From: Planctomycetota bacterium
GTDB lineage: Bacteria; Planctomycetota; Brocadiia; Brocadiales; Bathyanammoxibiaceae
Assembly (NCBI GenBank): GCA_023261505.1
Contig: JAHFOV010000003.1
Span: forward strand, 3,911 to 67,910
Length of the DNA stretch: 64,000 nt
Direction: 5' to 3'
The notes under the pieces are model-generated. The model had not been told where the DNA came from, ran no database searches, and saw nothing but the letters and a program-made list of their open reading frames with translations. Made by a program: the position numbers and the translations under genes. Shown here one piece after another: positions 1-64,000 of this stretch (within the stretch, counting starts at the first letter, position 1; the number at the start of each line of letters is the position of its first letter).

Positions 1-1146
1 TACTCCAAATATGTTCAGGAAGATGCGAGAAATTATCTCCTCAGTAATTTCTATCAGCAAGCAATAGAACAGAATAAACTGGAACCTATCGGTGAGCCAG
101 AATTTACCGATATAGACTTTGACCCTTCCAAACCCCTTAGCTTTCAGGTCACCTTTGAGGTGAAGCCCAGTTTTGAACTGGACGGCTATAAAGGTCTCCA
201 GCTCTTTAGAAAATCTAGTGAGGTAACCCCTGAAGAGGTCCAATCTGCCCTGACCAGGACCAGCCTCAGTGCTACACAATTAGTGCCTGTAGACGGTGGT
301 GAGGTTCTAGCACAGGATCAGGTCTTGTGCGATTACCAAGTAGAGATAGATGGGAACATGATCCATCATGAAGAAGAAACACCGGTGTGGGTATCCAGCA
401 GACGTGTAAAAAACATCCCCGTGCCTGACCTGGCCAAACTCCTAGTGGGGGCCAAGGTAAGGGAAGGTAGGGAAACAAAAGTAAATTTAGGCCGCCTATT
501 TCATCTGGCTGAATACAGGAACAAGGAGGCCATACTGAAAATTTCTATAAAAGAAATAAAAAGGCCTAAAGTACCAGAAATTAATGATGCCCTTGCACAA
601 AAGCTGGGTTTTCCTGACCTGGAAAAAATGAAGGAGGCGGTACTCCACCAGCTAGAAGTAGAAAAAAAACAATGGGTGGAGAAAGACCTCGAGAACCAGG
701 TCTGTGCAAGACTACTGGAAATGGTTAATTTTGAGCTTCCTAAGGATTGGATACAGCGCCAGGCCGCGGAGAGGTTATATCGTTACCAATTAGACCTTCT
801 TAGGCACGGCGTACCTTTGGAAGAAATAGAAAAAAAGGCTGAGGAACTGAAGGAGTCCTCTGAGGAGAACGTAATAAAAGACCTTAAACTCTATCTCATT
901 TTGAAATACATTACAGATAAAGAAAAGATTTATGTAACAGAAAATGAGGTGGAATTAAAAATAAATGAAATGGCCCGAACTTCCGGTACTACCGCATCTC
1001 AGATAAGGCGTTACCTGGAAAAACAGGGTACTCTTCCAGCCCTCAGGCAGCAGATTAGAGAGGCCAAGGTAATTAGCTTACTCCTCAAGGAGGCCAACAT
1101 CACAGAAGAAAAACCAAAAGAAAAAGAAGTAATTAAAAAGGAGTGA
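1..1146 (+). CDS. tig: Trigger factor, 5'-truncated by the window edge
   Basis: Frame 1 is open from base 1 ([31 protein letters not shown]...) into the listed ORF 160..1146. The pattern matches the trigger-factor PPIase and C-terminal arm regions, and the gene sits in the classic tig-clpP adjacency. Confidence 0.8.
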
Positions 1147-1153
1147 TATAAAA

Positions 1154-1810
1154 ATGAGCGCAGAAAGAAAAGAGTCTTTATCCGCCTCAGGCGGAAAAAA
1201 TACACTTTTTGTCCCCTACGTTGTGGAGAAGACAGGCTATGGGGAAAGACATTATGACATCTTCTCCAGACTACTAAAGGACAGGATAATCTTTATCGGT
1301 ACTCCGATAGATGATACCGTCTCTAACCTGGTGGTTGCACAAATGCTATTTCTTCAAAACGAAAACAAGAACCAGGACATCAACCTGTACATTAACTCCC
1401 CCGGCGGCTCAATTACCGCTGGACTTGCCATCTACGACACCATGCAATTTGTTCACTGCGATGTGGCCACTTATTGTATAGGTTCGGCATTCAGCATGGC
1501 CGCTGTGCTCCTGGCAGCAGGAACAAAAGGAAAACGCCATGCCTTACCCCATACCAGAATCATGCTTCATCAGCCCTGGGGTGGTATGAAAGGTACGGCA
1601 ACAGATATAAGCATACAAGCTGAAGAAATCCTCCGCCTTAAACGCTATCTTAACAATATTCTTGTGCGTCATACAGGCCAACCCATAGAGAGGGTAGAGC
1701 GGGATGTAGACCGGGACTTCTATATGTCCTCCACCGAGGCGAAAGAGTATGGACTAATTGATGAGGTCGTGGAGTCCTTGAAGGAGAAGAAGGAATTGGT
1801 AGGGGTGTAA
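1154..1810 (+). CDS. clpP: ATP-dependent Clp protease proteolytic subunit
   Basis: 218 aa with GGAG about 10 nt upstream of the ATG. ClpP hallmarks are present: [12 protein letters not shown] (Ser region), MLHQP (His) and DRDFYMS..EA..YGLID (Asp region). Confidence 0.95.
1181..1195. repeat. 15-nt palindrome TCCGCCTCAGGCGGA (copy 1 of 4)
   Basis: Read directly from the sequence. It lies in clpP codons 10-14. The same 6-3-6 palindrome recurs at 15086, 18129 and 37038. Confidence 0.7.
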
Positions 1811-1908
1811 CCCGAATTCGGATTGCAGATTTCGGAATGCGGAATTCTCTTTTTCCATTCCGCACTCCAGATTCCGCATTCCGAAATCTGCAATCCGCAA
1901 TCTGCTAT
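1811..1908. repeat. Heptamer-periodic array (14 x 7 nt) containing a perfect 27-bp inverted repeat
   Basis: Splits exactly into cccgaat tcggatt gcagatt tcggaat gcggaat tctcttt ttccatt ccgcact ccagatt ccgcatt ccgaaat ctgcaat ccgcaat ctgctat. Bases 1819-1845 are the exact reverse complement of 1871-1897, with a 25-nt loop. The array starts 1 nt after the clpP stop, so it may act as a terminator. Confidence 0.85.
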
Positions 1909-2593
1909 GGACCCAAAGCTCTTAAAACTAGGTGGTTGGGGAGCTATAATTTATGCGCTCTCCACCGCCTTTTTTTATGCCTACCTTTATTGGCGCTGGC
2001 CCGTTTTGGGAAGACAGGATGCTGAGGCTGTATTGAAGGCGGTCGGACAAAATATAGCCTGGTGGCAGGCCTTCTGGTGGATGGGGATTTTTGTCTCCTT
2101 TTCTCTTATCCCAACCTTCCCAGCCCTTTGCCAGGCCCTTTTAAAGACAGAACCTGCATATGCTTATATTGCCCTGTTTTTTGCCTTCATTGCCATTATA
2201 TTGGGTACCCTCAGCCCCCTAAGGCACGCCACTATTACTCCTACACTGGCAGAACTTTACACCAAGACTACGGACGAAGGCATCAAACAGACAGTTGCCT
2301 TGATTTATAAGGCCCAGGAAGCCTATGGGCAGGGTCTCTTCTGCGTCTATGGCTCTACATGACTGGTAGGCTGGGTGGGCCTGGGAGGCCTTGCCATGCT
2401 CTCCAATCCTGACTTCCCACAATACCTGGGCTGGCTGGGTATCATTGTAAGTGTGCTGTGGATTCTAGGCATAATCTCACGCATACTATACCCCATCCAT
2501 CTACTACAAGGCCTCGTCCTCTTCTCTTTCCTCCTGTGGGTCTTCCTCACAGGGTTAAGGCTTATTAAACTCTCAGCCTGGCACGGGGTGTAG
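1907..2593 (+). pseudogene. Polytopic Trp-rich membrane protein interrupted by one in-frame TGA (2360-2362)
   Basis: ORFs 1823..2362 and 2375..2593 share a frame and are separated only by TGA (..CVYGST-TGA-LVGWVGLGG..). Both halves are hydrophobic. The start is probably ATG 1907, because 1823-1906 is the hairpin repeat. Confidence 0.5.
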
Positions 2594-2668
2594 GGACAGA
2601 AACTTGTGTCTGCCCAAATAAATCACATTACAGGAGGGCAAACACCGGGGTTCGCCCCCTAGTTTTGT

Positions 2669-3559
2669 TTACGATAAAAATATATCTAGAAGGGTTGCGA
2701 CCATCAATGCCAGGCTTATAAAACCATTCACTGTGAAGAAGGCTACGTTAATCCTGGAAAGGTCTCCTGGTTTTACTAGAGAATGTTCATAAAACAGTAA
2801 AACTGCTGTAAAGCATACACCTCCTAGATATATCTTTCCCAGCCCAGCATAACCGGCCAGTATCAAGAGCACTGCTATCATAAGGAAATGAAGGAGAGAG
2901 GAAAGCCGTAGGCCATTTTCTGTACCAAGACTTTTTGGTATGGAATTAAGACCCACTCTCTGGTCGTGTTCCACATCCTGGCAGGCGTAAATGATGTCAA
3001 AACCTGCTGTCCATAGAAGCACCGCCAGGGCCAAAAGGCAAGGAACTACATCAAAACTACCCCTAATGGCCACCCATGCACCCAATGGTGCCAGAGCCAG
3101 GGCCGTGCCCAGAAAGAAGTGAGAGAGGTTTGTAAATCTTTTGGTAAAGGAATACCCAATTATTACCAACAGGGCCACAGGTGAGAGAAGAAAAGTGAGC
3201 CAATTTAATGCCCAGGAAAAACCAACGAAGAGCAGGGCAGAAGCTAATGTGAAGGCTAAAAGAGTACGGCGCCCCACCTGATATTGAAGGATGTACCACC
3301 GTTTGGTTCGGGGATTTGTGCTGTCATACTGAGTATCTGCCAGGCGGTTAAAGCCCATAGCACAGTTTCTAGCCATGACCAGTGCGGCAAGTATTAAGAG
3401 GAGTTCCCTGATACCTGGCAAACCATCCGCGGCCAGAAAGGTACTCATCAATGCAAAAGGCATGGAAAATATAGTATGAGGAAACTTTACCAGCTCCAAC
3501 AGGCCCACTAACTTCTCAGGAAAACTTAGCTGTGTCCTTTCCACCCCTTCTATTCTCAT
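2669..3559 (-). CDS. UbiA-family aromatic prenyltransferase (4-hydroxybenzoate polyprenyltransferase / MqnP-like)
   Basis: 296-aa polytopic protein carrying both Asp-rich UbiA motifs: NRLADTQYDSTNPRT (NxxxDxxxD) and YACQDVEHDQRVG (DxxxD). Confidence 0.8.
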   Translation of the reverse strand: MRIEGVERTQLSFPEKLVGLLELVKFPHTIFSMPFALMSTFLAADGLPGIRELLLILAALVMARNCAMGFNRLADTQYDSTNPRTKRWYILQYQVGRRTLLAFTLASALLFVGFSWALNWLTFLLSPVALLVIIGYSFTKRFTNLSHFFLGTALALAPLGAWVAIRGSFDVVPCLLALAVLLWTAGFDIIYACQDVEHDQRVGLNSIPKSLGTENGLRLSSLLHFLMIAVLLILAGYAGLGKIYLGGVCFTAVLLFYEHSLVKPGDLSRINVAFFTVNGFISLALMVATLLDIFLS

Positions 3560-3745
3560 TTCCTCTCTCCATTTCTAAAACCCGGGTTAGATACCTTGCT
3601 TTTTTTTATCATTAGCACTCCTAACTGTCAAGGAATAGAAAATTTAATCTTTAACATTTTACTTTCCTCACGAAATAAGTATTCATATAATACCTCATAT
3701 TCAGACTTTTAAAAGCTAAGTTCTTAAAAAATCAACACTAAGCAC

Positions 3746-3773
3746 TTGCTATGAGCAATAAATTTTGTATAAT
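3746..3773 (+). promoter_or_regulatory. Candidate sigma70-type promoter TTGCTA-N16-TATAAT
   Basis: TTGCTA at 3746-3751 and TATAAT at 3768-3773, with TG directly upstream. It sits in an AT-rich divergent intergenic region. Confidence 0.3.
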
Positions 3774-3782
3774 TAAATGTAA

Positions 3783-5111
3783 TTGACTTATAAAAAAAGG
3801 ATTGGTAATATTGAAGGCTCAATTAGTTACAGTGATGACGTGGCAGGAGGATTAGCAAAGGGTATGGAAAAGGTCGAGAAAACAGCTTCTTTATCTGCTT
3901 ACGAACAGAATAAACTCCTCTATACTAACGCAATTACCAATCCTAAGAGAAGGACAACCACCGCCAATAAAAAAGTATCCAGGGAGGAGATGGACAAGCT
4001 AGTAGAGATAGCCAAAGCCAACCTCAAGGATAATGAAACATATCTCTGGAATGCCAATATTAATGGCGTAATAGTCCAACTCCTGACGAACTCTTTGCAT
4101 CAGTACGACTTCTGGGTGGAGAATTGGTTCCCTGCCCCATTTGATGCGACACCCGATGCTACAATATATTCTGTCCTTGGTATTCCTAGCAGAGACTCTG
4201 AGGCCCATTTCTGTAAGGCGACCAAGACCATCGTATTTTTAAACACAGATTATTATGGACAGTGTAAGAGCTGGGCACTGGGTTTGGCTGATTGCGTACT
4301 GAGAAATAAAGGCATACATTCCATTCATGGTTCCTGTGTAGATATCGACGGGGAAGGAACACTAATGATAGCCCCAACAGGAACTGGTAAGAGTACCCAC
4401 TCCTATAAGCTTTTGGAGTTACCGATAAGTAACGTCCACTCGGACGATTGGGTATATGTGACATACAAAGAAGAGAATGGGGCGTTGGTGGAGGCGAGTG
4501 CCGCTATCTCTGAAAGAAACTTTTACTTGCGGACAGATACGGCTAAGGATATCTCATACCTTCGTGACCTATTCAAGCGCTGCAAGACAGAGAATGTGGT
4601 AACCCATAGGGAAGAATGCGAGAACATTGCCTGTCTGGAAAAGGTTGCACAGGGTAAGTTTCGATGTGGCTTTGATGAAGGGGATGACCGTTGTTTCTGG
4701 TGTTTCCCTAATAGCAGAGCCATGTTAGACCCCACCTGGGTTGTAGGTAAACACAGGTTTGTGAAAGTAACCAATGTAAAGCACGTAATCTTCCTGACAA
4801 GAGATGCACAGGTTCTTCAAATAAAGAGATTAGACGCAGATGAGACCATTCAGGTTCTTAAAGAAGGTCGCTTTATGGTATTACCAGGTGCTGGGCCAAG
4901 GTCAGATTGGGGAAAGATGAAGAACGAGCCCTGGTTCAATCCCTATTTGCTTGATCCGGATGATGAGTTTCAGGAGCGTTCCTTCAGAAAGCTTTGTCAG
5001 GTGGCAGATTCTTATATGGTAAATACCGCAAAGGGTACTATTGTTGAGAACCAGGAACTCATTCGTAAAATCTCCCTGAGTAAAGAGGCTTGTGTTCCAT
5101 TGCCATGCTAG
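3783..5111 (+). CDS. Divergent PEP-carboxykinase/HprK-clan P-loop protein
   Basis: The segment YYGQCKSWALGLADCVLRNKGIHSIHGSCVDIDGEGTLMIAPTGTGKSTHSYKLLE..HSDDWVYV parallels the PEPCK(ATP) kinase-1a region (..[34 protein letters not shown]) and the HprK C-domain (HG..v...G.GvLi.G.SG.GKS). The start codon is uncertain (TTG 3783, GTG 3840 or ATG 3864). Confidence 0.5.
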   Translation: MTYKKRIGNIEGSISYSDDVAGGLAKGMEKVEKTASLSAYEQNKLLYTNAITNPKRRTTTANKKVSREEMDKLVEIAKANLKDNETYLWNANINGVIVQLLTNSLHQYDFWVENWFPAPFDATPDATIYSVLGIPSRDSEAHFCKATKTIVFLNTDYYGQCKSWALGLADCVLRNKGIHSIHGSCVDIDGEGTLMIAPTGTGKSTHSYKLLELPISNVHSDDWVYVTYKEENGALVEASAAISERNFYLRTDTAKDISYLRDLFKRCKTENVVTHREECENIACLEKVAQGKFRCGFDEGDDRCFWCFPNSRAMLDPTWVVGKHRFVKVTNVKHVIFLTRDAQVLQIKRLDADETIQVLKEGRFMVLPGAGPRSDWGKMKNEPWFNPYLLDPDDEFQERSFRKLCQVADSYMVNTAKGTIVENQELIRKISLSKEACVPLPC

Positions 5112-5929
5112 AAGACGCTAGACCTATAAACTATTACGCTGTATTGCAAGTTCATGAAGGAGCTGGTGCAGAGGAGATAAAACGCTCTTTCAGAAGACTG
5201 GTAAAAGAATATCACCCTGACCGAAATGGGAACGAACCCTGGGCAGCCGATAAAGTCAAGTTAGTTATTCAGGCCTATAAGACCTTAAGTGACGCTTCAA
5301 ACAGAAAACTCTATGACAGATTACTCAACTTGAGAAAGAGTGGTGCAGGTGTGGCAGGAAGACCTCTCAATAATCTCCAAACCCAGGCAAGGAACGTTTT
5401 GCTAGACCTTCTGGATGGGAAGGGCGCCCCTGCTCTAGAAACCTATGAGAGGCTAAAAAAGAACAACACGAATTTTCACCTCCTTAATTACTTCACCTTT
5501 AAGGATTACATAGACTGCACCTTCTTGCTGGCAGAAGAATATGAACGTCAGAGGAAGCACACATCGGCCCTTGAACTTTATGAAGAGGCCTACTACCAGC
5601 TACAGCAAAAGGCCAGAAAGCAGTATCTTTTCGATGAGATTAAAGACAGGATTCAGAGGATATACTGTAGGGTACTGGCCAGGAGGGCATCGCCCAAGGA
5701 GGCTATTCTTTACTATGAGAAGGCCCTGGAATTGGACCTTGGAAGGGCCGAGCGGGCATTTGTGCACAAGAAGATAGCCGAATGCCATTTTAAACAGGGA
5801 GACCTTTACTCAGCTTCAGGACACCTTAATATCGCCCTCTCCTTGAAGCCCAATCTACGGGGAGTTCACAGACTTCTAGCCTGGCTAAACCAGTCCCCTC
5901 CTCTTGGCAATTGCAGAGCCTCTAGGTGA
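5105..5929 (+). CDS. J-domain (DnaJ-like) protein with a TPR-like C-terminal half
   Basis: The J domain reads YYAVLQVHEGAGAEEIKRSFRRLVKEYHPDRN and includes the HPD tripeptide. ATG 5105 overlaps the upstream stop (5109-5111). The C-terminal part is helical-repeat (..YYEKALELD..GDLYSASGHLNIALSLKP). Confidence 0.8.
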   Translation: MLEDARPINYYAVLQVHEGAGAEEIKRSFRRLVKEYHPDRNGNEPWAADKVKLVIQAYKTLSDASNRKLYDRLLNLRKSGAGVAGRPLNNLQTQARNVLLDLLDGKGAPALETYERLKKNNTNFHLLNYFTFKDYIDCTFLLAEEYERQRKHTSALELYEEAYYQLQQKARKQYLFDEIKDRIQRIYCRVLARRASPKEAILYYEKALELDLGRAERAFVHKKIAECHFKQGDLYSASGHLNIALSLKPNLRGVHRLLAWLNQSPPLGNCRASR

Positions 5930-6825
5930 AACCAGGCTATGACATTCTCCTTGAGACCCACCTTCCAGTACCCCTTCTAAAGAGGGGAAAGGTCAGAGAT
6001 ATATATGAACTGAAGAATGATTTACTCATTGTTGCCACGGACAGGATATCTGTCTTTGATGTAATCCTCCCCTCCCCCATCCCCGGAAAGGGTAAAATCC
6101 TTACCGCTTTATCTGAGTTCTGGTTTAAGAAGTTAGAACACCTAGCACCTTCCCATCTTATTACCACGGACGTTAAAGAAATGGGCAAAACAGTACAGGC
6201 CTTTGCAGACATTCTTGAAGGCCGCTCTATGCTAGTAAAAAAGGCTGACCCGCTCCCTGTGGAATGCGTAGTTAGAGGGTACCTGGCAGGCTCCGCCTGG
6301 AAGGAGTACGAAACTACTGGAATGTGCCAGGGTGTGAAACTTCCCCCAGGCCTAAGGCAATCTGAAAGATTACCTGAACCTATATTTACTCCCGCTACCA
6401 AGGCCCCCACTGAACACGATGAAAATATCCCTATCAGCAGGGTAAAGGAGATGTTGGGAGAAAAATTCACTAGAGAAATAATGGAAAAAAGCATTGCACT
6501 GTTCAAAGAGGCCAGCACCTACGCCTTTGATAGACGTATCATTATTGCTGATGCTAAGCTTGAGTGGGGCAGGGTTGGAAATGGTTTGATACTTATTGAT
6601 GAGGTCTTTACCCCAGACAGTTCCCGTTTCTGGCCTCTGGAGAATTATACCCCAGGGCAACCTCAAGTCTCCTTTGATAAACAGTATGTACGTGACTTTG
6701 TGGAGCAGGTTGGTTGGGACAAAAACCCTCCTGCCCCTTTCCTTCCAAAAGAAGTGGTGCATAAAACGCTCGAAAAGTACCTCGAGGCCTATCGCAGACT
6801 AACAGGAAAAGAATTGTCCCTTTAG
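5926..6825 (+). CDS. purC: Phosphoribosylaminoimidazole-succinocarboxamide (SAICAR) synthase
   Basis: KRGKVRDIYE, LLIVATDRISVFDVILP and IPGKGKILT are typical PurC motifs. The GTG start overlaps the upstream stop (GTGA). Confidence 0.9.
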   Translation: MKPGYDILLETHLPVPLLKRGKVRDIYELKNDLLIVATDRISVFDVILPSPIPGKGKILTALSEFWFKKLEHLAPSHLITTDVKEMGKTVQAFADILEGRSMLVKKADPLPVECVVRGYLAGSAWKEYETTGMCQGVKLPPGLRQSERLPEPIFTPATKAPTEHDENIPISRVKEMLGEKFTREIMEKSIALFKEASTYAFDRRIIIADAKLEWGRVGNGLILIDEVFTPDSSRFWPLENYTPGQPQVSFDKQYVRDFVEQVGWDKNPPAPFLPKEVVHKTLEKYLEAYRRLTGKELSL

Positions 6826-6835
6826 TTATCTCTTC

Positions 6836-8005
6836 ATGGATAGCTCCCATGCCTTAAAGAAGTTGAAGGCCCTGGAGACTACTCTGAAGTCTACTCCAGA
6901 TGAACTCTCCTCCAGAGAAATCAAGGTACTCCTGGAAAGGGCGGAAAGGCTTCTCCAACAGAGTTACATGCTAAAAGGCGTGCAATCCCTCATCAAAAAA
7001 ATAATAAGCAGTAAGGGAAATAAAATCAGCCTATTTAATCATCTGGTTCAACTAAATCTGGTGTATCATTTTCAGGAAGTTAAAAACCGTGCACTTGCAG
7101 TGGAAAGGAAGGCAAGACCTGATAGCAACAAGCGTGTGGATATCGTAGTTTTTGGGCAAAGCGACTTTTACATAGAACTAAAGAACGTTAATGAACCAGA
7201 ACTGGCTACCCTGAAGGAAGAATTTGCGGAAAAGATTCCTCTTCCGCTCAGTAAAATTAAAGCTCCCTACTTTGTGCACTTTCGCTTTTTTAGGTCCCAA
7301 CTCCAAAGGCTTTCCCCACAAAATATCCAACCCTTGCCAGAGAGGATAGAAGAGGAAATAGAAAAAGGAGAAAAAAGGGAATGGATACCGTTCCCCTCCC
7401 AAAAGGAGGCTTTCTTAAGCTTTTCACTGGAGAAGTCGGCTCAACTTCTTCATTGCATTCTTGGACGTTATGGGTATGGAGAGGACTGGCCGTACTGTTT
7501 GTATTCAGAAGAATACCTGGAGAAGAAGTTAGAGAGCGAGAAAAAAATACTGGAAAAACCCTTTCCTAAAGAGGAACACCAAGCGTCACACCTTTATAAC
7601 CTTAAGAGATACGGCCTCCTTAGAGATAATAGCCCCTTCCTTGCAGAGTTGGAGCTGAAGATGAGTGTACTTAGGGGCATAAGGGACTCTGAGCTGAAAT
7701 TTTCCACCCCTTCGGAGAACATGCTAAACATATTGCTTCTCCACTTTAATGGGAAAAAGTCCCAGTCCATGGCTGACACCGTTGCGGGTGACCTGGCAAG
7801 ATGGTATTACTCACTGGGGGATGAAAGAGGTGAGGACAGGTGGCGAGAGTTTTATGAAATATGGGCTGGGGAGGAGGGCTTCCAGAGAGAGGGGAAGATA
7901 GATGCCTTTGTTAATCTAATTGGGAGGGGCATTGAAGAACCCTACCAGTGCAAAATTGTTTATGCCAGGAGGGATAGAAATGAGCTGGAGAGACTTTTGC
8001 CTTAA
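6836..8005 (+). CDS. Hypothetical protein with a PD-(D/E)xK-like motif
   Basis: 389-aa ORF with good coding appearance. The segment RVDIVVFGQSDFYIELKNV fits a D...(D/E)xK nuclease-fold core. I recognise no other family. Confidence 0.5.
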   Translation: MDSSHALKKLKALETTLKSTPDELSSREIKVLLERAERLLQQSYMLKGVQSLIKKIISSKGNKISLFNHLVQLNLVYHFQEVKNRALAVERKARPDSNKRVDIVVFGQSDFYIELKNVNEPELATLKEEFAEKIPLPLSKIKAPYFVHFRFFRSQLQRLSPQNIQPLPERIEEEIEKGEKREWIPFPSQKEAFLSFSLEKSAQLLHCILGRYGYGEDWPYCLYSEEYLEKKLESEKKILEKPFPKEEHQASHLYNLKRYGLLRDNSPFLAELELKMSVLRGIRDSELKFSTPSENMLNILLLHFNGKKSQSMADTVAGDLARWYYSLGDERGEDRWREFYEIWAGEEGFQREGKIDAFVNLIGRGIEEPYQCKIVYARRDRNELERLLP

Positions 8006-8046
8006 CAAGCTGAAAACAAGCCCTATGCCTAGGGTAAGGATCTCAT

Positions 8047-8691
8047 CTAACGGTGGCGCGTTATCCCTACCTTCTGACAATACCTTTCAACGGGGCATAT
8101 ACTGCACCTGGGGGAGATTGGGGTGCATATATTCTGCCCGTGTGTGACCAGAAGATCATTTAAAGGAATCCAGTAGCGTTGCGGAAGAACCTCCCGCAGG
8201 GCAAACTCAGTCTCCGTTGGGTTTTTTGTTCGAACGTAGCCTAGACGGTTTATAACCCTGTGCACATGGGTATCAACACAGATTCCTGGTTTGCCGTAAC
8301 CCAGTGTTATTACCAGGTTAGCCGTTTTCCTTCCTACACCCTTCAATTTAAGCAGTTCTTCCAGGGTATCAGGGACCTTTCCGTTATATTTTTCCAGGAG
8401 AACCTGGGAAATTTCTTTTATCCGTCTGGCCTTAGTTTTATAGAAACCTACTGGGTAAATAGCCTTTTCTATTGTGGGGACTTCTAGGGAGGCCATCTCC
8501 TGTGGGCTTTCTGCCAGACGGAACAATCTTTCTGAGGCCTGAGAAGTAACAGCGTCTTTGGTGCGGAGGCTCAGCAGGCAGGACACCAACACCTTAAAGG
8601 GGCTTCGGCTCCTAGCAACAACACTTACAGCGGGTTCCCTGTATTTTTGATTCTCCCGCTTCAAAATGATAAGCACTCGGGCAATATCCAC
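8047..8691 (-). CDS. nth: Endonuclease III (DNA-(apurinic/apyrimidinic site) lyase)
   Basis: HhH-GPD region [39 protein letters not shown], plus the C-terminal 4Fe-4S ligand pattern [17 protein letters not shown] (C-x6-C-x2-C-x5-C). Confidence 0.9.
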
Positions 8692-8768
8692 TAGATTCTC
8701 AGCGCCTGGAAGGGGCGAAAGAAAAAAAGAGCCTTGAGGAAGGAAAAGGAACGATTAATGAATTTAAA

Positions 8769-8798
8769 CCCCTCGTTCTCAGTTAGTTAACGAAGGGG
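8769..8798 (-). terminator. Stem-loop followed by a T-rich tract after the small ORF
   Basis: On the minus strand the sequence is CCCCTTCGTT-loop-AACGAGGGG followed by TTTAAATT. The stem includes the TAA stop of ORF 8787..8969. Confidence 0.45.
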
Positions 8799-8969
8799 GG
8801 TGTAAGAAAGATTATGGAAGTTTTCTTCCTCTTCCAGATCTTTGTCTAGTTCAAATGCGACTTCTTTCCTGGGTTCTAAGACTAGCTTCCTGTAGCGTTC
8901 CTTTATGAGTGCTAGTCTCGCCAGCTTTCGTTTTTTGTGTAGTTCCCCTGCCTTGGTCTTTGCCAGCAT
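8787..8969 (-). CDS. Small charged hypothetical protein (60 aa)
   Basis: An ORF with its own terminator-like hairpin. I recognise no family. Confidence 0.35.
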   Translation of the reverse strand: MLAKTKAGELHKKRKLARLALIKERYRKLVLEPRKEVAFELDKDLEEEENFHNLSYTPLR

Positions 8970-9281
8970 CTTACCTACCTCACCACTGTACCATTTGCAA
9001 ATTTATTGAAAACATTCAATAAAACTAAGATACAATACAGGGCGAGAAAAATCGGAAAGAATTATAACGCACAATATGAAGCTGTCAAGGTCAAGGAGAG
9101 TTAATTTGTAGTATATATATGGGTCATGTTCTTACCCTTGTTTTTTATCCTAAAATTTAAGGAGATGCATTATGGGTTGGGGTGATACACTACTTATTTA
9201 TAAATCAAGCTCCTACTCAATAGGTTAATACTCTTGCAAGGAAAAGGCGTGGCCTCTATAATCAAAAAACCAGGAGGAAGA

Positions 9282-10664
9282 ATGAAGTATAAGGCATGGT
9301 TCCAGTGCAGCGCTGGCTGTGGTGAGCGGCATGGGCTGAATGAGATTGTGTATAATTGTAGTCGCTGCGGCGAGCTACTGGAGGTAGCCCACGATATTGA
9401 CGCACTCAAGCAGAGAAAGCCCACCGCATGGAAACGTCTCTTTAACCGCCGCTATATGCGCACTAACTGGCCTTATGGAAGTTCTGTTTGGGGAAAGAAA
9501 GAGCTGGTATGTCCCAATGTGGAGAATAAGAACATAGTCTCCCTTTATGAGGGAGGGAGTAACCTTTTCTGGGCAGAGCGCCTCGGCAGGGAGATAGGGT
9601 TAAAGGACCTCTGGCTAAAACAGTGTGGTAATGCCCATACTGGGTCATTTAAAGATCTAGGCATGACTGTGTTGGTCTCTATGGTCAGGCAGATGCTCTA
9701 CGAGGGGAAAGAAATCCTTGGGGTAGCATGTGCTTCCACAGGGGATACCTCTGCTGCCCTGGCTGCATATTGTGCGGCGGCAGGGATTCCGGCCATTGTG
9801 TTTTTACCTAAGGACAAGGTTTCCAGTTCCCAGTTAGTTCAGCCACTGGCCAACAACGCCTTAACCCTCTCTATAGACACTGATTTTGATGGATGCATGA
9901 AGCTGGTGAAGGAGTTATGTGCCAGAAATAATATCTACCTGGCCAACTCTATGAATTCCTTGAGGATTGAGGGCCAAAAGACTATAAGCATAGAGATTGC
10001 CCAACAGTTTGATTGGGATGTACCAGATTGGGTAATAGTTCCAGGGGGTAATTTAGGAAACGTCACGGCCCTTGGGTTGGGCTTCTTGATTATGAGAGAC
10101 CTTGGTATTGTGAATAAGATACCCAGGATTGCCTGCGCTCAGGCCCAGAAGGCCAATCCCCTCTATCTCAGTTATCTCAAGGAGTTCAAGGAGTATAAGC
10201 CTATCCAGGCCCAAAAGACCCTGGCCAGCGCCATACAAATAGGTAACCCTGTAAGCATAAAAAAGGCCATAAAGATTATTCAACTCTTTAATGGGGTAGT
10301 GGAGCAGGCCTCAGAGGATGAACTGGCAAACGCCGCAGCCAGGGCCGATCGTACTGGCCTGTTTAACTGCCCTCATACAGGCGTAGCCCTGGCCGCCTTG
10401 ATAAAACTACTAAAGAGAGGAGAGATAAAACCCGATGAAAGGGTAGTAGTTATCTCCACAGCCCACGGGTTGAAGTTCCCAGATTTTAAGATTCATTATC
10501 ACGAAGGAACCCTGGAGGAAGTAACACCCCTATACAAGAACGAACCAGTCGATGTTCCGGCTGATTACGAGACCGTAAGAGGTTCTATTCTCAGAGCCCT
10601 TGAAAAAGGGTTTTACGACTATAAACCTACAGTTAGGCCGGGGCGCACACTGATAAAGGACTAA
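9282..10664 (+). CDS. thrC: Threonine synthase with an N-terminal Cys4 zinc-ribbon
   Basis: PLP-lysine motif [10 protein letters not shown]. The N-terminus is [28 protein letters not shown] lies just upstream of ATG 9282, so the ORF-track TTG 9234 is probably an over-extension. Confidence 0.9.
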
Positions 10665-11041
10665 TGTACAGAACGCAGAGTGCTAACCTTGCTCTTACCG
10701 GTCTGGTGTTCTGCTGTGTGTCTAGACTCGGCAACCTTTTGTCTTTGTATCTTATCCTCTTTTGGGGGATGTTTTGCTAGCTCTTCCTCGTACTTCTTTA
10801 TGAGTTCTTCGTTATTATATCCAGGGCATAGCCCATGGCGCCACTTTTCTCTGGGATTGGAAAAGAATGCACATCGCTCTCCCAAGTTTAACTTACATCC
10901 ACTACATTTGCGAACAGGTTTTAGCCACTTTTCCATTGGTTCCTCTAAACAAAAAGTTCTAAATAATAACACCCCTACCTGTCCAATAAACAAAGGATAA
11001 CAGAAAAGAAGGATCTTGGCAAATCCTTTCTGGAATGACAC
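10661..11041 (-). CDS. Small Cys-rich hypothetical protein
   Basis: [44 protein letters not shown] followed by a Lys/Glu-rich tail. The internal ATG at 10936 is a plausible true start. The 3' end overlaps the thrC stop by 4 nt in convergent orientation. Confidence 0.4.
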
Positions 11042-11104
11042 AATTCTACCCTCTGGTTTAGAACCTTTATCTGGAAAAACCCAAGGTAGAATTCTTTCCG
11101 TCCC

Positions 11105-12160
11105 TTATTTCAGTTCTCTCCAAAGGGACTCTGGCATGTCGTAAGCAAGCTTCAATGACCCATCGGCACCGGCATAAACAGGCTCTTCTACCCTGGCAAC
11201 CTTGCCTCCCCCGTACTCCTGCAGGCCTTCTTCAACAACGCTATCGAGTCCCCTGATTTGACTCATACCCCCCGCCAGTATTACATTATTGAGAATGAGC
11301 TGTTGAAATTCGGGGTCATAAGTTGCAATGAGATTTCCAACCGCCTCAAGAATAGGAGGTACAATAGACTTGCAAGCTCGCCGACACTCCTCTGTAATGT
11401 CTAACGTCCTGGGTTTACCTCCTACGGGGACTCTTATTAATGTCCTATCAGTTGTATCTGTTACAAAACCATACTTTTCCTTTGCCTCCCTGACCATGTT
11501 GATAGTAAGCTGGGCTTCGGGATGGTTTTCCTTTATTAACTGTAAGAATAGCTCATCCACATAATCTCCTGCTGTAGTAAGGGTTATCTGGTCCCCTTCC
11601 TCCGGGAGGCTTCCATGCATACGGCACAGATCCACCGTTCCAGCACCAATGTCTATTATCAATGCATCCCCTAGCTTATCTAACCCATAGGCCACTGCAA
11701 AGGGTTCCGAGACTATCATCACAGAGTCTAGGGTCTCAGAAGCAGCTTCTATGAGAGACTGCTTATTGACCACGCTGGCCTGGGCTGGGGCACCAATGAC
11801 CCCATATACCTTCTGTCCCTCCCTAGCGTTAACTAATCCAACTACATGCTTCACCAGTTCCTTGGCAGCCGCTTTATAATTCTCAACCTCCTCCGGACCT
11901 GCCAGACTGGAATTGTCGGAATACTTAATAACTCCTTTTTCAAAGGGCCTTACCAGGTTCAACGCAAGACGTCGCTGCATGGCCTCGTTTCCGAAAACCA
12001 CTCTACTGCCCAGTAATTTCCTTGAAACCTCATCCTTGGGCCAACCCACTACACTTAATACCGTTTGTCGTAGACCGTTACTAGCCGTTATAGAGGTTTT
12101 GAAAGTCCCAAGGTCTATACCCAGAAATAATGCTTCACTATGCTCCCGTAACTCCGTCAT
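11105..12160 (-). CDS. MamK-like actin-family (ASKHA) filament protein
   Basis: LFLGIDLGT, VVGWPKDEV, VIGAPAQASVVNK, IVSEPFAVAYGLDKL, IIDIGAGTVDLCRMHGSLPEEGDQITLTTAGDYVDE, YDPEFQQLILNNVILAGGMSQIRGL and a C-terminal ..ESLWREL all track, block by block, my recollection of Magnetospirillum MamK. AGGAGGG lies 5 nt before ATG 12160, so the ORF-track ATG 12175 is likely too long. Confidence 0.8.
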   Translation of the reverse strand: MTELREHSEALFLGIDLGTFKTSITASNGLRQTVLSVVGWPKDEVSRKLLGSRVVFGNEAMQRRLALNLVRPFEKGVIKYSDNSSLAGPEEVENYKAAAKELVKHVVGLVNAREGQKVYGVIGAPAQASVVNKQSLIEAASETLDSVMIVSEPFAVAYGLDKLGDALIIDIGAGTVDLCRMHGSLPEEGDQITLTTAGDYVDELFLQLIKENHPEAQLTINMVREAKEKYGFVTDTTDRTLIRVPVGGKPRTLDITEECRRACKSIVPPILEAVGNLIATYDPEFQQLILNNVILAGGMSQIRGLDSVVEEGLQEYGGGKVARVEEPVYAGADGSLKLAYDMPESLWRELK

Positions 12161-12174
12161 ATTAACCCTCCTCA

Positions 12175-12846
12175 TTATTGACTACTGAGTTTTACGCTCC
12201 TGAGGTCCTCTGATTTATTCCCTCGCAGCTGAAGATTTTCCTTAATAATACCGTCAAAAAAGCCTCCTCTGTTTCCCGTCTGCCTTGTCTCCTTCTCCGC
12301 TTTATGCTTAACAACAGGAATGGCACTGTAAATGGAAGGCTGTAAACCTGCCTCTAGTCCTCTCAGAAGACTTTCTTCCAGGTTTCTGATAAATTCCATC
12401 GGGATATCCTTTGCCCCAAGGCTTTCTTTTGCCCGTTCTATGGCTTCACTTATCTTTTCCTTTAACTTTCCACCCCGATCCGCTTTCACCCCCATAGGCC
12501 TGGCATTTTCTGTCTTCTTTAAGACCTCCAGTTCCTTCCTCAATCTGGACACTTCAGCCTCCAGAGCTATGCGGGCCTCCTTTTCTTTATCCAATCTCAT
12601 TGCCACTAGTCCCTCTACGGTAAGGTTTATTAATTCTTCAAGACTCTTTTGACTTATTACTTTTAACTCTTTTATTCCTTGCTTTTTGAATTCCTTGAGG
12701 GTGACGCAGGATAACTTTTTCTGCTGGAGGGCCTCATAAATCCCTTTAGGGAACAGCCGTGCTACCCCCTCTGCTGATTGGGAGGAATTATCCTTCTCAA
12801 CTTCCATTATCTTGTCCTTCTTGTGGAGGGACTTTTTTGCTTTCAA
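12175..12846 (-). CDS. Coiled-coil protein translationally coupled to the MamK-like gene
   Basis: Its TAA overlaps the downstream ATG (TAATG). The central heptad-like segment is LDKEKEARIALEAEVSRLRKELEVLKK. The true start is probably ATG 12807 (MEVEKDN..), which has AAGGA 8 nt upstream. Confidence 0.6.
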   Translation of the reverse strand: MKAKKSLHKKDKIMEVEKDNSSQSAEGVARLFPKGIYEALQQKKLSCVTLKEFKKQGIKELKVISQKSLEELINLTVEGLVAMRLDKEKEARIALEAEVSRLRKELEVLKKTENARPMGVKADRGGKLKEKISEAIERAKESLGAKDIPMEFIRNLEESLLRGLEAGLQPSIYSAIPVVKHKAEKETRQTGNRGGFFDGIIKENLQLRGNKSEDLRSVKLSSQ

Positions 12847-12851
12847 AGCGA

Positions 12852-12880
12852 AGTTTACTATAACTTATTCTCATTGTCAA
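12852..12880 (-). promoter_or_regulatory. Candidate promoter TTGACA-N17-TAAACT for the coiled-coil/MamK-like operon
   Basis: On the minus strand, TTGACA is at 12880-12875 and TAAACT at 12857-12852, with a 17-nt spacer. Confidence 0.35.
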
Positions 12881-13063
12881 CACAATAATTATCCTCCTGC
12901 ATAAATCCTTAATTTTCAACTAGGTACGACATAAGATAACCCTTACAAAAGTAATTATCATAAGTGGCTTTAAATTATCGTTGTGAACGCGGCATCATCC
13001 AATACTCAACAGGCAACGGTCCTCGAATTTCATTACATAAGCCAGGAGGAGCTTCAACGCTTA

Positions 13064-13092
13064 TTGACAGTACTAAGAGCCTGAACTACAAT
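13064..13092 (+). promoter_or_regulatory. Candidate promoter TTGACA-N17-TACAAT upstream of trpE
   Basis: TTGACA at 13064-13069 and TACAAT at 13087-13092, with an exact 17-nt spacer, 42 nt upstream of the trpE ATG. Confidence 0.45.
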
Positions 13093-13133
13093 GCATTGAA
13101 GTAAGGGCACGCTGCAGCGTACCCCTATCACGT

Positions 13134-14690
13134 ATGAAACCTACTTACCTCCCTGTTTATTCAGAATTTAAGGAGTTAGCTAAACAAGTCCTTGAGCGAA
13201 GCGAAGGAAAGGCCGGGTCGCTAGCACCGCAAGCAATAGTGCCTGTTTATCGCCAGCTAATGGCTGACACCCTTACTCCAGTCTCCGCCTTCCAAAAGAT
13301 AGTGGGGCCATCTCCAAAGGGTCTATCCGGGCACGCCTTTCTACTGGAGAGCGCAGCAGGAGGAGAAAAGATGGCTAAATCTTCATATTTAGGCGTTGGT
13401 CCTTTTATGGAGGTCTGGAGCAGTGGTAACCAAATGGAGATTCTAAATGGCCTTTCTAAAAAAATACTGAAGACTCAGGACCCTCTGGGCACCCTGGAAG
13501 GTTTGATAAGAAAGCATTCCCAGGCTACCCTTCCAGAATTGCGCCGCTCGGCAGTGGCAGTTGGATACATAAGTTACGATACTGTACGCTTCATTGAGAA
13601 ACTGCCCTACAAAGCTGTAGACGACCTTCGACTTCCAGACCTTCTTTTCATGTTTTTTGATTCCCTGGTCATCTTTGACCATCTAAATAAGACAGTGAAG
13701 GTCGTCTCCAATGCCCATCTGGAAGATGAGAAAGATCCCGCACCGGCTTACCGGGACGCCATCCAAAAGATTGACTCCCTTGTAGAAAAGCTCAGGACTC
13801 CCATCTTTACAATTAGTGATGATATTAATACTGACGGCGAGGTTACTTTACGCTTCTCTTCCAACTTCAAAAAAGAAGATTTTCTAAAGGCAGTTCAAAG
13901 ATGTAAGGAATACATTAAAGCAGGGGACGTTTTTCAGGTGGTTCTGTCACAGAGATTGGCTGTGAAGACGCAGGCCGATCCCTTCAACATATACCGAGCC
14001 TTAAGGGTGATAAACCCTTCTCCTTATATGTTCTATTTAGACATGGGTGAACTCAAGCTTATAGGTTCATCCCCTGAGGTAATGGTAAAGGTAGAAACGG
14101 GAAAAGTAACGGTCCGACCAATTGCAGGTACAAGAAAGCGTGGCTTCAATGAGGAAGAGGATGCAAGGCTCGAGAAAGAATTACTAGAAGACCCGAAGGA
14201 AAGGGCTGAACATATAATGTTAGTGGACTTAGGAAGGAACGATGTAGGAAGGGTGGCGGAGTACGGGAGCGTATCTTTAGAAGACAAGATGGTCATAGAG
14301 AAATACTCCCACGTCATGCATATCACTTCTTCCGTGACAGGCAAACTACGGCAGGATAAGAGTGCCTTTGATGCCCTGAAGGCCTGCTTACCAGCAGGCA
14401 CCTTATCAGGAGCACCAAAGGTAAGGGCCATGGAAATCATTGAAGAGCTGGAGCCTACCCGCCGAGGCCCTTATGGTGGTGCGGTGGGATACGTCGATTT
14501 CTCTGGAAATATGAACACATGCATAACCATTCGTACTATAACAATGAAAGGAGACACAGCCTACATTCAGGCAGGGGCTGGAATAGTAGCCGATTCTATA
14601 CCCGAGAGGGAGTACGAAGAAACCCTCAACAAGGCCAAAGGCCTCCTAAAGGCCATAGAAACGGCGGAGAGGATGGAAGCCGCCCAATAA
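13134..14690 (+). CDS. trpE: Anthranilate synthase component I (chorismate-utilising enzyme)
   Basis: 518 aa with the LLESA..GGE..SYLG N-terminal region, IAGTRKRG, AEHIMLVDLGRNDVGRV and GGAVGYVDFSGNMNTCITIRT motifs. No trpG follows. Confidence 0.85.
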   Translation: MKPTYLPVYSEFKELAKQVLERSEGKAGSLAPQAIVPVYRQLMADTLTPVSAFQKIVGPSPKGLSGHAFLLESAAGGEKMAKSSYLGVGPFMEVWSSGNQMEILNGLSKKILKTQDPLGTLEGLIRKHSQATLPELRRSAVAVGYISYDTVRFIEKLPYKAVDDLRLPDLLFMFFDSLVIFDHLNKTVKVVSNAHLEDEKDPAPAYRDAIQKIDSLVEKLRTPIFTISDDINTDGEVTLRFSSNFKKEDFLKAVQRCKEYIKAGDVFQVVLSQRLAVKTQADPFNIYRALRVINPSPYMFYLDMGELKLIGSSPEVMVKVETGKVTVRPIAGTRKRGFNEEEDARLEKELLEDPKERAEHIMLVDLGRNDVGRVAEYGSVSLEDKMVIEKYSHVMHITSSVTGKLRQDKSAFDALKACLPAGTLSGAPKVRAMEIIEELEPTRRGPYGGAVGYVDFSGNMNTCITIRTITMKGDTAYIQAGAGIVADSIPEREYEETLNKAKGLLKAIETAERMEAAQ

Positions 14691-14713
14691 TGCAAAATAA
14701 AAGGGTTTTAATT

Positions 14714-14742
14714 TTGACAGCTTTATTTCTTCATGCTAACAT
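14714..14742 (+). promoter_or_regulatory. Candidate promoter TTGACA-N17-TAACAT in front of the seven-gene operon
   Basis: TTGACA at 14714-14719 and TAACAT at 14737-14742. ATG 14751 lies 9 nt after the -10 box, which implies a near-leaderless first gene. Confidence 0.35.
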
Positions 14743-14750
14743 CGCCCACC

Positions 14751-15125
14751 ATGAGCTGGATACAACAAAGTCTTAAAAGGTTCAGAGAAGAAATGCGGCA
14801 AGCCTTTGCCATGGAAGGGAGGGAAGGTCTCACCGAGGAGGAGCGTGTCTTGCTAGAACGCATGGCTCAGGCCGTAGTCCGCCGTCGTATGGCCACCCCA
14901 GCTATACTGTTCCTGGAATCCCTAATGCCACTTAGTTATATTGGGAGCCAGGTCATGCACTTCCTCAGACCTTTCATGACCTTCCTCTTCTCACAGGAAG
15001 AATACGATAGACTGTCCCAGCTCCTTGAAAGACGTTCCACCATTGAGCACCTCATAGAGGCCATAAGGAGAGTTGAAGGCGGTAATCCGCCTCGGGCGGA
15101 GTGGCGAAAAAAAGATAATGGTTGA
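14751..15125 (+). CDS. Small hypothetical protein with a hydrophobic core segment (operon gene A)
   Basis: About 124 aa, with hydrophobic ATPAILFLESLMPLSYIGSQVMHFLRPFMTFLF flanked by charged helices. Its stop overlaps the next ATG (ATGGTTGA). Confidence 0.5.
   Translation: MSWIQQSLKRFREEMRQAFAMEGREGLTEEERVLLERMAQAVVRRRMATPAILFLESLMPLSYIGSQVMHFLRPFMTFLFSQEEYDRLSQLLERRSTIEHLIEAIRRVEGGNPPRAEWRKKDNG
15086..15100. repeat. 15-nt palindrome TCCGCCTCGGGCGGA (copy 2 of 4)
   Basis: Read directly from the sequence. It lies in the last codons of gene A, 18 nt before ATG 15118. Confidence 0.7.
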
Positions 15126-16908
15126 ACCCAAAGATCTTAAAGTAATCCTAGCTACCGACTGTGGTAGCACCACCACCAAAGCAATCCTTATAGAAAAAAA
15201 GGGGGAGGAATATAGGCAGACCTACCGTGGAGAGTCACCCACCACTGTGGAAGCCCCTTTTGAAGATGTCACTCGAGGGGCACTAAACGCCTTCGCAGAG
15301 TTGGAAGAGCTCTCTGGAAGGAAAATATTGGACGGAGAAAAGATTATAATGCCTGCCAGGGATAACGTGGGTGTGAACATCTATGTCTCTACTAGTAGCG
15401 CCGGTGGAGGGCTGCAGATGATGGTAGCCGGGGCAGTGAAGACTATGAGCGCCGAAAGTGCTCAAAGGGCCGCCCTGGGCGCCGGAGCTATTGTTACAGA
15501 TGTTATAGCCTCTAACGACAAAAGGCTCCCTCACGAGAGGATAGAGCTAATTCGGCAACACCGCCCTGACATGATACTCCTTTCGGGGGGGACGGACGGG
15601 GGTACTGTATCTCATGTTGTGGAACTGGCCGAACAAATCGCTGCCGCAAACCCTAAAGCTCGCCTTGGCACGACCTTCAAGCTACCTGTCCTTTATGCTG
15701 GAAATAAAGACGCAAGGGATATTATCAGTAAGGTGTTAGAAGAAAAAACCTACCTCCAGATAGCAGAAAACCTGCGCCCCACACTTGAGGCTGAAAACCT
15801 GATGCCAGCCCGACAAAAGATACAAGAACTCTTTTTGGAACATGTCATGGCCCATGCCCCTGGCTATAAGAAACTCATGACCTGGACCTCTACCCCAATA
15901 ATGCCCACTCCTGCGGCAGTAGGGGCAATCATAGAGAGCAAGGCAAAGAGAGACGGTATAAATATCGTGGGGGTGGATATCGGCGGCGCCACCACGGACG
16001 TATTCTCCGTCTTCGATGGCAACTTTACCAGAACGGTAAGTGCCAACCTGGGGCTTAGCTACAGCATCTCCAATGTCCTAGCCGAAGCAGGGGTGGAAAA
16101 CATACTCAGATGGATACCTTTTGATATGGATGAGGCAGACCTTCGCAATCGAGTAAAGAACAAGATGATACGACCAACTACAATACCTCAAACTCTGGAG
16201 GGGTTGCAGATGGAACAGGCCATTGCCAGGGAGGCCCTTCGTCTGGCTTTTGAACAACACAAGTCCTTGGCTGTAGGCCTGAAGGGTATCCAAAGGGTGA
16301 GGGACATCTCAGAGACCTTTAAAGAGGCAAAGGTGGAAACCCTGGTAGATATGCTGAAACTGGACCTCATCATTGGCAGCGGAGGGGTACTCTCTCATGC
16401 CCCCAGGCGCGCCCAGGCTGTGCTCATGCTTATAGATGCCTTCCTTCCAGAAGGCGTAACCCGGCTTGGAGTGGATAGCATCTTCATGATGCCTCACCTC
16501 GGAGTGCTATCATCCATACACCCAGAGGCTGCACAAGAAGTCTTTGAAAAAGATTGCCTCATTCCACTGGGAGCATGCCTGGCTGTCATCAACATAGGCA
16601 GGCTCGGTGAAAAATGCCTGGATATTAAAATACATTACCAAGACGGCAGAAAAATAGAGGAGAGCATCCCTTTTGGTGAATTGAAACTTTACCCCCTTGG
16701 TCCGAAGGAGGAAGCAGAGCTGGAGGCCCATCCCACCAGGCAATTTGACCTGGGTAAAGGCAAGGGCCATGCCCTAAAGACCAGGGTCCGTGGAGGCGTT
16801 GTTGGCCTTGTGGTAGACACTAGAGGAAGGCCCTTAAATATACCCAAAGACAAGGCCAAACGAATAGAACTCCTCAAGAGATGGGCTTCGGCCCTAGGGG
16901 CCTTTTGA
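15118..16908 (+). CDS. MutL/GlmL-family ASKHA ATPase (operon gene B)
   Basis: Two ASKHA phosphate-binding motifs, ILATDCGSTTTKAILI and VGVDIGGATTDVFSV, plus LLSGGTDGG. The protein resembles the glutamate-mutase accessory protein family. The start is taken at ATG 15118 (MVEPKDLKV..). Confidence 0.75.
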   Translation: MVEPKDLKVILATDCGSTTTKAILIEKKGEEYRQTYRGESPTTVEAPFEDVTRGALNAFAELEELSGRKILDGEKIIMPARDNVGVNIYVSTSSAGGGLQMMVAGAVKTMSAESAQRAALGAGAIVTDVIASNDKRLPHERIELIRQHRPDMILLSGGTDGGTVSHVVELAEQIAAANPKARLGTTFKLPVLYAGNKDARDIISKVLEEKTYLQIAENLRPTLEAENLMPARQKIQELFLEHVMAHAPGYKKLMTWTSTPIMPTPAAVGAIIESKAKRDGINIVGVDIGGATTDVFSVFDGNFTRTVSANLGLSYSISNVLAEAGVENILRWIPFDMDEADLRNRVKNKMIRPTTIPQTLEGLQMEQAIAREALRLAFEQHKSLAVGLKGIQRVRDISETFKEAKVETLVDMLKLDLIIGSGGVLSHAPRRAQAVLMLIDAFLPEGVTRLGVDSIFMMPHLGVLSSIHPEAAQEVFEKDCLIPLGACLAVINIGRLGEKCLDIKIHYQDGRKIEESIPFGELKLYPLGPKEEAELEAHPTRQFDLGKGKGHALKTRVRGGVVGLVVDTRGRPLNIPKDKAKRIELLKRWASALGAF

Positions 16909-16975
16909 ACTCTTAGGCCTTTAGAATTTATACTTTAATTCCTTTGAACTTTGAACCTTTAAACCCTTAAACTTT
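16909..16975. repeat. Degenerate 7-8-nt tandem array (CTTTGAA / CTTTAAA words)
   Basis: The sequence reads ..ggccttta gaattta tacttta attccttt gaacttt gaaccttt aaaccctt aaactttt and fills the whole B-C intergenic gap. Confidence 0.6.
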
Positions 16976-16981
16976 TTGTTT

Positions 16982-18103
16982 ATGGCCCACGCCTACACCC
17001 CAGGATTAAGAGTAGCCGAAAAGACAAAGATAAGGAAGGCCAGGGTGTTGCCCCTTCCCGGAGAGCTAGTAGTAAAAAAAGGGGACCGTGTAGAGGCGGA
17101 GGATGTCGTGGCCAGGACAGAACTCCCTGGGAAGGTCTTTTCCGTAAATGTGGCAGGACGACTGGGCATACCACCCGAGGAAGTGGTAAAATATATGATT
17201 AGAAAAGAGGGAGACCCTGTAGCAAAGGATGAAATCTTAGCCGAAAGTAAGTCCCTCCTTGCCTGGCTAAAGGCTACATGCACCTCCCCCATAAAAGGAA
17301 CAGTAGAGACCATATCAAATATAACAGGTCAGGTACTTTTAAGGGAACCACCTCAGCCCATAGAGGTCAGGGCCTATATTGGCGGGCGGGTGGTGGAGGT
17401 GATGGAAAAGGAGGGGGTTGTGGTGGAAACCACTGCCAGTTTTGTTCAAGGTATTTTCGGTGTAGGAGGGGAGGCGGTAGGTCTCCTGGAGATGGGTGTA
17501 AACTCCCCAGAGGAGGTGCTAGAACCTAAAGGGATAAGGCAAGAACATGAAGGAAAGATCCTTGTAGCTGGCTCATTGGTAACCTGGGAGGCTATGGATA
17601 AGGCTAGGAAGGCAGGGGTGAAAGGAATTGTCACGGGAGGGGTGTACGATGAGGATCTTAAAGCACTCCTGGGTTATGATCTGGGTGTGGCAATCACTGG
17701 TTCTGAGGAGATAGGGCTAACCCTGATAGTTACAGAAGGTTTCTCCAGGATTAATATGGCTAAAAAAACTTTCGAACTCCTCCAGTCAAAGCGTGGCATG
17801 AAGGCCTCCATAAATGGTGCCACTCAGATAAGGGCAGGTGTAGTACGCCCGGAGATAATTATCCCCCTTAATAAAGAGGCGACTGGAGAAGAAGAAACCC
17901 CTGCGGAAACGGGCATGACAATAGGAGATATGGTCAGGGTCATTAGAGAACCTCACTTTGGCAAAATAGGCAAGGTGAAGAGCCTCCCAGTAGAACTGCA
18001 AACGATTGAAACAGAGGCAAAGGTAAGGGTAGTGGAAATAGAACTGACCGAAGGCTCTACCATTTTAATTCCTAGAGCCAACGTGGAGGTGATTAAACTT
18101 TGA
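16982..18103 (+). CDS. Hybrid-barrel (lipoyl/EIIA-like) plus KOW-like protein (operon gene C)
   Basis: KKGDRVEAEDVVA and EGDPVAKDEILAE..TSPIKGTVETISNITGQVLL resemble barrel-sandwich hybrid motifs. The C-terminal IGDMVRVIREPHFGKIGKVKSL is KOW-like. No biotinyl AMKM motif is present. Confidence 0.6.
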   Translation: MAHAYTPGLRVAEKTKIRKARVLPLPGELVVKKGDRVEAEDVVARTELPGKVFSVNVAGRLGIPPEEVVKYMIRKEGDPVAKDEILAESKSLLAWLKATCTSPIKGTVETISNITGQVLLREPPQPIEVRAYIGGRVVEVMEKEGVVVETTASFVQGIFGVGGEAVGLLEMGVNSPEEVLEPKGIRQEHEGKILVAGSLVTWEAMDKARKAGVKGIVTGGVYDEDLKALLGYDLGVAITGSEEIGLTLIVTEGFSRINMAKKTFELLQSKRGMKASINGATQIRAGVVRPEIIIPLNKEATGEEETPAETGMTIGDMVRVIREPHFGKIGKVKSLPVELQTIETEAKVRVVEIELTEGSTILIPRANVEVIKL

Positions 18104-19377
18104 GACTTGGGGTGAGCCTAAACCCCAATCCGCCTCAGGCGGACAAGGGGGAAGCGAATCTATTGGGTAGACTTTTTTTGATAATTGTGTTAATGGGGAT
18201 TATTCAGCCTATAATTCCCCTTGGTGCCGCCGAACTGGTTCCTCCCGAAGGATTCAGGGCCTATGATACCCCATGGGATGGAGGGGAGTCAATTAGCCTA
18301 ACATGGCGTGTTTCTCCAAGCGAGTCCCCAGAGGTAAACTACATCATATACATAGCTAGCTCCCCCCAAGGGCCATGGATAGAGGCCATGAAGATAAGGT
18401 CAGATGCCTTTTACAAGACCGGTGCTCTTGAGCGGTTTGGTTTCCGCAAGAAGAGCAAGGACTTTCATGAACTACAGATAGACCCTAGACGCTATTTTGC
18501 TTCAGATAAAAACCGGCAGGCCATCTACTATTTTAAGCTAGCCACGGCCAGGGGGGAGGAGTTTGTACCAACAGAACAGGTGGTATCGGCCACGGCCAAG
18601 GGAAACTGGTTTAACATTTACAAGATAAACAACCTTATAATTATGATGGCCTTTTCAGGGGTGGTAATATTTTTCATAATCCATGCCAGGAGGAATCCCA
18701 ACCTCTTTTTACGGAAGATAAGCGGGCTGGATGCGGTAGACGAGGCCCTGGGCAGGGCCACAGAGATGGGTAGGCCAGTCCTCTTTGTTCATGGTCTAAC
18801 CAGCATGGGCAGCATATCCACTATGGCCGCCGTAAATATCCTGAGCCGTATAGCGCGCCGCATAGCTGAGTATGATGCTATATTAAAAGTAGTAAACAAT
18901 GACCCTATCGTCCTTTCAGTCAGCCAGGAGGTGGTCAAAGAGGCCTACCTTGAGGCTGGGCGCCCCGACGCTTATAACCCGGATTATGTGGTGATGGTTG
19001 CCTCGGAACAGTTCCCTTATGTGGCAGCGGTCAGTGGTATTATGACCAGAGAGCGGCCAGCGGCAAACTTCTTTATTGGCTATTTTTTTGCTGAGAGTCT
19101 TATCCTAGCAGAGACGGGTGCCGCCACAGGGGCCATTCAGATAGCCGGCACAGACGCTTATACCCAACTCCCTTTTTTTATAACTACCTGTGATTATACC
19201 CTTATGGGAGAAGAACTCTACGCCGCCAGCGCTTATCTGTCTAGAGAGCCTATGCTTTTAGGTACCCTCAGGGCACAGGACGTGGGCAAGGCCGCTATCA
19301 TAGTTATCCTCTTTTTTGGGACAATCCTTTCCAGCTTTGGTATACAGTTTGTCAGCCAGGTCTTTAGGGCATTTTAA
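18100..19377 (+). CDS. Membrane protein with signal peptide, FN3-like ectodomain and a large membrane-associated domain (operon gene D)
   Basis: The signal-like N-terminus is ..GRLFLIIVLMGIIQPIIPLGAA-ELV. The ectodomain contains ESISLTWRVSPSESPEVNYIIYIASS. There is a TM at LIIMMAFSGVVIFFII and a C-terminal TM. The start is ambiguous: either TTG 18100 (TTGA overlap with gene C) or TTG 18165. Confidence 0.6.
   Translation: MRLGVSLNPNPPQADKGEANLLGRLFLIIVLMGIIQPIIPLGAAELVPPEGFRAYDTPWDGGESISLTWRVSPSESPEVNYIIYIASSPQGPWIEAMKIRSDAFYKTGALERFGFRKKSKDFHELQIDPRRYFASDKNRQAIYYFKLATARGEEFVPTEQVVSATAKGNWFNIYKINNLIIMMAFSGVVIFFIIHARRNPNLFLRKISGLDAVDEALGRATEMGRPVLFVHGLTSMGSISTMAAVNILSRIARRIAEYDAILKVVNNDPIVLSVSQEVVKEAYLEAGRPDAYNPDYVVMVASEQFPYVAAVSGIMTRERPAANFFIGYFFAESLILAETGAATGAIQIAGTDAYTQLPFFITTCDYTLMGEELYAASAYLSREPMLLGTLRAQDVGKAAIIVILFFGTILSSFGIQFVSQVFRAF
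18129..18143. repeat. 15-nt palindrome TCCGCCTCAGGCGGA (copy 3 of 4)
   Basis: Read directly from the sequence. It lies between the gene C stop and the probable signal peptide of gene D. Confidence 0.7.
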
Positions 19378-19392
19378 CCCAGGAGGAACAAC

Positions 19393-20046
19393 TTGATCTT
19401 CTTGCGTCGAACTTTACCTTTAGCCATAGCATTTGTTATAGGAGTGCTTATGACCTTTCAATATTTTGTCCCACATCCCTACTCCAAGGCATTCCTGGAG
19501 CTAATGACCCGCTGGGATAGGATAATTGCAGGCTTTGCGGTGTTCATAGGGGTCTACAGCCTGTTCCACCTACACTGGACCCGCATCCGTAGAAAGGCGG
19601 CAGGATGGGGTTACAGTATCTTTGTCTTCCTGGGTGCATTTATTACCATTGCCTTTGGCCTTTATAATGGCGGGGAGGCCTTCTGGCACGATAAAAAAGA
19701 GGGCACCATGTTTGATTGGCTCTTCCTTTACATTCAGGTTCCGGCAGGGGCTACCATCTTTTCCATCCTTGCCTTCTTTATGGCCTCGGCAGCCTACCGA
19801 ACCTTCAGGGCCAGGACAGTAGAATCCACTGTACTGCTGCTAGCAGCTATAATTGTCATGCTGGGAAGGGTACCTGTTGGGGCCCTCATCTCTCAGTACA
19901 TCCCTTTAGCTGCAGACTGGATTATGGGGGTGCCAAATATGGCCGCCAAGCGGGGGATACTCCTGGGCGTTAGCCTCGGCGCCATTGCCACATCTATCAA
20001 GATTATCTTAGGTGTCGAAAGACAGTATCTGGGTGGAGGAGATTAA
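19393..20046 (+). CDS. Polytopic membrane protein, about 6 TM (operon gene E)
   Basis: AGGAGG lies 6 nt upstream of TTG 19393. I read six hydrophobic segments by eye. Confidence 0.65.
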   Translation: MIFLRRTLPLAIAFVIGVLMTFQYFVPHPYSKAFLELMTRWDRIIAGFAVFIGVYSLFHLHWTRIRRKAAGWGYSIFVFLGAFITIAFGLYNGGEAFWHDKKEGTMFDWLFLYIQVPAGATIFSILAFFMASAAYRTFRARTVESTVLLLAAIIVMLGRVPVGALISQYIPLAADWIMGVPNMAAKRGILLGVSLGAIATSIKIILGVERQYLGGGD

Positions 20047-20151
20047 AAATTAAAGTTCAAAGTTTAAGAGTTCAAGTGGTTAAGGGGTTAAAAGTTCAAG
20101 AGTTAAAATGTAGCCGCAGGCTTTAGCCTGCGTTCAAGGATCAAAAGTTAA
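20047..20151. repeat. Degenerate 8-nt tandem array (AGTTCAAG words) with an embedded 7-bp GC hairpin
   Basis: The sequence reads aaagttca aagtttaag agttcaag tggttaag gggttaaa agttcaag agttaaaa. The hairpin CGCAGGC-TTTA-GCCTGCG is at 20115-20132. The word set is the reverse complement of the 16909-16975 array. Confidence 0.6.
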
Positions 20152-20982
20152 ATGCAAAGGCTACTTAATATAGATAGGCGAATAATCTTTGCAGCAGTGG
20201 GCCTGGCGGTCATAGCATCACTTATTATTAAATTCAGTCTGCCTGTGCCCGCTAGTCCTCCCGTGCAAAGAATTTATGACAAGATAGAGTCCCTGCCCGT
20301 GGGGGCTCATCTGCTAATTTCTTTTGATTACGACCCTTCTAGCAAGGAAGAGCTTCAGCCCATGGCCCTTGCCTTACTTCACCACAGCTTTCGCAAGGGG
20401 TTAAAGGTTATTGGCATGACCCATAACCCAAGTGGGACAGGGCTTGCTGAACAGGCCATGAACTCTGTTGCCTCATTGTATCAGAAGAAATACAAGGAGG
20501 ATTACGTCTTCCTGGGCTACAAACCGGGAGGGGCCTCATTGATTATGAATATGGGAGAGGATATCCATACTGCCTTCTTAAAGGATTTTTACGGCAACGA
20601 TACTACTATGCTTCCAGCATTAGAAGGCGTTGAAAGCCTCAAAGATATAGACTACTTAATTGACCTAGCAGCTGGGGTTACGATAGAGACCTGGATTGCC
20701 TTCGGGAAGGAGAAATATCAGTTTGAAATGGGAGCCGGTTGCACGGCAGTTATTGGTCCAGATATGTATCCCTATCTAGATAGTCGCCAGATAAACGGCC
20801 TCATGGCAGGGTTGAAGGGGGCTGCAGAATACGAGACTCTGGCAGAATGTAAAGCACAGGCCTTTAAGGGTATGCTCCCCCAGAGTGTGACCCATTGCCT
20901 GGTAGTCCTCTTCGTCCTTTTTGGAAATGTAGTCTTCTTTATCAGCGGCGGCTTCAGATCCAAAAGGAGACAGAGTAGATGA
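20152..20982 (+). CDS. Bitopic protein: N-terminal TM, about 210-aa soluble domain, C-terminal TM (operon gene F)
   Basis: The TMs are IIFAAVGLAVIASLIIKF and CLVVLFVLFGNVVFFISGGF. The architecture parallels the C-terminal two thirds of gene D. Confidence 0.6.
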   Translation: MQRLLNIDRRIIFAAVGLAVIASLIIKFSLPVPASPPVQRIYDKIESLPVGAHLLISFDYDPSSKEELQPMALALLHHSFRKGLKVIGMTHNPSGTGLAEQAMNSVASLYQKKYKEDYVFLGYKPGGASLIMNMGEDIHTAFLKDFYGNDTTMLPALEGVESLKDIDYLIDLAAGVTIETWIAFGKEKYQFEMGAGCTAVIGPDMYPYLDSRQINGLMAGLKGAAEYETLAECKAQAFKGMLPQSVTHCLVVLFVLFGNVVFFISGGFRSKRRQSR

Positions 20983-21731
20983 TAAACATGAAAAATAAGA
21001 GCATTGACTTCTGGATCCTAACAGGTACCCTTAGCCTCTTCGCACTGGTAAACCTACTCTTTTTCCTCCTGGGAAGGTTGAGTTTTAGCTGGGAAGGCAT
21101 TGGTACAATGATCGCCGCTGGTCTCACCCTGGCAATATACAGCTTTCTTTATAAGGATAACCCCACCTTTAAGGTGGTAGAAAATCTATACGTTGGAGTG
21201 GCTCTGGGCTATACAGTTATAATCACCTGGTTTAATGCCCTGAAACCCGACCTATATGACCCACTCCTTGTCCCCCTTTTTACAGGGAAGCATGCGCAGT
21301 ACCTTCTTCTCGTGCCCATGTTTCTCGGCATATTCATGCTCCTCAGGTTCACAAGGAGGCTTGTCTGGTTGAGCCGCTTGACATTTGCCTTTGTGATAGG
21401 GTTGGGAGCCGGAGTAACCATCCCTAATTACATCCACACCTTTATCCTCAAACAGCTAGAACCTTCCATGCGGCCTGTGTTTTATGGAGGTGAGACGCTA
21501 CTGCCAAGTATCAACACCCTACTCATCCTCCTGGGGGTTATATCCGTCCTAATTTACTTTTTCTTCTCTGTGGAGCATAAGGGTCCTGTCGGCTGGCTAT
21601 CAAGGATAGGCATTTGGTTCCTGATGATCTCTTTTGGCGCATCCTTCGGCTACACAGTTATGGGCCGTATGTCTCTCCTTATAGGTAGGGTGATATTCTT
21701 GATGAGGGATTGGTTAGGAGTAATACAGTAG
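20979..21731 (+). CDS. Polytopic membrane protein, about 7-8 TM (operon gene G)
   Basis: An ATGA overlap with gene F indicates translational coupling. The protein is hydrophobic throughout. Confidence 0.65.
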   Translation: MINMKNKSIDFWILTGTLSLFALVNLLFFLLGRLSFSWEGIGTMIAAGLTLAIYSFLYKDNPTFKVVENLYVGVALGYTVIITWFNALKPDLYDPLLVPLFTGKHAQYLLLVPMFLGIFMLLRFTRRLVWLSRLTFAFVIGLGAGVTIPNYIHTFILKQLEPSMRPVFYGGETLLPSINTLLILLGVISVLIYFFFSVEHKGPVGWLSRIGIWFLMISFGASFGYTVMGRMSLLIGRVIFLMRDWLGVIQ

Positions 21732-21773
21732 CTAGAGATTAGGGGGTAAGGATTGGGGGAAATAGTATAAAGA
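21732..21773. repeat. TAGGGG-type heptamer array
   Basis: The sequence ctagaga ttagggg gtaagga ttggggg aaatagt ataaaga begins immediately after the gene G stop. Confidence 0.6.
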
Positions 21774-21836
21774 ACTTAAATGGCTTTATCCCCCCATGTA
21801 ATTTTACTTCATAAATGATGTCTTAAGGGAAAGAGA

Positions 21837-21912
21837 TGGTAGCGGGGAGAGGATTCGAACCTCCGACCCGCGGCTTATGAGTCCGCTGCTCTGCCAACTG
21901 AGCTACCCCGCC
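21837..21912 (-). tRNA. tRNA with CAU anticodon (elongator Met, or Ile2 if lysidine-modified), CCA encoded
   Basis: The reverse complement folds as a cloverleaf: acceptor GGCGGGG/CCCCGCU (G1-U72), U8 A9, D arm GCUC-AGUUGGCA-GAGC, anticodon arm GCGGA-CUCAUAA-GCCGC, variable loop GGGUC, T arm GGAGG-UUCGAAU-CCUCU, then ACCA. It has no initiator features. Confidence 0.9.
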
Positions 21913-21914
21913 AC

Positions 21915-21935
21915 CGGTTAGGGGTTAGGGTTCAG
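21915..21935. repeat. TTAGGG-type heptamers (ggttagg ggttagg gttcagt)
   Basis: Read directly from the sequence. It abuts the 5' end of the tRNA gene. Confidence 0.55.
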
Positions 21936-22104
21936 TCAATTTTAGTAGGATTTGCGCCCTAAACCCAGATACTTTTAAAATATGAGATTACTTCGCTCGC
22001 ACGACGGTTCATGTTTTATGGTTATTGCGAAGGCGAAGCCTTGAAACAATTTTACTCCTTGTAACAAAGTTTAATACAACTTTTGAGAGTTTTCAAGGGG
22101 TAAA

Positions 22105-22167
22105 CTAGGGGTTAGGGAATAGGGTTTAGGGGCTAGGGATTAGGAATTAGCGAGTAGGCGGAGAGGA
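22105..22167. repeat. Nine-unit TTAGGG-type heptamer array
   Basis: ctagggg ttaggga atagggt ttagggg ctaggga ttaggaa ttagcga gtaggcg gagagga. It is inverted relative to the array at 22571-22598. Confidence 0.7.
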
Positions 22168-22177
22168 CAAGTTAGTC

Positions 22178-22492
22178 TTACGTTCTAAACTTAAGTTTGG
22201 ATAGCAAAGAATTTATCATTTTACTTAGTTCTTCTATTTCTTTCTGCAACGGAATGATTTTGCCTTGATGCGTAAATTTTAATTCAACAGCCAGCACTAA
22301 CAATGTCTCCATTTCAGCTAAAGAACCTAGGGCAACATACAAGAATTGCCTAAACTCTTTTGTGTACTTTCTTGTATGCCCTTCAGCAATATTTGAAGGT
22401 ACAGATATGGCAGCACGCCATAGCTGATTAGTTAAGCCATAAAGCTCGATTTTAGGAAAGATTTCTGAAATAATATATATTTGTTTTGCCAA
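22178..22492 (-). CDS. Four-helix-bundle protein (23S rRNA intervening-sequence protein family)
   Basis: YGLTNQLWRAAISVPSNIAEGHTRKYTKEFRQFLYVALGSLAEMETLL is the signature region of this family. Confidence 0.9.
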   Translation of the reverse strand: MAKQIYIISEIFPKIELYGLTNQLWRAAISVPSNIAEGHTRKYTKEFRQFLYVALGSLAEMETLLVLAVELKFTHQGKIIPLQKEIEELSKMINSLLSKLKFRT

Positions 22493-22570
22493 CCTTATAG
22501 ACCTTTTTCAAATATCAAGGTCTTTAAAGTTCTTTATTCTGTTTGCCATCTATAGATAATAGACGCTTCT

Positions 22571-22598
22571 TCTCTAGTCCCTAACCCCTAGCCCCTAA
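22571..22598. repeat. Inverted TTAGGG-type heptamers (tctctag tccctaa cccctag cccctaa)
   Basis: This is the reverse complement of the word set at 22105-22167. It overlaps the last 6 codons of purD (..RLGARG-stop). Confidence 0.65.
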
Positions 22599-23888
22599 TC
22601 TTGCGATGGCACGCCATCCTATGTCCTTTCGATAATAGGCACCGTCGAAGCTAATTTTTTCAGCCGCACTATAGGCCTTTTTCTGGGCCTCGGGCAAATC
22701 CTTACCTAGAGCGGTAACGCCCAAAATCCTTCCCCCTGTGGTAACAACCTTCTTCTGCCTTAGAGCAGTACCAGCGTGGAAGACCATCAGATCCTCAGCT
22801 CCAGATAAGGCCTCAAGCCCCTTTATCTCTTTTCCTTTTTCATAATTGCCTGGATAACCTGCGGAGGCTATGACTACACATAGGGCCGCCCTTGGATCCC
22901 ACCCATATTCCACCTTCTCCAGTCGTCCTTCTACAGTGGCAAGAAGGAGACTCAAGAAATCTCCCTGCAATCTCATTAGTAAGGGCTGCGTCTCAGGGTC
23001 TCCAAACCGCACGTTATACTCTAATACCCTTGGGCCAGCAGCGGTTAGCATCAAACCTACATAAAGCACCCCCTTAAAGGGTCTTCCCTCACGTTTCATG
23101 GCATGCACAGTGGGGACGAGAATCTCTTTCTCTACCTTGATCGAGAGTTCTTGAGTGAACTTGGGCACTGGTGTATAAGCTCCCATGCCTCCTGTGTTTG
23201 GCCCCTTATCTCCCTCATACAGCGCCTTATGGTCTTGGACCGGTTCCAGAGGTATAATACTTTTTCCATTAGTAAGGGCCATGATGGAGACCTCTTCCCC
23301 TTCCAGATACTCCTCAATTATTACCCTCTCTCCCGCTGGCCCAAAGACCTTTTCTCTCATAATTAAATCGACGGCCTTCAGGGCCTCTTCTGGACTCTTG
23401 CAGACAAAGGAACCCTTCCCCCCTGCCAACCCATCCACTTTTACCACCAAAGAGCCGTTAATACACTCTATATGCCTCTTGGCAGGTGTAATCTCGCTAA
23501 AGATGCGAAACTCGGCGCTGGGAATACCGTACTTCCTCATAAGGGTCTTGGAAAAGGCCTTACTCCCTTCCAGGAGAGCTGCTTTCTTCGTGGGGCCAAA
23601 GGCCCTTAATCCGTTAGCCTGGAAGCGGTCTACCAGTCCTGCTACCAAAGGTACCTCCGGGCCAACTACTGTAAAATCCACTTTCTCTTTAAGAGCGAAG
23701 TTACAAAGGGATCCTATATCATCTGAGGTAATGTCCACGCAGTCTGCCACAGATGCGATACCTGGGTTCCCAGGGGTACAGTAGAGCTTTTTAAGTCTGG
23801 GAGACTGGGCGATCTTCCACGCCAGACAATGTTCCCTCCCCCCGCTTCCAATCACTAACACTCTCAACGGCGATTCCTCCAGTTTCAA
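22581..23888 (-). CDS. purD: Phosphoribosylamine--glycine ligase
   Basis: RVLVIGSGGREHCLAWKIAQSP N-terminus, an ATP-grasp core and GPNTGGMGAY. Confidence 0.92.
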   Translation of the reverse strand: MKLEESPLRVLVIGSGGREHCLAWKIAQSPRLKKLYCTPGNPGIASVADCVDITSDDIGSLCNFALKEKVDFTVVGPEVPLVAGLVDRFQANGLRAFGPTKKAALLEGSKAFSKTLMRKYGIPSAEFRIFSEITPAKRHIECINGSLVVKVDGLAGGKGSFVCKSPEEALKAVDLIMREKVFGPAGERVIIEEYLEGEEVSIMALTNGKSIIPLEPVQDHKALYEGDKGPNTGGMGAYTPVPKFTQELSIKVEKEILVPTVHAMKREGRPFKGVLYVGLMLTAAGPRVLEYNVRFGDPETQPLLMRLQGDFLSLLLATVEGRLEKVEYGWDPRAALCVVIASAGYPGNYEKGKEIKGLEALSGAEDLMVFHAGTALRQKKVVTTGGRILGVTALGKDLPEAQKKAYSAAEKISFDGAYYRKDIGWRAIARLGARG

Positions 23889-23978
23889 TTTAACAAAACA
23901 ATTTTACTTACTACTGTAGAGAAGACAAAGGCTTTTTTAAAAACTGATTTGAAATTAGCTTCACTCTCATTTTTAGTC

Positions 23979-24008
23979 TTGGAAAAGAGGCTGAAAATGT
24001 GGTATAGT
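23979..24008 (+). promoter_or_regulatory. Candidate promoter TTGGAA-N18-TATAGT upstream of htrA
   Basis: TTGGAA at 23979-23984 and TATAGT at 24003-24008, preceded by TGG (extended -10-like). Confidence 0.3.
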
Positions 24009-24045
24009 AAAATGCGTTTTATTAAACCTAAAGGTTAGCAAAAAT

Positions 24046-25557
24046 ATGAAAAAATACACAGCATTGTTAACCATCGCCACTCTAATATTTTCGTGCCTTT
24101 TAGGATTAGTTCTATCCGCCGCAGATGGCCAGGCTAACTCAAGAGATAGCATTAAAAAGGAGCTAAAAGAGTTAGAGCAAAAGATAAAGCCTCTAGTTGA
24201 GACCTTTCATAAGGTATCGCAACTGGTGAGCCCCTCAGTAGTAAGCATAAGTACAAGAAGCAAGGGAGCAAAAGATGTTGAACACAGGGGACCAGGCTTT
24301 GAGCCTTTTGAACCTGAAGGAGGGGGTGATCCGCATCGTGGTTTTGATATTCCGCAATGGGGTCAGGGCTCCGGTGTGATTATAGATGAAAAGGGCCGTA
24401 TCCTTACAAACCTCCACGTAATAGAGGGTCATGAGGAGGGGACAATTCTTGTAACCACTGCTAATGGTAAGACTTATGAAGGCAAGGTGGTAGGGGTAGA
24501 CTCAAAGACTGACCTGGCTGTGCTAAAAGTAGATGGAAGCGGCCTTGAGCCTGCGGAGTTTGGTGACTCGGAACTAGTACAGGTGGGAGATTGGATAATA
24601 GCCATAGGAAGCCCTTTTGGTTACCAGCAAACTGTATCGGCTGGGATAGTAAGTGCTGTAGGCAGGCAAGGTGTTGTTCCTTTTCAGAAGCCCTTTGCAT
24701 ATGAGGATTTTATTCAGACAGATGCGGCAATCAACCCTGGTAATAGTGGTGGGCCACTGGTAAACCTCCGTGGAGAGGTGATAGGCATAAATACTGCCAT
24801 CGCCACCCGTACTGGCGGGTTCCAAGGAGTAGGTTTTGCCATATCCTCAAATATAGCAAAAGAGGTCAGCCGTAGCCTGATAGAGAAGGGAAGGGTGGTA
24901 AGGGGCTACTTGGGAGTGGGCATACTTGATATCGATGACGAATTGGCCAAGAGCCTGGGCTTCAAGAATGAAACGGAGATGCTTATAGAATACGGCCTTC
25001 CCTCTTGCCAAGGGGCCTTTGTTTCAGAGGTTTGGGATGATACACCAGCCTCTAAGGGCGGTATAAAACCTGGCGACGTCATTTTAGCAATAGGGGATAA
25101 AAAAATGACGGATCCCAGCTACCTGCAGAAATATATCAGCCACCTCAATGTGGAGAGCGTGGTAAATGTTTCTATCCTAAGGGACAAGGGCTTTCTAACC
25201 ATTCCAATAAAAATTGAGGAACAACCAGAAGACCTGGGAGATAGGAAATTTGTTTCGGTTGCCAGGAAAGGTGCTCCTGAGGAAGTTGGACTTGGCTTAA
25301 CCCTTCAAGAATTAACTGCTGAGGTTGCTCAATCCCTGGGATACCAGGGGGAAAAGGGCCTGGTAGTTACCGGTGTAGAAGTTGGAAGCCCTGCTGAAAA
25401 GGCAAATATGGGACCCGGCGACCTTATACTTCAATTAGGGCGGAAACCTGTTAAAACCCCCTCGGAATTTCGTCAAGCCTTAATTGAGGCACAAAAAGCA
25501 GGAGAGCCGATAGCCTTGCTACTGAAGAGCAGGGGTTTCATCACCATAAAACCATAG
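24046..25557 (+). CDS. htrA: Periplasmic HtrA/DegP/DegQ-family serine protease with two PDZ domains
   Basis: Signal peptide, catalytic His (TNLHVIEG), Asp (DLAVLKV) and Ser (GNSGGPLVN). There are two PDZ-like regions (..GYLGVGILDI.., ..LGLTLQELT..). Confidence 0.9.
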   Translation: MKKYTALLTIATLIFSCLLGLVLSAADGQANSRDSIKKELKELEQKIKPLVETFHKVSQLVSPSVVSISTRSKGAKDVEHRGPGFEPFEPEGGGDPHRGFDIPQWGQGSGVIIDEKGRILTNLHVIEGHEEGTILVTTANGKTYEGKVVGVDSKTDLAVLKVDGSGLEPAEFGDSELVQVGDWIIAIGSPFGYQQTVSAGIVSAVGRQGVVPFQKPFAYEDFIQTDAAINPGNSGGPLVNLRGEVIGINTAIATRTGGFQGVGFAISSNIAKEVSRSLIEKGRVVRGYLGVGILDIDDELAKSLGFKNETEMLIEYGLPSCQGAFVSEVWDDTPASKGGIKPGDVILAIGDKKMTDPSYLQKYISHLNVESVVNVSILRDKGFLTIPIKIEEQPEDLGDRKFVSVARKGAPEEVGLGLTLQELTAEVAQSLGYQGEKGLVVTGVEVGSPAEKANMGPGDLILQLGRKPVKTPSEFRQALIEAQKAGEPIALLLKSRGFITIKP

Positions 25558-25569
25558 GCCTAACAACAT

Positions 25570-25625
25570 ATTACAAATTACAGATTACACATTTGGAATT
25601 TACAATTTGAAATTTGTAATTTGGT
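25570..25625. repeat. Eight-unit heptamer array (ATTWSNN)
   Basis: attacaa attacag attacac atttgga atttaca atttgaa atttgta atttggt. It lies between the convergent htrA and topA stops. Confidence 0.75.
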
Positions 25626-25629
25626 GTCT

Positions 25630-27747
25630 TTAGCTGGCAGCCGTTTCCTGGGCTGGGGTTTTTTCTGGCAGCTTGTAAGTAACGTACTTACATTGGGGGT
25701 ATTTACTGCAACCAAAGAATTTTCGACCCTTCTTGGACCGTCTCTGTACTAGCTCTCCATCACAACCCTCCTGGGGGCACTTAACCCCGGTGGTAACGGG
25801 TTTGACATTCTTACATTTTGGATAGGATGTACATCCCCAGAAATTCCCATAGGGACCACTTTTAATGGCCATGGGGCTTCCACATTTGTCACAAGGAGTA
25901 CCCTCCATTACAGGCTGATGATCTGTAGGAAGTGGCATAGTGAATTCACATTTTGGATAAGTGGAGCACCCAAGAAACTTTCCTGTCTTACTCCAGCGAA
26001 TCACCATAGGAGAACCACAGAGCTTACAGGTGTGTTCGCTCTCCTCCGCAGTGCCCTTTTCGCTACGCATCTCTTCCATAGCCTTTCCCAGTTCCACTTT
26101 AAAAGGGCCGTAGAATTCCTTCAAGATACTCACCCAATCGGCCTTGGCCTCTTCAATCTCATCAAGCCTCTCCTCCATAGAGGAGGTGAATTCCACGTCC
26201 AAAATCCTAGGAAAATGCTGAACAAGTTTGTCTGTGACCAGGATACCTAGTTCAGTAGGGATGAGGGTGCTATTTTCCTTCTTTACGTAACCCCTATCCT
26301 GGATAGTGGAGATAATGGGGGCATAGGTGCTGGGCCTGCCTATACCATTTTTTTCCAGGGCCTTTACTAGGGTGGCTTCGGTGTACCTTGGGGGAGGCTC
26401 TGTGAAGTGTTGGCTCGGTTCTAGCTCCAGAAGTTCTAACTCTTTCCCTACTTCTAACTCTGGAAGGGCCTCTTCTTCCATAGACCCAGTGAGCAAGGTA
26501 TGACCAGGAAAGATAAGTACTCTGCCCTTAGCCCTGAAGATGCAATTATTGGCCGTTATCTTTACATCTGTAAGGTCATATAGCGCGGGTGTCATCTGAC
26601 AGGCTACGAAACGCCTCCAGATAAGCTCGTATAGTTTGTACTGGTCTTCTGTAAGATAAGGTTTTACCCTTCCGGGGGTAAGTTCTACATAAGTGGGGCG
26701 TATTGCCTCATGGGCCTCCTGGGCTCCTTTTCTGGAAGGGAAATGATTAGGCGCAGGGGGTAAGTAATCTTTTCCGAATTCTTGGAGGATGAGGCTTCTT
26801 ACAGCCTCAAGGGCCCCCTGGGCGAGATGATATGAATCCGTTCTCATATACGTAATAAGCCCCACCGGACCTTCTGCTAGATCAACACCCTCATAAAGCT
26901 GTTGGGCCAGGAGCATTGTCTTTTTTGTACTAAAGCGGAGCTGGATAGAGGCCTGCTGCTGTAACTGGCTGGTTATAAAGGGCGGTGGAGGTGCATTACG
27001 CCTCCTCTGTTTAGTTACCTCGCTGACTACGAACTTAGAGTTTTTAAGAAACCCTACCAATCTCCTGGCTTCGGCCTCGTTATGGAGGGCAACCTCTTTT
27101 TCACCCTCTTTCCAGAGCTTGGCAAAAAACTCGTCTTCCTTAGAGCCTTTAGGCCTAAGCCTTGCCGTAATTTCCCAATACTCCTGGGGTTTGAAGGCCT
27201 GGATTTCCTTCTCCCTTTCCACCAGAAGTCTTACGGCTACTGACTGCACCCTCCCTGCACTTAGCCCCTTAGCTACCTTCTTCCATAAAATTGGGCTTAT
27301 TTGATAGCCTACCAGTCGGTCCAATATCCTCCTTGCCTGCTGGGCATTCACCTTGTTCATGTCTATGGTACTAGGATATTGGAAAGCCTTTTCAATAGCC
27401 TCAGGGGTAATCTCGTTAAAGACGACCCTACGTACCTTATCCTCAGGTAGCTTCAGGGCATGGCATAGGTGCCAGGCGATCGCCTCCCCTTCCCTATCTT
27501 TATCAGGGGCAAGATAGACCAGTTCGGCGCCCTTCGTTTCCTCCTTTAAGGTCTTTACCACTTCCCTACGGCTAGGAATAATCTGGTACTGTGGTTCAAA
27601 GTCCTTCTCCACATCCACAGCCAGCTTGCTTTCAGGCAGGTCTCTTACGTGCCCCATTGAAGAACATACTTTGTACTTGGAGCCCAAGAACTTATTTATG
27701 GTCTTTGCCTTTGTAGGTGATTCGACTATAACTATTCTTTTACCCAT
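25630..27747 (-). CDS. topA: DNA topoisomerase I with C-terminal zinc-ribbon repeats
   Basis: Toprim N-terminus KRIVIVESPTKAKTINKFLG, active-site region ITYMRTDS and several C-x2-C..C-x2-C fingers at the C-terminus. Confidence 0.95.
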   Translation of the reverse strand: MGKRIVIVESPTKAKTINKFLGSKYKVCSSMGHVRDLPESKLAVDVEKDFEPQYQIIPSRREVVKTLKEETKGAELVYLAPDKDREGEAIAWHLCHALKLPEDKVRRVVFNEITPEAIEKAFQYPSTIDMNKVNAQQARRILDRLVGYQISPILWKKVAKGLSAGRVQSVAVRLLVEREKEIQAFKPQEYWEITARLRPKGSKEDEFFAKLWKEGEKEVALHNEAEARRLVGFLKNSKFVVSEVTKQRRRNAPPPPFITSQLQQQASIQLRFSTKKTMLLAQQLYEGVDLAEGPVGLITYMRTDSYHLAQGALEAVRSLILQEFGKDYLPPAPNHFPSRKGAQEAHEAIRPTYVELTPGRVKPYLTEDQYKLYELIWRRFVACQMTPALYDLTDVKITANNCIFRAKGRVLIFPGHTLLTGSMEEEALPELEVGKELELLELEPSQHFTEPPPRYTEATLVKALEKNGIGRPSTYAPIISTIQDRGYVKKENSTLIPTELGILVTDKLVQHFPRILDVEFTSSMEERLDEIEEAKADWVSILKEFYGPFKVELGKAMEEMRSEKGTAEESEHTCKLCGSPMVIRWSKTGKFLGCSTYPKCEFTMPLPTDHQPVMEGTPCDKCGSPMAIKSGPYGNFWGCTSYPKCKNVKPVTTGVKCPQEGCDGELVQRRSKKGRKFFGCSKYPQCKYVTYKLPEKTPAQETAAS

Positions 27748-27892
27748 AAGATATGCGCTTTCTATCCTCTATATAAAACACAACCAAGAATGAATTCTAA
27801 TAAAAATTGGTAAAAAGTGTCAAGGATAAATCGATTTCTAATCACAAATTATAGGTCATAAATCTATTTGAAATTTGTTCTTAAAGTGGGGA

Positions 27893-27920
27893 TTGCCTCT
27901 CTCTTTTAATAGGGTATACT
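27893..27920 (+). promoter_or_regulatory. Candidate promoter TTGCCT-N16-TATACT for hom (near-leaderless)
   Basis: The -10 box ends 7 nt before ATG 27928, and no Shine-Dalgarno is present. Confidence 0.3.
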
Positions 27921-27927
27921 ATACACA

Positions 27928-29301
27928 ATGGCAAACAAGGTAGTAAAAATAGGACTGCTTGGTTCTGGAACTGTGGGCAATGGTGTACAGGATATCCTTT
28001 TCCAGGATAGTCAGGAATTGGAAAAGAAGCTAGGCCTTCGCCTAGAGATAGAGAAGATATACACAAGAAGCCCACAAAAGAAGCCCTGGTTCTCCAGTCT
28101 GCCTCAAAAATTCACAACCCGACCTGCCGAGGTAACAAAGCATCCAGAGATATCTATAGTAGTAGAGGTTCTGGGTCTCGAAAGGCAGGAGGATGCCAAA
28201 AATGTAGCAAATTACATTATAGACGCCTTTAGGGCAGGCAAGGCAGTGGTAACTGCCAACAAGGCTGTCCTGGCCAGCTATGGAGAAGAGATTCATCGAG
28301 CCGCTACAGAGGCTAATAGGGACCTACGTTTTGAGGCCTCTGTGGCTGGGGGTATCCCAATAATACGTTCCCTGGGTGAAGGACTTCTACCAGACCACAT
28401 AAATCAACTCTACGGTATTCTGAACGGCACTTGCAACTATATACTTTCTAGCATCAGCAATCAGGGTAAGACATTTGAATCAGCCCTCCAGGAAGCCCAA
28501 AAGTTGGGCTACGCAGAGACCGATCCTACAGCCGATATAAGAGGCTATGACACCAGAGATAAGCTAATTGTCCTCCTGCAGCTCCTTTACGGCCTTTTTG
28601 TAAAAAGAGAGGATGTCACCACAGAAGGTATAGACCACCTTGAAAAAGTTGATTTTGACTACGCGCAACAAAAACTGCATTCAAACGTAAAACTCTTGGG
28701 ATATATCAGGAGAAAAGATAATGATGTAGTCGCAAGGGTGTCTCCAATCATGATGAAGAGCGACCATGTACTGGCACGGGTGGACGGTGCCCTAAATGCA
28801 ATCCTGGTAGACAGTCAATATTGTGAGACCATGTGCTTTGTGGGAAAAGGGGCAGGAGCAGGACCTACGGCTAACTCCGTCGTTTCAGACGTCGTCTCCA
28901 TCGCCATGGGACATCATATCCAGCGCAGGCCAATAGGCTTCCAGCACAATAAGCTCCTTGAGGAAAAAGAGGAAAACAAATACTACATAAGATTTGTGGT
29001 CAAGGACAGGCCAGGTATAGTGAGTGAAATCCTGAGCTACCTCAAAGAGAACATGGTCAATGTAGATGAGGTTCTCCAACTTCGACATTCTCAGGAGGAA
29101 AGGACCTATTTTAAGAAAAAATGCGGCTTCACGGGCGCGGCAGACAAAATACTTCCTTTCATCCTGACTGTAGAACCCTGCCGTGAGATCCCTTTGAGAA
29201 AAGCCCTTGACGGTATAAAAAGGCAGGACTTTCTCCTTACCGAACCAGTGGTAATAAAAATGCTACCTAGTTTACCAGATGTGGTAACCCATCAAGTCTA
29301 A
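27928..29301 (+). CDS. hom: Homoserine dehydrogenase with a C-terminal ACT-like domain
   Basis: VKIGLLGSGTVGNGV Rossmann motif, LYGILNGTCNYILS, and the ACT-like YYIRFVVKDRPGIVSEI. Confidence 0.9.
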   Translation: MANKVVKIGLLGSGTVGNGVQDILFQDSQELEKKLGLRLEIEKIYTRSPQKKPWFSSLPQKFTTRPAEVTKHPEISIVVEVLGLERQEDAKNVANYIIDAFRAGKAVVTANKAVLASYGEEIHRAATEANRDLRFEASVAGGIPIIRSLGEGLLPDHINQLYGILNGTCNYILSSISNQGKTFESALQEAQKLGYAETDPTADIRGYDTRDKLIVLLQLLYGLFVKREDVTTEGIDHLEKVDFDYAQQKLHSNVKLLGYIRRKDNDVVARVSPIMMKSDHVLARVDGALNAILVDSQYCETMCFVGKGAGAGPTANSVVSDVVSIAMGHHIQRRPIGFQHNKLLEEKEENKYYIRFVVKDRPGIVSEILSYLKENMVNVDEVLQLRHSQEERTYFKKKCGFTGAADKILPFILTVEPCREIPLRKALDGIKRQDFLLTEPVVIKMLPSLPDVVTHQV

Positions 29302-29341
29302 ATCTTGTAGTGAAAGAAGTGAATCTATTGGAGGTATAAAA

Positions 29342-30811
29342 ATGATTACAGCAACCACTCCACAGCCAACAAAGATAAAACCGGGGAAGATGCTTATTGA
29401 TGGGAAATGGGCAGATTCTCTTTCCGGCAAGACCTTCGAGACCATTAACCCTGCTACTGGTGAGGTTATTACGAAAATAGCCGAAGGAGATAAAGAGGAC
29501 GTGGCTTTAGCAGTTAAGGCCGCCAGGAAGGCCTTTGAGGTGGGGCCGTGGCCTAAAATGGATGCAAGGGACAGGGGCAAAATCCTGGCAAAGGTGGCTG
29601 AACTCATTATGAAGAACCTGGAAGAACTTGCCGTCATGGAGACCGTGGATAGCGGCAAACCTATTACCCAAAGCCGTAAAGGGGATGTTCCTTACACGGC
29701 GGAAACCTTCTTCTATTATGCGGGCTGGCCGGACAAGATCCATGGAGAGACCATCCCTGTCAGGGGTAACTATTTCAACTATACACTTAGAGAACCTGTG
29801 GGTGTGGTAGGACAAATAATACCATGGAACTTCCCTCTAGTTTTGGCATCCTGGAAGCTAGGGCCTGCCCTGGCCTGCGGCAATACGGTGGTGCTTAAGC
29901 CCTCCAAGTTGGCGCCGCTAACTTGCCTCCGCCTTGGAGAGCTTTTTATGGAGGCGGGGCTACCTGAGGGCGTGCTTAACATACTAACTGGTTCTGGGGA
30001 GACGGTTGGTACCGCTATAGCTCAGCACCCAGGAATTGATGTGGTAGCCTTAACCGGAGAAACCATCACTGGTAAATCCATCATGCGGAACGCCGCAGAC
30101 ACACTGAAGAGGGTATCCATGGAGCTTGGCGGCAAAAGCCCTAATATAGTATTTGCCGATGCTGATATTGAGTCCGCAATAAAAGGTTCCCTCTTTGGTA
30201 TTTTTTTTAACCAGGGGGAGTGCTGCAATGCGGGCAGCAGGTTACTTTTAGAAAAGAAGCTTCACGATGAGTTCATTGAGAAGATGACTACCTTCGCCAA
30301 CAAATTGAAGGTGGGAGATACATTAGACCCCGAGACAGAGATTGGGCCTTTGATATCTCAGGGTCAGTTTAACAAGGTCATAAGATACATTGAGGAGGGG
30401 AAAAAAGAGGGCTGCAGGTTAGCCTGCGGTGGCGAACCTCTTGGTGGTAAGGGCTACTTCATAAAGCCTACCATCTTTGATAATGTGAAAAACGACATGA
30501 AGATTGCCAGGGAAGAAATCTTTGGCCCCGTGCTAGCTACCGTCACCTTTAAGGATATAGATGAAGCAATAGAGGCGGGGAATCTGAGCGACTACGGCCT
30601 AGCGGCGGGGGTATGGACCAGGGATATAAGGAAAGCGCACCTGGTGGCCCGCCGTTTAAGGGCAGGCACCGTCTGGATCAACACCTACGCCGCCTTTGAT
30701 CCTGCAAGTCCCTTCGGAGGCTACAAACAGTCTGGCTTCGGCAGGGAACAGGGCATCCACAGCCTGGAACTCTATACCCAGGTAAAAAGCGTGTGGGTGA
30801 ATCTGGAGTAA
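29342..30811 (+). CDS. NAD(P)+-dependent aldehyde dehydrogenase
   Basis: ELGGKSP, FFNQGECCNAGSR (catalytic Cys), EEIFGPV and PFGGYKQSGFGRE. GGAGG lies upstream of the ATG. Confidence 0.9.
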   Translation: MITATTPQPTKIKPGKMLIDGKWADSLSGKTFETINPATGEVITKIAEGDKEDVALAVKAARKAFEVGPWPKMDARDRGKILAKVAELIMKNLEELAVMETVDSGKPITQSRKGDVPYTAETFFYYAGWPDKIHGETIPVRGNYFNYTLREPVGVVGQIIPWNFPLVLASWKLGPALACGNTVVLKPSKLAPLTCLRLGELFMEAGLPEGVLNILTGSGETVGTAIAQHPGIDVVALTGETITGKSIMRNAADTLKRVSMELGGKSPNIVFADADIESAIKGSLFGIFFNQGECCNAGSRLLLEKKLHDEFIEKMTTFANKLKVGDTLDPETEIGPLISQGQFNKVIRYIEEGKKEGCRLACGGEPLGGKGYFIKPTIFDNVKNDMKIAREEIFGPVLATVTFKDIDEAIEAGNLSDYGLAAGVWTRDIRKAHLVARRLRAGTVWINTYAAFDPASPFGGYKQSGFGREQGIHSLELYTQVKSVWVNLE

Positions 30812-30873
30812 GAAATTCTAGGGATAGGTACTAATGTATAACCTCAAGCCCTTTAGCCTAACAGGAGAGTAAA

Positions 30874-31173
30874 ATGCCCGTTCTCAGCTTGTTTACTATG
30901 GAGATTAAACCAGAGGGATTGGGAGAATTTTTAAACGATCTCTGCGAATTTTTGCCAATAGCCAACCAGGCAAAAGGATTGCTTTCCTCAGAAATCTTTA
31001 CAAGTACGGACAACAAATACAAGTACCTCTTTGTCTCAGAGTGGGAAAGCGAGGAGGACATACAGGCCTGGCTTCTTCAGCCCGACCACAGAAGGCTGAT
31101 AGTCAAGAGTAAACAGACTTATCAGATAAGACACGTCCGCAGGCGATTCTTGGAGATACCAAAAATAAAATAG
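30874..31173 (+). CDS. ABM-domain (antibiotic biosynthesis monooxygenase-like) small protein
   Basis: 99 aa with a ferredoxin-like pattern and FVSEWESEEDIQAWLLQPDH. Confidence 0.7.
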   Translation: MPVLSLFTMEIKPEGLGEFLNDLCEFLPIANQAKGLLSSEIFTSTDNKYKYLFVSEWESEEDIQAWLLQPDHRRLIVKSKQTYQIRHVRRRFLEIPKIK

Positions 31174-31240
31174 CTTCTTTGTGCAGAACAATTTCGATGA
31201 GCCGTTGGTGATTAAGAAAATCTAAGTTTAAGATATAGGC

Positions 31241-31870
31241 ATGATAGATCCAGTACCAGTTGACACAATTATAAAAGGAATTTTAGAAGCTCCATTTGAA
31301 AGTCGTTCAGTGGAATTAAAGCCGTCTATCCCTTGGAACGACCTTAATCAGCAACAACAGCTTCAGGAAATTGTCAAATCAATCTTAGGAATGTCAAATA
31401 TAAAGGATGGTGGAAAAATAATTTTAGGTGTTAAGCAGAATCCAGATAAATCTTTTGAAATTGAAGGAATGGAAGAAAATCATTTAAAGACATACGATCA
31501 AGAGAAGATTTATCAAGATGTTAGAAATATTGGAGAACCAGAACCAAGATTTGAGATAAAGAATATGGAATATGGCGGTAAATGTTTTATTGTATTTTTA
31601 ATTCAAGAGTTTTTGTATTCTCCTATTATTTGTAGAAAGGATGGAAAAAATCTTGGAAAGGAACCCTTAGTTAAAGGGGCTTTATATATCAGAACGCACA
31701 AGCCTGAGACGAAAAAGGTAGATAATGAGACAGAAATGAGAGAGATTATTAACTTAGCTGTAGATAAAGAATTGGACCAGTTTCTAAAAAGAAAACAGCG
31801 ACTCGAGATTTCCAAAAGCTGGGAAGATGATAAAGAACAATTTTATGCAGAAATAAAAGACATCCTATGA
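31241..31870 (+). CDS. AlbA_2 (Schlafen-type divergent AAA/DNA-binding)-like domain protein
   Basis: ESRSVELKPSI..(25 aa)..ILGMSNIKDGGKIILGV fits the E..lEfK...AfaNt.GG.lliGv pattern. The gene is AT-rich. Confidence 0.5.
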   Translation: MIDPVPVDTIIKGILEAPFESRSVELKPSIPWNDLNQQQQLQEIVKSILGMSNIKDGGKIILGVKQNPDKSFEIEGMEENHLKTYDQEKIYQDVRNIGEPEPRFEIKNMEYGGKCFIVFLIQEFLYSPIICRKDGKNLGKEPLVKGALYIRTHKPETKKVDNETEMREIINLAVDKELDQFLKRKQRLEISKSWEDDKEQFYAEIKDIL

Positions 31871-32580
31871 ACCAAAAAGATAAAACCATAAACAAAATCA
31901 AATCAAAAGGATATTGGGTCATTAACATCCACCCAGAGGTTTATCAAGAAAAAAGAATTGAACAAAGAAGCAAAATTAAAGACGTTGTTCGTAATGCTGT
32001 GGTCGGTTTGCGCGGTTGGGATTATCCGCACTATTTTAGCGTTGGCGAGCATGAACCTTATATTATTGGAAACTGTATGGAAAGCTTTAAAGATTGGGAA
32101 AACCATATTGAATTTTGGAGGATGACTCAAAGCGCTAATTTTGTTCACTTACTAGCACTCAGAGAGGATTGGTCGGGTAATATCAAATATCAAAATGTTT
32201 GGGCACCTGGAGATAAGTCGACGGTGGAAAAAATACTGAGTGTGTTCAATACTTTATACACACTAACCGAAATTTTTGAATTTGCTAAACGTTTAGTGCA
32301 ACAGAACATTTTTGACCCAAATGTGGTAATTCAACTTACATTGTATGACCTTTTAGACCGTCATTTGCTTGCAGATTCATGGCCACGTATCATGCCCCAT
32401 GTTTCAAAAACATATAGCTGGCCATGGATTAATACTTATCCTGTGGAAGATATACTAAATAAAACTTATGAATTTGCTTTTGACGCTTTTAGAGACCTTA
32501 TAGACCTTTTTGGATGGGATAATCCACCCATAGATATGTTAAAAAACGAGCAACAGAAATTTGTGCAGGGAAAGATATAG
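31867..32580 (+). CDS. Hypothetical protein coupled to the AlbA_2-like gene
   Basis: ATGA overlap with the upstream gene. 237 aa, Trp-rich, with no recognisable motif. Confidence 0.5.
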   Translation: MNQKDKTINKIKSKGYWVINIHPEVYQEKRIEQRSKIKDVVRNAVVGLRGWDYPHYFSVGEHEPYIIGNCMESFKDWENHIEFWRMTQSANFVHLLALREDWSGNIKYQNVWAPGDKSTVEKILSVFNTLYTLTEIFEFAKRLVQQNIFDPNVVIQLTLYDLLDRHLLADSWPRIMPHVSKTYSWPWINTYPVEDILNKTYEFAFDAFRDLIDLFGWDNPPIDMLKNEQQKFVQGKI

Positions 32581-32775
32581 ATTATGCAAGTGGTTGAGTT
32601 ACTATTACATTCTTTTAGCACTTGCCCAATACTTTGAGAAATATATCGTTTAATAAGAAAAAGATAAATTTTTGCTTCTAAGCTACACAGTTATCTTTGA
32701 GCCACAGCCTGAGTGGGGCTACACAGTTGTAGCTGCTAAAGGATAAGGTCTTGGTGGGTCGGAAGTGCCGCTGCT

Positions 32776-34011
32776 TTAGTCTATATAATTCTTTACCATC
32801 CCGTGTTGTATTAGTACATTTGGGTTGTAATAGTATTGAGACGTTTGAAACTTTGAGGGTAGTAGGAGATACCTTCCGGGGCTACCGTCATTCCTTACAT
32901 AGAAGATAAAAGCGTAAGGGGGGAATATCCCTTCAGGGCATATCCATCCCCCGGTGTTCCATAGATTTATGTATTTTTTGCCTTTTTCTGTTTCTATAAA
33001 ACATTTCTGCCTGGAGGCCCCTATTCGGCCGCCAATATGGGTGTGACCACAGACGTAGTGAAACTCAATGTCTTGAGGGTCAGGTATAAGCTTCGGCACA
33101 TTGCACCTCTTTATAAACCAGGCAATATCTTCAGGTTCACGTTCGTCCACGCCCTGTGCGTCTATCTGATAGTACGTTCCAACATTTGAGGGCCAAATAC
33201 GGCTAGTTAAGGATTCTCTAACATTTTGATAAATCCCGTAAGGGTACAGGTAACCCCACTCCTTGATTAACCTCCATTGTCTTTTTATAAAATCTTCTTT
33301 AGCGCTGGTTCCCCAAAGCGTATAGATGATAGAATGGGCCATGGATTCAAGTTCTTCAACGTCACGGGCTTCCTTAATTCCCTTCTTGCCTCCCAGAACG
33401 AGGGAAGAGGTAAGATGGCCATGGTGGAACATATAGAAGTGATTTTTAACCTGGAAGCAGTAAAACGGATAAACCACCTTAGTATTATATGTGCTCTGGT
33501 AAGAGACAATCTTGAAGGGATTATTAGTAATAACGGAGTACTCAACATCCCACTTGCCATTCTTTTCAACAACCTTAAAGTTTGTTTTAAGACATTCGGA
33601 ATAAGGTTTGGGTTTATATTTTTCCTCTACTGCGTCGACCCAAAGTCCGTAGTCATGATTTCCTGGCACATAGACGACTGTCCCTATATCAAGCTTTGCC
33701 TTATCAAACGATTCCAATAGTGCCTTGACGTTCTCTCTCGAATCCCTGTAAGGCCCTTGTGCATCCTTACTTTCATCTAATATGAGGTCCAGGATGTCAC
33801 CCAAAAGGATAAGTTCATCAATTTTAGGCTCCTCAGTCCCTTTGTTTGAAGCTATATTCAATATAACATTGGTGAGGTCATCTATGGCATTATTGATTGG
33901 CGAGTTCAAATTTATTTTGTCTGGCGGGGCATTGTTAGGATTTTGATTGCAGAGGATGCTCGCATAAGCGCCAAGGTGCAAGTCTGAAAGGACTACCGCC
34001 TTTACCCCCAT
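32776..34011 (-). CDS. Calcineurin-like metallophosphoesterase (411 aa)
   Basis: Ordered metal-ligand motifs: VLSDLHLG (DxH), LLGDILD (GDxxD), VPGNHD (GNHD), FHHGH and CGHTHIGG (GHxH). AAGGAG lies upstream of the ATG. Confidence 0.75.
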   Translation of the reverse strand: MGVKAVVLSDLHLGAYASILCNQNPNNAPPDKINLNSPINNAIDDLTNVILNIASNKGTEEPKIDELILLGDILDLILDESKDAQGPYRDSRENVKALLESFDKAKLDIGTVVYVPGNHDYGLWVDAVEEKYKPKPYSECLKTNFKVVEKNGKWDVEYSVITNNPFKIVSYQSTYNTKVVYPFYCFQVKNHFYMFHHGHLTSSLVLGGKKGIKEARDVEELESMAHSIIYTLWGTSAKEDFIKRQWRLIKEWGYLYPYGIYQNVRESLTSRIWPSNVGTYYQIDAQGVDEREPEDIAWFIKRCNVPKLIPDPQDIEFHYVCGHTHIGGRIGASRQKCFIETEKGKKYINLWNTGGWICPEGIFPPYAFIFYVRNDGSPGRYLLLPSKFQTSQYYYNPNVLIQHGMVKNYID

Positions 34012-34022
34012 AATAGTCTCCT

Positions 34023-34050
34023 TTCTTTAAAGAATTACCGTCTTTAAAGA
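34023..34050. promoter_or_regulatory. Two palindromic operator-like sites (TTCTTTAAAGAA and TCTTTAAAGA), 17 bp centre to centre
   Basis: Perfect 12-bp palindrome at 34023-34034 and perfect 10-bp palindrome at 34041-50. The first abuts or overlaps the AAGGAG RBS of the metallophosphoesterase gene. Confidence 0.45.
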
Positions 34051-34123
34051 ATACGGGCCTAGATAAATCCCTATGCCAGTGTAACCTTCTCTACTGCGGC
34101 GCAGACCTCATATTCTGGAGTTG

Positions 34124-34200
34124 TGGTCACAGGTCACAAGGAACATGAAAAAGAGAAAATCTTTACTTAGTACCTGTTTCCTGTTTCCTGTCCCCTGTTG
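34124..34200. repeat. Heptamer array with inverted halves (GGTCACA... / ...CCTGTTT)
   Basis: tggtcac aggtcac aaggaac atgaaaa agagaaa atcttta cttagta cctgttt cctgttt cctgtcc cctgttg. The right half encodes the last 13 codons of fdhA. Confidence 0.7.
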
Positions 34201-36916
34201 ATACTTTTACTAATCTACCTTCTCCTACCCTCTCCACCCTTGCAGCGCAGACTTTGTACTCGGGGGTCATAGTGATGTTATCGTAGGCGCTTACGGTGAG
34301 GCGGTTGGCGGCAGCCTCGGCGTAGTGCATTGGCATCCAGATAACCCCTTCCTTTATGTCTACCACATGGGCCCTGGCCAGCACTTCTCCACGGCGAGAG
34401 ATTACCCTCACCACATCTCCATCTTGAACTCCATACATTGAGGCATCATAGGGGCTTATCTCCACAAAACATTCGGATTCCATCTGAGTGCACCCCGCAG
34501 AGCGGCGGCTCATAGTCCCCGCATTGTATTGGAAGAGGGTACGGCCTGTAGAAAGGATAAGGGGGAATTCACTGTCCGTCTTCTCTGCTGGTGGGCGGCA
34601 GGGCGGTGCATAGAACTGGCCTAATCCTCTAGCAAAGGTATCTTTGTGCAGGTACTGGGTGCCGGGATGGTCTTTAGTGGGACATGGCCACTGGATACCT
34701 ACCTTTTCTATCCTGTCGTAAGAAATGCCTCCAAAGAGGTTAGGTGCAAGAGAGGCCAGTTCGTCCCATATCTCACTGGGATGATTGTATTTCATAGGAT
34801 AACCCATCCTTGTTGCTAGCTCACATATAATCTGCCAGTCTGCCCTAGAGTTGCCTATGGGTTCCACGGCCTTTCTGACCCGCTGCACTCTCCGCTCGGA
34901 GTTGGTGAAGGTCCCGTCCTTCTCGGCGGCACTGGCTGCGGGAAGGATAACCTGGGCGTACTTTGCCGTCTCGTTCAGGAATATGTCCACTGCTACAACG
35001 AATTCCAGGTTCTTGAGTCCACTTATTATATGTTCCTGATTAGGCTGGCTCATGACAGGGTCTTCGCCCATGATGAAAAGGGCTTTAAGTTTTCCTTCAT
35101 TAGCGGCGTCAAACATCTCAGGGGACATTAGCCCCTTAATGGCGGGCAATTTAACCCCCCAGGCCTTCTCAAACTTCTCTCTTACCGCCCTGTCAGCTAC
35201 CAACTGGTATCCATGGAATTTGTCGGGTGTAGTACCCATATCTGTGGCACCCTGGACATTGTTCTGTCCTCTCAGGGGGTTCACACCTGAGCTAGGTTTT
35301 CCTATGTGCCCTGTAAGCATGGCAAGGTTGGCTATGGTGCGCACGGTTTCAGTACCGCAGACGTGCTCCGTTATTCCGAGGGTATAAAATATGGCGCCCT
35401 TATCCGCTTCGGCGTAAAGTCTTGCGGCCTCTTTAATATCCCTAGCTGGTACACCAGTTATCCTCTCGGCCTTCTCAGGGGTGATGTCTTTACAATATTC
35501 CTTAAGGGCCTCAAAGCCTTCTGTTCTATTGCGGATGAATTCCTTATCCTCCAGCCCCTCAGAGATAATGACATTCATTATGGCATTAAGGAGGATACAA
35601 TCTGTTCCTGGTCTTACCTGTAAGTGATAGTGTGCCCTCTCCGCCAGCCAGGTCTTTCTTGGGTCTACCACAATGAATTTGGCACCCCTCCGGAGGGCGG
35701 CCCGCATCTGTAGTCCTATAATAGGATGGGCCTCTGTGGGGTTGGCTCCAAGGAGGAAGAGTACATCGGCGGAGGGTATCTCCCCAATGGAATTGGTCAT
35801 AGACCCACTACCAAAGCTTGCGGCCAGACCGGCCACAGTGGGGGCGTGTCAGGTACGGGCGCACATATCCATGCTATTGGTTCCCACCACTGCACGGGCA
35901 AACTTCATCATCAAATAATTCTCTTCGTTTGTGCACCTGGCGGAACCAATGCAGGCTATGCTCTGGGAACCGTATTTTTCCTTGATTTCCAGTAATCTGG
36001 AGGCAACGAGGCTCATGGCCTCCTCCCAACTGGCCTCCTCCAATCTTCCACCTCTTCTTATCAGGGGCTCTGTGAGGCGGTCGGGATGATGGACAAAGTC
36101 GTATCCGAAGCGACCTTTTATACAGAGATTCCCATTATTGGGTACTGTGCCTACTTCTGAGGTCACTTTTACTAACTTGCCTGTATTTGTATTTACGTTC
36201 AGGAAGAGGTTACAGCCAACCCCACAATAGGCGCAGACGGTTTGCGTCTTTTTTAGCTCCCATGCCCTGCCCTTGCCTTCTGCCTGTTTTTCCCTAAGTG
36301 CCCCTACTGGACAGGTGGAAACGCACTGCCCACAGAACTCACAGGTGGTTCCCAATAGGGTATCGCCATAAGCCGGACCTACTACAGAATCGAAACCGCG
36401 GTTTATAAAGTCCAGGGCCTCAGCCTGTTCCACCTCATCACATATCCTGACACAGCGACCACAGAGGATACACTTAGAGTCATCCCTCAGTATCATGGTG
36501 TTTGGGTCTGGGACTATCCCTCTCTGCGGCTGTCTGAAGAAGCGGCTCTCTTTTATTCCATACTCATAGGCGAGGTCTTGCAGTGTACAGGTGCCACACT
36601 TATCGCAGGTCATGCAATCAAGGGGATGGTCAGAAAGGATGAGTTCCAGTATGAAACGGCGGGAATCCATGACCTTTTTGGTGTTAGTTCTGACCACCAT
36701 GCCTTCCTGTATCTCTGCGGAGCAGGCAGTCTGGAGGGTACGCGCCTTTTCCACCTCCACAAGGCATACCCTACATGCCCCAAAGGGTTTCAGCCTGGGG
36801 TCGTGGCATAGAGTGGGAATCTTTATACCTAAACGGCTAGCTACTTCTAGGATGGTCTGCCCTGGAGTGGCCTCTACTTGCCTATCATCAATAGTGAGCC
36901 TAATCTTCTGCACCAA
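34163..36916 (-). CDS. fdhA: Selenocysteine-containing formate dehydrogenase alpha subunit (NuoG-like Fe-S N-terminus plus molybdopterin domain)
   Basis: ORFs 35849..36916 and 34163..35836 are in frame across TGA (35851-35849): ..[30 protein letters not shown].., the canonical FDH Sec context. The N-terminus has 2Fe-2S (CHDPRLKPFGACRVCLVEV) and 4Fe-4S motifs. Confidence 0.9.
35804..35851 (-). promoter_or_regulatory. UGA(Sec) codon plus SECIS-like stem-loop
   Basis: Downstream RNA: lower stem CCCACU/AGUGGG (35842-35837 / 35809-35804), upper stem GUGGCC/GGCCGC with apical loop GGUCU (35830-35826). The loop begins 19 nt after the UGA. Confidence 0.65.
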
Positions 36917-37027
36917 ATTTCCTTTCTATTTAAACCAAATAATAGCATTTTCAGATTTTTAGGTCAAGGCAGGATTACAATGTCATTTAAATTGAGCTTT
37001 CTGAAAAGTGAGTCATTGATACTTCGT

Positions 37028-37121
37028 GTCATTGCGATCCGCCTTAGGCGGAGAAGCAACCTCATGTTTTCAAGCAAATAACTTAGGAGATCGCTTCGGG
37101 GCTTAGCCCCCTCGCAATGAC
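37028..37121. repeat. Composite REP-like element: outer 10-bp inverted repeat enclosing two GC hairpins
   Basis: GTCATTGCGA (37028-37037) pairs with TCGCAATGAC (37112-37121). The inner hairpins are TCCGCC-TTA-GGCGGA (37038-37052, copy 4 of the palindrome) and GGGGC-TTA-GCCCC (37098-37110). Confidence 0.65.
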
Positions 37122-37216
37122 GTCTCTGCCCTGGATTTTTCCAGAAACCTCTATGTTCTAATTGAACTTGCTCTCTATTGCACAACAAAACAAATCCCCT
37201 TAAAATACCCGACACC

Positions 37217-39199
37217 ATGAGATATTTCCTATCCCTACTATTTTTATGTGGGCTATTTTTGACCCAATTAATTGGAGAAAACATGACTACCTCTGCCTCC
37301 CCAAGGATACGGGCGCCAGAATTCCCAGAAGGTATTGAATGGCTCAATACCGATAGGCCCCTCAGGTTAGCAGACCTAAAGGGGAAGTTTGTCCTCTTAG
37401 ACTTCTGGACATACTGCTGTATAAACTGCATGCACATCATCCCCGACCTTAAAAAGCTAGAAAAGAGTTATCCTAATGAACTGGCAGTAATCGGCGTTCA
37501 TTCTGCCAAATTTTCTAATGAGAGGGTAACGGAGAATATCCGCCAGGCCATCATGCGCTACGAGATTGAACATCCTGTTGTGAATGATAAGGAACTACAA
37601 ATCTGGTGGTCTTATGCCGTTAGGGCCTGGCCAACACAGGTGCTCATTGACCCCGAGGGTTATGTGCTTGGGATATACACAGGGGAGGGGAACTATGAGT
37701 CTATAGACAGGCAGATAAGGGAGACCCTGCCCTATTTCCGTTCAAAAGGGCTAGTTAAAGAAGGGCCACTGGAACTACCCTTGGAGAGGAACCGTCTGGG
37801 GCCAAGCCCACTTTCATTTCCAGGAAAGATACTTGCAGACCCAGAAAAGGATAGACTTTTCATCAGCGATTCTAATCATAACCGTATAGTTATTACTACC
37901 AGGGAGGGCAGGTTAATAGATGTGGCAGGCTCCGGTGAGATGGGAAAACAGGATGGCCCTTTTAACCAGGCCAGCTTCTTCCGTCCCCAGGGCATGGCGC
38001 TTCAGGGGGAAACCCTTTACGTGGCAGATACTGAGAATCATCTTATTAGAAAACTAGACCTCCAGGCTAGAACAGTTACCACCATCGCAGGGACAGGCAG
38101 ACAAGGGGGCTTCCTTAGCCTTGGAGGGCTTGGCACCAAAGCCGACCTAAATTCCCCATGGGACCTTTGCCTTTTGGAGGACAAACTCTATATTGCCATG
38201 GCAGGGAACCATCAGATATGGGTAATGGACTTGGCCACTAGCCTTGTCCAGCCCTTTGCAGGCAGCGGCAGGGAAGGCCGGATAGATGGCTCTTTAGAAG
38301 GGAGCGCCTTTGCCCAGCCCAGCGGCCTCACCACCGATGGAAACAGCCTGTTTGTGGCCGACAGCGAGACTAGCTCTATAAGAGGGATAAATCTTAAGTC
38401 TGAGAGGGTGAGTACCATTGTGGGGGTTGACCTCTTTGAGTTCGGCGATGTGGATGGGCAAGGGAACATAGTACGTCTCCAGCACCCCCTGGGAGTCCTC
38501 TTTCACGAAGGATTGCTCTATGTGGCAGACACCTATAATCATAAAATCAAACTAATCGAACCTGAGAAAAGGACCGCCCGAACCCTGCTTGGAGACGGCA
38601 AGCCAGGGTACAAGGACGGAAAAGAGCCAAGGTTTTACGAGCCAGGGGGATTGGCCTTTACAGGCGGCAAGTTATACATAGCAGATAGCAATAACCATAC
38701 CATACGAATATTTGAAACCAATGAGGTAAACACATTAGAGCTTAAAATGGGAGTGGCCCTCGCCACCCTCAAACCTCCTGAGCAGAAACCTACTGTTGGA
38801 CTTCTTTTCCCCGGTGCAAAAGAGATTACTCTGCCCCCGCAAACCCTTTCTGCCAACAGCTCTGGAGAATTAGTTATCAACCTTAATTTTCCAGAAGGCT
38901 ATCACCTCTCTCCTTTGGCACCCTTTATGTACAGCATAGATTCTAAAAGAAGTCTTACCTTTGAAAAAGAGGGAGAAATTGTAAGACTAGAAGGCCCGGG
39001 TATTCCTGTGCGAATCCCTTTTAAGACGCTTGAGGCAACTGAATTTCCTTTAAAGGTTTCTATTACCTTCTATTACTGCCGAGAGGACAATCAGGGCGTC
39101 TGCCTGGCATATTCTGTAGTGTGGCATGTACCAATAAAGCTGGCAGCCCAGGGAGAAACTGCTCTGAGGCTGGATTATACAGCCAGGTCTCCACTTTGA
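37217..39199 (+). CDS. Secreted thioredoxin-fold (TlpA-like) protein fused to an NHL-repeat beta-propeller
   Basis: Signal peptide MRYFLSLLFLCGLFLTQL. The thioredoxin-fold motif is FVLLDFWTYCCINCMH. Repeated NHL units are present (..PQGMALQGETLYVADTENHLIRK.., ..PSGLTTDGNSLFVADSETSSIRG.., ..PGGLAFTGGKLYIADSNNHTIRI..). Confidence 0.85.
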   Translation: MRYFLSLLFLCGLFLTQLIGENMTTSASPRIRAPEFPEGIEWLNTDRPLRLADLKGKFVLLDFWTYCCINCMHIIPDLKKLEKSYPNELAVIGVHSAKFSNERVTENIRQAIMRYEIEHPVVNDKELQIWWSYAVRAWPTQVLIDPEGYVLGIYTGEGNYESIDRQIRETLPYFRSKGLVKEGPLELPLERNRLGPSPLSFPGKILADPEKDRLFISDSNHNRIVITTREGRLIDVAGSGEMGKQDGPFNQASFFRPQGMALQGETLYVADTENHLIRKLDLQARTVTTIAGTGRQGGFLSLGGLGTKADLNSPWDLCLLEDKLYIAMAGNHQIWVMDLATSLVQPFAGSGREGRIDGSLEGSAFAQPSGLTTDGNSLFVADSETSSIRGINLKSERVSTIVGVDLFEFGDVDGQGNIVRLQHPLGVLFHEGLLYVADTYNHKIKLIEPEKRTARTLLGDGKPGYKDGKEPRFYEPGGLAFTGGKLYIADSNNHTIRIFETNEVNTLELKMGVALATLKPPEQKPTVGLLFPGAKEITLPPQTLSANSSGELVINLNFPEGYHLSPLAPFMYSIDSKRSLTFEKEGEIVRLEGPGIPVRIPFKTLEATEFPLKVSITFYYCREDNQGVCLAYSVVWHVPIKLAAQGETALRLDYTARSPL

Positions 39200-39325
39200 A
39201 AACCAGCTTTCCTTTTCTACCAAAATGCATTTAAACTCCTTGAATATAAATCCTTCGTGGAGTAAACATATAGGAACTTCGTATGAACTAGTTATGCGCC
39301 ATTCACTTTTATTATAGGAGTCCCT

Positions 39326-39910
39326 ATGGAACCTACTCTCTGGTTTGTTGATGATTTAGACTCAAATCTGTTGAAGTTTGAAACTAGCCACAGGAATAAA
39401 TTCAAGATGAGGTTCTTTAACAATCCCAATGAAGTCCTTGCGGCTCTTAAAACCGGGCATCCCGATGTCCTTCTCTGTGACATTTACTTTTTTGAAAAGG
39501 ATAAGGCTCAGGAGATCGAAGATAAGGTTCGTACTAAAGTCGAGGAACTCCAAAAGTTAGCGTCTGAACTTGCTGTAGATAAACACCAGGCTGGTGTAAC
39601 CCTAATAGAAGAGATTCAAAGTCAGTTTAATAATTCTCCACCATTCCCTGTTTTTGCTTACTCATCGAAGGCCCCTTATGTTATGCAGGCAAGCGGTTTT
39701 GACCGTCTCAGCCGTGCTGGTGCCTGTTGGCTATTCAAAGGCCGGCATAGTCCCGAAGCGGAACGCATGCTCATTAATCGACAACTTGAAGATTTTAAAC
39801 TACTTCACGGCTGGCGTAGGAAGTTTTTGACACATTTTAAAACATTCCTATTAATCACAGGATTTCTTGGTTGGGCTATCGGTTACGTAATTGCATCGTT
39901 ACTGAAGTGA
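39326..39910 (+). CDS. Receiver (CheY-like) domain protein with a C-terminal transmembrane anchor
   Basis: FVDDLDSN acidic pocket, LLCDIYF phospho-Asp position, AYSSKAP and FKG. The C-terminal TM is FLLITGFLGWAIGYVIASLL. Confidence 0.5.
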   Translation: MEPTLWFVDDLDSNLLKFETSHRNKFKMRFFNNPNEVLAALKTGHPDVLLCDIYFFEKDKAQEIEDKVRTKVEELQKLASELAVDKHQAGVTLIEEIQSQFNNSPPFPVFAYSSKAPYVMQASGFDRLSRAGACWLFKGRHSPEAERMLINRQLEDFKLLHGWRRKFLTHFKTFLLITGFLGWAIGYVIASLLK

Positions 39911-40028
39911 GCAACGTAGCGGTCCCAATAAGACTGATAACCCAATAAAAAGCAAGCTAAGGCTAGATTATGCAGTCATACCTACCTTTGGGAATTTGTT
40001 TCATTTTTATCACCAAGTAAATCAAGAT

Positions 40029-40057
40029 TTGACACTGTGGATTAGCTAGTATACAAT
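40029..40057 (+). promoter_or_regulatory. Candidate promoter TTGACA-N17-TACAAT
   Basis: TTGACA at 40029-40034 and TACAAT at 40052-40057, about 45 nt upstream of ORF 40100. Confidence 0.4.
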
Positions 40058-40099
40058 ACGTAGCATTAAATAAAAAAACAATTCAATTTAATTGGATAT

Positions 40100-40693
40100 A
40101 TGGTTATGGAATTTGCAAATAGGAAGTTGCCACTTCAAGCTGTCACAACGGGCCTTGGAGTTTTTTGCGGAATTTCCATATTTTACATTATCTTAGATAT
40201 AGTCCGCCTTTTATTAGCTCATCATATGGGACTACCCTTAACACCATTTATTATAAAATTGAGCTTCTCAGTTCTCCTCTTGGGCAATTTAGCGATACTC
40301 GCTTGTTTACTCGAAATAGAGTGGCGGAACTTATGGAAGATAATATCTGCCGGCTTTCTTTTGTTTGGTTTTTTCTTTCAATTCTATTCAAGAATATTTG
40401 ATGTTTGGGTTTGGGTTAAAATTAGTAATTTTGAATTTTGGGGAATCTTAATAGGAGCCGACCTTGTATCAATAATACTCATAATCCTTGCCACGCTGGA
40501 ATTTGTTAAATATCGAAGGCTAACTAAGAAATTGTGCGAGCTTATGCGCTTAATAAATTCCGTGTGTAAGAAAGACCCAGAGGCTGGGGAAGTTTTAAAG
40601 AACAGTATCCGGCAAAGGATAGAAAAAAAGGGACTGCTGGAATTTCACGAAAAACAATGGCTAAAGGCAACTGGGGATAAATTTAGTAATTAA
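40100..40693 (+). CDS. Hypothetical membrane protein (about 4-5 TM) with a charged C-terminal tail
   Basis: AT-rich ORF with hydrophobic segments read by eye. I recognise no family. Confidence 0.5.
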   Translation: MVMEFANRKLPLQAVTTGLGVFCGISIFYIILDIVRLLLAHHMGLPLTPFIIKLSFSVLLLGNLAILACLLEIEWRNLWKIISAGFLLFGFFFQFYSRIFDVWVWVKISNFEFWGILIGADLVSIILIILATLEFVKYRRLTKKLCELMRLINSVCKKDPEAGEVLKNSIRQRIEKKGLLEFHEKQWLKATGDKFSN

Positions 40694-40749
40694 AAAGAGG
40701 CATTCTTCACCTGCTTCGTACAGAGTGCAGGCTGTTACTGCTGATTAGT

Positions 40750-41559
40750 ATGATTCCAAAGCTCATCATCCACGGCGGTGCCGGAAAAAGACCACCATCA
40801 AACAGGCAAAGAGAAATACAAAAGGTCCTGGAGAAACTTCTTGAGGCAGCTTATCCTGTGCTTTTAGAGAAGGGGGCGGTAGAGGGGGTGGTGTCCGCCG
40901 TAGGCGGACTGGAGGATAATCCCCTTTTTAATGCCGGGACTGGCTCAAGATTACAAGCTGATGGTAAGGCAAGGCTTACGGCCTCTTTAATGGATGGGCA
41001 GAGACAAAGATTCTCGGCTGTGATAAACATCGAGAGGGTGAAGAATCCTATCAGGGTTGCTCACCTCTTACAAGATGAAATGTTCACAGTGCTAGCTGGG
41101 AGGGAAGCCATGGCCGTTGCCAGGGCTAAGGGTTTCAGGCCCTATAACCCGATTACCAAAGAAAGATTGGCAGAATGGCAGAAACACTATAAGGGTGAAG
41201 GTACGGTAGGGGCAGTAGCAATAGATAGTAATGGTAATATCTCATCTGCCACCTCCACTGGAGGGAGAGGTTTTGAGACGCCGGGAAGGGTGAGTGATGT
41301 AGCCTCTCCATGCGGGACCTATGCCGACAAGCTAGTGGGTTTATCCTGTTCAGGACTGGGAGAGGACATAGTTAATGTGGCCCTGGCTGTAAGGGTTGCG
41401 ATGAGAGTAAATGATGGCATGGGGCTAAAGGAGGCTATGAAGTTATCTCTTAAGGAATTGGAGGCAATTGATGGAAAAGCTGGGATGATAGCTATAGATA
41501 AAGAGGGAAATGCCCTGTGTATATACAACACACAGTTTATGTCCTATGCAGTTAAATGA
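40750..41559 (+). CDS. Isoaspartyl peptidase / plant-type L-asparaginase (Ntn hydrolase)
   Basis: IIHGGAG, NAGTGS, autoprocessing site EGTVGAVAID and ATSTGG. Confidence 0.85.
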   Translation: MIPKLIIHGGAGKRPPSNRQREIQKVLEKLLEAAYPVLLEKGAVEGVVSAVGGLEDNPLFNAGTGSRLQADGKARLTASLMDGQRQRFSAVINIERVKNPIRVAHLLQDEMFTVLAGREAMAVARAKGFRPYNPITKERLAEWQKHYKGEGTVGAVAIDSNGNISSATSTGGRGFETPGRVSDVASPCGTYADKLVGLSCSGLGEDIVNVALAVRVAMRVNDGMGLKEAMKLSLKELEAIDGKAGMIAIDKEGNALCIYNTQFMSYAVK

Positions 41560-41617
41560 GATTGCTTCGTCGCTCCGCTCCTCGCAATGACAGATTCTTC
41601 GCTTCGCTCAGAATGAC
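41560..41617. repeat. Two tandem REP-like hairpin units, each ending in AATGAC
   Basis: gattgcttcgtcgctccgctcctcgcaatgac plus agattcttcgcttcgctcagaatgac. The 12-mer CCTCGCAATGAC is shared with 37110-37121. Confidence 0.6.
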
Positions 41618-41663
41618 ACGAATTGTTAGGGCAACTTTCTCAGAAGGCTCGTTTCCTTTTGCA

Positions 41664-41996
41664 CTACTCATTGCACCCTTTCTTTTGTCTGGAAAAATAG
41701 TTTAGCAGAGATTCAAGTGTCTTATGGGCTTCTTTCTGTGTAGCGTGCAAGTTTAGCTCGCACGTTTGACGTGCCAGGCAAGCTGGCACGCTACATCTCA
41801 AGGGATCCTGATTCTTTGAGAGGTGTGACATGATAGCCTCGATGGCCTTAAGAGTCTCCTCCAGGTCTTTTTCCTGGGAATATGCCCCAGGCTGGCAGGC
41901 CCTTTCTAAAAGGGCCAATGCCTCTTTCCGCTCCTCCATAGGAATGAGGCCTTCCAGGGTAGATGACACCTTTAGTAGTAAAGACTCTGGGGACAT
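41664..41996 (-). CDS. Hypothetical protein (110 aa)
   Basis: ORF only. It overlaps the upstream gene end by 25 nt. Confidence 0.35.
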   Translation of the reverse strand: MSPESLLLKVSSTLEGLIPMEERKEALALLERACQPGAYSQEKDLEETLKAIEAIMSHLSKNQDPLRCSVPACLARQTCELNLHATQKEAHKTLESLLNYFSRQKKGCNE

Positions 41997-42394
41997 GACT
42001 GGCAGTGTGAGACCTTATCGATGCCCGTTTCTTCCTTGCTATCGGTAACAATTAAAGAGACGCTGTAAGAACCGGGTTTATCATAGGCGTGATTAGCCGT
42101 CAAAATAGCAAAACAGCCGTATCTGTAGGGACTGCACCTGCCAGGGTTGGCATAGGCATCGTGGGTGGTATGGAGGGTTTTAGTCCTCACTGTTCCATCG
42201 CCCATATCCCACTTTATTGAGTAACCTTCCCCAGTATCAGGGTCACTAAAATAGGCCTTCAGAAAGATTTCTTGCCCGGGAAGGATTGGCGTATACGGAG
42301 ACGCAAGAGAGTATATTTTGGGCGCGGGTGGGCTGGCAAGGGCAGAAACTGTGTTAAAAAGTAGGATAAAAAACAAACAGAGATAGCGTCCCAT
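41972..42394 (-). CDS. Secreted PKD-domain protein
   Basis: Signal peptide MGRYLCLFFILLFNTVSALA. The PKD pattern is IKWDMGDGT...ANHAYDKPGSYSVSLIVTD. Confidence 0.6.
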   Translation of the reverse strand: MGRYLCLFFILLFNTVSALASPPAPKIYSLASPYTPILPGQEIFLKAYFSDPDTGEGYSIKWDMGDGTVRTKTLHTTHDAYANPGRCSPYRYGCFAILTANHAYDKPGSYSVSLIVTDSKEETGIDKVSHCQSCPQSLYY

Positions 42395-42396
42395 AG

Positions 42397-42990
42397 TTAT
42401 TTAATTTTTGATAAGTCAAATTTGAATTCTACCTTTTTTCCTTTGGGATATGTGACAACAAGGGTTACCGTTTCATTAGGGTCTATACGATGGAGGTCAA
42501 AGTAATAATAGCAGATAGCCCTGTAGGCAGGCGATTGAGGCCAGGATTTCGTACTTTCTGCGACTCCGGTATGCCGCTGTTCTACAGGCTTTATAGTCTG
42601 ATTTGGGCATGTTAGTACAGCACGACAGTCCTTAGCGAAGTACAAATCGTCCCCGTATAGGGACACTCCAAAGGCCAGCCTGTCTTTTAGCTCTTCCAGG
42701 GCCCTATTTATATCATCCTTTGTAATTTTGACAGATTCAAAGGGGATATTTTTTGCCTCAAAGGCTATTTTGGAGAAAGGAGTAACGACCCTTGCAGCAC
42801 CCTTGCCATAACCTAAATCCACCCGCCATTCCTTAAAGAAGGTCAGGTAATCTGCCTCCTTATTAGTCTGGCCATAGGCGATGGCCAGGTTGATTTGTTC
42901 TTCAGTTAGGTCCACCCATACTGCCGCAGATGGCAGAGGAAAGAGCATTAACAAAAAGATTGTCAGGGAAATGGATATTATCTTACCCAT
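42397..42990 (-). CDS. Secreted hypothetical protein (197 aa)
   Basis: Signal peptide ..LLMLFPLPSAA-VW. I recognise no family. Confidence 0.5.
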   Translation of the reverse strand: MGKIISISLTIFLLMLFPLPSAAVWVDLTEEQINLAIAYGQTNKEADYLTFFKEWRVDLGYGKGAARVVTPFSKIAFEAKNIPFESVKITKDDINRALEELKDRLAFGVSLYGDDLYFAKDCRAVLTCPNQTIKPVEQRHTGVAESTKSWPQSPAYRAICYYYFDLHRIDPNETVTLVVTYPKGKKVEFKFDLSKIK

Positions 42991-43017
42991 ATTTTTTCTA
43001 TAATTCTTGGGGTCGAG

Positions 43018-43260
43018 TCATGCCTTCGGCAGATCCCTAGTCGTAGACCTGTTCGGCTTTTGGGTTCGCCCAGGGCGAATAAACTCTGCCACTACATTTT
43101 CTTCTAGTTCCTCGGGCGCGGGTTTCTTTATGCGTTTTGTACCTTTGGCCTTGAAGACCTTGGGACTGGGGCACTTGAGCCTGGGAAATTTGTCTTTTAT
43201 CTCTTTCTTCCTCATGGTGACAAAGCAAAAACCTAATAGCTTAAAGGGTTTAAGCACCAT
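43018..43260 (-). CDS. Small basic hypothetical protein
   Basis: ORF only. It is Lys/Arg/Pro-rich and the start is uncertain. Confidence 0.25.
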   Translation of the reverse strand: MVLKPFKLLGFCFVTMRKKEIKDKFPRLKCPSPKVFKAKGTKRIKKPAPEELEENVVAEFIRPGRTQKPNRSTTRDLPKA

Positions 43261-43311
43261 CAGTAATCTTTCTTTATAATAGAATAATTATAAGCTTCTT
43301 GTAAAATAATT

Positions 43312-43845
43312 CTAGTGGGGCGCCGCAGAGGTTTCCTTTTTAGGCTCCTTACTTACCCTGTCCAGTATGCGAAGCATAAGGGTATTATAATCAGAGAGTT
43401 GAGTCCTGAGTTTTTCCAGCTCTGCATGCATTTCTTCCTTCGTTTTTTTGGAATCCTTATTTGCTTCTCCCATAAGAAATTCCAGCATGGAGACCTTATC
43501 CTTTAAGAATCGGTAGTCTCGTTCCAGAGAACTCAGGCGGCTCAAGAGGTCATCGTACAACTCTTGTCTCTCTACAGGAAGCTCCTGAGTTTCTTTAACT
43601 TTTTCTGTCGCCTGAGTAGGTGGGGGAGGTGGAGAGGAAGCTTTGGGCATCGTAACAGGTTGAGGAACGGTTGCTACCTCGCTGGGGGTCTCTTTTTTCC
43701 CTCCAAAGAGGCACCCTGAAAAGAAAAAAACTAGAAATAATGCTAATATTTGTATAGGCTTATTGTAATAAGGCCCTACAAGCTGGGGTGTGGCAGGCAG
43801 GTGGAAAATTCCCTTATACAACAGAAACCTCAAGAGTTTTCTCAC
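43312..43845 (-). CDS. Putative lipoprotein with a Pro-rich linker and coiled-coil C-terminus
   Basis: The lipobox-like segment LALFLVFFFSGC is followed by SSPPPPPTQ and then a heptad-like region. The start is ambiguous (GTG 43845, TTG 43833 or TTG 43821). Confidence 0.4.
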   Translation of the reverse strand: MRKLLRFLLYKGIFHLPATPQLVGPYYNKPIQILALFLVFFFSGCLFGGKKETPSEVATVPQPVTMPKASSPPPPPTQATEKVKETQELPVERQELYDDLLSRLSSLERDYRFLKDKVSMLEFLMGEANKDSKKTKEEMHAELEKLRTQLSDYNTLMLRILDRVSKEPKKETSAAPH

Positions 43846-44398
43846 CTTTTAGATACACCTTTTTTACGTACTCTTTACCTCGCAGGAGGGCAAGCTTGTT
43901 TATCTCAAAAAGTGGGGCCTTCCTCCCACTGAGGGAGCTTTTGAGGCAGTCCAAGAACAGCGGTAGAGGAACAAGGTTTTTAACAGTATTGTATGCCCCC
44001 ATCATCACCATGTTAGAAGCTACTACATTACCTAGTTCATTGGCAATTTCTGTGGCAGGGATACGATAGATATTTTTTACCTCCCCAAAGGATTCCGCCT
44101 CTTTGACCAACGAAGAGTTTAGGAAGAGGTGGCTAGAAGGCATTAAATAGTTCTTTAGTTTAAGATACGAGGGTTGGTTCATAACTATAATTGTATCGGC
44201 CTCTTCAACTACGGGGGAGAATATCTCTTCTGTGGAGACAATGAGGTGGTAGCAAGCAGCACCCCCCCTCACCTCAGTCCCATAGGAAGGGAAAAAGGTA
44301 ACTTGTTTACCGTCCAGCATGGCAACCCTTGCCAGGAGTCTTCCAAAGAGCATCATCCCCTGTCCCCCATAACCTATCAATATCATCCTTTCTATCAT
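43814..44398 (-). CDS. 2-oxoacid:ferredoxin oxidoreductase, gamma subunit
   Basis: MIERMILIGYGGQGMM..FPSYGTEVRGG. The ATGA overlap with the beta-subunit stop places the start at 44398. Confidence 0.85.
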   Translation of the reverse strand: MIERMILIGYGGQGMMLFGRLLARVAMLDGKQVTFFPSYGTEVRGGAACYHLIVSTEEIFSPVVEEADTIIVMNQPSYLKLKNYLMPSSHLFLNSSLVKEAESFGEVKNIYRIPATEIANELGNVVASNMVMMGAYNTVKNLVPLPLFLDCLKSSLSGRKAPLFEINKLALLRGKEYVKKVYLKGEKTLEVSVV

Positions 44399-45144
44399 AA
44401 TTCCTTTTTTCCCCAATCCTTAAATACCCCTAAAGGATACGTCTGTGTCATTTTTTCTTCTATGAATTTCAGTGAGTCTACTGGACTCATCCTCCAATAT
44501 ACAGGACATGGGGAAAGTACTTCAATGAGGGAAAAACCCTTTTTTTCTATCTGAGTTTTAAAACCTTTCTTTATGGCCTCTTTGGTTTGTAAGACGTTTT
44601 TGGGGGAGGAAAGAGAGGTTCTTGCTATAAAGCTGGCACCATCCAGGGTAGCCAAGAGTTCACATACGCGCAACGGATAGCCATGGGTTAGGGGGTTTCT
44701 CCCCTCAGGTGTGGTGGTAGTCCTCTGATTCAGCAACGTTGTAGGGGCTAATTGGCCGTTGGTCATCCCATAGATTGCGTTATTTGCGAAAATTACCGTT
44801 ATGTTTTCAGCCCTGCTTGCTGCATGGATTATTTCTGCCATTCCGATTGCCGCCAGGTCACCGTCTCCCTGGTATGAAAAGACAATATTATCTGGGTACA
44901 CCCTCTTAATCCCGGTGGCCACGGCGGGAGGCCTGCCATGGGCCGCCTCGCTCATATCTATATCAAGGTAATTGTAAGCCAGCACAGCGCAACCAACAGG
45001 AGCGAGGCCAATAGTCTTTCCTCTTATGCCCCACTCATCAATTATTTCTGCAAGGAGACGTTGAACAATCCCATGACCACAGCCCGGACAATAATGGGTT
45101 GGTACTCTAAGGAGGGTTTCTGGAGCACGATAAAGGGCCTGCAT
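44395..45144 (-). CDS. 2-oxoacid:ferredoxin oxidoreductase, beta (TPP-binding) subunit
   Basis: HYCPGCGHGIV and GDGDLAAIG (TPP motif GDG). Confidence 0.9.
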   Translation of the reverse strand: MQALYRAPETLLRVPTHYCPGCGHGIVQRLLAEIIDEWGIRGKTIGLAPVGCAVLAYNYLDIDMSEAAHGRPPAVATGIKRVYPDNIVFSYQGDGDLAAIGMAEIIHAASRAENITVIFANNAIYGMTNGQLAPTTLLNQRTTTTPEGRNPLTHGYPLRVCELLATLDGASFIARTSLSSPKNVLQTKEAIKKGFKTQIEKKGFSLIEVLSPCPVYWRMSPVDSLKFIEEKMTQTYPLGVFKDWGKKEL

Positions 45145-45159
45145 AACTTATGTAAACTC

Positions 45160-46302
45160 CTATGGAATAGTAGAAAAATACAATCCTTTGCCCAATTCTT
45201 GAGATATTTCTGACATCTCCAATTCCAGGGTACTCTCTTCTGGGGCAAGGATATTTAACACCTTTTTGATAACCTCTTTGGAAGAAGGAACCCCACCACC
45301 CATACGCCCATAGAAATGGACTGGGCAACGGTTCAAGACGGCCAGTTTTACATCTTCTAACATCTGCCCGGAGCTCATTTCAACCACACAGAAGGCCTTA
45401 GCCTTCTTTGCCAACCTTCTGAGTGGTTCTTTAGGAAAAGGCCATAGGGAGATGGGCCTCAGTAATCCAATCTGTAACCCTGTCCCTGAAATCCGCCTTA
45501 GCGCCTCTTTGCATATCCTGGCGCAGGTTCCGTAGGCTACCAGGATAATCTCAGCCCTCTCGGTGTTTACTTCCTCATAACGAACCTCTTTTTGTTCTAC
45601 TACTTTATATTTTCTTTGAAGGCGTATGTTAAACGCCTCCAACTCCCCCTTCACGGGGTAGAAGGATTTAATTATATTCCTGGCCCTTCCTTCCGCTCCA
45701 GTAACTGCCCACCTCGGAGTCTGCTGAGTCCTGGGTATTTTTTTAAGCTCTACTGGTTCCATCATCTGCCCCAGCTGCGCATCCCCCAGGAGCATGACTG
45801 GGTTTCTGTAGCGATCGGCCAGGTCAAAGGCATCGTAGACCAGGTCTGCAATCTCTTGGACAGAAGCCGGCGCAAGGACTATGGTACGATAATCGCCATG
45901 GCCCCCTCCTTTTACGGCCTGGAAATAATCGGCCTGGGAAGGCGATATGTCGCCGAGTCCAGGTCCACCCCTTTGCATATTTACTATAACACATGGTAGT
46001 TCGCTACCTGCCAGGTAAGATATACCTTCCTGCATGAGGCTGATGCCAGGGCTGGAGGAGCTCGTCATAACCCTAGCCCCGGCGGCGGCACTACCGTAGG
46101 CCATATATATAGCGGCTATCTCACTTTCTGCCTGAAGGAAGGTACCCCCTACCTGGGGCATTCTTATAGCCATGTGGTTTACAAGCTCATTCTGGGGTGT
46201 AATGGGATAGCCGTAGTAGTAGCGGCAGCCTGCCAGGATAGCAGCCTCTGCCGCAGCCTCATTTCCTGTTAGGAGTTGTTTCTTGTTATTCGAGGATTTC
46301 AA
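45160..46302 (-). CDS. 2-oxoacid:ferredoxin oxidoreductase, alpha subunit
   Basis: LLTGNEAAAEAAILAGCRYYYGYPITPQNE is the typical N-terminus. Confidence 0.9.
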   Translation of the reverse strand: MKSSNNKKQLLTGNEAAAEAAILAGCRYYYGYPITPQNELVNHMAIRMPQVGGTFLQAESEIAAIYMAYGSAAAGARVMTSSSSPGISLMQEGISYLAGSELPCVIVNMQRGGPGLGDISPSQADYFQAVKGGGHGDYRTIVLAPASVQEIADLVYDAFDLADRYRNPVMLLGDAQLGQMMEPVELKKIPRTQQTPRWAVTGAEGRARNIIKSFYPVKGELEAFNIRLQRKYKVVEQKEVRYEEVNTERAEIILVAYGTCARICKEALRRISGTGLQIGLLRPISLWPFPKEPLRRLAKKAKAFCVVEMSSGQMLEDVKLAVLNRCPVHFYGRMGGGVPSSKEVIKKVLNILAPEESTLELEMSEISQELGKGLYFSTIP

Positions 46303-46489
46303 TGGCTGCCTCCGGGCACATCACTGCGCAGTGTCTGCATCCGCTGCAGGGATGGCCTTCTTTAAAATAGACCGTTGGGAGCCCATATTCGTTCAAGTTT
46401 CTAGACATATTTAGGGAGTTATACGGACAGAAGGGGATGCAAAGTTCACATCCCTTGCACAGTTCCTTGTCTATCCTAACCATTACCAT
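46286..46489 (-). CDS. 2-oxoacid:ferredoxin oxidoreductase, delta subunit (2x[4Fe-4S] ferredoxin)
   Basis: CKGCELCIPFCP and CSGCRHCAVMCP. Confidence 0.85.
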   Translation of the reverse strand: MVMVRIDKELCKGCELCIPFCPYNSLNMSRNLNEYGLPTVYFKEGHPCSGCRHCAVMCPEAAIEILE

Positions 46490-47312
46490 ATTTTGGACTG
46501 CCTCCCCATGCCAGTTTCTCTCTTAGCACTTCGTAGAAGCTTCTTATCCCGGTATCCACTATCCGAAGGCGGACATCAGCCCTTTCTACCTTTACCCTGT
46601 CACCATTAAGGAGACCCTCATAAAGCTGACCGTCAACGGTAAGGCCCATCTCGACCCCTTCGGTGTAAGGCTCCATCTCTATCTTTGAGTCTCCTGATAT
46701 AACTAAAGGACGATTAGTTAGGGTGTGCGGACATATAAGAGAAATTATAAAAGCATCCATCTCCGGAGAGAGGATGGGTCCACCAGCAGCCAGAGAATGG
46801 GCTGTGGAACCTACAGGAGTAGATATTATGATGCCGTCGCAACTGTAATTAGTTACCTCTTCTTCGTTGATAAACAATTTTACAGATATAAGCCTTGACA
46901 GGGAGGCCCTGGATATTACTGCATCGTTAATGCCAAGGGTCTCTTTTACTACTTTTCCTTCGCGCACTAGCTGACACCTCAAAAGGATTCTGTTAGGGAG
47001 CTTGTATTGACCTTCAAGCACCTTCTCCAAGTGGAGGTACATGTCTTTGGGTGTTAGCTCCGAAAGGAAGCCAAAAGTACCCAGATGTATACCCAGGATG
47101 GGTATTCCGTAAGCACTTATATATCTTGAGACTCTCAGGAATGTGCCATCTCCACCCAGGGCAATGGCCAGGTCTCCGGAAAAAGGTCCTTTCGGCTCTC
47201 CTGCCAGATCGAAGACGACGGTCTCCGCCCTCTTTTTTAGCCAAACTTCTAGTTCCTTTACGGTATTATTGACCCTTGCCTTCCTTGTGTTACCAAAGAG
47301 TAGTAGCCTCAC
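46476..47312 (-). CDS. nadK: NAD+ kinase
   Basis: GGDGTFL motif, and STPVGSTAHSLAAGGPI. Confidence 0.9.
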   Translation of the reverse strand: MRLLLFGNTRKARVNNTVKELEVWLKKRAETVVFDLAGEPKGPFSGDLAIALGGDGTFLRVSRYISAYGIPILGIHLGTFGFLSELTPKDMYLHLEKVLEGQYKLPNRILLRCQLVREGKVVKETLGINDAVISRASLSRLISVKLFINEEEVTNYSCDGIIISTPVGSTAHSLAAGGPILSPEMDAFIISLICPHTLTNRPLVISGDSKIEMEPYTEGVEMGLTVDGQLYEGLLNGDRVKVERADVRLRIVDTGIRSFYEVLREKLAWGGSPKYGNG

Positions 47313-47315
47313 CTT

Positions 47316-49244
47316 TTATTGACGCCTAGCGATCTTTAAAGGATGATAAGACCCTAGACGGTTCCACTCTTGCATGAAACGTTTATATATACCATCTGCA
47401 TCCAGGCCCAGCCCCTCAAGCAGCACCTTCCTTGGACCCTGCTCAATAAAACGATCTGGAATGCCCATCCTGCGGACCTTGCTGGCATCCTCCCCTTCCT
47501 CACAAACCATCTCTAAAACACTTGAACCAAAACCTCCCGCCAGGGTATGGTCTTCTACAGTTAATACAAACGGGTGTTCCCTTAATAGCTCAAGTATTAA
47601 TGCCTTATCCAAAGGCTTGGCAAAACGTGCACTAATAACAGCGGCTTCAACGCCCTCTGCACTGAGCCTTTCTGCTGCCATGTAGGCGGGGCAAACCATC
47701 GCCCCGTAGGCAATGATTGCCCCCTCAGAACCCTCTTTCAACACTTCTGCCATCCCTACAGATAGAGGCCCTGAAGGAAGGTCGATATCTTCATCGGGTA
47801 TATCCTCCTTTGGATAGCGTATGGCAACGGGGCGGTTGCACTCTACCGCTAGTTTTAACATCTGCTTTAACTCTCTTCCATCCTTTGGAGCCATAAGGAT
47901 AATGCCGGGCAGATGTCTAAGATAGGCAATGTCAAATACCCCATGGTGGGTAGGGCCGTCGTTACCCACCAGCCCGGCCCTATCCATGCAGAAGACAACG
48001 GCGTTGTCCCTTTCCTGGAGGCAGATGTCATGGAAGACCTGGTCATACGCTCGTTGTAGGAAAGTGGAATATATGGCCACTACAGGCTTCATTCCAGTGT
48101 ACACCAGTCCGCTAGATAGACCAACAGCATGTTGCTCACATATCCCTACATCAAAGTATCTATCAGGAAATTTTTCTCTGAAGGAAGTTAGGCCTGTTCC
48201 ATCTGGCATGGCCGCAGTGATGGCTACAATTTTAGGATTTGTCTTGGCCAATTCCACCAGGGCCTGACCAAAGACCTTGGTGTAAGAGGTTTTGCTGGAT
48301 TTAGAAGCCTCTACTATCTTTCCATTGCATAGTTGGAAGTCCCCAGCGCTATGGAACTTGGTGGGGTTTTGAGAGGCTGGCTCAAAACCTTTACCTTTTT
48401 GAGTGATAGCATGAAGAAGTACTGGTCCAGAAAGATTCTTTATACGGTTTATTGTGCTAATGAGCAGTGAAATGTTGTGACCATCCACTGGCCCATAGTA
48501 CTGGAAGCCAAGTTCAGTAAATATCTGACCAGGGGTCATGCCCCTTTTTATAGCCTCTACAAGGTGTTCCAGGACGTTCTCCACGGGTCGCCCCAGCACT
48601 GGCAGTATCTTGAGGATGTGGTGCACTTCCTTTTTTAAGTCGTTGTAAAGAGGAAAAGTACGGAGCTGAGTAAAATACTTTGAGAAGGCCCCTACTGTTT
48701 CCGATATTGCCAGTTTATTGTCATTAAGAACCACAAGGATGTCCTTCTTTAGGTCACCCGCATGGTTGAGGGCCTCCAGGGACATCCCAGCTACAATACC
48801 ACCATCACCCACCACTACCACTATTTTGCGATTCTTACCCTGGATGGTATCGCCACAAGCGAGCCCCAGGGAAGAAGAAAGGGCATTTCCGCTGTGACCG
48901 CAGGTAAATGGGTCGTAAATTGGGCTTTCTTTTCTGTCCGGAAAGCCACTTATCCCTTTGTACTGGCGTAGCTTCTGAAAGGCCTCTCTGCGACCGGTCA
49001 GTAATTTATGTACGTAGCACTGGTGGCCTACGTCCCACGTTAACCTGTCCACTTTGAAGTTAAAGCAGTAATGGAGGGCTAAAGTAAGTTCAACCACCCC
49101 AAGGTTGGAAGATAAATGGCCGGGATTCTTTGAGACAACCTCTATAATTGTCTCCCTTATCTCCTCTGCTACCCTTGGGAGCTCTTCTATAGGCAAACGC
49201 TTCAAGTCCTCTGGACTGTTTATCTTATCTAGAAGTCTTGTCAT
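47316..49244 (-). CDS. dxs: 1-deoxy-D-xylulose-5-phosphate synthase
   Basis: LLDKINSPEDLKRL N-terminus, GHSGNALSSSLG, VVVVGDGG and DVGICEQHAV. GAGGG lies 7 nt upstream of ATG 49244, so the ORF-track TTG 49268 is less likely. Confidence 0.93.
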   Translation of the reverse strand: MTRLLDKINSPEDLKRLPIEELPRVAEEIRETIIEVVSKNPGHLSSNLGVVELTLALHYCFNFKVDRLTWDVGHQCYVHKLLTGRREAFQKLRQYKGISGFPDRKESPIYDPFTCGHSGNALSSSLGLACGDTIQGKNRKIVVVVGDGGIVAGMSLEALNHAGDLKKDILVVLNDNKLAISETVGAFSKYFTQLRTFPLYNDLKKEVHHILKILPVLGRPVENVLEHLVEAIKRGMTPGQIFTELGFQYYGPVDGHNISLLISTINRIKNLSGPVLLHAITQKGKGFEPASQNPTKFHSAGDFQLCNGKIVEASKSSKTSYTKVFGQALVELAKTNPKIVAITAAMPDGTGLTSFREKFPDRYFDVGICEQHAVGLSSGLVYTGMKPVVAIYSTFLQRAYDQVFHDICLQERDNAVVFCMDRAGLVGNDGPTHHGVFDIAYLRHLPGIILMAPKDGRELKQMLKLAVECNRPVAIRYPKEDIPDEDIDLPSGPLSVGMAEVLKEGSEGAIIAYGAMVCPAYMAAERLSAEGVEAAVISARFAKPLDKALILELLREHPFVLTVEDHTLAGGFGSSVLEMVCEEGEDASKVRRMGIPDRFIEQGPRKVLLEGLGLDADGIYKRFMQEWNRLGSYHPLKIARRQ

Positions 49245-49539
49245 ATTTTTACCCTCGCTCCGCAGCAAGCGGATGTGCCTTTTTCAAGGCCTTAATTGCT
49301 ACTTTTCAGCCAATTCCTTTTAACTTGCCTTTTATCCCTCACCATTACCCTTTTAGCTACCGCTATATGAGCGTAGTAAGCAAAGCTTACTTTACTTAAG
49401 ACTAAATAAGTTTAGCTTATAACGTGGGCCGATATATTCTAATATCCTTTTCTTATTTTGCAAGAAGATTGTATGCAAGCCAGTGTGTTATAAGTAGAAA
49501 TCTTTCCCAAGGGTGTTACGGTAATATTGAAATTACACA

Positions 49540-50331
49540 TCAGTGGTCCTCATGTACTACAAGTCTTTTAACTTCAAGGGCCTTTCCAGTAGAGGAGTCC
49601 ACAGTAATGACAGCCCCGCTCATCCGTACATCTTTTTCCGCAACTTCAAAACGTGTAGGCATTTGGGTAATAATGGCTTTAAGCACCCTGTTTATGTCTC
49701 TGCCTAATACGGACTTATAAGGACCCGTCATACCCAGGTCTGTAATGTAAGCAGTGCCATTGGGAAGTATTCTCTCATCAGCTGTCTGGACGTGGGTGTG
49801 AGTACCTACTACAGCACTTACCCTGCCATCCAGATACCATCCCATCGCAATCTTTTCAGAGGTGGCCTCGGCGTGCATATCCACGATGATAATCTTGGTC
49901 TTTTTGGAGACCTCCTTTAGAACCTCGTCTACAGCACGGAAGGGACAATCCATTGGCTGCATAAATACCCTACCCAGCAGGTTTATCACACCTACCGGGA
50001 TACCACATCGGCTTTCCACCACTGTCCAGCCCCTACCAAGCGCCATTGGAGAATAATTAGCAGGTCTGATGATACGTGGCTCCGATTCCAGTAGTTGTAT
50101 CACCTCTTTCTTTTTCCATACATGATCTCCGGTTGTTATTACATCCAGACCGCAGGCAAAAAGCTTTTCGGCCACCTCCGGGGTAATCCCGGAGCCTCCC
50201 GAAGCGTTCTCGCCATTTGCTACTGTAAAGTGTATGCCTTCTTGCTGTACGAAGGCCGATAACTGTTTTTCCACAACCTCCCTTCCTGGTCTGCCGACGA
50301 TATCACCCAGGACAAGGGCCTTAAATATCAT
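49540..50331 (-). CDS. ymdB: YmdB-family metallophosphoesterase (2',3'-cyclic-nucleotide phosphodiesterase-like)
   Basis: Near-collinear with my recollection of B. subtilis YmdB: LGDIVGRPGR, NGENASGG, DMHAEATSEK, VVGTHTHVQTADERILP.GTAYITDLGMTGPY. Confidence 0.88.
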   Translation of the reverse strand: MIFKALVLGDIVGRPGREVVEKQLSAFVQQEGIHFTVANGENASGGSGITPEVAEKLFACGLDVITTGDHVWKKKEVIQLLESEPRIIRPANYSPMALGRGWTVVESRCGIPVGVINLLGRVFMQPMDCPFRAVDEVLKEVSKKTKIIIVDMHAEATSEKIAMGWYLDGRVSAVVGTHTHVQTADERILPNGTAYITDLGMTGPYKSVLGRDINRVLKAIITQMPTRFEVAEKDVRMSGAVITVDSSTGKALEVKRLVVHEDH

Positions 50332-50377
50332 AAAGTAACTCTGCGTTGTTTCTTAAAGGGTAAACCACTTCACCTCT

Positions 50378-50866
50378 TTAACCGGTTTTTTTCTTTAATT
50401 TAGCAATTAACTGCTTTTCTACTTCTGGAGGAACAAACTTACTCACATTCCCTCCAAGACTTACCGCTTCCTTTATTAACCTTGAGTTAAGGAATGAATA
50501 TTGCTCGCTTGTCATAATGAAGACTGTCTCTATATCGCTCTTAATGGCACGATTTGTTAGGGCACGCTGAAATTCCTCTTCAAAGTCAGAGACGGTTCTT
50601 ATACCTCTAAGAATAATGTTTGTGCCCTGTTTCTGAAGATAATCTACCAGCATACCAGTAAAGGCCTCTACTTTCACGTTTTTGAGGTGCCGGGTGTGTT
50701 GCTCTAGCATCTTCTTTCGTTCTGCAACAGTAAACAGGGGTACTTTCAAGGGATTTTCACCTATAGCTACTATAAGTTCATCAAAGACCTTGCTACCCCT
50801 CTCAATGATGTCCAAATGACCAAACGTTGGAGGGTCAAAAGTACCTGGATAAATCGCCTTGGTCAT
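50378..50866 (-). CDS. coaD: Phosphopantetheine adenylyltransferase
   Basis: AIYPGTFDPPTFGHLDIIERG. Confidence 0.93.
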   Translation of the reverse strand: MTKAIYPGTFDPPTFGHLDIIERGSKVFDELIVAIGENPLKVPLFTVAERKKMLEQHTRHLKNVKVEAFTGMLVDYLQKQGTNIILRGIRTVSDFEEEFQRALTNRAIKSDIETVFIMTSEQYSFLNSRLIKEAVSLGGNVSKFVPPEVEKQLIAKLKKKTG

Positions 50867-50876
50867 AAGTCTTCTC

Positions 50877-53642
50877 CTAAAAGGAATATCTCCGTCCAGT
50901 GGGACTTTTAAGACCTACGGGTATTATGTCAAACTTAACACTAGTGTTTCTATTTACAACGTCAAAACGTAAAGACAACATACCAATCCAGTCATGAGAG
51001 CGCCTGAATAGATTTAATCCAGTGCCTAGGTTTCTTGTACTTGTAACCCCAGTGGCATCCACTGCCCTTAAATCATATGATTCTGTGAAATTCATACCCC
51101 ATTTGTCTTTCAACACTAAATTTGTGCCAAGTATCACACTGGAACTAATATCCTTAAGAAAGCGGTAGCCTAGGAATTGGGAAAAATTAGGTGAATATTG
51201 GTACTTTACACCAAAGCTAAATATATTGAAAGTTAAATCCTTTAGTTCAAACTCATTCCTCTCAGAGACCAGTTCAATCCTATCAGTAAGTTGTGATTTA
51301 AATTCAGGCTGAATGAAAGTATCTTTCTCGGGAATAAGGAAACCTTCAGCATTACCCACAGTATGGGTTACAAAGCTGTCAGTGTTTTTCGGAGACGGTA
51401 GAACATGCAATTCTAAATTCAAATCTAGCAAGTCTACTGTTTTTAGCATTGAAGGAACTCCCCTGCGGGTCTGCAGGCGGTTTCTAATGCCAATAATAAA
51501 CGAATTGTATGTGTCAAGGCCATCAGCCATAGGGTTCTGTTGAAGGTTTTCGGGGTCTCTTGACGGATAGTACTGGAGAAGCTTATCGGGGTTTTCTGTT
51601 ACAACTGGGCCTGCCTCCCAACGGAATTCTGGTGTAATGATATGCCTTAGTTTGTTTATGTGTAAGAGCTTACTCTCCAGGCTGTAGATACGCCAGAATG
51701 TGGTACTTGCATCCATACCCAGGGAGGCAGCCAGCCTTCCTACAGGTGGTCCATCGTTAGGCCCCTCGCTCCTCAAACTTTTACTGTAGGCAGTTATCCT
51801 GCCCCCCACAAATGGCTTCAAATTCCATATCCAGAGCTGAAAAGGCCAGGCCAGGACATTATTGTTATCCATTCTAAAACTGTTCCCAGTTGTCCTCTGG
51901 AGTTTTGTGAAGAGGGCTGGGGCTCTTGTGTTCAGTTCATCGTCCAGTTTAAAGTCCAGATACCCAAGCTCAGACTGAGAGGTAAAGTTCAACCTGTCTT
52001 CCCAGAGGGGCTGGCTGATTAGCTGGTAACTTAACTGAGGTAAGGCCTCAAGTCCTGTATCAAATTTTTCTATCTGCTTCTTAACGAGAAAGGTAAAGCT
52101 TTTATTATCCTCTAATCTCCTAATATAAAGGTCGGTCTCCTGCTCTTTTCCTTCCTTAAACTCCCTCTCGTAGAATTCCCTTAAGAAGTCCCTATCACTC
52201 AAGAAAGATAATTCCGTATCTGCCCTCCAGTATTCACCCAGTTTCACCCTATCACGCCAGAGGACCCTTCCCCTATTGGGATTCTCTATAGGTTCCTCTG
52301 TAATATTTATGTCATGCTTAAGTTTATCTCTAAGGTAAAAAGTCTCCAGGCTACCTAATATGTTTGGCCTTTTATAATTAAACTCAGACCCGACTGATGG
52401 CCCCCTTTTAGAATAATAGTCGCCCTTAACGACCATGTCGCTCCACCGGTTCAAACCCGAAAGGAAGCCTAGATTAAGGGGGTCCCAGTTGGTAGAAACA
52501 AAGGTGCCTAAACGGCTGGAGCTGCCCGGACTTATCCCCCTAAAAACACCCGGTTTGGTACGAGTACTAAATGTATACTTAGGAAAGTAGGCTACAGGGT
52601 GCTCTCCCACAAGGAAGGTATCTTGCCTTGCTTCAATCTCTGAGTAAGACTCAGTGGGGGTATGCCTCCGCGTAACAGTAACATTACGACTCTTAAAGCG
52701 ATAATGGGGATGACCGAAGCTGCATGTGGTAAAGTAGCAATTCTTTACAAGCATACGATCCTGATCTATCAGTTTAGCCTCTTCTCCTCCTATATAAATT
52801 GGGGTCTTAACCGGCAATGGAATCAGGGTCTTTATTCGCGGGTTTATGAATATACCCTTTTTTTCAGGGAGGTTTTGAAATACCTTATCGGCTTTTATAA
52901 CGTCCTCTTTGGATTGTAAGGTGATATTTCCCTCGGCATAAAGTTCCTTAAATACTTGTTTTTTCTTTCCCTTAAATTCTTCTTGTTCAAACCATAAGAT
53001 TACATTATCGGCCTCTAGCGTGGTATCGTCCCTACGCAGTACCACGTTCCCCAGGGCACTCACTATCCTTTTGTCCCCTTCCACCCAGCTATCTATGTCA
53101 TCGGCTTCTATATCCACTAAACCCGGCTCTTTTGTCACTTGTGGCACTGGTTCCTTTAAGGCAAATTCTCCTTTCCACTGTCCTCTCGCTCTCACTGCTT
53201 GTAGGTAGGACGCTATGGGCTGTTCCTCCTCAAAGGTCTTCACCTTATCAATATAAGGGTTTACCACAAGCCCTGCCGCAGTAGTCAGGCGAACAAGGAG
53301 TTGTTCGTAATGTTGTACATCCTTATCCTGAACTAGTGAGACCTTCCCTTCACAATACACCTCTATTCTTGCTTCTTTCTGTTGTAAGGCCTCCTGTTCG
53401 TAGAACCAAAAGGTGGCATTATCGGCAGTTATTAGAACCTTTCCTTGGGTAATCCACACATCTCCCTGAGCCATGAAGACTCTGACTCCTTCTTTTTGCC
53501 AGGTACTTATATCGTGTGCAGTTATGGTAATAGGAAAAGGAGTTGTCTCTACGGTTATGATCCCTTGAGAGAGGGCTTCAGGTTGAAAAACCAACCAGGC
53601 AAGAAACAGTAAACCTAAAGACGGTACTATCTTCTCTTTCAT
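50877..53642 (-). CDS. lptD: LPS-assembly outer-membrane protein LptD/OstA-like
   Basis: Signal peptide and two OstA-like N-terminal segments (..ITADNATFWFYEQE.., ..LEADNVILWFEQEE..). A long beta-rich C-terminal region ends in the OMP signature ..RRYSF. Confidence 0.65.
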   Translation of the reverse strand: MKEKIVPSLGLLFLAWLVFQPEALSQGIITVETTPFPITITAHDISTWQKEGVRVFMAQGDVWITQGKVLITADNATFWFYEQEALQQKEARIEVYCEGKVSLVQDKDVQHYEQLLVRLTTAAGLVVNPYIDKVKTFEEEQPIASYLQAVRARGQWKGEFALKEPVPQVTKEPGLVDIEADDIDSWVEGDKRIVSALGNVVLRRDDTTLEADNVILWFEQEEFKGKKKQVFKELYAEGNITLQSKEDVIKADKVFQNLPEKKGIFINPRIKTLIPLPVKTPIYIGGEEAKLIDQDRMLVKNCYFTTCSFGHPHYRFKSRNVTVTRRHTPTESYSEIEARQDTFLVGEHPVAYFPKYTFSTRTKPGVFRGISPGSSSRLGTFVSTNWDPLNLGFLSGLNRWSDMVVKGDYYSKRGPSVGSEFNYKRPNILGSLETFYLRDKLKHDINITEEPIENPNRGRVLWRDRVKLGEYWRADTELSFLSDRDFLREFYEREFKEGKEQETDLYIRRLEDNKSFTFLVKKQIEKFDTGLEALPQLSYQLISQPLWEDRLNFTSQSELGYLDFKLDDELNTRAPALFTKLQRTTGNSFRMDNNNVLAWPFQLWIWNLKPFVGGRITAYSKSLRSEGPNDGPPVGRLAASLGMDASTTFWRIYSLESKLLHINKLRHIITPEFRWEAGPVVTENPDKLLQYYPSRDPENLQQNPMADGLDTYNSFIIGIRNRLQTRRGVPSMLKTVDLLDLNLELHVLPSPKNTDSFVTHTVGNAEGFLIPEKDTFIQPEFKSQLTDRIELVSERNEFELKDLTFNIFSFGVKYQYSPNFSQFLGYRFLKDISSSVILGTNLVLKDKWGMNFTESYDLRAVDATGVTSTRNLGTGLNLFRRSHDWIGMLSLRFDVVNRNTSVKFDIIPVGLKSPTGRRYSF

Positions 53643-53818
53643 AAGACCTTCCTTAAACGAGTAAGATTATATCCTCATGTTGACGTGAGTCAAACAAAAA
53701 GTAATGAGTACAACGATGTCTTTATCGCCTGAAAGAGAACCTTCTGAGATGACAAAAACTATTGCCAATAACCCAAAGAAAGTTAAAATAAAGACACCAT
53801 AATTAAAACAAAAAATTT

Positions 53819-54430
53819 ATGATTAATCCGCTCACTATCTTTTTTCTTCAAGTCGCTTCCCTGGTTCCCTCCCTATGGGCACAGGCTGCTGAAGAAAATT
53901 CCAGACCTCACCAGTTGCTGGTACAAACGGAGGTTTCCAGGCAGGAGGAATTCCCCTTGAAAGTTAAGGGGACACTCCTGATAGAGGCCCAACCAGAAGT
54001 CGTGTGGAACATACTGACCGATTACGAACACCTAGAAGGGGTTTTCCCAGGACTGGTGAGAAGCCAAATCATTAGGAAAGAGGCAAATGAAGTAGTTGTG
54101 GAACAGGAATATCATGGACTTCTATTTTTCTCCAAAAACATGATATTTAGAAACAAAGAGACCCGTATCCAAAGGATAGATTTTAGGCGCGAGGGTGGAA
54201 AATCCAAGGTTGCAGGCAATTGGAGCTTGGAGCCGGCAGCAGGGGGCTCTACGCTGCTAAAAATTGAAGTAAGAGTGAGGCCAAGGCGGTTTTTATTTTG
54301 GTTGATAGAAGACATGCTCAGAAGACAGGTCCCCAGTGGACTTATAACCATTAGGGAAAAAAGCTTAAACAAGGTCAATAAAGATAGTACCGAAGACCCA
54401 GAGATAATCTATCTCGAAGAAGAACGATAG
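53819..54430 (+). CDS. Secreted SRPBCC (START/polyketide-cyclase-like) domain protein
   Basis: Signal peptide, then PEVVWNILTDYEHLEGVFPGLVRSQII. Confidence 0.6.
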   Translation: MINPLTIFFLQVASLVPSLWAQAAEENSRPHQLLVQTEVSRQEEFPLKVKGTLLIEAQPEVVWNILTDYEHLEGVFPGLVRSQIIRKEANEVVVEQEYHGLLFFSKNMIFRNKETRIQRIDFRREGGKSKVAGNWSLEPAAGGSTLLKIEVRVRPRRFLFWLIEDMLRRQVPSGLITIREKSLNKVNKDSTEDPEIIYLEEER

Positions 54431-54443
54431 GATAATCTTTCCC

Positions 54444-55676
54444 ATGAGGACTAGTAGGGGCGTTCAAATTGAACGCCCACACCTAGCAATACATACTTCT
54501 CCGCCTAAGTCATTTACGTTGTTAGAGATAATAACGGTCATAGCCATCATAGCTATCCTTGGAGGAGCGATTGTACCCCTGGCCTTTCAAGACCTGAACA
54601 ATAAGAAAATAAAAGCCACAGAAAATAAGCTTTTAGAATTTAAGAGTGCAATAATAGGTAACCCCTTCTTTGTTGATGGCGAAGTAAGAACCTCTTTTGG
54701 ATACTTGGGGGACATGGGGAATCTACCCGGCAGATTAGAAGATCTTTATATAAAAGGCACACAGCCAAGTTATACATATAACGCGGCGCTGAAAACGGGA
54801 GCTGGTTGGCGCGGGCCATATCTAGACCCTAAGATTCTTGAGGATCTGACCGCCGTAAAACTGGATGGTTACGGCAAGGAACTAGCATATACCACTACAG
54901 AATTCATTGATGCACAAATAGGGGCATCCGTAACGGGAGAAGTCATCAGCTTTGGCCCAGACCGTGAAATGGGTGGAATAGATGACCTTAGCGTGGAGGT
55001 CTTCCGCTCAGAGGTCTTTTCTACAGTCTCTGGTTACGTTAAAGATATGGAAGGGAAAAGGGTGCCAGGAATTACGGTAAGAATGAATTCCCCTATAAAT
55101 GGCCTCCTCGTACAGTCCATCGCTACAACCAACGACGCAGGTTTCTTTAGCTTTACCAACACCCCCTACGGAATCCGCAGCATCACTTTAGAACCGAGGC
55201 TGGTGTATGCCCCGGACAGTGCCAAGACTGCTGGAGATGCACAGGATAACCTTGAGTTTAAAATAACTAATCTTTATTCTCAGAATCTGAGTATAAACTC
55301 CATAATAGTAAACTTCAGTTTATTTCCAGAGGCCTATTTCAGCGAGTTGTGGATTGCCGGACAGCGGGTCTTTAACGCCTCCGCTCAGCGAGCAAGGAGT
55401 GGACAGCTTATAAACTATACTCCAGTTACCATCAGCGGCAGTGGAGCCACCCCTTCGGGGCAGAGCCATGTTATCCAGGTTCAATCCCCCCAGACACAGC
55501 TTGGTGATTTCAGCCTGGAAAACGTTGCTGCTGGAGGTACGGTAAGTTTAGAGATAAGAGGCTTCAAGGATCGTCCTACAAGCGGGGGTGATAACCCAGT
55601 AAATGTGAGTGGCACTACTTTTGAAATTTCCTTCAGCGATGGTTCAACAATCATTTTTACCCCTACCAGGCACTAG
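54444..55676 (+). CDS. Giant GspG-like pseudopilin paralog 1 (N-terminal pilin helix, GspG-like head, CarboxypepD_reg-like domain, unknown C-terminal domain)
   Basis: ..PPKS-FTLLEIITVIAIIAILGGAIVP, GWRGPYL, VSGYVKDMEGKRVPGITVRM...TTNDAGFFSFTNTPYG, and a C-terminal ..TFEISFSDGSTIIFTP. Confidence 0.75.
   Translation: MRTSRGVQIERPHLAIHTSPPKSFTLLEIITVIAIIAILGGAIVPLAFQDLNNKKIKATENKLLEFKSAIIGNPFFVDGEVRTSFGYLGDMGNLPGRLEDLYIKGTQPSYTYNAALKTGAGWRGPYLDPKILEDLTAVKLDGYGKELAYTTTEFIDAQIGASVTGEVISFGPDREMGGIDDLSVEVFRSEVFSTVSGYVKDMEGKRVPGITVRMNSPINGLLVQSIATTNDAGFFSFTNTPYGIRSITLEPRLVYAPDSAKTAGDAQDNLEFKITNLYSQNLSINSIIVNFSLFPEAYFSELWIAGQRVFNASAQRARSGQLINYTPVTISGSGATPSGQSHVIQVQSPQTQLGDFSLENVAAGGTVSLEIRGFKDRPTSGGDNPVNVSGTTFEISFSDGSTIIFTPTRH
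54458..54478. repeat. Perfect 21-nt palindrome GGGCGTTCAA-A-TTGAACGCCC
   Basis: Read directly from the sequence. It lies 28 nt after the SRPBCC stop, inside the nominal leader of pseudopilin 1. Confidence 0.7.
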
Positions 55677-55677
55677 G

Positions 55678-56835
55678 ATGAGACAAAGGGGCTTTACTCT
55701 TATAGATGTAATAATTATCCTGGCAGTGACAGGCATCCTGGCCAGCGGCATGGTCACCTTCGTTTTCCAGGCCGTAAATAAAGAGCGAGAAGATAAGACT
55801 ATTGAACACCTGAATCGTTTGAAGGTGGTGGTAACTGGCAAGCCCCTTAGCATGCGCCATGGAGAACAAACGTCTTTCGGTTACTTTGGTGATATGGGGG
55901 GTCTGCCTTCTCAATTGGCTGACTTATATGTCAGTGGCACGCAACCGATCTACACTTTCTTCCCCTCCCTTAAGGCAGGGGCTGGTTGGAATGGGCCTTA
56001 TCTTGACCCAGAAATAGTTGAATACATTACTAACCTAGATAAGGACTGTTTTGGTAGGGATCTCCAGTATTCTACTACCCCCTTTGTGGACGCTACTGTA
56101 GGGGAGACAGTGGAAGGCATGATTATCAGCCTGGGAAAGGATGGTAAGCCCGGTACAGGTGACGACCTTTCAGTAGAATTTTTTACCAACGAACTGTATT
56201 CCAGCGTCTCAGGCTTTATTAAGGACATAGACGGTAAAGGTATAGGTAGTGTTACTGTGACAATTAATTACCCCAGTAATGGCACCCTCACTAGCTTTAT
56301 AGCAATTACGGATGCAGATGGTTTCTATAGCTTTAACCGCGTTCCTTCCGGCAATCACAGTTTGAGCCTTACCCCTGGGCTTATTCTGGCCTCAGGCAGT
56401 GGCCGTACCCTGGAGAATGGGACTATAGTTGCCTTTTCTATAGTTAACACTTCAACCAATAGCGTTACTATAAGCGCCTTTCGTGCCATATATAACGTTA
56501 ACCCTCCTGCCTTCTACCAGAGGGTCAGTATAGGTGGGGCATCAGTCTTTAACAGGCCCAACCCAATGGTGGCCAGTGGTGAGACAATATCTTTCCCTCC
56601 AATAACTCTGCCAGGAGCTCCTGGCACTCTCGAAGCAGTTCCTATCCGTGTCCGGTCTCCTGTTACAGAGGTTCCAGATATTTTTCCGAACAATCTGGGT
56701 AGAGGCCAAACTATTGAAGTAAGGATCGAACATTTTAATAATACCCAAAACGGCTCAGGCGGCGATGCAAATATGCGTGGTATACCTTTTGAGATAACCT
56801 TCAGTGACGGTTCTATAGTTACTTTCACCCCGTGA
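55678..56835 (+). CDS. Giant GspG-like pseudopilin paralog 2
   Basis: MRQRG-FTLIDVIIILAVTGILASGMV, GWNGPYL, VSGFIKDIDGKGIGSVTV...TDADGFYSFNRVPSG, ..PFEITFSDGSIVTFTP. ATG 55678 lies 1 nt after the paralog-1 stop. Confidence 0.8.
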   Translation: MRQRGFTLIDVIIILAVTGILASGMVTFVFQAVNKEREDKTIEHLNRLKVVVTGKPLSMRHGEQTSFGYFGDMGGLPSQLADLYVSGTQPIYTFFPSLKAGAGWNGPYLDPEIVEYITNLDKDCFGRDLQYSTTPFVDATVGETVEGMIISLGKDGKPGTGDDLSVEFFTNELYSSVSGFIKDIDGKGIGSVTVTINYPSNGTLTSFIAITDADGFYSFNRVPSGNHSLSLTPGLILASGSGRTLENGTIVAFSIVNTSTNSVTISAFRAIYNVNPPAFYQRVSIGGASVFNRPNPMVASGETISFPPITLPGAPGTLEAVPIRVRSPVTEVPDIFPNNLGRGQTIEVRIEHFNNTQNGSGGDANMRGIPFEITFSDGSIVTFTP

Positions 56836-56983
56836 GGCTTTGAGGTATATGCATTCTGAAAAAAAGCTACATGTTAAAAAACATAGGACTAGACCCATCG
56901 GCCTGTACGATACGATCCAACTTAAACGAATTCAAAATTCTCTCACAGTGAATCTATCCGTCTCTGACGGAGGCGTCCTATCC

Positions 56984-58156
56984 TTGCACTCATATTCTAT
57001 TGGATTCACAATCCTGGAGATTATTATGGTACTAGCAATATTAGGTGTTCTAGCTGGTGCTATTACTCCTGTAGCTTTACACGTGACGCGGCAAAAGAAG
57101 GAGCTTGCTACCAGCGAAGAACTGCAGACCCTAAAAAAGGCAATAATAGGAAACACGCAATCCATTCAATTTGGTGCGGAGCCCACCTTTGGGTATATTA
57201 AAGATATTGGTAGTCTTCCACAAAACCTTCAAGACCTGTACATTCAGCCTACTGGAATACCCTCTTTTTCCTTTAACAGCACCTTGGGAATAGGTTCCGG
57301 CTGGAGGGGACCCTATGTAGCAAAAAAGGCCTATGCCAGCGTCACAGACTTTATTCAGGACCCATACGGAAGACCTTATGCCTATTCTACCGCTAGTGCT
57401 ATTAATACTACCCTGGGTGTAGAAGTGAGAGGCACCATAAAAAGTCTGGGCAGTGACGGCATCGACGATACCCAGGATGACCTCACTATAGAGATCTTTA
57501 AACCAGAGATCCTAGCCGATGTGGCAGGTAAGGTAAGGGATGTCAGTGGTATTGGTGTATCTACTGTTTACGTGACTATCTATTATCCCAGGGATGGTAC
57601 CCTTACCTCCTCCACTACCCAAACAGACCTGGAGGGGAGGTATCAATTCTCCAATATACCCATTGGAGAGAGGGCCATTACCCTTCAACCAGGACTCGTT
57701 TTTATCCCAGGAACGGCCTTTGCCAAAGGTACTACACAAACAGAGGTGGGGTTTTCTGTGGCCAACCTATCTACCAACGCTATTACCGTCTCCTCCATTA
57801 CCACTTATTATGATACCATGCCGCCCGCCTACTATCGTAGAGTAAGGATTAACGGAAGCATCCTCAGGGATGCCCTTCCAGGGATAGGTACCGGTGAGGT
57901 AGCGAGTTTTGCACCCTTGGTTGTTGTCCCAAGTACTTTACAGAGGGAAGCATTCCACTTCCTGCTCAGGTCTGCCAGTATGGAAATCCCCGATATGGAA
58001 CTAAACACCATAGGGGCTGGCGGCGTAATGACAGTAGAACTAGAAGACTTTACTACTGTCAGGACAGGGGGTTCTCCCGTGGATATGGCAGGGGTTCCTT
58101 TTACTGTAATCTTCAGTAATGGGTCAACAGTTTCATTTACCCCTCAGAGGCAGTAA
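56984..58156 (+). CDS. Giant GspG-like pseudopilin paralog 3
   Basis: TTG 56984 gives the leader MHSYSIG-FTILEIIMVLAILGVLAGAI and has GGAGG 10 nt upstream. ATG 56849 is the alternative and would add 45 aa. Also GWRGPYV, VAGKVRDVSGIGVSTVYV...TDLEGRYQFSNIPIG and ..PFTVIFSNGSTVSFTP. Confidence 0.75.
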   Translation: MHSYSIGFTILEIIMVLAILGVLAGAITPVALHVTRQKKELATSEELQTLKKAIIGNTQSIQFGAEPTFGYIKDIGSLPQNLQDLYIQPTGIPSFSFNSTLGIGSGWRGPYVAKKAYASVTDFIQDPYGRPYAYSTASAINTTLGVEVRGTIKSLGSDGIDDTQDDLTIEIFKPEILADVAGKVRDVSGIGVSTVYVTIYYPRDGTLTSSTTQTDLEGRYQFSNIPIGERAITLQPGLVFIPGTAFAKGTTQTEVGFSVANLSTNAITVSSITTYYDTMPPAYYRRVRINGSILRDALPGIGTGEVASFAPLVVVPSTLQREAFHFLLRSASMEIPDMELNTIGAGGVMTVELEDFTTVRTGGSPVDMAGVPFTVIFSNGSTVSFTPQRQ

Positions 58157-58160
58157 CAGT

Positions 58161-59408
58161 ATGCAACATACCGTAGACAGTAGGCAGGAAAAAAATTCCT
58201 ATATTCTTTCTACTATCTACTGTCTACTACCTACTTTCTACTGTCTACTTAATAAAGGGGGCTTCACTCTTCTTACAGTAATTATAATCCTCACCCTAAT
58301 GGGGGTAGCCGCCGGCATAGCCACTACCTTTATAGGTAAGATTCTAACCGAACGCCGCGAGCTGACTACTGAAGAGGAATTGATGGCCTTAAAGGAGGCA
58401 ATAATTGGTAATCCCAGTCATAAACAAGACAAGAATAATTTTGGGTACCTTGGTAACATGGGAAATCTTCCTGTCACACTGCAAGACCTTTATATGAGAG
58501 GTGACCAACCAGGGTACATCCTGGACCCTGTGGCCCGACTGGGGGCAGGATGGGCAGGTCCTTACATTACACCCCTCCTCAGGGAGGAGCTTTCCAGTCT
58601 TCTTACGGATGCCTTTGGTAACATTTACGAGTATACGACAACTGAATACATCCGTGCGGATGGAGAGATTGTCTCGGCAAGGATACTGAGCTACGGCGAT
58701 GACAAGAAGCCCGGAACGGAAGACGATAAAGAGGTAGAAATTCTACGTAGGGAGATTTATTCCACTGTGTCGGGGTTTGTTACGGATTCAGCAGGAACGC
58801 CCATAGGTGGGGCACCAGTTACTTTGTACTATCCTTATAGAGGCAGCGTCCATAGTCTTAGCATAACTACCAATGTTGAGGGTCTTTTCCAGTTTACAAA
58901 CGTCCCAAATGGTATCAGAACCGTTAAAGCCGCGGGGGGTGGCCTCAGGTATGTTGAAGGTTCGGCACTGGCCACGGGGGAAAATAAGGACAACCTAACC
59001 TTTAAGATAACCAATTGGGGAGAAGGTGCTGTAACTTTAAATTCGATAAGATTGGTGTTCACTCTTTCACCAGCCTATTACGAGGAAGTTTATGTAGGAA
59101 GTACCAGGGTATTCAATTATCTTGATTTCAATGGCCAGAGAGGAACGAGCAACAGATTAATAAACTTTTCTGATACTACAATTCCCGGGGGTGAAAGTGT
59201 AAACATCACAAGGGTTCCAATAAATTCTGATAATATTCTCTTACCCAATATTGTCTTATACCCAAGGGGGGGTACCTTGCTTATCAAGTATGTTAACTTC
59301 AAGAACGATGTCTCCGGGCCTTCCAGCCCTGTTTCTGTTTATGGCGCCAGCTTCACAGTAACCTTTAGCAACGGCTCTCAGTTCTCTTTTATCGCTCAGA
59401 CGCCGTAA
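58161..59408 (+). CDS. Giant GspG-like pseudopilin paralog 4
   Basis: ..LNKGG-FTLLTVIIILTLMGVAAGIA, GWAGPYI, VSGFVTDSAGTPIGGAPV...TNVEGLFQFTNVPNG, ..SFTVTFSNGSQFSFIA. The only canonical start is ATG 58161, which gives a 34-aa leader that includes the heptamer array. Confidence 0.75.
   Translation: MQHTVDSRQEKNSYILSTIYCLLPTFYCLLNKGGFTLLTVIIILTLMGVAAGIATTFIGKILTERRELTTEEELMALKEAIIGNPSHKQDKNNFGYLGNMGNLPVTLQDLYMRGDQPGYILDPVARLGAGWAGPYITPLLREELSSLLTDAFGNIYEYTTTEYIRADGEIVSARILSYGDDKKPGTEDDKEVEILRREIYSTVSGFVTDSAGTPIGGAPVTLYYPYRGSVHSLSITTNVEGLFQFTNVPNGIRTVKAAGGGLRYVEGSALATGENKDNLTFKITNWGEGAVTLNSIRLVFTLSPAYYEEVYVGSTRVFNYLDFNGQRGTSNRLINFSDTTIPGGESVNITRVPINSDNILLPNIVLYPRGGTLLIKYVNFKNDVSGPSSPVSVYGASFTVTFSNGSQFSFIAQTP
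58171..58252. repeat. Heptamer array (TACTNNC x6) with an upstream complementary arm
   Basis: ttctttc tactatc tactgtc tactacc tactttc tactgtc tacttaa. GTAGACAGTAG (58173-58183) is complementary to the two CTACTGTCTAC copies. Confidence 0.7.
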
Positions 59409-59411
59409 GAT

Positions 59412-60116
59412 TCAGGGGCGTATTGAAATAGGCCCTACCTCATTGAAGAAGGAAACCACCTCTTTAGCGATCTCTTTTTCACTGCCAATATAGAAATGGC
59501 TTACATTAGTTTTGACAGTTAGCCTTTTTGGCTCAGAAAATTTTTCAAAATTGCGTCGTACGTCCTCTACATTTGTAGCAAAATCACAGTCGGAACATAT
59601 AAAGAGCTTGGGTTTCTTACAATAAGAGAGACAATTTAAATTATATATCCCAACAGGGGTAGCTATCCCTGCAATGGCGATAACGCCGTCGTCATCGGCC
59701 CCCAGCCTCATCGCCATCACCGCTCCAAAAGAGTAACCCGCTAAAAACAATCTTAGGGTCTTTACGCTACTAGCAAAGGTTTTCAGAAAGGAAAGGGCAG
59801 ATCTGGTATCTTCTAGCGCTCCCTCCAGATTCCCCTCCCCGAAGGTGCTCTCCCAGTAGTGGAATCTCTCAGCCACATCCTTAAAGGAACCTTCACTTCC
59901 CCCAACCCCACGATAGTTAAACCTAAGGGTAACGTAGCCCCTCTCACTCAACTCCTGAGCCAGGGCGACAATGACGTTATTATTCATGTCACCGCCAAGA
60001 TTGGGATGCGGGGAACACAGCAGGACCATAGGAGGGGCTACTAAACTCTCCTCATAACTTAACACCCCTTCCAATTGCATTCTATCCGAACTAAAGTGAA
60101 CTATTTCATCTATCAT
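59412..60116 (-). CDS. Alpha/beta-fold hydrolase
   Basis: Nucleophile elbow LAGYSFGAV (GxSxG) and an HPNLGGDM oxyanion-region-like segment. 234 aa. Confidence 0.7.
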   Translation of the reverse strand: MIDEIVHFSSDRMQLEGVLSYEESLVAPPMVLLCSPHPNLGGDMNNNVIVALAQELSERGYVTLRFNYRGVGGSEGSFKDVAERFHYWESTFGEGNLEGALEDTRSALSFLKTFASSVKTLRLFLAGYSFGAVMAMRLGADDDGVIAIAGIATPVGIYNLNCLSYCKKPKLFICSDCDFATNVEDVRRNFEKFSEPKRLTVKTNVSHFYIGSEKEIAKEVVSFFNEVGPISIRP

Positions 60117-60174
60117 ATAAAATCCGTAGGGGCGTATCGCAATACGCTCCTATTCTATACAATTACTGTCTAAC

Positions 60175-61425
60175 TTAGGGTGGGCCCATTTCAAGATGGA
60201 CGTTTTTTTCTCCCACATACTTAGAATCCTTTTCAAGTAAAGATAGTATCCTCCGGGCGTAAGAAAAGTTATGAAGCCCATATTGCTCCAAATAATCTAA
60301 CAGTCCAGGGCTAGAAGCAGTTTCCTCTTCGCAGGTTCTTTCATTGACATTTACCCCTCTGTCCCTCCACATATAGGTCTGTGCAGGGGAAGCTAAGGTC
60401 TTTCTCAACCTGTCTAGGCAGGATAATATCGTGCCTCTTTGCGCAACAAGAAGTTCTGCATAATGTTTGTTATGACAGCGGGCACACTCCTCACCTACTT
60501 CCGAAAACCCCTTCCCTCCCTCTATGGTTTTATGGCAATCCTCACACTTCAGCACCCTTGACATCTTATCTGGAATGGGTGTGGTACCATTTAGAGGCAG
60601 CTTACCGCTAAAGAACTCGTAAACTGTCTGATGGCACTTATGACAATCTGCCTTTTCCTTGTGATGACACTGACTGCAGTTGACTTGATATTCCGCCACA
60701 CCTTTGGCCCTATCTTTCCTTGGAGGATGGCATTCCTGACAAGAGAGTTCAACCTCGGGATGTTGATAATGTAAAAATTCTGTGGTCCAGCCCAGATGAT
60801 TTATCTCGGCTGGCCTTGGGTAATAAGCCCTTTTTAATGACTCCTCATGGCATCCCTGGCAAGTTATGTGTGGCCTTGCGTGGTGGCATTTATCACAATT
60901 TACACCCTCTTTCATGCTGGCTCTGGCATTGGGCTGATGACATTCCCTGCAATCAATGTCACTATCTACACTAAAACCGTGAACGAAGGGTTCTCTCTTA
61001 TATTCCATAGGTTTTACATCAATATCTTTGTGACAGCGGGCACAACTCATGCCTCTGTTATCCACATGGTGGCAGCTAAGACAATCTTTTTTGTTAATAA
61101 TGAGCCTCCCATGGCCTTCTGTGTTAACTTCCTTATCTTCATGGCAGTCAACACAATGAAGTCCGATAACGGAAGGCTCGACTACAGGATTTTCTGCCTT
61201 GGGTCCGCCTGAAGCGGATCTCAAATCCAGGGTCACTGAATGGGTGTCATGCCGAAATACCTCCCCTTCAAAGTCGTTCTTATAAGAGAGGCTGTTGACG
61301 TGGCATCGGTCTGTGCAGTATGCGTCTCTCAAGTCAAGAAATAGAAAATCCAAGTCCGATCCCGTCACAGAGGAGTTCAAAGAAAATATAACAGCCAATA
61401 AAATAAGGACTATCCTTCTAGGCAT
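60175..61425 (-). CDS. Periplasmic multihaem cytochrome c (11 CxxCH plus one CxxxCH)
   Basis: Signal peptide, then the motifs CVDCH, CLSCH, CARCH, CRECH, CDKCH, CQGCH, CQECH, CSQCH, CHKCH, CEDCH and CARCH, plus CTDRCH. Confidence 0.9.
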   Translation of the reverse strand: MPRRIVLILLAVIFSLNSSVTGSDLDFLFLDLRDAYCTDRCHVNSLSYKNDFEGEVFRHDTHSVTLDLRSASGGPKAENPVVEPSVIGLHCVDCHEDKEVNTEGHGRLIINKKDCLSCHHVDNRGMSCARCHKDIDVKPMEYKREPFVHGFSVDSDIDCRECHQPNARASMKEGVNCDKCHHARPHITCQGCHEESLKRAYYPRPAEINHLGWTTEFLHYQHPEVELSCQECHPPRKDRAKGVAEYQVNCSQCHHKEKADCHKCHQTVYEFFSGKLPLNGTTPIPDKMSRVLKCEDCHKTIEGGKGFSEVGEECARCHNKHYAELLVAQRGTILSCLDRLRKTLASPAQTYMWRDRGVNVNERTCEEETASSPGLLDYLEQYGLHNFSYARRILSLLEKDSKYVGEKNVHLEMGPP

Positions 61426-61427
61426 CT

Positions 61428-62813
61428 TCAGCTATCCAGTGCCTCTTTAAGCTGGCGAATACTTAATTCAAGGAGCGCCTTGGTGTATTTAATATTATGG
61501 ACTCCAAAACTCCCGTCAGAGACAATAAACCCATAATTATGTTTGGCTTCCATTGCCTCCACCGTCTCATCCCTACCCATTTCTTGGGCAGTCTCCAGGA
61601 GTACCTTGAGGACATCCATCTGATCGGTAATAACGTCCCTCTGTTCTTTATAAATCTTTTCAAAACCCTTCTCATGACAGTTGTTGCACACTTTGGGAGC
61701 TACTGCATTTCTACCTACGGAGGGTTTATGACAAGCTGTACAGCTCACCGTGCCCAGAAACATGGGGTCTGGACTGCCTTTGATACCCTTACCGCCTTCC
61801 CCTTTCATCATTTGCCTCTGAGTGAATCCTGTAATCGGGCGTTGGGCTACCGGTTCGTCTGATTGAAGTTCATCTAAGTCATATTCCCAAACTTTTGAAA
61901 GGAAGTTTTTACATGACTCGCAGTCCTCCAATTCCCTATCATCCTTATAGATTTTGTGGGTTATCTCGTTGTGGCAGGGGTTGCAGCTTACCTTGTGCCT
62001 GGCCGTGTGGTCATGATGCATATCTACAGCTGAGTTGTAGTCTTCGGGGACGCTATCATGACAATAGTAACACTGCTTCCTTTCCACTTTTCCTACTCCA
62101 TGAACTGTCTCATTATTATGACAGTCCATGCACTCCAGCCGGCCCCTTCCTTCGGCTGTACTTTCCATACGCTCAGGATTTTGACTCAGGACCAGCTTCT
62201 CGTAGAAAGTGTGGTCAAATTCCTTATCGTATATCTGAACCTCTTTCTCAACATTTTTGTGACACAATATGCACTGGCTGAGTCTTTGTTCCCCTCCATC
62301 TACCGGTTTTGTATTCTCTTTTCTGGGAATAAAGTGGCAGAGGTTACAGGCCTTTTCATCTATATCAAAATGTTTATCTCCTCCTTGGTAGGAATGGCAG
62401 GCAGTGCAACGCATCTTCAGGCCAGGTGGGTCTTCCTTCAGGTGTGTCTCGTGGCTAAAAGGAAGCGTCTTTTTGTAGGGTTCCTTTTTTGCGAAGAGTT
62501 TTTCCCGGGTGTGGCATCCTCCATTCATACAATTGGAGTCTTCTATTTCCCTGGATAAACAAATGCCTCCTTTCGTGCCTGTATGGCACTCTACACAACT
62601 TACCTCTTTGCAAGCTGTTCTGGCCCACCTATCGTAGGCTGGCCGCATGCTATGGCAACTGGCACAGTATTTGGGCCTCTGAGGATAATAAGCAATAGTG
62701 GCCCCTATAGCGCCCCCGGCCCCAAGAAAGGCCAGTATTACCAGGGCCAGGAGTTTAAGGCTTAAACCCCCTTCCTGCCTACTATGGAAAAGATTAAAGA
62801 TAACTTTCACCAT
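61428..62813 (-). CDS. Membrane-anchored multihaem cytochrome c with a NapC/NirT/NrfH-like N-terminus (10 CxxCH plus one Cx4CH)
   Basis: N-terminal TM LLALVILAFLGAGGAIGATIAYY is followed by CASCH..CVECH. Further motifs are CTACH, CNLCH, CILCH, CMDCH, CYYCH, CNPCH, CTACH and CNNCH, plus CMNGGCH. Confidence 0.88.
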   Translation of the reverse strand: MVKVIFNLFHSRQEGGLSLKLLALVILAFLGAGGAIGATIAYYPQRPKYCASCHSMRPAYDRWARTACKEVSCVECHTGTKGGICLSREIEDSNCMNGGCHTREKLFAKKEPYKKTLPFSHETHLKEDPPGLKMRCTACHSYQGGDKHFDIDEKACNLCHFIPRKENTKPVDGGEQRLSQCILCHKNVEKEVQIYDKEFDHTFYEKLVLSQNPERMESTAEGRGRLECMDCHNNETVHGVGKVERKQCYYCHDSVPEDYNSAVDMHHDHTARHKVSCNPCHNEITHKIYKDDRELEDCESCKNFLSKVWEYDLDELQSDEPVAQRPITGFTQRQMMKGEGGKGIKGSPDPMFLGTVSCTACHKPSVGRNAVAPKVCNNCHEKGFEKIYKEQRDVITDQMDVLKVLLETAQEMGRDETVEAMEAKHNYGFIVSDGSFGVHNIKYTKALLELSIRQLKEALDS

Positions 62814-63050
62814 GGGGCTGTGCGAAAACTAACAGGTAATTTAGTCCGATATAATTTGTTTAAATAAGACAGCTTTCTTTTTTCATTGGTTAGCTAGAAT
62901 GGACAAGTCATCTAATTTGCCCCTCTCCTTCGATGGGACGGGGAAGGGAAAGGGTTGGCATCGCCGCTTCTAACCGTTTGGCTGAACCAAAAGCCTTCTA
63001 CCATCAAGGAGGAGGGAATTTGGGTTGTCTTAACTTTTCATGAGATCTTA

Positions 63051-64000
63051 TTACATTGATGTTTTTTTGTGTGTCACTACACCATCGCCTTCCTTCTCTA
63101 AGGGAAATTCTTCACAAGCAAGTACCAGCTTGGTTTCTCCCTGGAAGGTTTTGCGCATAAGTTCTACGGTTAGGGAGGTATTTTCCTTTAAGTCACTCCT
63201 GGGAATAGAAAGACAGAATGCCCTTTTTTCTCCGGACTTGAGAGAGGTTTCCATTTCTACAAAGAAGCTTTCCTCTTTTATTAGGATTCCATCGCCTCCC
63301 GGCCCTTTTAAACTTATCTTCAATACTACCTCCCTGTAACCATAATCCCCAGTAGGGAGCGAGTGGGGTATTGAGGTATTTTCTACAACTACTTTGCCCT
63401 GAAAGTTGGGGCCTCCTGCTCCTTCAGCTTCACCCTGGACAAGCTTCAGTCCTTCCAGGTCTATCCTTACAAGCCTCTCTGAGGCGAGTTTCCCTGAGGC
63501 TGACTCCACAGGAGAGAATGTATGTCTTTTTATGTCTTTTCCCCTATACAGCCGCTGCCATGGGTCGTCCTGGATAAGTTTCCTTTTTACCGCTGGCATA
63601 TGACAGTGCTGACAAGTCTTTTTGTCCTTTTGAGCAGACTCTTGCCACTCCTTAAAGGTTTTTATATGGCATTTTCCGCAGAGCTTACTCTTAAGGTAAA
63701 GTTTATATTCCTGTCCCACCGGATGAGGTGACCTAGACTTTAAAGGTCCGGCCAACTTACAATCCTCTGTCAGGTGGCAACTATCGCAATTTACCCCTTC
63801 TTCCAGTTTTGTTGTTCTTGGCCTTGGTTCCCCCTCCACATACATACTCTCAGGAACATGGCAACCCAGGCAGAACTTAAAGCTGTAGTCTTGGGTGCCC
63901 TCCTTAAAGTCCTCACTTGAAAAGCTGCTGGCATGAGGCGAGGTTTCCCATTCCTTATAAATTTCTACGTGGCATTCGCCGCACCTCTCTGCAGGCGGAG
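63051..64000 (-). CDS. Multihaem cytochrome c with a haem-free beta-rich C-terminal domain, 5'-truncated by the window edge
   Basis: The frame stays open to base 64000 (..PPAERCGECHVEIYKEWETSPHA..FCLGCHVPES-MYVEG..). Five CxxCH motifs are visible: CGECH, CLGCH, CDSCH, CGKCH and CQHCH. Confidence 0.85.
   Translation of the reverse strand, partial: PPAERCGECHVEIYKEWETSPHASSFSSEDFKEGTQDYSFKFCLGCHVPESMYVEGEPRPRTTKLEEGVNCDSCHLTEDCKLAGPLKSRSPHPVGQEYKLYLKSKLCGKCHIKTFKEWQESAQKDKKTCQHCHMPAVKRKLIQDDPWQRLYRGKDIKRHTFSPVESASGKLASERLVRIDLEGLKLVQGEAEGAGGPNFQGKVVVENTSIPHSLPTGDYGYREVVLKISLKGPGGDGILIKEESFFVEMETSLKSGEKRAFCLSIPRSDLKENTSLTVELMRKTFQGETKLVLACEEFPLEKEGDGVVTHKKTSM

Follow-up and report, generated by a model that had tools for sequence, protein, structure and literature searches.

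Tandem arrays of 7-nt units in intergenic DNA have been known since 1990 in cyanobacteria, whose STRR1-3 families have the units CCCCAGT, TTGGTCA and CAACAGT, and were later described in Xanthomonas, Burkholderia and Beggiatoaceae. To our knowledge, neither a function nor an origin has been established for such arrays. The (GGGANTN)n arrays of Xanthomonas and the GGGGAYT arrays of Nostoc PCC 7120 are heterogeneous intergenic heptamer repeats (Rehm et al. 2015, PMC4692102), and a regulatory role that these authors sought for the Xanthomonas repeats was not found. Both fall within the heptamer class of long simple-sequence repeats (SSRs) of Mrazek et al. 2007, as summarised in PMC4679880. According to that review, heptamers are the most abundant unit length among long SSRs with 5-11-nt units in most of the genomes surveyed in the literature reviewed there. 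Further intergenic heptamers of Nostoc include (TTGTCAG)n, (ATTGCGA)n, TAGGGGT GTAGGGGT and (TTTTGAA)n (bioRxiv 10.1101/2022.06.06.494920), and marine Beggiatoaceae carry one word, TAACTGA, in 169 direct sets and one indirect set (MacGregor 2015, PMC4679880). The REP elements of Proteobacteria have been hypothesised to stabilise mRNA, terminate transcription and affect supercoiling, as stated in PMC3733652.

The window, by which we mean the whole 64-kb stretch of DNA analysed here, was originally predicted from its letters to hold arrays of 7-nt units in many intergenic gaps of a host that does not look cyanobacterial. The relatives of its trigger factor are indeed Candidatus Brocadiales and Brocadiaceae metagenome-assembled genomes (MAGs), and an identical ClpP is found in the NCBI MAGs GCA_052360585.1 and GCA_052360645.1. 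Pooled intergenic DNA in the window has a lag-7 self-identity of 0.284 versus 0.263 in dinucleotide shuffles (z = 4.0) and is likewise above the shuffles at lags 14 and 21; the lag-7 value of coding DNA is 0.248. A local scan with a threshold of at least 19 matches per 28 nt found eight lag-7 segments in the window, with zero to three at lags that are not multiples of 7, and 200 local shuffles gave a mean of 0.1 and a maximum of two. The predicted periodic signal is thereby borne out; all eight segments lie in or abut gene boundaries. Tandem Repeats Finder (TRF) reported period-7, -14 or -21 arrays at 1856-1905, 16941-16976, 20050-20108, 21916-21930, 22106-22158, 22574-22597, 25566-25624, 34173-34199 and 58206-58250. 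The arrays, with their coordinates and strand, are the following.

1811-1906, plus strand: heptamer-periodic hairpin that fills the entire clpP-DUF4386 gap
16941-16976, plus strand: direct array (CTTTGAA / CCTTTAAA)n whose units are of 7 or 8 nt, shortly before the start of the following gene
20047-20151, plus strand: direct array (AGTTCAA[G])n that begins right after a stop codon
21732-21773, plus strand: weak array of (TTAGGGG-like)n type, flanked by the stop of a plus-strand gene and the 3' end of tRNA-Met (minus strand)
21915-21935, plus strand: three units of the (GGTTAGG) type, directly adjoining the 5' end of tRNA-Met(CAT) (21837-21912, minus strand)
22105-22167, plus strand: 8-9 units of (TAGGGNN)n, downstream of the minus-strand gene for the 104-aa 23S_rRNA_IVP
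22571-22598, plus strand: (CCCCTAR)n array, inverted partner of 22105-22167 across the IVP gene
25566-25625, unstranded: AT-rich heptamer hairpin, (ACANATT)4 / (ATTTNNA)5, which occupies the whole convergent gap of an htrA-like gene (plus) and topA (minus)
34124-34235, minus strand: composite arrays, read on the plus strand as (GGTCACA)2, (CCTGTNN)4 and (CTACCNT)n, that overlap the 3' end of a selenocysteine fdhA
58171-58252, plus strand: hairpin-type array with GTAGACAGTAGG as its left and (CTACTNT)6 as its right part, between two pilin-like paralogues

Most of the further arrays that had been listed were recovered, with two reservations: 21732-21773 is weak, and 16909-16975 is periodic in its right half only. 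Units of 8 nt, said to occur sometimes, are mixed with 7-nt units in the arrays at 16941 and 20050. Several arrays are more alike at multiples of the unit than at the unit itself, with TRF identities of 94% (period 14 or 21) versus 82% (period 7) at 58210, 83% versus 71% at 22106 and 87% versus 70% near 1876. Mismatches are concentrated in particular unit columns (pooled p = 0.038 from column-wise counts), and several arrays vary in one column only, extreme cases being ACA[T/A/G/C]ATT and CT[T/A/G]TCTA. An array unit consists of four to five fixed and one to three variable positions. The sole ground for regarding the arrays as assembly artefacts is a general one, that repeats can be mis-resolved in short-read assembly, and we give this explanation practically no chance. 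They are present in the assemblies GCA_052360645.1 and GCA_052360585.1 (NCBI), ERZ27279563 (ENA) and SRR14366756 and SRR14366760 (Logan); those at 16941 and 20047 are base-for-base identical in the compared locus L009, and those at 21915-22598 are identical in L091. Since independent assemblies and separate runs carry the same arrays, they are not artefacts; they are also imperfect, and each is shorter than one read. A scan of the whole window at Rfam gathering scores matched only the tRNA-Met (21840-21912), with no family matching an array, and a Pfam scan covered 20 of the window's approximately 58 proteins.

The array downstream of clpP starts directly after the stop codon (1808-1810) and ends at the ATG at 1907, where databases start the next gene; an open reading frame that runs through the hairpin (1823-2362) is an artefact of ORF finding. 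As originally described, the 98 nt from 1811 to 1908 divide into 14 heptamers, AAT or ATT being the last three bases of 11, and contain a 27-nt inverted repeat (1819-1845 against its exact reverse complement, 1871-1897). The left arm is built of (NCGGAWT)n and the right arm of (AWTCCGN)n, and the arms can be extended to 1814-1845 and 1871-1902 (32 nt, 94% complementary), giving a stem of 27-32 bp and a loop of 25 nt with a predicted RNA fold of -48.4 kcal/mol (z = -8.6). Neither the window nor the compared loci contain a second copy of this palindrome. It is not the prototype of a sequence family as had been proposed, the arrays having only period and placement in common.

A second allele of the clpP hairpin (L001) differs from that in the window at 13 of 98 positions and keeps its stem in a shifted register, with a fold of -47.8 kcal/mol. 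Equal numbers of random mutations yield -32 +/- 6 kcal/mol, and about 1% of mutants match the observed value; this retention of energy was tested on the single pair of alleles (window and L001) and could stem from concerted evolution alone. Two of the differences, T>G at 1830 and 1832, together convert AGATTTCGGAAT to AGAGTGCGGAAT, which is exactly complementary to a unit already present at 1857-1867, ATTCCGCACTC. Hypermutation or phase variation specific to the arrays was abandoned as an explanation, since close strains do not differ in unit number and the excess of differences at the hairpin sits in a wider divergent tract (1723-2008) that includes flanking coding DNA.

Inverted halves had been attributed to several arrays, and they hold for the hairpins at 1811, 58171 and 25570, only part of the set. 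The 58171 hairpin has a predicted fold of -21.6 kcal/mol (z = -4.0), and 25566-25625 reaches z = -2.4 on the plus and -1.7 on the minus strand. Folding scores at 16909, 20047 and 34124 are not significant (z about -1 to +0.4), the 16941 array itself forming no local hairpin (z about 0), and more than half of the folded set is without one. The 20047 locus consists of the array, a small GC hairpin (20115-20132) and further units, which extend as far as the ATG at 20152.

Arrays of one family cluster in the window, often in inverted orientation. With a reverse-complement match of at least 17 of 18 positions within 500 nt as the criterion, 15 of 56 arrays have an inverted partner, compared with none in reversed or complemented controls, and such close partners allow long stems to form. 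The array at 16941 is the reverse complement of the 20050 word family, with 22 nt that are 82% complementary to 20078-20099, and 23 nt of 21732-21773 are 83% complementary to 22579-22601. These pairs raise the question of mobility, in which the hairpins would be MITE or REP/REPIN miniature elements moved by a transposase (e.g. RAYT) and the inverted arrays the ends of cassettes. It can be read in this way that 22105-22167 and 22564-22598 form 35-nt arms (80% complementary, 403 nt apart) on either side of the IVP gene, that the inverted same-family pair at 16941 and 20050 flanks a three-gene block, and that L079 and L054 have similar pairs. Just downstream of fdhA and beside the array, a relic copy of the gene's 3' end (34084-34132) could likewise be a long target duplication, yet its identity is only about 75%. 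Clean target-site duplications and empty sites were not seen, and both strains have the IVP gene in the same setting. Moreover, the window arrays share nothing beyond the heptamer word, so they are not copies of an element, and the arms 1819-1845 and 1871-1897 lack GTAG, CTAC, CGTC and GACG, the tags given in PMC3733652. We consider mobility highly improbable. An IVP cassette as a mobile unit was dropped as a candidate; the identical IVP protein is recorded only in one shared context, in two MAGs, and no further IVP gene occurs among 89 loci.

The G-rich word at 22105 brings in another explanation, that the arrays are G-quadruplex or i-motif elements like the GGGAATC repeats of Xanthomonas and the GGGGAYT repeats of Nostoc, of which similar ones form quadruplexes in vitro (PMC4692102). 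The (TAGGGNN)n array fits the (G3+ N1-7)x4 motif on the plus strand at 22097-22145, but it is the only one of ten arrays with four G-tracts, its partner at 22571-22598 having three. The 1811 element and the AT-rich families have none, and outside 22097-22145 the sequence of the arrays excludes this explanation; as an account of the arrays it is extremely improbable.

Among 23 arrays that could be classified, none is in a divergent gap although such gaps make up 30% of gap length (0.70^23, about 3e-4, with crude gene calls), and hand inspection of the eight divergent gaps in the window found no array in any of them. Arrays are retained solely in gaps, co-directional or convergent, that follow the end of at least one gene; their avoidance of divergent gaps is equally expected if they merely harm promoters. 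They often span the whole gap from stop codon to next start codon, and some run into coding ends (purD, fdhA and one pilin-like gene). The array at 22571-22598 supplies the final codons and the stop codon of purD (minus strand), those at 34124-34235 encode the last ~20 residues of fdhA, and that at 58171-58252 replaces the start-codon region of the downstream pilin-like paralogue. Such invasion looks more like unchecked spread than tuned function. A C-rich strand bias of transcribed arrays, as in Rho rut sites, was rejected on inspection because the 20050 and fdhA arrays are G-rich on the RNA strand.

Each array had been described as having its own set of words. This is true locally, with at least six unrelated word families in the 64-kb window, and untrue overall, since at least three of six, (GCGGAAT)n, (AATTGTA)n and (TTAGGGG)n, recur in sister MAG loci; (AGTTCAA)n recurs there in a looser form. 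Comparison of the same gaps in related genomes, which the original prediction had suggested, found two that are occupied repeatedly, by differing families. In the post-clpP gap, the window has the (GCGGAAT)n hairpin, L005 has (AATTGTA)n, L006 has (CTTGAAC)n and L012 has no array, and the purC/nth gap has (ATTCCGC)n in L006 and (AATTGTA)n with (CCCCTAA)n in L011. No expansion or contraction appeared among strains: unit number is unchanged in three strains of 99.3-99.9% identity, across which the arrays are stable and not hypervariable.

A small set of families recurring across sister genomes, with units of a fixed core and variable positions, is what would be expected if the heptamers were binding sites of a sequence-specific protein or RNA-binding regulator (S1-, Csp-, CsrA-type or other), each family defining a regulon. 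Binding has been proposed before, by a post-transcriptional regulator for TAACTGA repeats (PMC4679880) and by an unidentified factor for Nostoc heptamers (bioRxiv 10.1101/2022.06.06.494920). Several co-directional arrays also end 0-5 nt ahead of the downstream start codon, and three of four array-preceded genes have no Shine-Dalgarno match, a small number of cases with crude start calls that we do not count as evidence. Against such regulons, at least six unrelated families in 64 kb would need many different binders, and families are swapped freely between orthologous gaps. Arrays occur in both orientations relative to transcription, the functions of the flanking genes (clpP, purD, topA, fdhA, pilin-like, tRNA) are unrelated, and the analysis yielded no candidate binder. 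Regulator binding is therefore very unlikely in our assessment.

Terminators or processing sites had been suggested as a role in structured RNA. The 1811 stem is followed by CAATCTGCTATGG and is not reported by a consensus terminator scan; because no U-tract follows the stem, it is not a canonical terminator. Counts from the consensus scan in the window equal those in shuffles, with no canonical excess, and a scan for perfect stems found none in the 64-kb window, one in 73 kb of close relatives and 43 in 338 kb of GC-poor ClpP relatives, several of which carry a textbook terminator at the orthologous site after clpP. Judged from these scans, the clade of the window lacks canonical intrinsic terminators. 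Array abundance among relatives is inverse to that of canonical terminators, a contrast between four phylogenetically non-independent groups of untyped metagenome contigs, in which the high-GC group may lack T-runs simply through base composition. A structured-RNA role is plausible for the hairpin-type arrays, given a folding energy kept across diverged alleles in a clade that lacks canonical terminators.

Our best reading, with a probability of about 0.5, is that the arrays are repeats which originated through slippage or template switching and which the genome tolerates in transcribed 3' gaps, where the hairpin forms serve as REP-like transcript-end stem-loops. Growth would proceed through strand slippage during replication, 7, 14 or 21 nt at a time, and the second arm would be built through inverted duplication or template switching. 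Hairpin-templated (quasi-palindrome) correction could then keep the arms complementary while register and words drift, so that sister genomes may differ in the word family that occupies one gap. Origin by slippage or templating, which the original prediction had raised, fits the higher identity at 14 and 21 nt than at 7 nt and the two changes within 3 nt of the second clpP allele that match the complement of another unit. The hairpin arrays, including that of clpP, would be transcribed within 3' or intercistronic RNA and would act in the manner of REP/BIME elements, as very stable stem-loops without a U-tract that block 3' exonucleases and damp read-through or downstream translation. We hold with moderate confidence that the hairpin arrays are putative REP/BIME-like transcript stem-loops in a clade lacking canonical intrinsic terminators. 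A single function cannot cover all arrays, more than half of them having no hairpin, and the non-hairpin ones are probably tolerated by-products or unstructured spacers.

It is possible, if rather unlikely, that all arrays are neutral debris of heptamer-biased slippage or template switching that survives where it is harmless, with complementarity maintained by concerted evolution alone. A slippage bias set by the polymerase footprint has been proposed for heptamers (PMC4679880), and work on the equivalent repeats of Xanthomonas and Nostoc found no function for them (PMC4692102). Unrelated words in the same gap of sister genomes, with no array there in L012, fit this account, as do arrays that run into coding ends and destroyed one start codon, and the absence of secondary structure from more than half. 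Harder to reconcile with neutrality are two orthologous gaps re-occupied in several genomes despite the turnover of words, about -48 kcal/mol kept by alleles that differ by 13%, and arrays that are stable at 99.3-99.9% strain identity, with variation focused on particular unit positions. The inverse relation to canonical terminators also speaks against it.

Going beyond the best reading, the heptamer-periodic hairpins might form a distinct, self-renewing class of transcript-end elements in this Brocadiales clade, their stems kept paired by hairpin-templated correction, although we regard this as doubtful. They would occupy the sites of the Rho-independent terminators of sister lineages, and perhaps do so in other lineages without canonical intrinsic terminators too. 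Templated correction of the paired stems would let register and word drift freely, and the 7-nt periodicity itself would ease stem regeneration. Such renewal would explain why an array is conserved in a gap and its sequence is not.

A role at transcript ends, if true, bears on how mRNA ends are defined in bacteria without intrinsic terminators; if there is no role, the arrays are a clean case of strong mutational bias shaping non-coding DNA. Three observations offer testable handles: the clpP hairpin energy kept through a register shift in two alleles 13% apart, the two orthologous gaps with arrays of differing families (none after clpP in L012), and the opposite abundance of arrays and canonical terminators among relatives. 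The arrays are also a nuisance for gene callers, with three open reading frames in the window wrongly extended or altered.

In comparison with known systems, the clpP hairpin resembles an intrinsic terminator in being a stem-loop directly after a stop codon; unlike one, it has a far longer stem (27-32 bp), a loop of 25 nt and no U-tract. The analogy with the REP, BIME and REPIN elements of Proteobacteria is functional, a stable palindrome without a U-tract in transcribed 3' or intercistronic gaps. REPs are high-copy, near-identical palindromes of 20-40 nt with GTAG/CGTC tags and are tied to RAYT transposases, whereas the window elements have an internal 7-nt period and a sequence of their own at every site, and the 1811 arms are untagged. 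The TAACTGA repeats of Beggiatoaceae (PMC4679880) are also intergenic heptamers that often end near a start codon without a canonical ribosome-binding site, in contrast to which the window has many words and frequent inverted pairs; TAACTGA itself occurs there as four single copies and in no tandem pair.

The resemblance to cyanobacterial STRRs that had been pointed out is real at the level of architecture. Like the STRR and Nostoc heptamers, the arrays are tandem heptamers dispersed in intergenic DNA with several families per genome, three to four of which recur in sister MAG loci, the window's own genome being seen over 64 kb. The host is no heterocystous cyanobacterium, and the STRR1-3 words form no intergenic tandem arrays in the window, where they have only chance-level two-unit near-matches inside genes. 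TAGGGGT of Nostoc is the exact unit at 22106, and CTTTGAA resembles TTTTGAA; we discounted this similarity of words (TAGGGGT, TTTTGAA, ATTGCGA) as about what chance gives, with ~1.4 near-matches expected by a rough estimate.

The local individuality of words with a shared 7-nt phase had been called unusual, yet heterogeneous arrays, inverted pairs, avoidance of divergent gaps and turnover between species have all been published for Xanthomonas and Nostoc (PMC4692102). Differences from these are a Brocadiales planctomycete as host and several unrelated word families with no dominant G-rich word; the published words GGGAATC and GGGGAYT are absent from the window as tandem arrays. Most window arrays, unlike the quadruplex-forming subclass, cannot form a G-quadruplex, 22097-22145 being the only four-tract fit. 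Common to both are an imperfect 7-nt unit with variation limited to particular positions, a strong non-coding bias with placement near ORF ends and rarely between divergent ORFs, and some inverted pairs able to form stem-loops. Flanking functions are unrelated in both, and a gap stays occupied across related genomes with sequence and length much changed. The literature covered by our search contains no report of heptamer repeats in anammox bacteria or Planctomycetes. The arrays belong to the published class of STRR-like intergenic heptamer long SSRs, here in a Candidatus Brocadiales lineage, and an anammox-order planctomycete lineage is thereby newly added to the hosts of this class.

The 98 bases 3' of the clpP stop codon (1811-1908) parse into exactly 14 heptamers (in 11 the last three bases are AAT or ATT) and contain perfect reverse complements at 1819-1845 and 1871-1897, just as the original prediction described; the arms of this hairpin reach 32 nt at 94% complementarity. 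Using TRF, we found arrays of period 7, 14 or 21 at nearly all of the other predicted sites (those starting at 16909, 20047, 21732, 21915, 22105, 22571, 25570, 34124 and 58171). Self-identity at lag 7 in pooled intergenic DNA is 0.284, compared with 0.263 in dinucleotide shuffles (z = 4.0) and 0.248 in coding DNA, and lags 14 and 21 are likewise raised. A local scan requiring at least 19 of 28 matches identified eight lag-7 segments in the window, all in or against gene boundaries, with zero to three segments at lags not divisible by 7 and a mean of 0.1 (maximum 2) lag-7 segments in 200 local shuffles. The period-7 signal is stronger than in shuffled intergenic sequence, contrary to the refuting condition set in the original prediction, and the array observation therefore stands. 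The arrays are also not assembly artefacts, as they are found, mostly base for base, in independent assemblies. NCBI MAG GCA_052360585.1, ENA assemblies and Logan assemblies built from two runs all encode an identical ClpP protein; contig DBJWYO010000001.1 (GCA_052360645.1) is 99.875% identical to the window over 20.7 kb, and a Logan contig 99.97% over 7.6 kb. Because the nearest trigger-factor loci among species-representative genomes belong to Candidatus Brocadiales and Brocadiaceae MAGs, the host lies in the anammox order of Planctomycetota and is not a cyanobacterium, in keeping with the earlier remark that nothing else here looks cyanobacterial. In the region 1811-2362, the gene after clpP encodes a DUF4386 membrane protein and is not clpX; this order is kept in the related loci L006, L007, L010 and L012 and not in L005 or L011.

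The arrays are heterogeneous, with a unit of 7 nt, sometimes 8 nt, that combines a fixed core with one to three variable positions (for example ACA[T/A/G/C]ATT, CT[T/A/G]TCTA, TAGGG[NN], CCTGT[NN] and [G/T]C[G/A]GA[A/T]T). Mismatches are concentrated in particular columns beyond chance (25 arrays pooled, p = 0.038). TRF reports greater identity for periods of 14 or 21 than for a period of 7 (94% versus 82% at 58210; 83% versus 71% at 22106), which points to array growth through duplicated blocks of two or three units. Folding of each locus, as originally proposed, gave hairpins at 1811, 58171 and 25570 but not at 16941, 20047 or 34124, so that hairpin folding is not common to every array.

RNA folding of arrays relative to shuffled sequences
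1811: -48.4 kcal/mol, z = -8.6
58171: -21.6 kcal/mol, z = -4.0
25570: z = -2.4
16941, 20047, 34124 and the arrays after clpP in L005 and L006: not better than shuffles, z about -1 to +0.4

Inverted partners are frequent and a genuine feature of the array class: 15 of 56 arrays in the window and 89 fetched loci (near-duplicate loci left out) are matched inside 500 nt by a reverse complement at 17/18 or better, and reversed-only and complemented-only controls in the same scan gave none. More distant partners exist with genes between them. Arms of 35 nt, 80% complementary, lie at 22126-22160 and 22564-22598 on both sides of a 104-aa 23S_rRNA_IVP gene, a layout that recalls rRNA intervening sequences, which are cut out at a stem flanking them; a three-gene block is enclosed by AGTTCAA/TTGAACT-family arrays (16944 and 20078). 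Two features stand close to these and neighboring arrays:

22178-22492 (- strand): 23S_rRNA_IVP gene (PF05635, four-helix-bundle; 104-106 aa), without a canonical start codon or the first ~12 Pfam profile positions, its context unchanged in both available strains
21837-21912 (- strand): tRNA-Met(CAT), between TTAGGGG-family units at 21732-21773 and 21915-21935; one set adjoins its 5' end, so the precursor leader would hold (CCCTAAC)n

Between genera, the words in a gap are replaced completely while the gap is still occupied.

Contents of two gaps among relatives
Post-clpP, window: (GCGGAAT)n hairpin
Post-clpP, L005: (AATTGTA)n
Post-clpP, L006: (CTTGAAC)n
Post-clpP, L010 and L011: weak stutters
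Post-clpP, L012: nothing
purC/nth, L006: (ATTCCGC)n
purC/nth, L011: (AATTGTA)n and (CCCCTAA)n

The supposition that each array has a word set of its own does not hold between genomes: three or more of the six families in the window turn up again in sister MAGs, as does a fourth in looser form. Among 80 metagenome loci encoding ClpP relatives, the GC-poor relatives, whose ClpP is 77-86% identical, contain none of the window families in 338 kb, and arrays of the same style, including GCGGATT, GCAGATT and CCGCACT words, are common in high-GC relatives (for example L058, L062, L063, L070, L071 and L079). Very similar heptamer-periodic inverted pairs were seen in L079 (16661-16713 and 17013-17063), L054 (10245-10282 and 10383-10420) and L071 (1333-1437). 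Examples on high-GC or other unrelated contigs include (GGAATCA)n facing (TGATTCC)n across 300 nt, and two perfectly inverted 38-nt copies separated by 100 nt. Judged from these pairs on metagenome contigs, the architecture appears to be widespread beyond Brocadiales.

Arrays are excluded from divergent gaps. Manual inspection places the window's ten arrays in seven co-directional or convergent gaps and none in its eight divergent gaps. Of the 23 arrays that could be classified from crude gene calls on all non-redundant loci, none lies in a divergent gap, a class that accounts for 30% of gap length (0.70^23 ~ 3e-4). An array often fills its gap from stop codon to following start codon (1811-1906; 20047-20151), and three reach into coding sequence (purD, fdhA and a pilin-like paralogue). 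The purD ORF (- strand) enters a (TTAGGGG)n array at 22581-22600 that provides its final six codons (RLGARG) and TAG stop, the C-terminal tail of fdhA (~20 residues) is array-encoded, and in the last pilin-like paralogue of a tandem set the usual ATG region is replaced by the array at 58171-58252. The latter two loci are as follows:

34163-36916 (- strand): two neighboring ORFs forming a single formate-dehydrogenase-alpha-type molybdopterin oxidoreductase, broken by an in-frame TGA at 35849-35851 (motif CART-U-HAPTVAGL), a probable selenocysteine codon
34084-34132 versus 34227-34272 (- strand): relic duplicate of the 3' end of fdhA, ~75% identical, downstream of heptamer arrays
54444-59408 (+ strand): four tandem paralogous genes of ~410-440 aa each, at least two with a prepilin-type N-terminus (MRQRGFTLIDV...) and two with CarboxypepD_reg domains

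The relic would encode a protein end of ...TPEYEVCAAVEKVTLA and a stop, and in the live gene ...TPEYKVCAARVERV is now followed by the 20-residue array-encoded tail; together these suggest an old array-associated duplication or insertion event. The last paralogue is open across its array from upstream ATGs at 58119 and 58161, and would either carry a leader of about 31 or 45 aa or be a pseudogene.

Expansion or contraction had been proposed as a comparison among related genomes; gap contents differ between genera, and unit number is unchanged among three strains at 99.3-99.9% identity, and we therefore reject a reading of the arrays as contingency loci. The clpP hairpin differs from L001, L002 and L004 at 13 of 98 positions. 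These differences fall inside a wider divergent tract that includes flanking coding DNA (1723-2008; about 28 differences in 290 nt versus L001/L002), so the segment was probably imported. A second clustered tract, at 14051-14147 in the anthranilate synthase gene, has 12 substitutions and two indels in 100 nt versus L008, and both look like imported recombination tracts. Hairpin energy is retained in this one allele pair: both alleles fold to about -48 kcal/mol, in differing registers, compared with a mean of -32 ± 6 for 1000 random mutants carrying a matched load (10 substitutions and one 3-nt insertion), of which ~1% reach the observed value. T>G changes at 1830 and 1832 turn a left-arm unit into the exact complement of another right-arm unit (ATTCCGCACTC), a pair that may reflect hairpin-templated, quasi-palindrome correction.

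Canonical terminators are essentially absent from the window and its closest relatives, and a consensus terminator scan of the window gave no excess over shuffles.

Canonical intrinsic terminators (perfect-stem scan, hairpin and U-tract)
Window: 0 in 64 kb
Close relatives: 1 in 73 kb
GC-poor relatives (L014-L054 range; ClpP 77-86% identical): 43 in 338 kb, 12.7 per 100 kb
High-GC relatives: 2 in 250 kb

In several GC-poor relatives, the post-clpP gap holds a textbook terminator. Heptamer arrays and canonical terminators show opposite patterns among relatives, which is only suggestive because the four groups are non-independent and T-runs are rare at high GC.

We propose that slipped-strand or template-switch errors create the arrays and lengthen them by 7, 14 or 21 nt at a time, and that second arms would come from inverted duplication, with complementarity kept by hairpin-templated correction. 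Hairpin-type arrays on a transcript may act as REP-like 3' or intercistronic stem-loops that would bar exonuclease and damp read-through or downstream translation, and non-hairpin arrays would be tolerated by-products. We hold the functional part of this explanation with only moderate confidence, because its main rival, that all arrays are neutral debris, is compatible with the present data. Readings of the arrays as protein-binding sites, G-quadruplexes, mobile elements or artefacts are less likely.

Long simple-sequence repeats were surveyed by Mrazek et al. 2007, as summarised by MacGregor 2015 (PMC4679880); in that summary heptamers are the commonest unit length among 5-11-nt long repeats in most surveyed genomes, and a DNA-polymerase footprint of ~7 nt is proposed to favor slippage. 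In Xanthomonas, Rehm et al. 2015 (PMC4692102) described ~185 heterogeneous arrays of (GGGANTN)n, and in Nostoc arrays of GGGGAYT; by their account these favor non-coding DNA and the vicinity of ORF ends, are under-represented where ORFs diverge, include inverted pairs, are transcribed and vary greatly between species in the same gaps, and no function was identified for them. Other Nostoc intergenic repeats are (TTGTCAG)n, (ATTGCGA)n, (TTTTGAA)n and a TAGGGGT type. Our literature search found no paper on such repeats in anammox bacteria or Planctomycetes. The original prediction was of a real feature, correctly described, and partly right in its interpretation. The window arrays differ in sequence and host from STRR1-3, from TAACTGA repeats and from the G-quadruplex subclass, and they agree in every architectural respect with the intergenic heptamer-repeat class (Mrazek 2007; Rehm 2015), an already known, still unexplained class of bacterial non-coding repeat that is here found in a new lineage.

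Follow-up and report, generated by a model that had tools for sequence, protein, structure and literature searches.

A MamK-family actin gene and its coiled-coil neighbour as a candidate cytoskeletal module in a Brocadiia planctomycete

A 64,000-nucleotide stretch of a Planctomycetota genome (Brocadiia; contig JAHFOV010000003.1), referred to here as the window, carries a gene for an actin that resembles the magnetosome protein MamK directly behind a gene for a coiled-coil protein, which raises the question of whether the two products work together and, if so, on what. A first-pass annotation, made from the letters alone, had offered two proposals: that a dedicated filament and its adaptor position something other than magnetosomes, or that the pair is an outlying part of a magnetosome system. 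The features of the locus are as follows.

12852-12880 (-), sigma-70-like promoter, TTGACA, 17-nt spacer, TAAACT; 10 of 12 consensus positions, a consensus match only
12175-12807 (-), partner gene, encoding a 210-aa coiled-coil protein, NCBI hypothetical protein ACFYD3_00410
12610-12705 (-), partner N-terminal motif, aa 35-66 (VTLKEFKKQGIKELKVISQKSLEELINLTVEG), conserved in alignments
12508-12651 (-), partner central helix, aa 53-100, probably a coiled coil (AlphaFold2, heptad-like sequence)
12220-12267 (-), partner C-terminal helix motif, aa 181-196 (GGFFDGIIKENLQLRG), the proposed filament-docking peptide
12161-12174 (-), partner-actin spacer of 14 nt, with Shine-Dalgarno AGGAGG at 12172-12167; also in loci L001 and L002
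11105-12160 (-), actin gene, encoding a MamK-family actin-like ATPase of 351 aa
11032-11103 (-), stable RNA hairpin (inverted repeat I1) found by folding, directly 3' of the actin stop codon
10661-10936 (-), Cys-rich ORF of 91 aa, CxxC...C...H..C, between the actin gene and thrC

The actin is a MamK-family protein and not one of the BeeR, MreB or ParM type. Its product is identical to a protein (P0001) that NCBI names 'MamK family actin-like protein', the exact match coming from Candidatus Hypogeohydataceae bacterium YC41 (Planctomycetota, Brocadiia). The NCBIfam MamK model NF040964 covers residues 11-350 at 433.2 bits (cutoff 400), while the NCBIfam BeeR model NF053558 reaches 210.5 bits, below its cutoff of 530, and two MreB models (NCBIfam/TIGR) likewise fall below theirs with 65 bits (cutoff 293) and 51 bits (cutoff 366). 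The generic Pfam MreB_Mbl model matches at 76.6 bits, Alp7A_like_C gives 17.8 bits, below its cutoff of 22, and the matches to Alp7A and FtsA are marginal only. All of the MamK sequence blocks that the first-pass annotation had quoted are present in the product and align with Magnetospirillum MamK (PDB 5JYG/5LJV; phmmer E 1.9e-80).

The predicted structure agrees with this assignment. The AlphaFold2 model of the actin (pLDDT 90.9, with 6-9 unstructured N-terminal residues) has MamK entries 5LJV and 5LJW as its top Foldseek matches in the PDB, ahead of BeeR and MreB, and compares with the 5LJV MamK filament at TM 0.89/0.96 and an rmsd of 1.7 Å. The nucleotide-binding and catalytic residues D16, G18, E152, D170, G172, G174, T175 and D177 are invariant in the alignments, with D16 and G18 in the motif GIDLGT, E152 in SEPF and D170 in DIGAGT; E152 and D170 are the equivalents of E143 and D161 of AMB-1 MamK. 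A neighbour-joining tree with 106 sequences and BeeR as its root places the actin inside the MamK radiation, where support for inner nodes is weak. Its clade of 59 members unites Planctomycetota with deep-branching magnetotactic MamKs (bootstrap 61), and the Brocadiia form a subclade with a bootstrap of 100. MreB, ParM, FtsA and Mad28 are excluded by HMM and PDB scores; tree, HMM scores and Foldseek bear out the earlier view that the actin resembles MreB or ParM less closely than MamK. Family membership, the MamK-filament-like fold, the intact catalytic residues and the published filaments of saltatorellin, a homologue discussed below, all point to ATP-dependent polymerisation of the actin into MamK-type filaments.

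The first-pass annotation had described a two-gene unit joined by a TAATG overlap. Its gene order, with the coiled-coil gene first and the actin second, holds, but the TAATG at 12177-12173 is not the real junction. Starting at its ATG, which lies inside the 14-nt spacer, would yield a protein of 356 aa, whereas the second ATG at 12160, 15 nt downstream, is preceded by AGGAGG and 6 nt and is also the start in the NCBI gene model. The same arrangement of GGAGG, 6-7 nt and ATG is found in the orthologues of L001 and L002. With the real actin start at 12160, the genes are therefore 14 nt apart and do not overlap. The near-consensus promoter of the earlier description is present at 12880-12852(-), roughly 45 nt upstream of the partner ATG at 12807. 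At the other end, the hairpin has a minimum free energy of -31.8 kcal/mol (z -3.2; none of 200 shuffled sequences folds as stably) and is followed by no U-tract; possible roles are a boundary on the 3' side of the operon and stabilisation of the transcript.

The partner protein starts at ATG 12807, which gives 210 aa, rather than at TTG 12846, and has no match in Pfam or NCBIfam, ribbon-helix-helix and HTH domains included. AlphaFold2 gives it an overall pLDDT of 54, at which only the secondary structure is usable: a helix at residues 53-100 (block pLDDT 64-88) and a C-terminal helix at residues 183-196 that sits between low-pLDDT segments, with a disordered linker and a basic KKK/RKK patch before it. 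Members of the partner family share the N-terminal motif, the central coiled coil, the flexible linker and the C-terminal helix, whose consensus is [LM][LM]xx[IL]FxxN[LV]xL[RQ], with the Asn invariant and acidic residues frequent at fixed positions. When all partner subtypes are considered, the C-terminal motif is the sole feature common to them, the N-terminal motif occurring in a single cluster, for which reason we propose the C-terminal helix as the contact with the actin. Some relatives carry N-terminal GGDEF-like, PilZ or PAS domains, and a few Gemmataceae partners contain hydrophobic, possibly membrane-spanning stretches.

The breadth of this family was gauged by positional sampling of 85 loci, among whose upstream ORFs BLAST groups 34 into one cluster together with the window partner as a member; the BLAST links from the latter to L031, L027 and L083 pass through the N-terminal motif segment. 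Outside a separate amidase-linked clade, a partner-family gene lies immediately upstream of the MamK-family gene in about 50 of 58 loci, and the C-terminal motif was found in 48 proteins encoded upstream of MamK-family genes. When a motif HMM was run over 4150 ORFs, the best 49 each directly preceded a MamK-family gene; the window partner scores E 1.5e-4. A family HMM built without Brocadiia sequences matches collinear N- and C-terminal segments in the partners of L002 (1.3e-10), L001 (7e-6) and the window (3.9e-4), and together the two models retrieve almost exclusively ORFs in this position. The partner orthologues of L001 and L002 likewise adjoin the actin gene on its upstream side. The window partner is thus a divergent member of the family: in this small database its own match to the wider family is modest, with E about 1e-4, and the link is partly transitive via L002, whose partner is clearly homologous to it at 3e-8. 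A profile built from the window partner and 5 close homologues found 8 matches only among 1.84 billion representatives, because the family evolves too fast for so narrow a profile to find many relatives. The conservation of the partner beside MamK-like genes, which the first-pass annotation had put forward as a check, is thus seen across the sampled genomes. We found no description of the partner family in the searchable literature; the actin itself is not novel.

The surroundings of the pair are those of a housekeeping region. As annotated earlier, a threonine-synthase-like PALP gene (thrC) and trpE flank it, and other Brocadiia, Ca. Bathyanammoxibius among them, carry the pair in this same thrC/trpE/MutL synteny. 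The two genes keep their adjacency, orientation and tight spacing in about 50 loci whose genomes differ widely and whose other neighbours vary. The only other recurrent gene among the loci encodes a ParA/MinD-like ATPase; it stands ahead of the pair in some 10 related loci of one subclade and is absent from the window. The 91-aa Cys-rich ORF has its own promoter-like site (11022-10994) and is 62-84% identical in L001 and L002, and it is in no other locus; it is a syntenic downstream neighbour in Brocadiia only, and its membership in the module is uncertain. Searches of the 64-kb window gave no Mam, Mms or Mad10 homologues, including MamB/M, I, L, Q, N, F and FeoB. The sole tblastn match of 22 magnetosome-cluster proteins was the trypsin domain of HtrA, which, as the first reading had it, contains no CxxCH motif, and which scores 233 against the MamE cutoff of 800 and is also below the MamO cutoff. 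Family scans assign housekeeping functions to the remaining window genes.

Taken together, we think it likely that the pair forms a two-gene cytoskeletal module on the chromosome of a Brocadiia planctomycete that is not magnetotactic, in which an ATP-driven filament and a tethering adaptor would handle a non-magnetosome cargo; the first of the two proposals made for this locus fits the MamK grouping and the many genomes in which the partner is conserved. Both genes would be co-transcribed from the single promoter and translated in close succession across the 14-nt spacer. The second product would polymerise with ATP into MamK-type filaments, and the first would serve as its cognate adaptor, probably dimerising through the central coiled coil. 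The short amphipathic helix with its invariant Asn, at the end of the flexible linker, would dock on the filament, while the N-terminal motif would engage a cargo or a regulator. In related lineages, the GGDEF-like, PilZ and PAS extensions of the adaptor N-terminus suggest a signal input.

Other readings assign different tasks to the same parts. The C-terminal helix could instead target the membrane, with the N-terminal motif binding the filament, such that the partner anchors filaments to the membrane. Short amphipathic helices at the C-terminus have this function in FtsA and MinD, and the disordered linker, the basic patch and the hydrophobic stretches of the few Gemmataceae partners fit such an anchor. 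An invariant Asn and fixed acidic positions are, however, more typical of a specific protein contact, the Asn also being typical of a short coiled coil with Asn at the 'a' position, and a C-terminal motif common to all subtypes should match a common partner, which is the actin; we regard membrane anchoring as unlikely. The two genes could also be mere neighbours without a functional link, given that coiled-coil proteins align spuriously and that only 5 to 8 clear partner homologues were found in two very large databases. Against this stand the constant arrangement of the pair in about 50 loci of varying neighbourhood and the conservation of two collinear motifs that are not coiled coil, which together make a chance association highly improbable.

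A DNA-segregation cassette of the ParMRC (type II) kind, in which a ParR-like partner binds DNA and the actin pushes DNA apart, would likewise combine an actin-like ATPase with a small adaptor that could attach to the filament by its terminal peptide, much as ParR does to ParM, and the ParA/MinD-like gene before the pair in some loci could be read in its favour. We rejected this reading as very unlikely, since no iteron or centromere-like repeat array was found near the promoter, the partner has no DNA-binding domain, the pair is chromosomal with housekeeping neighbours in conserved synteny, and the actin falls in the MamK family rather than with ParM or Alp7A. The remaining reading is the remote magnetosome piece, in which the organism would be magnetotactic with its mam genes elsewhere in the genome. 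It draws on the actin passing the MamK model, on the 50-55% identity that it shares with MamKs from magnetotactic MAGs of the Omnitrophota, Desulfobacterota and Nitrospirota, and on a tentative resemblance of the partner to the Mad11-position protein. Yet no further mam or mad homologue lies within 64 kb, the pair sits in synteny shared with other Brocadiia, the MamK family is widespread in Planctomycetota, including the cultured Limnoglobus roseus, and occurs in hundreds of non-magnetotactic genomes, and published MamK homologues include those of Phycisphaera mikurensis and strain Poly30, Planctomycetota for which magnetotaxis is not known. This second proposal of the first-pass annotation was dropped as the least probable of all, and the pair is almost certainly a general cytoskeletal module and no part of a magnetic organelle.

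To our knowledge, Planctomycetota lack FtsZ, and many of them have elaborate internal membranes. A testable candidate for organising such cells is a MamK-type filament that works with a conserved, modular adaptor, and the module bears on the evolution of the magnetosome chain machinery. A MamK-family gene outside magnetosome clusters is in itself not new, and the surprise implied by the first-pass annotation was misplaced, as such genes are already known in non-magnetotactic Planctomycetota from NCBI annotation, from saltatorellin and from Awal 2023.

Among known systems, the deep-branching magnetotactic MamKs are the closest magnetotactic relatives of the window actin, and in the unit mad11-mamK-mad10, a gene order published for strain FSS-1, a small coiled-coil protein encoded immediately upstream of mamK ends in a helix with a weaker, tentative likeness to the partner motif (e.g. 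LLNLIVEENKRLRG). We use 'Mad11' here as a label by gene position upstream of mamK in magnetotactic MAGs; these proteins, like the partners, are all named 'hypothetical protein'. Mad10 was confirmed downstream of mamK in L047 and L046 by a match to BW-1 Mad10. The motif HMM scores the Mad11-position proteins of L047, L009 and L046 at E 0.003-0.02 and those of L030, L058 and L065 at chance level, and the family HMM gives E 0.03-0.05 for L047 and L030. An hhalign comparison of the partner family with the Mad11-position proteins yields E 2.6e-4 at 42% probability, over the C-terminal 67 columns only. We do not claim homology with Mad11, because the reciprocal motif search from 5 Mad11-position proteins goes no further than an enrichment in rank and retrieves amidase C-termini as well. 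The N-terminal halves of the upstream proteins are unrelated, and the window lacks Mad10, FeoB and MamB neighbours. Mad10 was itself considered as a relative of the partner and rejected, since BW-1 Mad10 matches nothing in the window.

That the Planctomycetota partners and the Mad11-position proteins form one ancient family, with the Asn helix a universal docking peptide for this MamK clade, is a tentative idea that we hold to be possible and rather doubtful. If it were true, the actin-adaptor pair would predate magnetosomes or exist independently of them, and a general module for positioning organelles or structures would have been co-opted, in one case, to place magnetosomes; its target in Brocadiia could be the anammoxosome or the FtsZ-less division apparatus, and other lineages could wire it to c-di-GMP signalling via GGDEF or PilZ extensions. 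The putatively shared C-terminal helix leads to the prediction that the last ~20 residues of Mad11 are its docking site on MamK; in a published RS-1 two-hybrid study, Mad11 was not among the proteins tested.

Magnetospirillum MamK (5LJV, 5LJW, 5JYG) shares with the window actin the NF040964 model, the fold, about 40% identity, the residues for ATP binding and catalysis, and a C-terminus ending in ...W(R/K)EL. In contrast to the Magnetospirillum gene, the window actin lies outside any magnetosome cluster and in a clade separate from proteobacterial MamKs, and its upstream partner is no acidic-repeat protein of the MamJ type. We rejected a MamJ-like partner: MamJ is recognised by an acidic repetitive domain and a Gly-rich hydrophobic C-terminus, a combination that the partner does not have, and in L088 and L089 the MamJ-like proteins encoded ahead of mamK differ from it entirely and lack the motif.

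Saltatorellin of Saltatorellus ferox Poly30, a genus listed under Planctomycetota by one study, forms filaments in E. coli and M. gryphiswaldense, and together with the Phycisphaera mikurensis homologue it has been used as 'Planctomycetota MamK' in ancestral reconstruction. Like the window actin, both are closest to MamK and come from hosts not known to make magnetosomes, and the saltatorellin tail YWEQLK, read from a published primer, is similar to LWRELK of the window actin; family-level evidence suggests that the window actin is an ortholog of the two. We found no description of a partner gene for either in the searchable literature. BeeR, a more distant MamK-like protein of the non-magnetotactic PVC group, forms filaments in vitro, and its verrucomicrobial structure (PDB 8R2N) ranks second among the structural matches, behind the MamK entries. 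The window actin shares about 30-33% identity with BeeR and lacks its ~35-aa disordered N-terminal domain. The partner has no sequence relationship to ParR or MamJ, the locus has no centromere-like site, and it differs in gene order from ParM/ParR and MamK/MamJ in that the adaptor gene comes first here. Even so, the proposed module would follow the same logic as ParM/ParR and MamK/MamJ, in which a dynamic actin-like filament is coupled to its cargo by the product of a small adaptor gene next to it.

The actin and its coiled-coil partner form an operon read from the reverse strand, with a threonine-synthase-like gene convergent to the pair and trpE upstream and divergent, the two neighbours (thrC and trpE) named in the first-pass annotation.

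12880-12852 (-): promoter-like site, TTGACA, 17 nt, TAAACT, upstream of both tightly packed genes
12807-12175 (-): partner gene, 210 aa; ATG start giving MEVEKDN, on which homologues and the NCBI gene model agree
12160-11105 (-): actin gene, 351 aa; ATG behind AGGAGG + 6 nt
11032-11103: RNA hairpin, imperfect 28-nt inverted repeat directly after the actin stop; MFE -31.8 kcal/mol, z -3.2
10936-10661 (-): 91-aa Cys-rich ORF (...C...H..C) between the hairpin and the threonine-synthase-like gene

The near-consensus promoter claimed earlier is found at the first of these sites. The letters of the 'TAATG overlap' claimed with it are also present, but they do not form the real junction: that ATG would give 356 aa, and the actin starts at the next one, whose context (AGGAGG + 6 nt, then ATG) is identical in the orthologous Brocadiia loci L001 and L002. 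Because the real actin start is the second ATG, the two genes lie 14 nt apart without overlap. A TTG start for the partner at 12846, taken from the ORF listing, finds no support: the MEVEKDN ATG is the start in every homologue and in the NCBI gene model. The hairpin has no following U-tract and is therefore not a canonical intrinsic terminator. The Cys-rich ORF has a promoter-like site of its own (11022-10994) and 62-84% identity at the same position in two other Brocadiia loci; it is absent from all other sampled loci, and a family search with it gave nothing above threshold.

The actin passes the NCBI curated MamK-family model (433 bits, cutoff 400) and fails the models for BeeR, the MamK-related actin of Verrucomicrobiota (210 against 530), and MreB (65 against 293); the FtsA and Alp7A models match it only marginally. 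Solved structures rank in the order MamK (E 1.9e-80), BeeR (4.6e-41) and MreB (3.7e-13), and the likeness to MamK over MreB or ParM-type actins, originally read from sequence blocks, holds. An AlphaFold2 model from a 36-sequence alignment (pLDDT 90.9) has the MamK filament subunit 5LJV as its best PDB match (TM 0.89/0.96, rmsd 1.7 Å), with BeeR and MreB ranking lower, and neither the phosphate-binding loops nor the catalytic residues E152 and D170 (E143 and D161 in AMB-1) vary in the alignments. The identical protein in NCBI is labelled 'MamK family actin-like protein [Candidatus Hypogeohydataceae bacterium YC41]' (contig DBJWYO010000001.1, GCA_052360645.1); the Hypogeohydataceae are placed in Planctomycetota, class Ca. 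Brocadiia, and are named in one searchable paper, which reports anammox groups newly found in subsurface aquifers. The protein family to which NCBI assigns the actin gene is known and widespread, and the annotation is correct.

A homology search with the actin gave over 5000 matches at E <= 1e-10, and the named matches in the best 120 are all from Planctomycetota. Scanning one genome per species gave at least 261 MamK-family loci in Planctomycetota (including the cultured Limnoglobus roseus), Omnitrophota, Acidobacteriota, Rhodothermales, Desulfobacterota, Gammaproteobacteria and others. Finding such a gene outside magnetotactic bacteria is not unusual, and the literature already records such cases: the MamK-like 'saltatorellin' of Saltatorellus forms filaments in E. 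coli and Magnetospirillum, BeeR was introduced as a MamK relative of non-magnetotactic bacteria, Phycisphaera mikurensis and strain Poly30 sequences served as 'Planctomycetota MamK' in an ancestral reconstruction, and 'planctobacterial MamK actin-ancestors' have been mentioned. In a neighbour-joining tree rooted on BeeR (106 sequences, Kimura distances, 338 columns, 100 bootstraps), 17 proteobacterial magnetosome MamKs form one group, a second holds 29 sequences from Acidobacteriota, Rhodothermales, Desulfobulbaceae and others, and a third (59 sequences, bootstrap 61) unites Planctomycetota proteins and deep-branching magnetotactic MamKs with the window actin, which sits in a Brocadiia subclade with bootstrap 100. 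Because the inner nodes are weak and the method simple, only the coarse picture is to be trusted; the phylogenetic check puts the window actin inside the MamK family.

One whole clade carries an Amidase_3 (N-acetylmuramoyl-L-alanine amidase) gene 0-50 nt upstream of, or slightly overlapping, the MamK-family gene. It spans Acidobacteriota, Rhodothermales, Desulfobulbaceae, Gammaproteobacteria, non-magnetotactic Nitrospirae, Gemmatimonadota and Schekmanbacteria (L041, L043, L048, L050, L051, L054, L055, L057, L059, L061, L062, L066, L067, L069-L075, L077-L079, L081, L082, L084, L085), and the adjoining amidase gene suggests a tie to the cell wall or cell division, distinct from the Planctomycetota module.

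The partner matches nothing in Pfam or NCBIfam, all its database copies are annotated 'hypothetical protein', and sequence searches with it recover very few homologues, 5 from one database and 8 from a set of 1.84 billion representatives. Its family emerges from positional sampling, in which the ORF ending just before a MamK-family gene was taken from 85 loci. The amidase gene occupies this position in 27 loci, most of the second tree clade; in the remaining 58 (window counted), 34 upstream proteins, including the window partner, fall into one BLAST cluster, which bears out co-occurrence with MamK-family genes, and smaller clusters come from Gemmataceae, Phycisphaerae and magnetotactic MAGs. 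A full-length family HMM built without Brocadiia finds L002 (1.3e-10), L001 (7e-6) and the window partner (3.9e-4), with matches running through two collinear segments: an N-terminal motif (aa 35-66 of the window partner; family consensus about LKKKGVxxVxVLxxxxIxxLIExAV) and a C-terminal helix. Nearly all non-amidase upstream proteins end in roughly [KR][KR]x-[LM][LM]xx[IL]FxxN[LV]xL[RQ], a motif counted in 48 sequences by pattern and 3 more by HMM. When the motif HMM, trained on 41 non-magnetotactic sequences, was searched against 4150 six-frame ORFs of the loci and window, each of the 49 best matches (8 of them held out of training) was an ORF directly preceding a MamK-family gene, a contrast flattered by a background of mostly non-coding frames. 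One held-out match is an amidase C-terminus, a warning that composition can be enough to make a short amphipathic helix match. Although the partner's AlphaFold2 model has low confidence overall (pLDDT 54), its layout is consistent: residues 53-100 form a long helix (block pLDDT 64-88), there are two shorter helices, residues 153-182 are disordered, and the C-terminal motif makes up the final helix at 183-196.

We propose that the actin polymerises with ATP into MamK-type filaments and that the partner is its adaptor, making physical contact with it. The partner would dimerise via its central coiled coil and hold the filament by the tethered C-terminal helix, while its N-terminal part would serve cargo or regulation. 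The C-terminal helix is the favoured filament binder because all partner subtypes share it and no other feature, and the actin is the only neighbour they have in common. A short contact between helices would also suit the heptad pattern M-I-N-L, which has Asn at an 'a' position. The main rival reverses these roles, making the C-terminal helix a membrane anchor and the conserved N-terminal motif the actin binder; we regard this reversal as unlikely. Chance adjacency and ParMRC-like segregation are each highly improbable, given a pair conserved across about 50 of the sampled loci and an actin that matches MamK best.

A magnetosome remnant, which the first-pass annotation had entertained as a remote piece of such a system, is equally improbable. 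The 10 kb to each side of the pair contain trpE, a MutL-type ATPase cluster, endonuclease III, purC, a DnaJ-TPR protein, ubiA, clpP and trigger factor; elsewhere in the window lie purD, HtrA, topA, homoserine dehydrogenase, a selenocysteine formate dehydrogenase, 2-oxoacid:ferredoxin oxidoreductase, dxs, lptD and multihaem cytochromes. A tblastn search with 22 proteins from genuine magnetosome clusters matched only the HtrA protease domain, in agreement with the reported lack of mam, mms and mad genes in the window, and this HtrA is ordinary (MamE score 233, cutoff 800) and, as first read, free of magnetochrome CxxCH motifs. Partner, actin and small ORF stand beside thrC in the same arrangement in two other Brocadiia genomes, one labelled Ca. 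Bathyanammoxibius amoris, and in L001 trpE and the MutL cluster also flank the pair. The 64-kb window and Brocadiia synteny thus argue strongly, if not absolutely, that the pair is not part of a magnetosome system.

Other features of the window were recorded alongside.

14733-20046 (+): cluster beside trpE with a second actin-fold ATPase of MutL type (PF13941, 15073-16908), a DUF6754 protein and several ORFs without family match; L001 shares the synteny of the MutL and DUF6754 part
31241-34011: low-GC stretch (0.41 against ~0.46 elsewhere) with a Schlafen/AlbA_2-domain protein, an ORF without family match and a metallophosphoesterase; possibly a small insertion of foreign or defence type
34163-36916 (-): formate dehydrogenase alpha subunit in two in-frame ORFs; the TGA at 35851-35849 (DMCART-U-HAPTVAGL) is almost certainly a selenocysteine codon and the gene no pseudogene
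60175-63845 (-): three c-type cytochrome genes side by side, carrying 11, 10 and 3 CxxCH motifs; cytochrome c7/c3-like families match the first two

Some partner relatives carry extra N-terminal domains, GGDEF-like (4.9e-14), PilZ (1.8e-4) or PAS, and in about 10 loci the partner gene directly follows one for a ParA/MinD-like P-loop ATPase, making a three-gene unit.

L011:3-1034, L013, L023, L028, L064: GGDEF-like partners (L011 by Pfam, others from sequence reading)
L034, L037, L038, L052: PilZ-like partners (L038 by Pfam, others from sequence reading)
L010:2899-3873: PAS partner (Pfam)
L012:2335-3102, L024:2233-3138 and ~8 further Planctomycetota loci: ParA/MinD-like genes, in one Planctomycetota subclade

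Read directly, the GGDEF signature appears degenerate; the added domains hint that c-di-GMP or other signals may regulate the filament system.

An actin plus adaptor is already known in kind. What appears new is the conserved partner family, its C-terminal motif and a possible kinship with Mad11, none of which we found described in the searchable literature; the locus will not surprise specialists, yet it offers sharp, cheap tests. In magnetotactic MAG loci, the ORF upstream of mamK encodes a 157-173-aa coiled-coil protein ending in LLNLIVEENKRLRG, FLQALVNENKALRDS or similar. By position these proteins are Mad11, given the published order mad11-mamK-mad10 in Desulfovibrio strain FSS-1, the match of BW-1 Mad10 (from a paper's supplement) to the ORF just downstream of mamK in L047 (8e-29; a MamN-like transporter is also present) and L046 (2e-17), and the MamB-like CDF transporter and FeoB directly before the partner-like ORF in the Omnitrophota locus L009. 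In a magnetotactic Nitrospirae MAG (L058:779-1675), a MinD-like gene and an SMC-like coiled-coil gene come ahead of the one at the Mad11 position. The motif HMM scores Mad11-position proteins at E 0.003 (L047), 0.003 (L009) and 0.02 (L046), and at chance level in L030, L058 and L065; the L009 protein matches the Planctomycetota family HMM at 7e-9, hhalign of the two sets gives a probability of 42% (E 2.6e-4, C-terminal 67 columns), and the reverse search yields rank enrichment only. Kinship with the Planctomycetota partner family is suggested by these scores, not proven. The MamJ-like proteins upstream of mamK in Magnetospirillum-type and Magnetococcales loci, in contrast, are unrelated to the partner and lack the motif. 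The window actin has ~40% identity to Magnetospirillum MamK, comparable with the 35-38% reported between that protein and deep-branching MamKs, and 50-55% identity to the MamK proteins in magnetotactic Omnitrophota, Desulfobacterota and Nitrospirota MAGs.

Follow-up and report, generated by a model that had tools for sequence, protein, structure and literature searches.

Seven adjacent genes, A to G, in the housekeeping chromosome of an as yet uncultured bacterium of the Brocadiales (anammox group) may encode a conserved two-module, ATP-driven machine of the cell envelope. We hold this reading tentatively, with somewhat less than even confidence; both the function and the contacts among the seven proteins are inferred. 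The genes match no characterised system and the machine is probably undescribed, and DUF6754, PF20539 and PF13941 were not found mentioned in the literature searched. The membrane-protein genes D-E-F-G form an invariant core. A-B-C, including the ATPase B, form a second set that usually lies in one operon with D-E-F-G, and where the sets have come apart neither is lost.

Organization of the operon

Direct reading of the sequence confirms seven tightly packed forward-strand open reading frames at 14733–21731 of the window, the whole stretch of 64,000 nucleotides that was analysed, and the same genes were called independently on the identical public contig. These are A (14733–15125, 130 aa), B (15118–16908, 596 aa counted from ATG), C (16976–18103, 375 aa), D (18100–19377, 425 aa), E (19393–20046, 217 aa), F (20152–20982, 276 aa) and G (20979–21731, 250 aa). 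The preliminary description had the operon span 14714–21731; its seven genes stand, but position 14714 is out of frame and is rejected as the start codon of A. A promoter-like site (14714–14742, forward strand) begins at this base; composed of TTGACA, a 17-nt spacer and a TG-extended TAACAT, it lies within the 42-nt gap 3′ of trpE and is the top match in the region (10 of 12 consensus positions). Being a consensus match only, it would put the transcript start near 14749, just ahead of 14751, where A has its second in-frame ATG. At the 3′ end the operon is bounded by tRNA-Met (CAT) on the opposite strand (21837–21912).

Two of the translational-coupling junctions proposed earlier can be read in the sequence, namely ATGGTTGA at A/B (15118–15125) and the ATGA overlap at F/G (20979–20982), the latter with AAGGAG 9 nt upstream. 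The third, TTGA at C/D (18100–18103), depends on TTG 18100 being the start of D; this candidate is preceded by GGAGG at a distance of 9 nt, but in the public gene call D starts at GTG 18112. C probably starts at ATG 16982, where its conserved N-terminus MAHAYTPGL begins, and the TTG start of E at 19393 follows AGGAGG by 6 nt. The E-F spacer (20047–20151, forward strand, 105 nt) contains three AGTTCAAR repeats, at 20054, 20069 and 20093, and a GC-rich hairpin, CGCAGGC-TTTA-GCCTGCG (20115–20132). The reverse complement of AGTTCAAR occurs twice in the B-C spacer (16909–16981). The motif has 14 matches in the window against 6.0 expected, five of which fall in these two spacers.

The operon is surrounded by the housekeeping genes trpE, purD, topA, tig, clpP and purC, and therefore does not lie on an island. 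Homologues of every gene are found in the same order in other phyla, with E values of 1e-20 to 1e-290, which places the genes far beyond chance.

Conservation and the two modules

Relatives of D are present in at least 590 species genomes, and the DUF6754 family comprises 2246 clusters at 50% identity. The survey of loci covered the best 80 loci of D relatives, which carry at least 13 phylum-level names; there the genes lie on one strand in conserved order, with matches to D in 80, E in 76, F in 73, G in 70, C in 55, B in 53 and A in 51. All seven are found in 43 loci from Planctomycetota, Nitrospirota, Latescibacterota, Gemmatimonadota, NC10, Elusimicrobiota and Sumerlaeota. Failure of the genes to be conserved together outside this genome had been named beforehand as a refutation; their joint occurrence across at least 13 phylum-level groups removes it.

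The division into two modules is deduced from loci in which the sets are apart. Eleven loci in which the upstream sequence extends over 4.7 kb or more have D-E-F-G alone. A-B-C do not adjoin D-E-F-G in WOR-3, Stahlbacteria, Edwardsbacteria, Poribacteria and others, and D-E-F-G might therefore function on their own without any ATPase; the rest of those genomes lay outside the survey. Brocadia carries A-B-C in one operon and D-E-F-G in another, and since A-B-C can thus sit elsewhere in the same genome, A to G are regarded as two modules. The two Brocadia loci shown come from different assemblies (GCA_013112835.1 and GCA_000949635.1), and the sole basis for placing both operons on one replicon is that the D and C proteins have the same longest contig (4,034,580 bp). 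Gene A accompanies B-C in Brocadia, and in two other loci (L055 and L057) it stands directly ahead of D-E-F-G without B-C. The only recurrent neighbours are genes of Opp/Dpp peptide importers, which lie among the genes of the cluster or next to it in 17 loci of 4 phyla.

The ATPase B

B had been described as a GlmL/MutL-like protein with two actin/Hsp70-type phosphate motifs, and both points are borne out. The Pfam search assigns B to PF13941 (MutL) at 2e-126 over profile positions 1–450 of 450. This is one of the two profiles that had been expected; the other, TIGR01319, matches below its cut-off (163 vs 204 bits). GlmL and Or-4 are the best NCBIfam matches, though B stays under the cut-offs of GlmL, Or-4 and glmL_fam alike (236 vs 475, 208 vs 600 and 163 vs 204 bits). 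In an alignment of 19 sequences from more than six phylum-level groups the motifs ATDCGSTTTKA, VDIGGATTD and GSGG..H.PRR are invariant, and with them phosphate-1, phosphate-2 and the GSGG adenosine motif. Identity across phyla is 62–72%, about the level of conservation of core ATPases. The same alignment reveals an additional conserved C-terminal domain of about 115 aa (residues ~481–596) with the motif GG..G...D.RGRP. A sequence search found no relative of B in the PDB.

Partner proteins A and C

A agrees with its earlier description as small and amphipathic. Topology prediction finds no strong transmembrane helix in its 130 residues, which include a hydrophobic/amphipathic segment (PA..FLES..PLNFLGSQ..F..PF), a conserved HAFA motif and a C-terminal LERR helix. 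It has no match in Pfam, NCBIfam, PADLOC or PDB sequences. In 27 of 44 loci the stop codon of A overlaps the start of B, the overlap measuring 4 or 8 nt.

C, a soluble protein that also lacks clear membrane helices, had been proposed to carry barrel-sandwich-hybrid segments and a KOW tail. Both appear as sub-threshold Pfam matches, and the folds of the AlphaFold (AF2) model (pLDDT 77) agree: sandwich-barrel-hybrid repeats at the N-terminus, then a small alpha/beta domain and, at the C-terminus, a KOW/SH3-like barrel. A Foldseek comparison retrieves domain II plus KOW of T. maritima NusG (2xhc, 3.7e-5), and further RNA polymerase Si3 and SBHM repeats, SPT5 KOW, PA-domain and KOW/SH3 folds. Two invariant Arg-rich loops, LLGYDLGVAITG and GATQIRAGV.RPE, have low prediction confidence and are unstructured in the stand-alone model. 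No PDB or Pfam family could be assigned to C.

Membrane proteins D to G

D belongs to PF20539 (DUF6754) at 2e-118. The signal-peptide, FN3-like, transmembrane and large-domain layout suggested for it is supported by the AF2 model (pLDDT 87.5) and by structure matches: an N-terminal signal/anchor helix, an FN3-like domain (~53–165), a transmembrane helix (176–194), a Rossmann-like domain (~210–381) and a second transmembrane helix (392–410). Hydropathy, charge bias and the model predict, without demonstrating it, that the FN3 domain is periplasmic and the highly conserved Rossmann-like domain cytoplasmic. The strands beta1, beta4, beta5 and beta6 carry invariant acidic and polar residues at their C-terminal ends. 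In the structure search FN3 matches neogenin/DCC; the Rossmann-like domain gives only generic fold matches, and an enzymatic role for it is therefore equally open.

Topology prediction agrees that E and G are polytopic and F bitopic. About six transmembrane helices are indicated for E, together with a conserved loop rich in Arg, FSILAFF.ASAAYRAFRART; G has about seven, with the conserved motifs YKDNP, FFFS.EHKG and FGASFGYTVMAR. Neither shows conserved intramembrane charged residues or a transporter-family signature. F consists of a transmembrane helix (14–32), a domain of about 207 aa, a second helix (250–268) and a basic cytoplasmic tail. A resemblance of F to D had been remarked, and F does share the helix-domain-helix order with the C-terminal half of D, but its domain of about 200 aa is predicted from hydropathy and charge bias to be periplasmic whereas that of D is cytoplasmic. 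Paralogy of D and F is unsupported (hhalign probability ~1%). Pfam gives no consistent match across 31 members of E and none in 30 members of F or 29 of G; the three proteins have no match in Pfam, NCBIfam or PADLOC, and no PDB relative. The impression that no named system fits is thus upheld: no confident profile or fold match puts C to G in a characterised complex.

Comparison with known systems

MutL/GlmL is the accessory protein, a reactivating chaperone, of coenzyme-B12-dependent glutamate mutase (PMC4682846). With GlmL/MutL and with Or-4 of D-ornithine aminomutase clusters, B shares the Pfam family PF13941, the ASKHA fold and the nucleotide-binding motifs, and likely the principle of ATP-driven conformational action on a partner. 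B differs in scoring about half the equivalog cut-offs, in its extra C-terminal domain and in its far higher conservation; it is never beside glmS/glmE or any mutase, and accompanies C and four membrane proteins instead. The DdrA and EutA branches are non-polymerising actin-fold ATPases (PMC5597319). We propose DdrAB and EutA as the mechanistic template for B acting on the D domain. In these reactivases, of diol dehydratase and ethanolamine ammonia-lyase respectively, ATP/ADP switching opens the partner and frees the bound ligand. However, they show no detectable sequence match to B in the PDB, and they are soluble, serve B12 enzymes in microcompartment pathways and have no membrane partners.

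In architecture, B with D and F is analogous to the PilM-PilN-PilO platform of type IV pili and GspL-GspM of type II secretion, where a cytoplasmic actin-fold protein docks on bitopic proteins with periplasmic alpha/beta domains. Yet the operon has no Pfam match to PilM, PilN, PilO or GspL, and its surroundings contain no genes for a secretin, a pilin or a hexameric ATPase. So far as we know, the energy in those systems does not come from PilM or GspL, whereas B is the only ATPase in A to G. In the Type VII ABC mechanotransmission systems MacB, LolCDE and FtsEX, cytoplasmic ATP hydrolysis is relayed through transmembrane helices to periplasmic domains, which work on a substrate in the envelope without a transmembrane channel. 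This likeness is functional only and serves as a working analogy, for A to G lack ABC ATPase, FtsX and MacB_PCD domains and the ATPase fold is ASKHA. The clearest precedent known to us for an ASKHA ATPase powering membrane translocation through a membrane-tethered adaptor is given by mtHsp70-Tim44-Tim23 and BiP-Sec63-Sec61. These motors are eukaryotic and act on the trans side, and B has no Hsp70 substrate-binding domain, nor the operon a J-domain partner.

Alternative explanations

D-E-F-G could instead serve as a receptor for a compound derived from peptides or amino acids, or as its transporter, either secondary or binding-domain-assisted, with A-B-C a cytoplasmic ATP-dependent enzyme or chaperone processing that compound; B would then resemble its hydantoinase/oxoprolinase-clan relatives rather than a membrane-docked motor. 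We consider this unlikely, though not to be dismissed. The phosphate-2 region of B matches Hydantoinase_A (24.5 bits, cut-off 22.9), the two sets can be unlinked, Opp/Dpp genes lie in or beside the cluster, SNF and amino-acid permease genes flank D-E-F-G in one locus (L084), and amino-acid catabolism is the role of characterised GlmL relatives (PMC4682846). But no catalytic hydantoinase B, oxoprolinase or mutase-like partner is present, D, E, F and G have no transporter-family match in about 30 members each, and the system occurs in autotrophs (Nitrospira, anammox bacteria and NC10). A B protein ~65% identical across phyla, together with four obligatorily co-retained membrane proteins, would also be unusual for peripheral catabolism. 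It is quite improbable that B is a genuine GlmL-type reactivating chaperone, with C to G being or serving an unrecognised membrane-bound cobalamin or radical enzyme. Beyond its family and best NCBIfam matches, B offers only a weak B12-binding-like Pfam match at residues 133–182, and the B12-binding radical SAM gene found between C and D in two Elusimicrobia loci is confined to that lineage. B falls under every GlmL cut-off. The lack of a B12-dependent mutase nearby, remarked on before, holds among the scanned neighbours: no mutase, B12-binding or radical SAM Pfam match occurs in C to G or in 20 neighbouring ORFs (160–12846 and 22178–31870; ~31.9–64 kb was outside the scan), the motif DxHxxG...SxL...GG is absent from all window ORFs of at least 100 aa, and a cobalamin riboswitch was found neither in the window nor in eight loci.

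Polymerisation of B into an actin-like cytoskeleton or scaffold, placed by A and C on a D-G membrane anchor, has little to commend it beyond the ASKHA fold, a conservation above that known to us for MreB, and the docking of actin-fold proteins on bitopic membrane proteins in PilM-PilN-PilO and FtsA. B has no Pfam match to the polymer families MreB, FtsA, PilM or ParM, and the MutL, EutA and DdrA branches are among the non-polymerising members of the actin superfamily (PMC5597319). That the two sets are unrelated units, chance neighbours in many genomes, is scarcely credible. The 11 solitary D-E-F-G loci do lie beside unrelated housekeeping genes, and the Brocadia units are unlinked; still, chance does not sit well with same-strand adjacency in 43 of 80 loci from seven named phyla, with the locus L078 that keeps all seven genes in permuted order (A-B-C-E-F-G-D), with A beside either unit, or with two loci (L013 and L019) where foreign Opp genes split B from C and the remaining genes stay together.

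A proposed envelope machine

We know of no MutL/GlmL clade member that drives a membrane process, which counts against the machine that we favour. In the only characterised relatives of the B clade known to us, GlmL/MutL and more distantly DdrA and EutA, ATP is used to pry open a partner protein. In the two-module machine, B would likewise hydrolyse ATP and work as a conformational switch, and C, with its invariant Arg-rich loops, may couple it to the acidic crevice that D has in its cytoplasmic domain. For A, which is coupled in translation to B and occurs beside either module, we infer the part of an adaptor tethering B-C to the membrane complex. The D-E-F-G bundle could then relay ATP-driven changes in D to the FN3 and F domains in the periplasm, and these would shift or remodel a substrate of unknown identity in the envelope or periplasm. 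The recurrent Opp/Dpp neighbours weakly suggest that this substrate may be peptides or peptide-containing envelope material.

Results

Seven consecutive plus-strand open reading frames lie between trpE (13134–14690), which forms the 5′ flank, and a minus-strand tRNA-Met gene (CAT, 21837–21912) at the 3′ flank. They are gene A (14733–15125, 130 aa), gene B (15118–16908, 596 aa), gene C (16976–18103, 375 aa, with a conserved N-terminus from the ATG at 16982), gene D (18100–19377, 425 aa), gene E (19393–20046, 217 aa), gene F (20152–20982, 276 aa) and gene G (20979–21731, 250 aa). The junctions reported in the preliminary description are present in the sequence, namely ATGGTTGA at A/B, TTGA at C/D and ATGA at F/G, and Shine-Dalgarno sequences are found 6–9 nt upstream of D (GGAGG), E (AGGAGG) and G (AAGGAG). 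The gene call of the identical public contig yields the same A–G and departs only in where C, D and E are taken to start. For E, the public start is ATG 19450 (198 aa); the alternative is TTG 19393 (217 aa), with AGGAGG 6 nt upstream. The longer form appears more likely from the sequence, because its first 19 residues are kept across phyla, with P9 invariant in the cross-phylum alignment, and its ribosome-binding site is better. D probably starts at TTG 18100 instead of GTG 18112.

The operon had been described as beginning at 14714. This position belongs to no codon of A; at this base begins TTGACA-17-TAACAT, the best sigma-70-like match to the consensus in the region. Transcription from such a site would start at about 14749, beyond the first ATG of A (14733) and at the second in-frame one (14751), which is about where the homologues of A start. 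Since such a transcript would lack the first ATG, A may be a protein of 124 aa made from a leaderless mRNA. AGTTCAAR is found 14 times in the window, where 6.0 copies are expected, and five copies fall in the two long spacers of the operon, two as reverse complement in the B–C spacer (16904–16950) and three in the E–F spacer (from 20054). The latter also contains a GC-rich hairpin, CGCAGGC-TTTA-GCCTGCG (20115–20132). Mutual pairing of the two spacers, or a common regulator, could be conceived. A scan with Rfam associated no riboswitch or other Rfam element with the cluster.

The flanking genes are of the housekeeping kind (tig, clpP, purC, nth, trpE, purD, htrA, topA and hom), and for both D and C the closest relatives belong to Brocadiales without exception, from which the source is taken to be an uncultured planctomycete of the anammox order. 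The operon is part of the chromosomal core and not of an island. A defence island was considered and rejected, given the core-genome surroundings and the absence of any PADLOC match for all seven proteins. The GC content of the operon is about 49.5%, compared with about 45–46% in the flanks (window 14001–20000); with the core-genome setting and the high conservation, coding constraint is a more likely cause than recent transfer. Between the operon and purD (21837–22492, minus strand) are the tRNA-Met (CAT) and a 104-aa four-helix-bundle protein of the "23S rRNA intervening sequence" type. On the other side, the minus strand encodes a divergent actin-like ATPase of 356 aa, which matches Pfam MreB_Mbl (2e-21) and, more weakly, Actin and Salactin. 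The gene before it on that strand overlaps it by 1 nt and encodes a coiled-coil protein of 223 aa without Pfam match. This pair (11105–12846) looks like a two-gene unit of filament plus adaptor, and it has no conserved adjacency to A–G in other phyla.

DUF6754, the family of D, comprises 2246 clusters at 50% identity, and a pattern scan that took a single genome for each species confirmed at least 590 relatives of D. The best 80 of these loci are assigned by name to Brocadiaceae, Scalindua, Anammoxibacter, Phycisphaerae, Planctomycetaceae, Latescibacterota, Gemmatimonadota, Methylomirabilis, Nitrospirota, Sumerlaeota/BRC1, Elusimicrobiota, WOR-3, Stahlbacteria, Edwardsbacteria, Zixibacteria, Poribacteria and CSSED10-310. 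When six-frame reading frames of the 80 loci were searched with A–G, matches were obtained for D in 80, E in 76, F in 73, G in 70, C in 55, B in 53 and A in 51, on one strand and in the order of the window. The median identity to the window proteins is 65% for B, 53% for C, 52% for E, 48% for G, 45% for both D and F, and 37% for A. The A/B stop-start overlap has the form ATGA in 17 of 44 loci and the 8-nt form of the window in 10. With family HMMs all seven genes were recovered in 43 of the 80 loci, most of the others being truncated at contig ends. L078 retains all seven in the permuted order A-B-C-E-F-G-D. Co-conservation outside this genome, which the preliminary description had made a point of refutation, therefore holds in many phyla.

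The genes separate into two modules. D-E-F-G stands alone, beside unrelated genes, in eleven loci whose upstream sequence extends for 4.7 kb or more. In Brocadia, A-B-C and D-E-F-G form separate operons, as seen on loci from different assemblies; that both reside on one replicon rests only on the D and C proteins being listed under the same longest contig (4,034,580 bp). In two loci (L055 and L057) A lies directly upstream of D, unaccompanied by B and C. On this basis D-E-F-G forms an invariant membrane core and B-C the soluble module, and A goes with either.

Gene B matches Pfam MutL (PF13941) over the entire profile (positions 1–450 of 450) with 422.9 bits against a gathering threshold of 27 (2e-126). 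Residues 481–596, about 115 aa conserved in all homologues aligned, lie outside this model and contain the pattern GG..G...D.RGRP. ASKHA proteins are recognised here by a phosphate-1 motif DxGxT, a phosphate-2 motif DxGG.T.D and an adenosine motif GxGG, which B meets with ATDCGSTTTKA, VDIGGATTD and GSGGVLSH, respectively; the three are invariant in an alignment of 19 sequences from more than six phylum-level groups, and the phosphate-1 aspartate is residue 14. The cross-phylum conservation of B is about that of the core ATPases DnaK, ClpX and the F1 beta subunit. The more specific profiles were not satisfied, with 236.6 bits for the GlmL equivalog NF040745 (cut-off 475), 163.4 for the GlmL subfamily TIGR01319 (cut-off 204.05) and 207.9 for the GlmL-related Or-4 family NF040744 (cut-off 600). 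Of the two profiles anticipated for B, PF13941 was thus matched at full length above gathering and TIGR01319 only under its cut-off. No mutase or B12-binding Pfam domain was found in A–G and 20 neighbours (160–12846 and 22178–31870; about 31.9–64 kb was outside the scan), the DxHxxG...SxL...GG motif is absent from every window reading frame of at least 100 aa, and no mutase is a conserved neighbour among the 80 loci. The earlier remark that no B12-dependent mutase subunit is nearby is borne out within these limits. On its sequence, B belongs to Pfam MutL and to the ASKHA superfamily, while it fails each test applied for GlmL itself, by score, neighbours and architecture; reactivation of a B12 enzyme is a biochemical property outside these tests.

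Profile matches of gene C are all below threshold: RnfC_N 18.1 against 25.6 bits, KOW 16.3 against 22.3 and Biotin_lipoyl 14.7 against 22.1. An AlphaFold model (pLDDT 77), built on a Brocadiales-only alignment, resembles in Foldseek domain II plus KOW of Thermotoga maritima NusG, the SBHM repeats of RNA polymerase, PA domains and SH3/Tudor barrels. The comparison with T. maritima NusG (2xhc) gave E 3.7e-5 and TM 0.17–0.18. The cross-phylum alignment of C, used as a search profile, recovered only Brocadiales and Scalindua again. Two invariant loops of C, at residues 228–246 and 278–297, are modelled with low confidence, as is typical for interface segments. A lipoyl or biotinyl carrier was dropped because the hairpin-tip lysine is not conserved (the candidate K92 is R or Q in homologues) and Biotin_lipoyl is sub-threshold. 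C as a NusG/Spt5 factor was also rejected, with KOW below cut-off, no NGN match and a likeness in fold alone.

Residues 167–422 of gene D match DUF6754 (PF20539), a Pfam family without assigned function, with 394.5 bits against a gathering threshold of 27 (2e-118). The AlphaFold model of D (pLDDT 87.5) opens with an N-terminal helix and an FN3-like sandwich, continues after a TM helix with a six-stranded Rossmann-like domain, and ends in a further TM helix; the sandwich has Foldseek matches to FN3 domains of neogenin/DCC. From the charge distribution, the FN3 domain is predicted to be outside and the Rossmann-like domain inside. The invariant residues include R219, E222, G232, E332, E338, Q347, D365, E371 and E372. 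Conservation and model together would place invariant residues at the C-terminal strand ends, the usual site for a ligand or partner in this fold. The long N-terminal extensions of D homologues contain no informative Pfam domains.

A, E, F and G have no match in Pfam, NCBIfam or PADLOC, and about 30 cross-phylum members each of E, F and G gave nothing consistent in Pfam. A profile search of PDB sequences returned no relatives of B, C, D, E, F or G. Topology prediction gives about six TM helices for E and about seven for G; F would have a TM helix, a 207-aa periplasmic domain, a second TM helix and a basic tail, and A has no strong TM segment. The polytopic E and G and the bitopic F of the preliminary description agree with this layout. 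Hydropathy and charge bias, with the AF2 model, predict that the membrane set has domains on both membrane faces. All-against-all hhalign detected no paralogy among the seven families, with a probability of 0.4% for full-length D against F. For the domains only, D and F gave a marginal E of 0.036 (probability 1.4%) over a collinear alignment of 136 columns, without a structure of F. D's cytoplasmic domain and F's periplasmic one might also be paralogues, very distant and of inverted topology, that form a pseudo-symmetric core. Families A, E, F and G, absent from Pfam, can be defined from the alignments made here.

No further gene is universally linked to A–G across the 80 loci. One gene, here called Z, lies directly upstream of A in 20 of the 80 loci, in Latescibacterota, Gemmatimonadota, Sumerlaeota and Phycisphaerae (L005, L006, L008–L016, L018, L019, L022, L023, L025, L026, L057, L060 and L072; e.g. 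4786–5265 in L005). It encodes about 130–150 aa with two TM helices and a PH-like C-terminal part, has no Pfam match, and is absent from the window by an HMM of Z. Genes for Opp/Dpp-type ABC importers interleave with or abut the cluster in 17 loci of Latescibacterota, Gemmatimonadota, Sumerlaeota and Anammoxibacter, as in A-B-[SBP-DppB-DppC]-C-D-E-F-G-[OppD-OppF] (L013 and L019) or A..G-SBP-OppD-OppF (L023). Loci flanked or interrupted in this way include L005–L009, L011–L013, L015, L018, L019, L022, L023 and L025. The sets are often incomplete, with two ATPases after G and no nearby permease genes, or only a family-5 binding protein before A. In Latescibacterota loci, G is followed by an outer-membrane protein of about 1050 aa resembling CarboxypepD_reg/TonB receptors. 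A PMT_2-type GT-C glycosyltransferase gene is located between C and D in two Elusimicrobia (L044, 6237–9829; L065, 2027–4309), preceded in L044 by a B12-binding radical SAM gene, and near D in a Poribacteria locus (L079). Elsewhere, Wzm/Wzt genes follow C in Brocadia and Wzi follows G in WOR-3. A link to envelope glycans is kept as a weak lead, because these genes are sporadic and GT-C occurs in only three loci.

Discussion

The results show strong co-inheritance of an ATPase, a soluble partner, a small coupled protein and a four-protein membrane set. Judged by its motifs, B is a conserved, active-looking ASKHA ATPase whose ATPase activity is inferred. We tentatively favour, with slightly more doubt than belief, an ATP-driven envelope machine in which B-C, tethered by A, acts on D-E-F-G; both function and assembly are inferred. 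Those MutL/GlmL proteins that have been characterised all serve as ATP-dependent chaperones in the reactivation of a partner enzyme (PMC4682846), and a four-step mechanism is proposed from this precedent. B, with ATP, would switch the conformation of the cytoplasmic domain of D. C would be the coupling element, and A, proposed for this role because it accompanies either module, the membrane tether. D-E-F-G would relay this change to the FN3 domain and the domain of F in the periplasm, so that an envelope or periplasmic substrate is moved or remodelled. By analogy and without homology, A–G may resemble a reactivase chaperone grafted onto a mechanotransmission complex.

The main rival is an operon of a transporter plus an enzyme that are physically uncoupled. 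It would fit both the Opp/Dpp setting and the affinity of B to the hydantoinase clan, and we regard it as unlikely. An ABC transporter, type VII (MacB/FtsX) included, was rejected for A–G, which contain no ABC_tran ATPase or known permease family; such ABC genes as occur at some loci belong to separate Opp/Dpp sets. E or G as ABC permeases were rejected likewise, with no BPD_transp-type Pfam match and no EAA-like loop visible by eye in their consensus sequences. That B reactivates a B12 enzyme would follow its family, and neither motif nor riboswitch nor mutase was found in what was scanned; this reading is very unlikely. A cytoskeletal role, to which the actin-like superfamily of B might point, is highly improbable; MutL/GlmL, DdrA and EutA are a non-polymerising branch of the actin superfamily (PMC5597319). 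Mere chance adjacency, with which the separate occurrence of the two modules could be compared, is scarcely credible beside the 43 complete loci.

Among known systems, Rnf/Nqr (RnfC/NqrA) was rejected, with RnfC_N sub-threshold, no NqrA or RnfC in the top 50 Foldseek matches of C, and E and G without Rnf-Nqr Pfam domains. The PilMNO-GspLM platform of type IV pili and T2SS was rejected in the absence of PilM/GspL, PilN or PilO Pfam matches. The impression that the operon matches no nameable system persists, in that no confident match places C–G in Rnf/Nqr, ABC/MacB, PilMNO/GspLM, NusG or defence systems. The text of 7.7 million PMC papers and of bioRxiv yielded no mention of DUF6754, PF20539 or PF13941, and no literature was found on ASKHA together with glutamate mutase. 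As far as the searches can tell, the system is undescribed, its function and physical assembly being inferred. The operon is real, and its initial interpretation as an ATP-driven, membrane-embedded machine stands with the function inferred. It is possible, if doubtful, that A–G represent a new class of primary-active machine with a GlmL-clade ASKHA motor, not ABC, P-type, rotary or AAA+, and four membrane families without described relatives.

Despite its conservation, B is unstudied, as are the six partner proteins and what the seven do together. Were the mechanism true, it would be a fifth kind of ATP-powered membrane machine in bacterial cell biology, and the GlmL clade would gain a function outside B12 enzymology. 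The system extends over at least 590 species in no fewer than 13 phylum-level groups, among them anammox and NC10 bacteria and the main nitrite oxidisers. Since its carriers comprise organisms responsible for key nitrogen-cycle steps (Nitrospira, anammox bacteria and Methylomirabilis) and numerous uncultured phyla, its role in the envelope may be a widespread one, for which work on the model proteobacteria and firmicutes could have given no clue.
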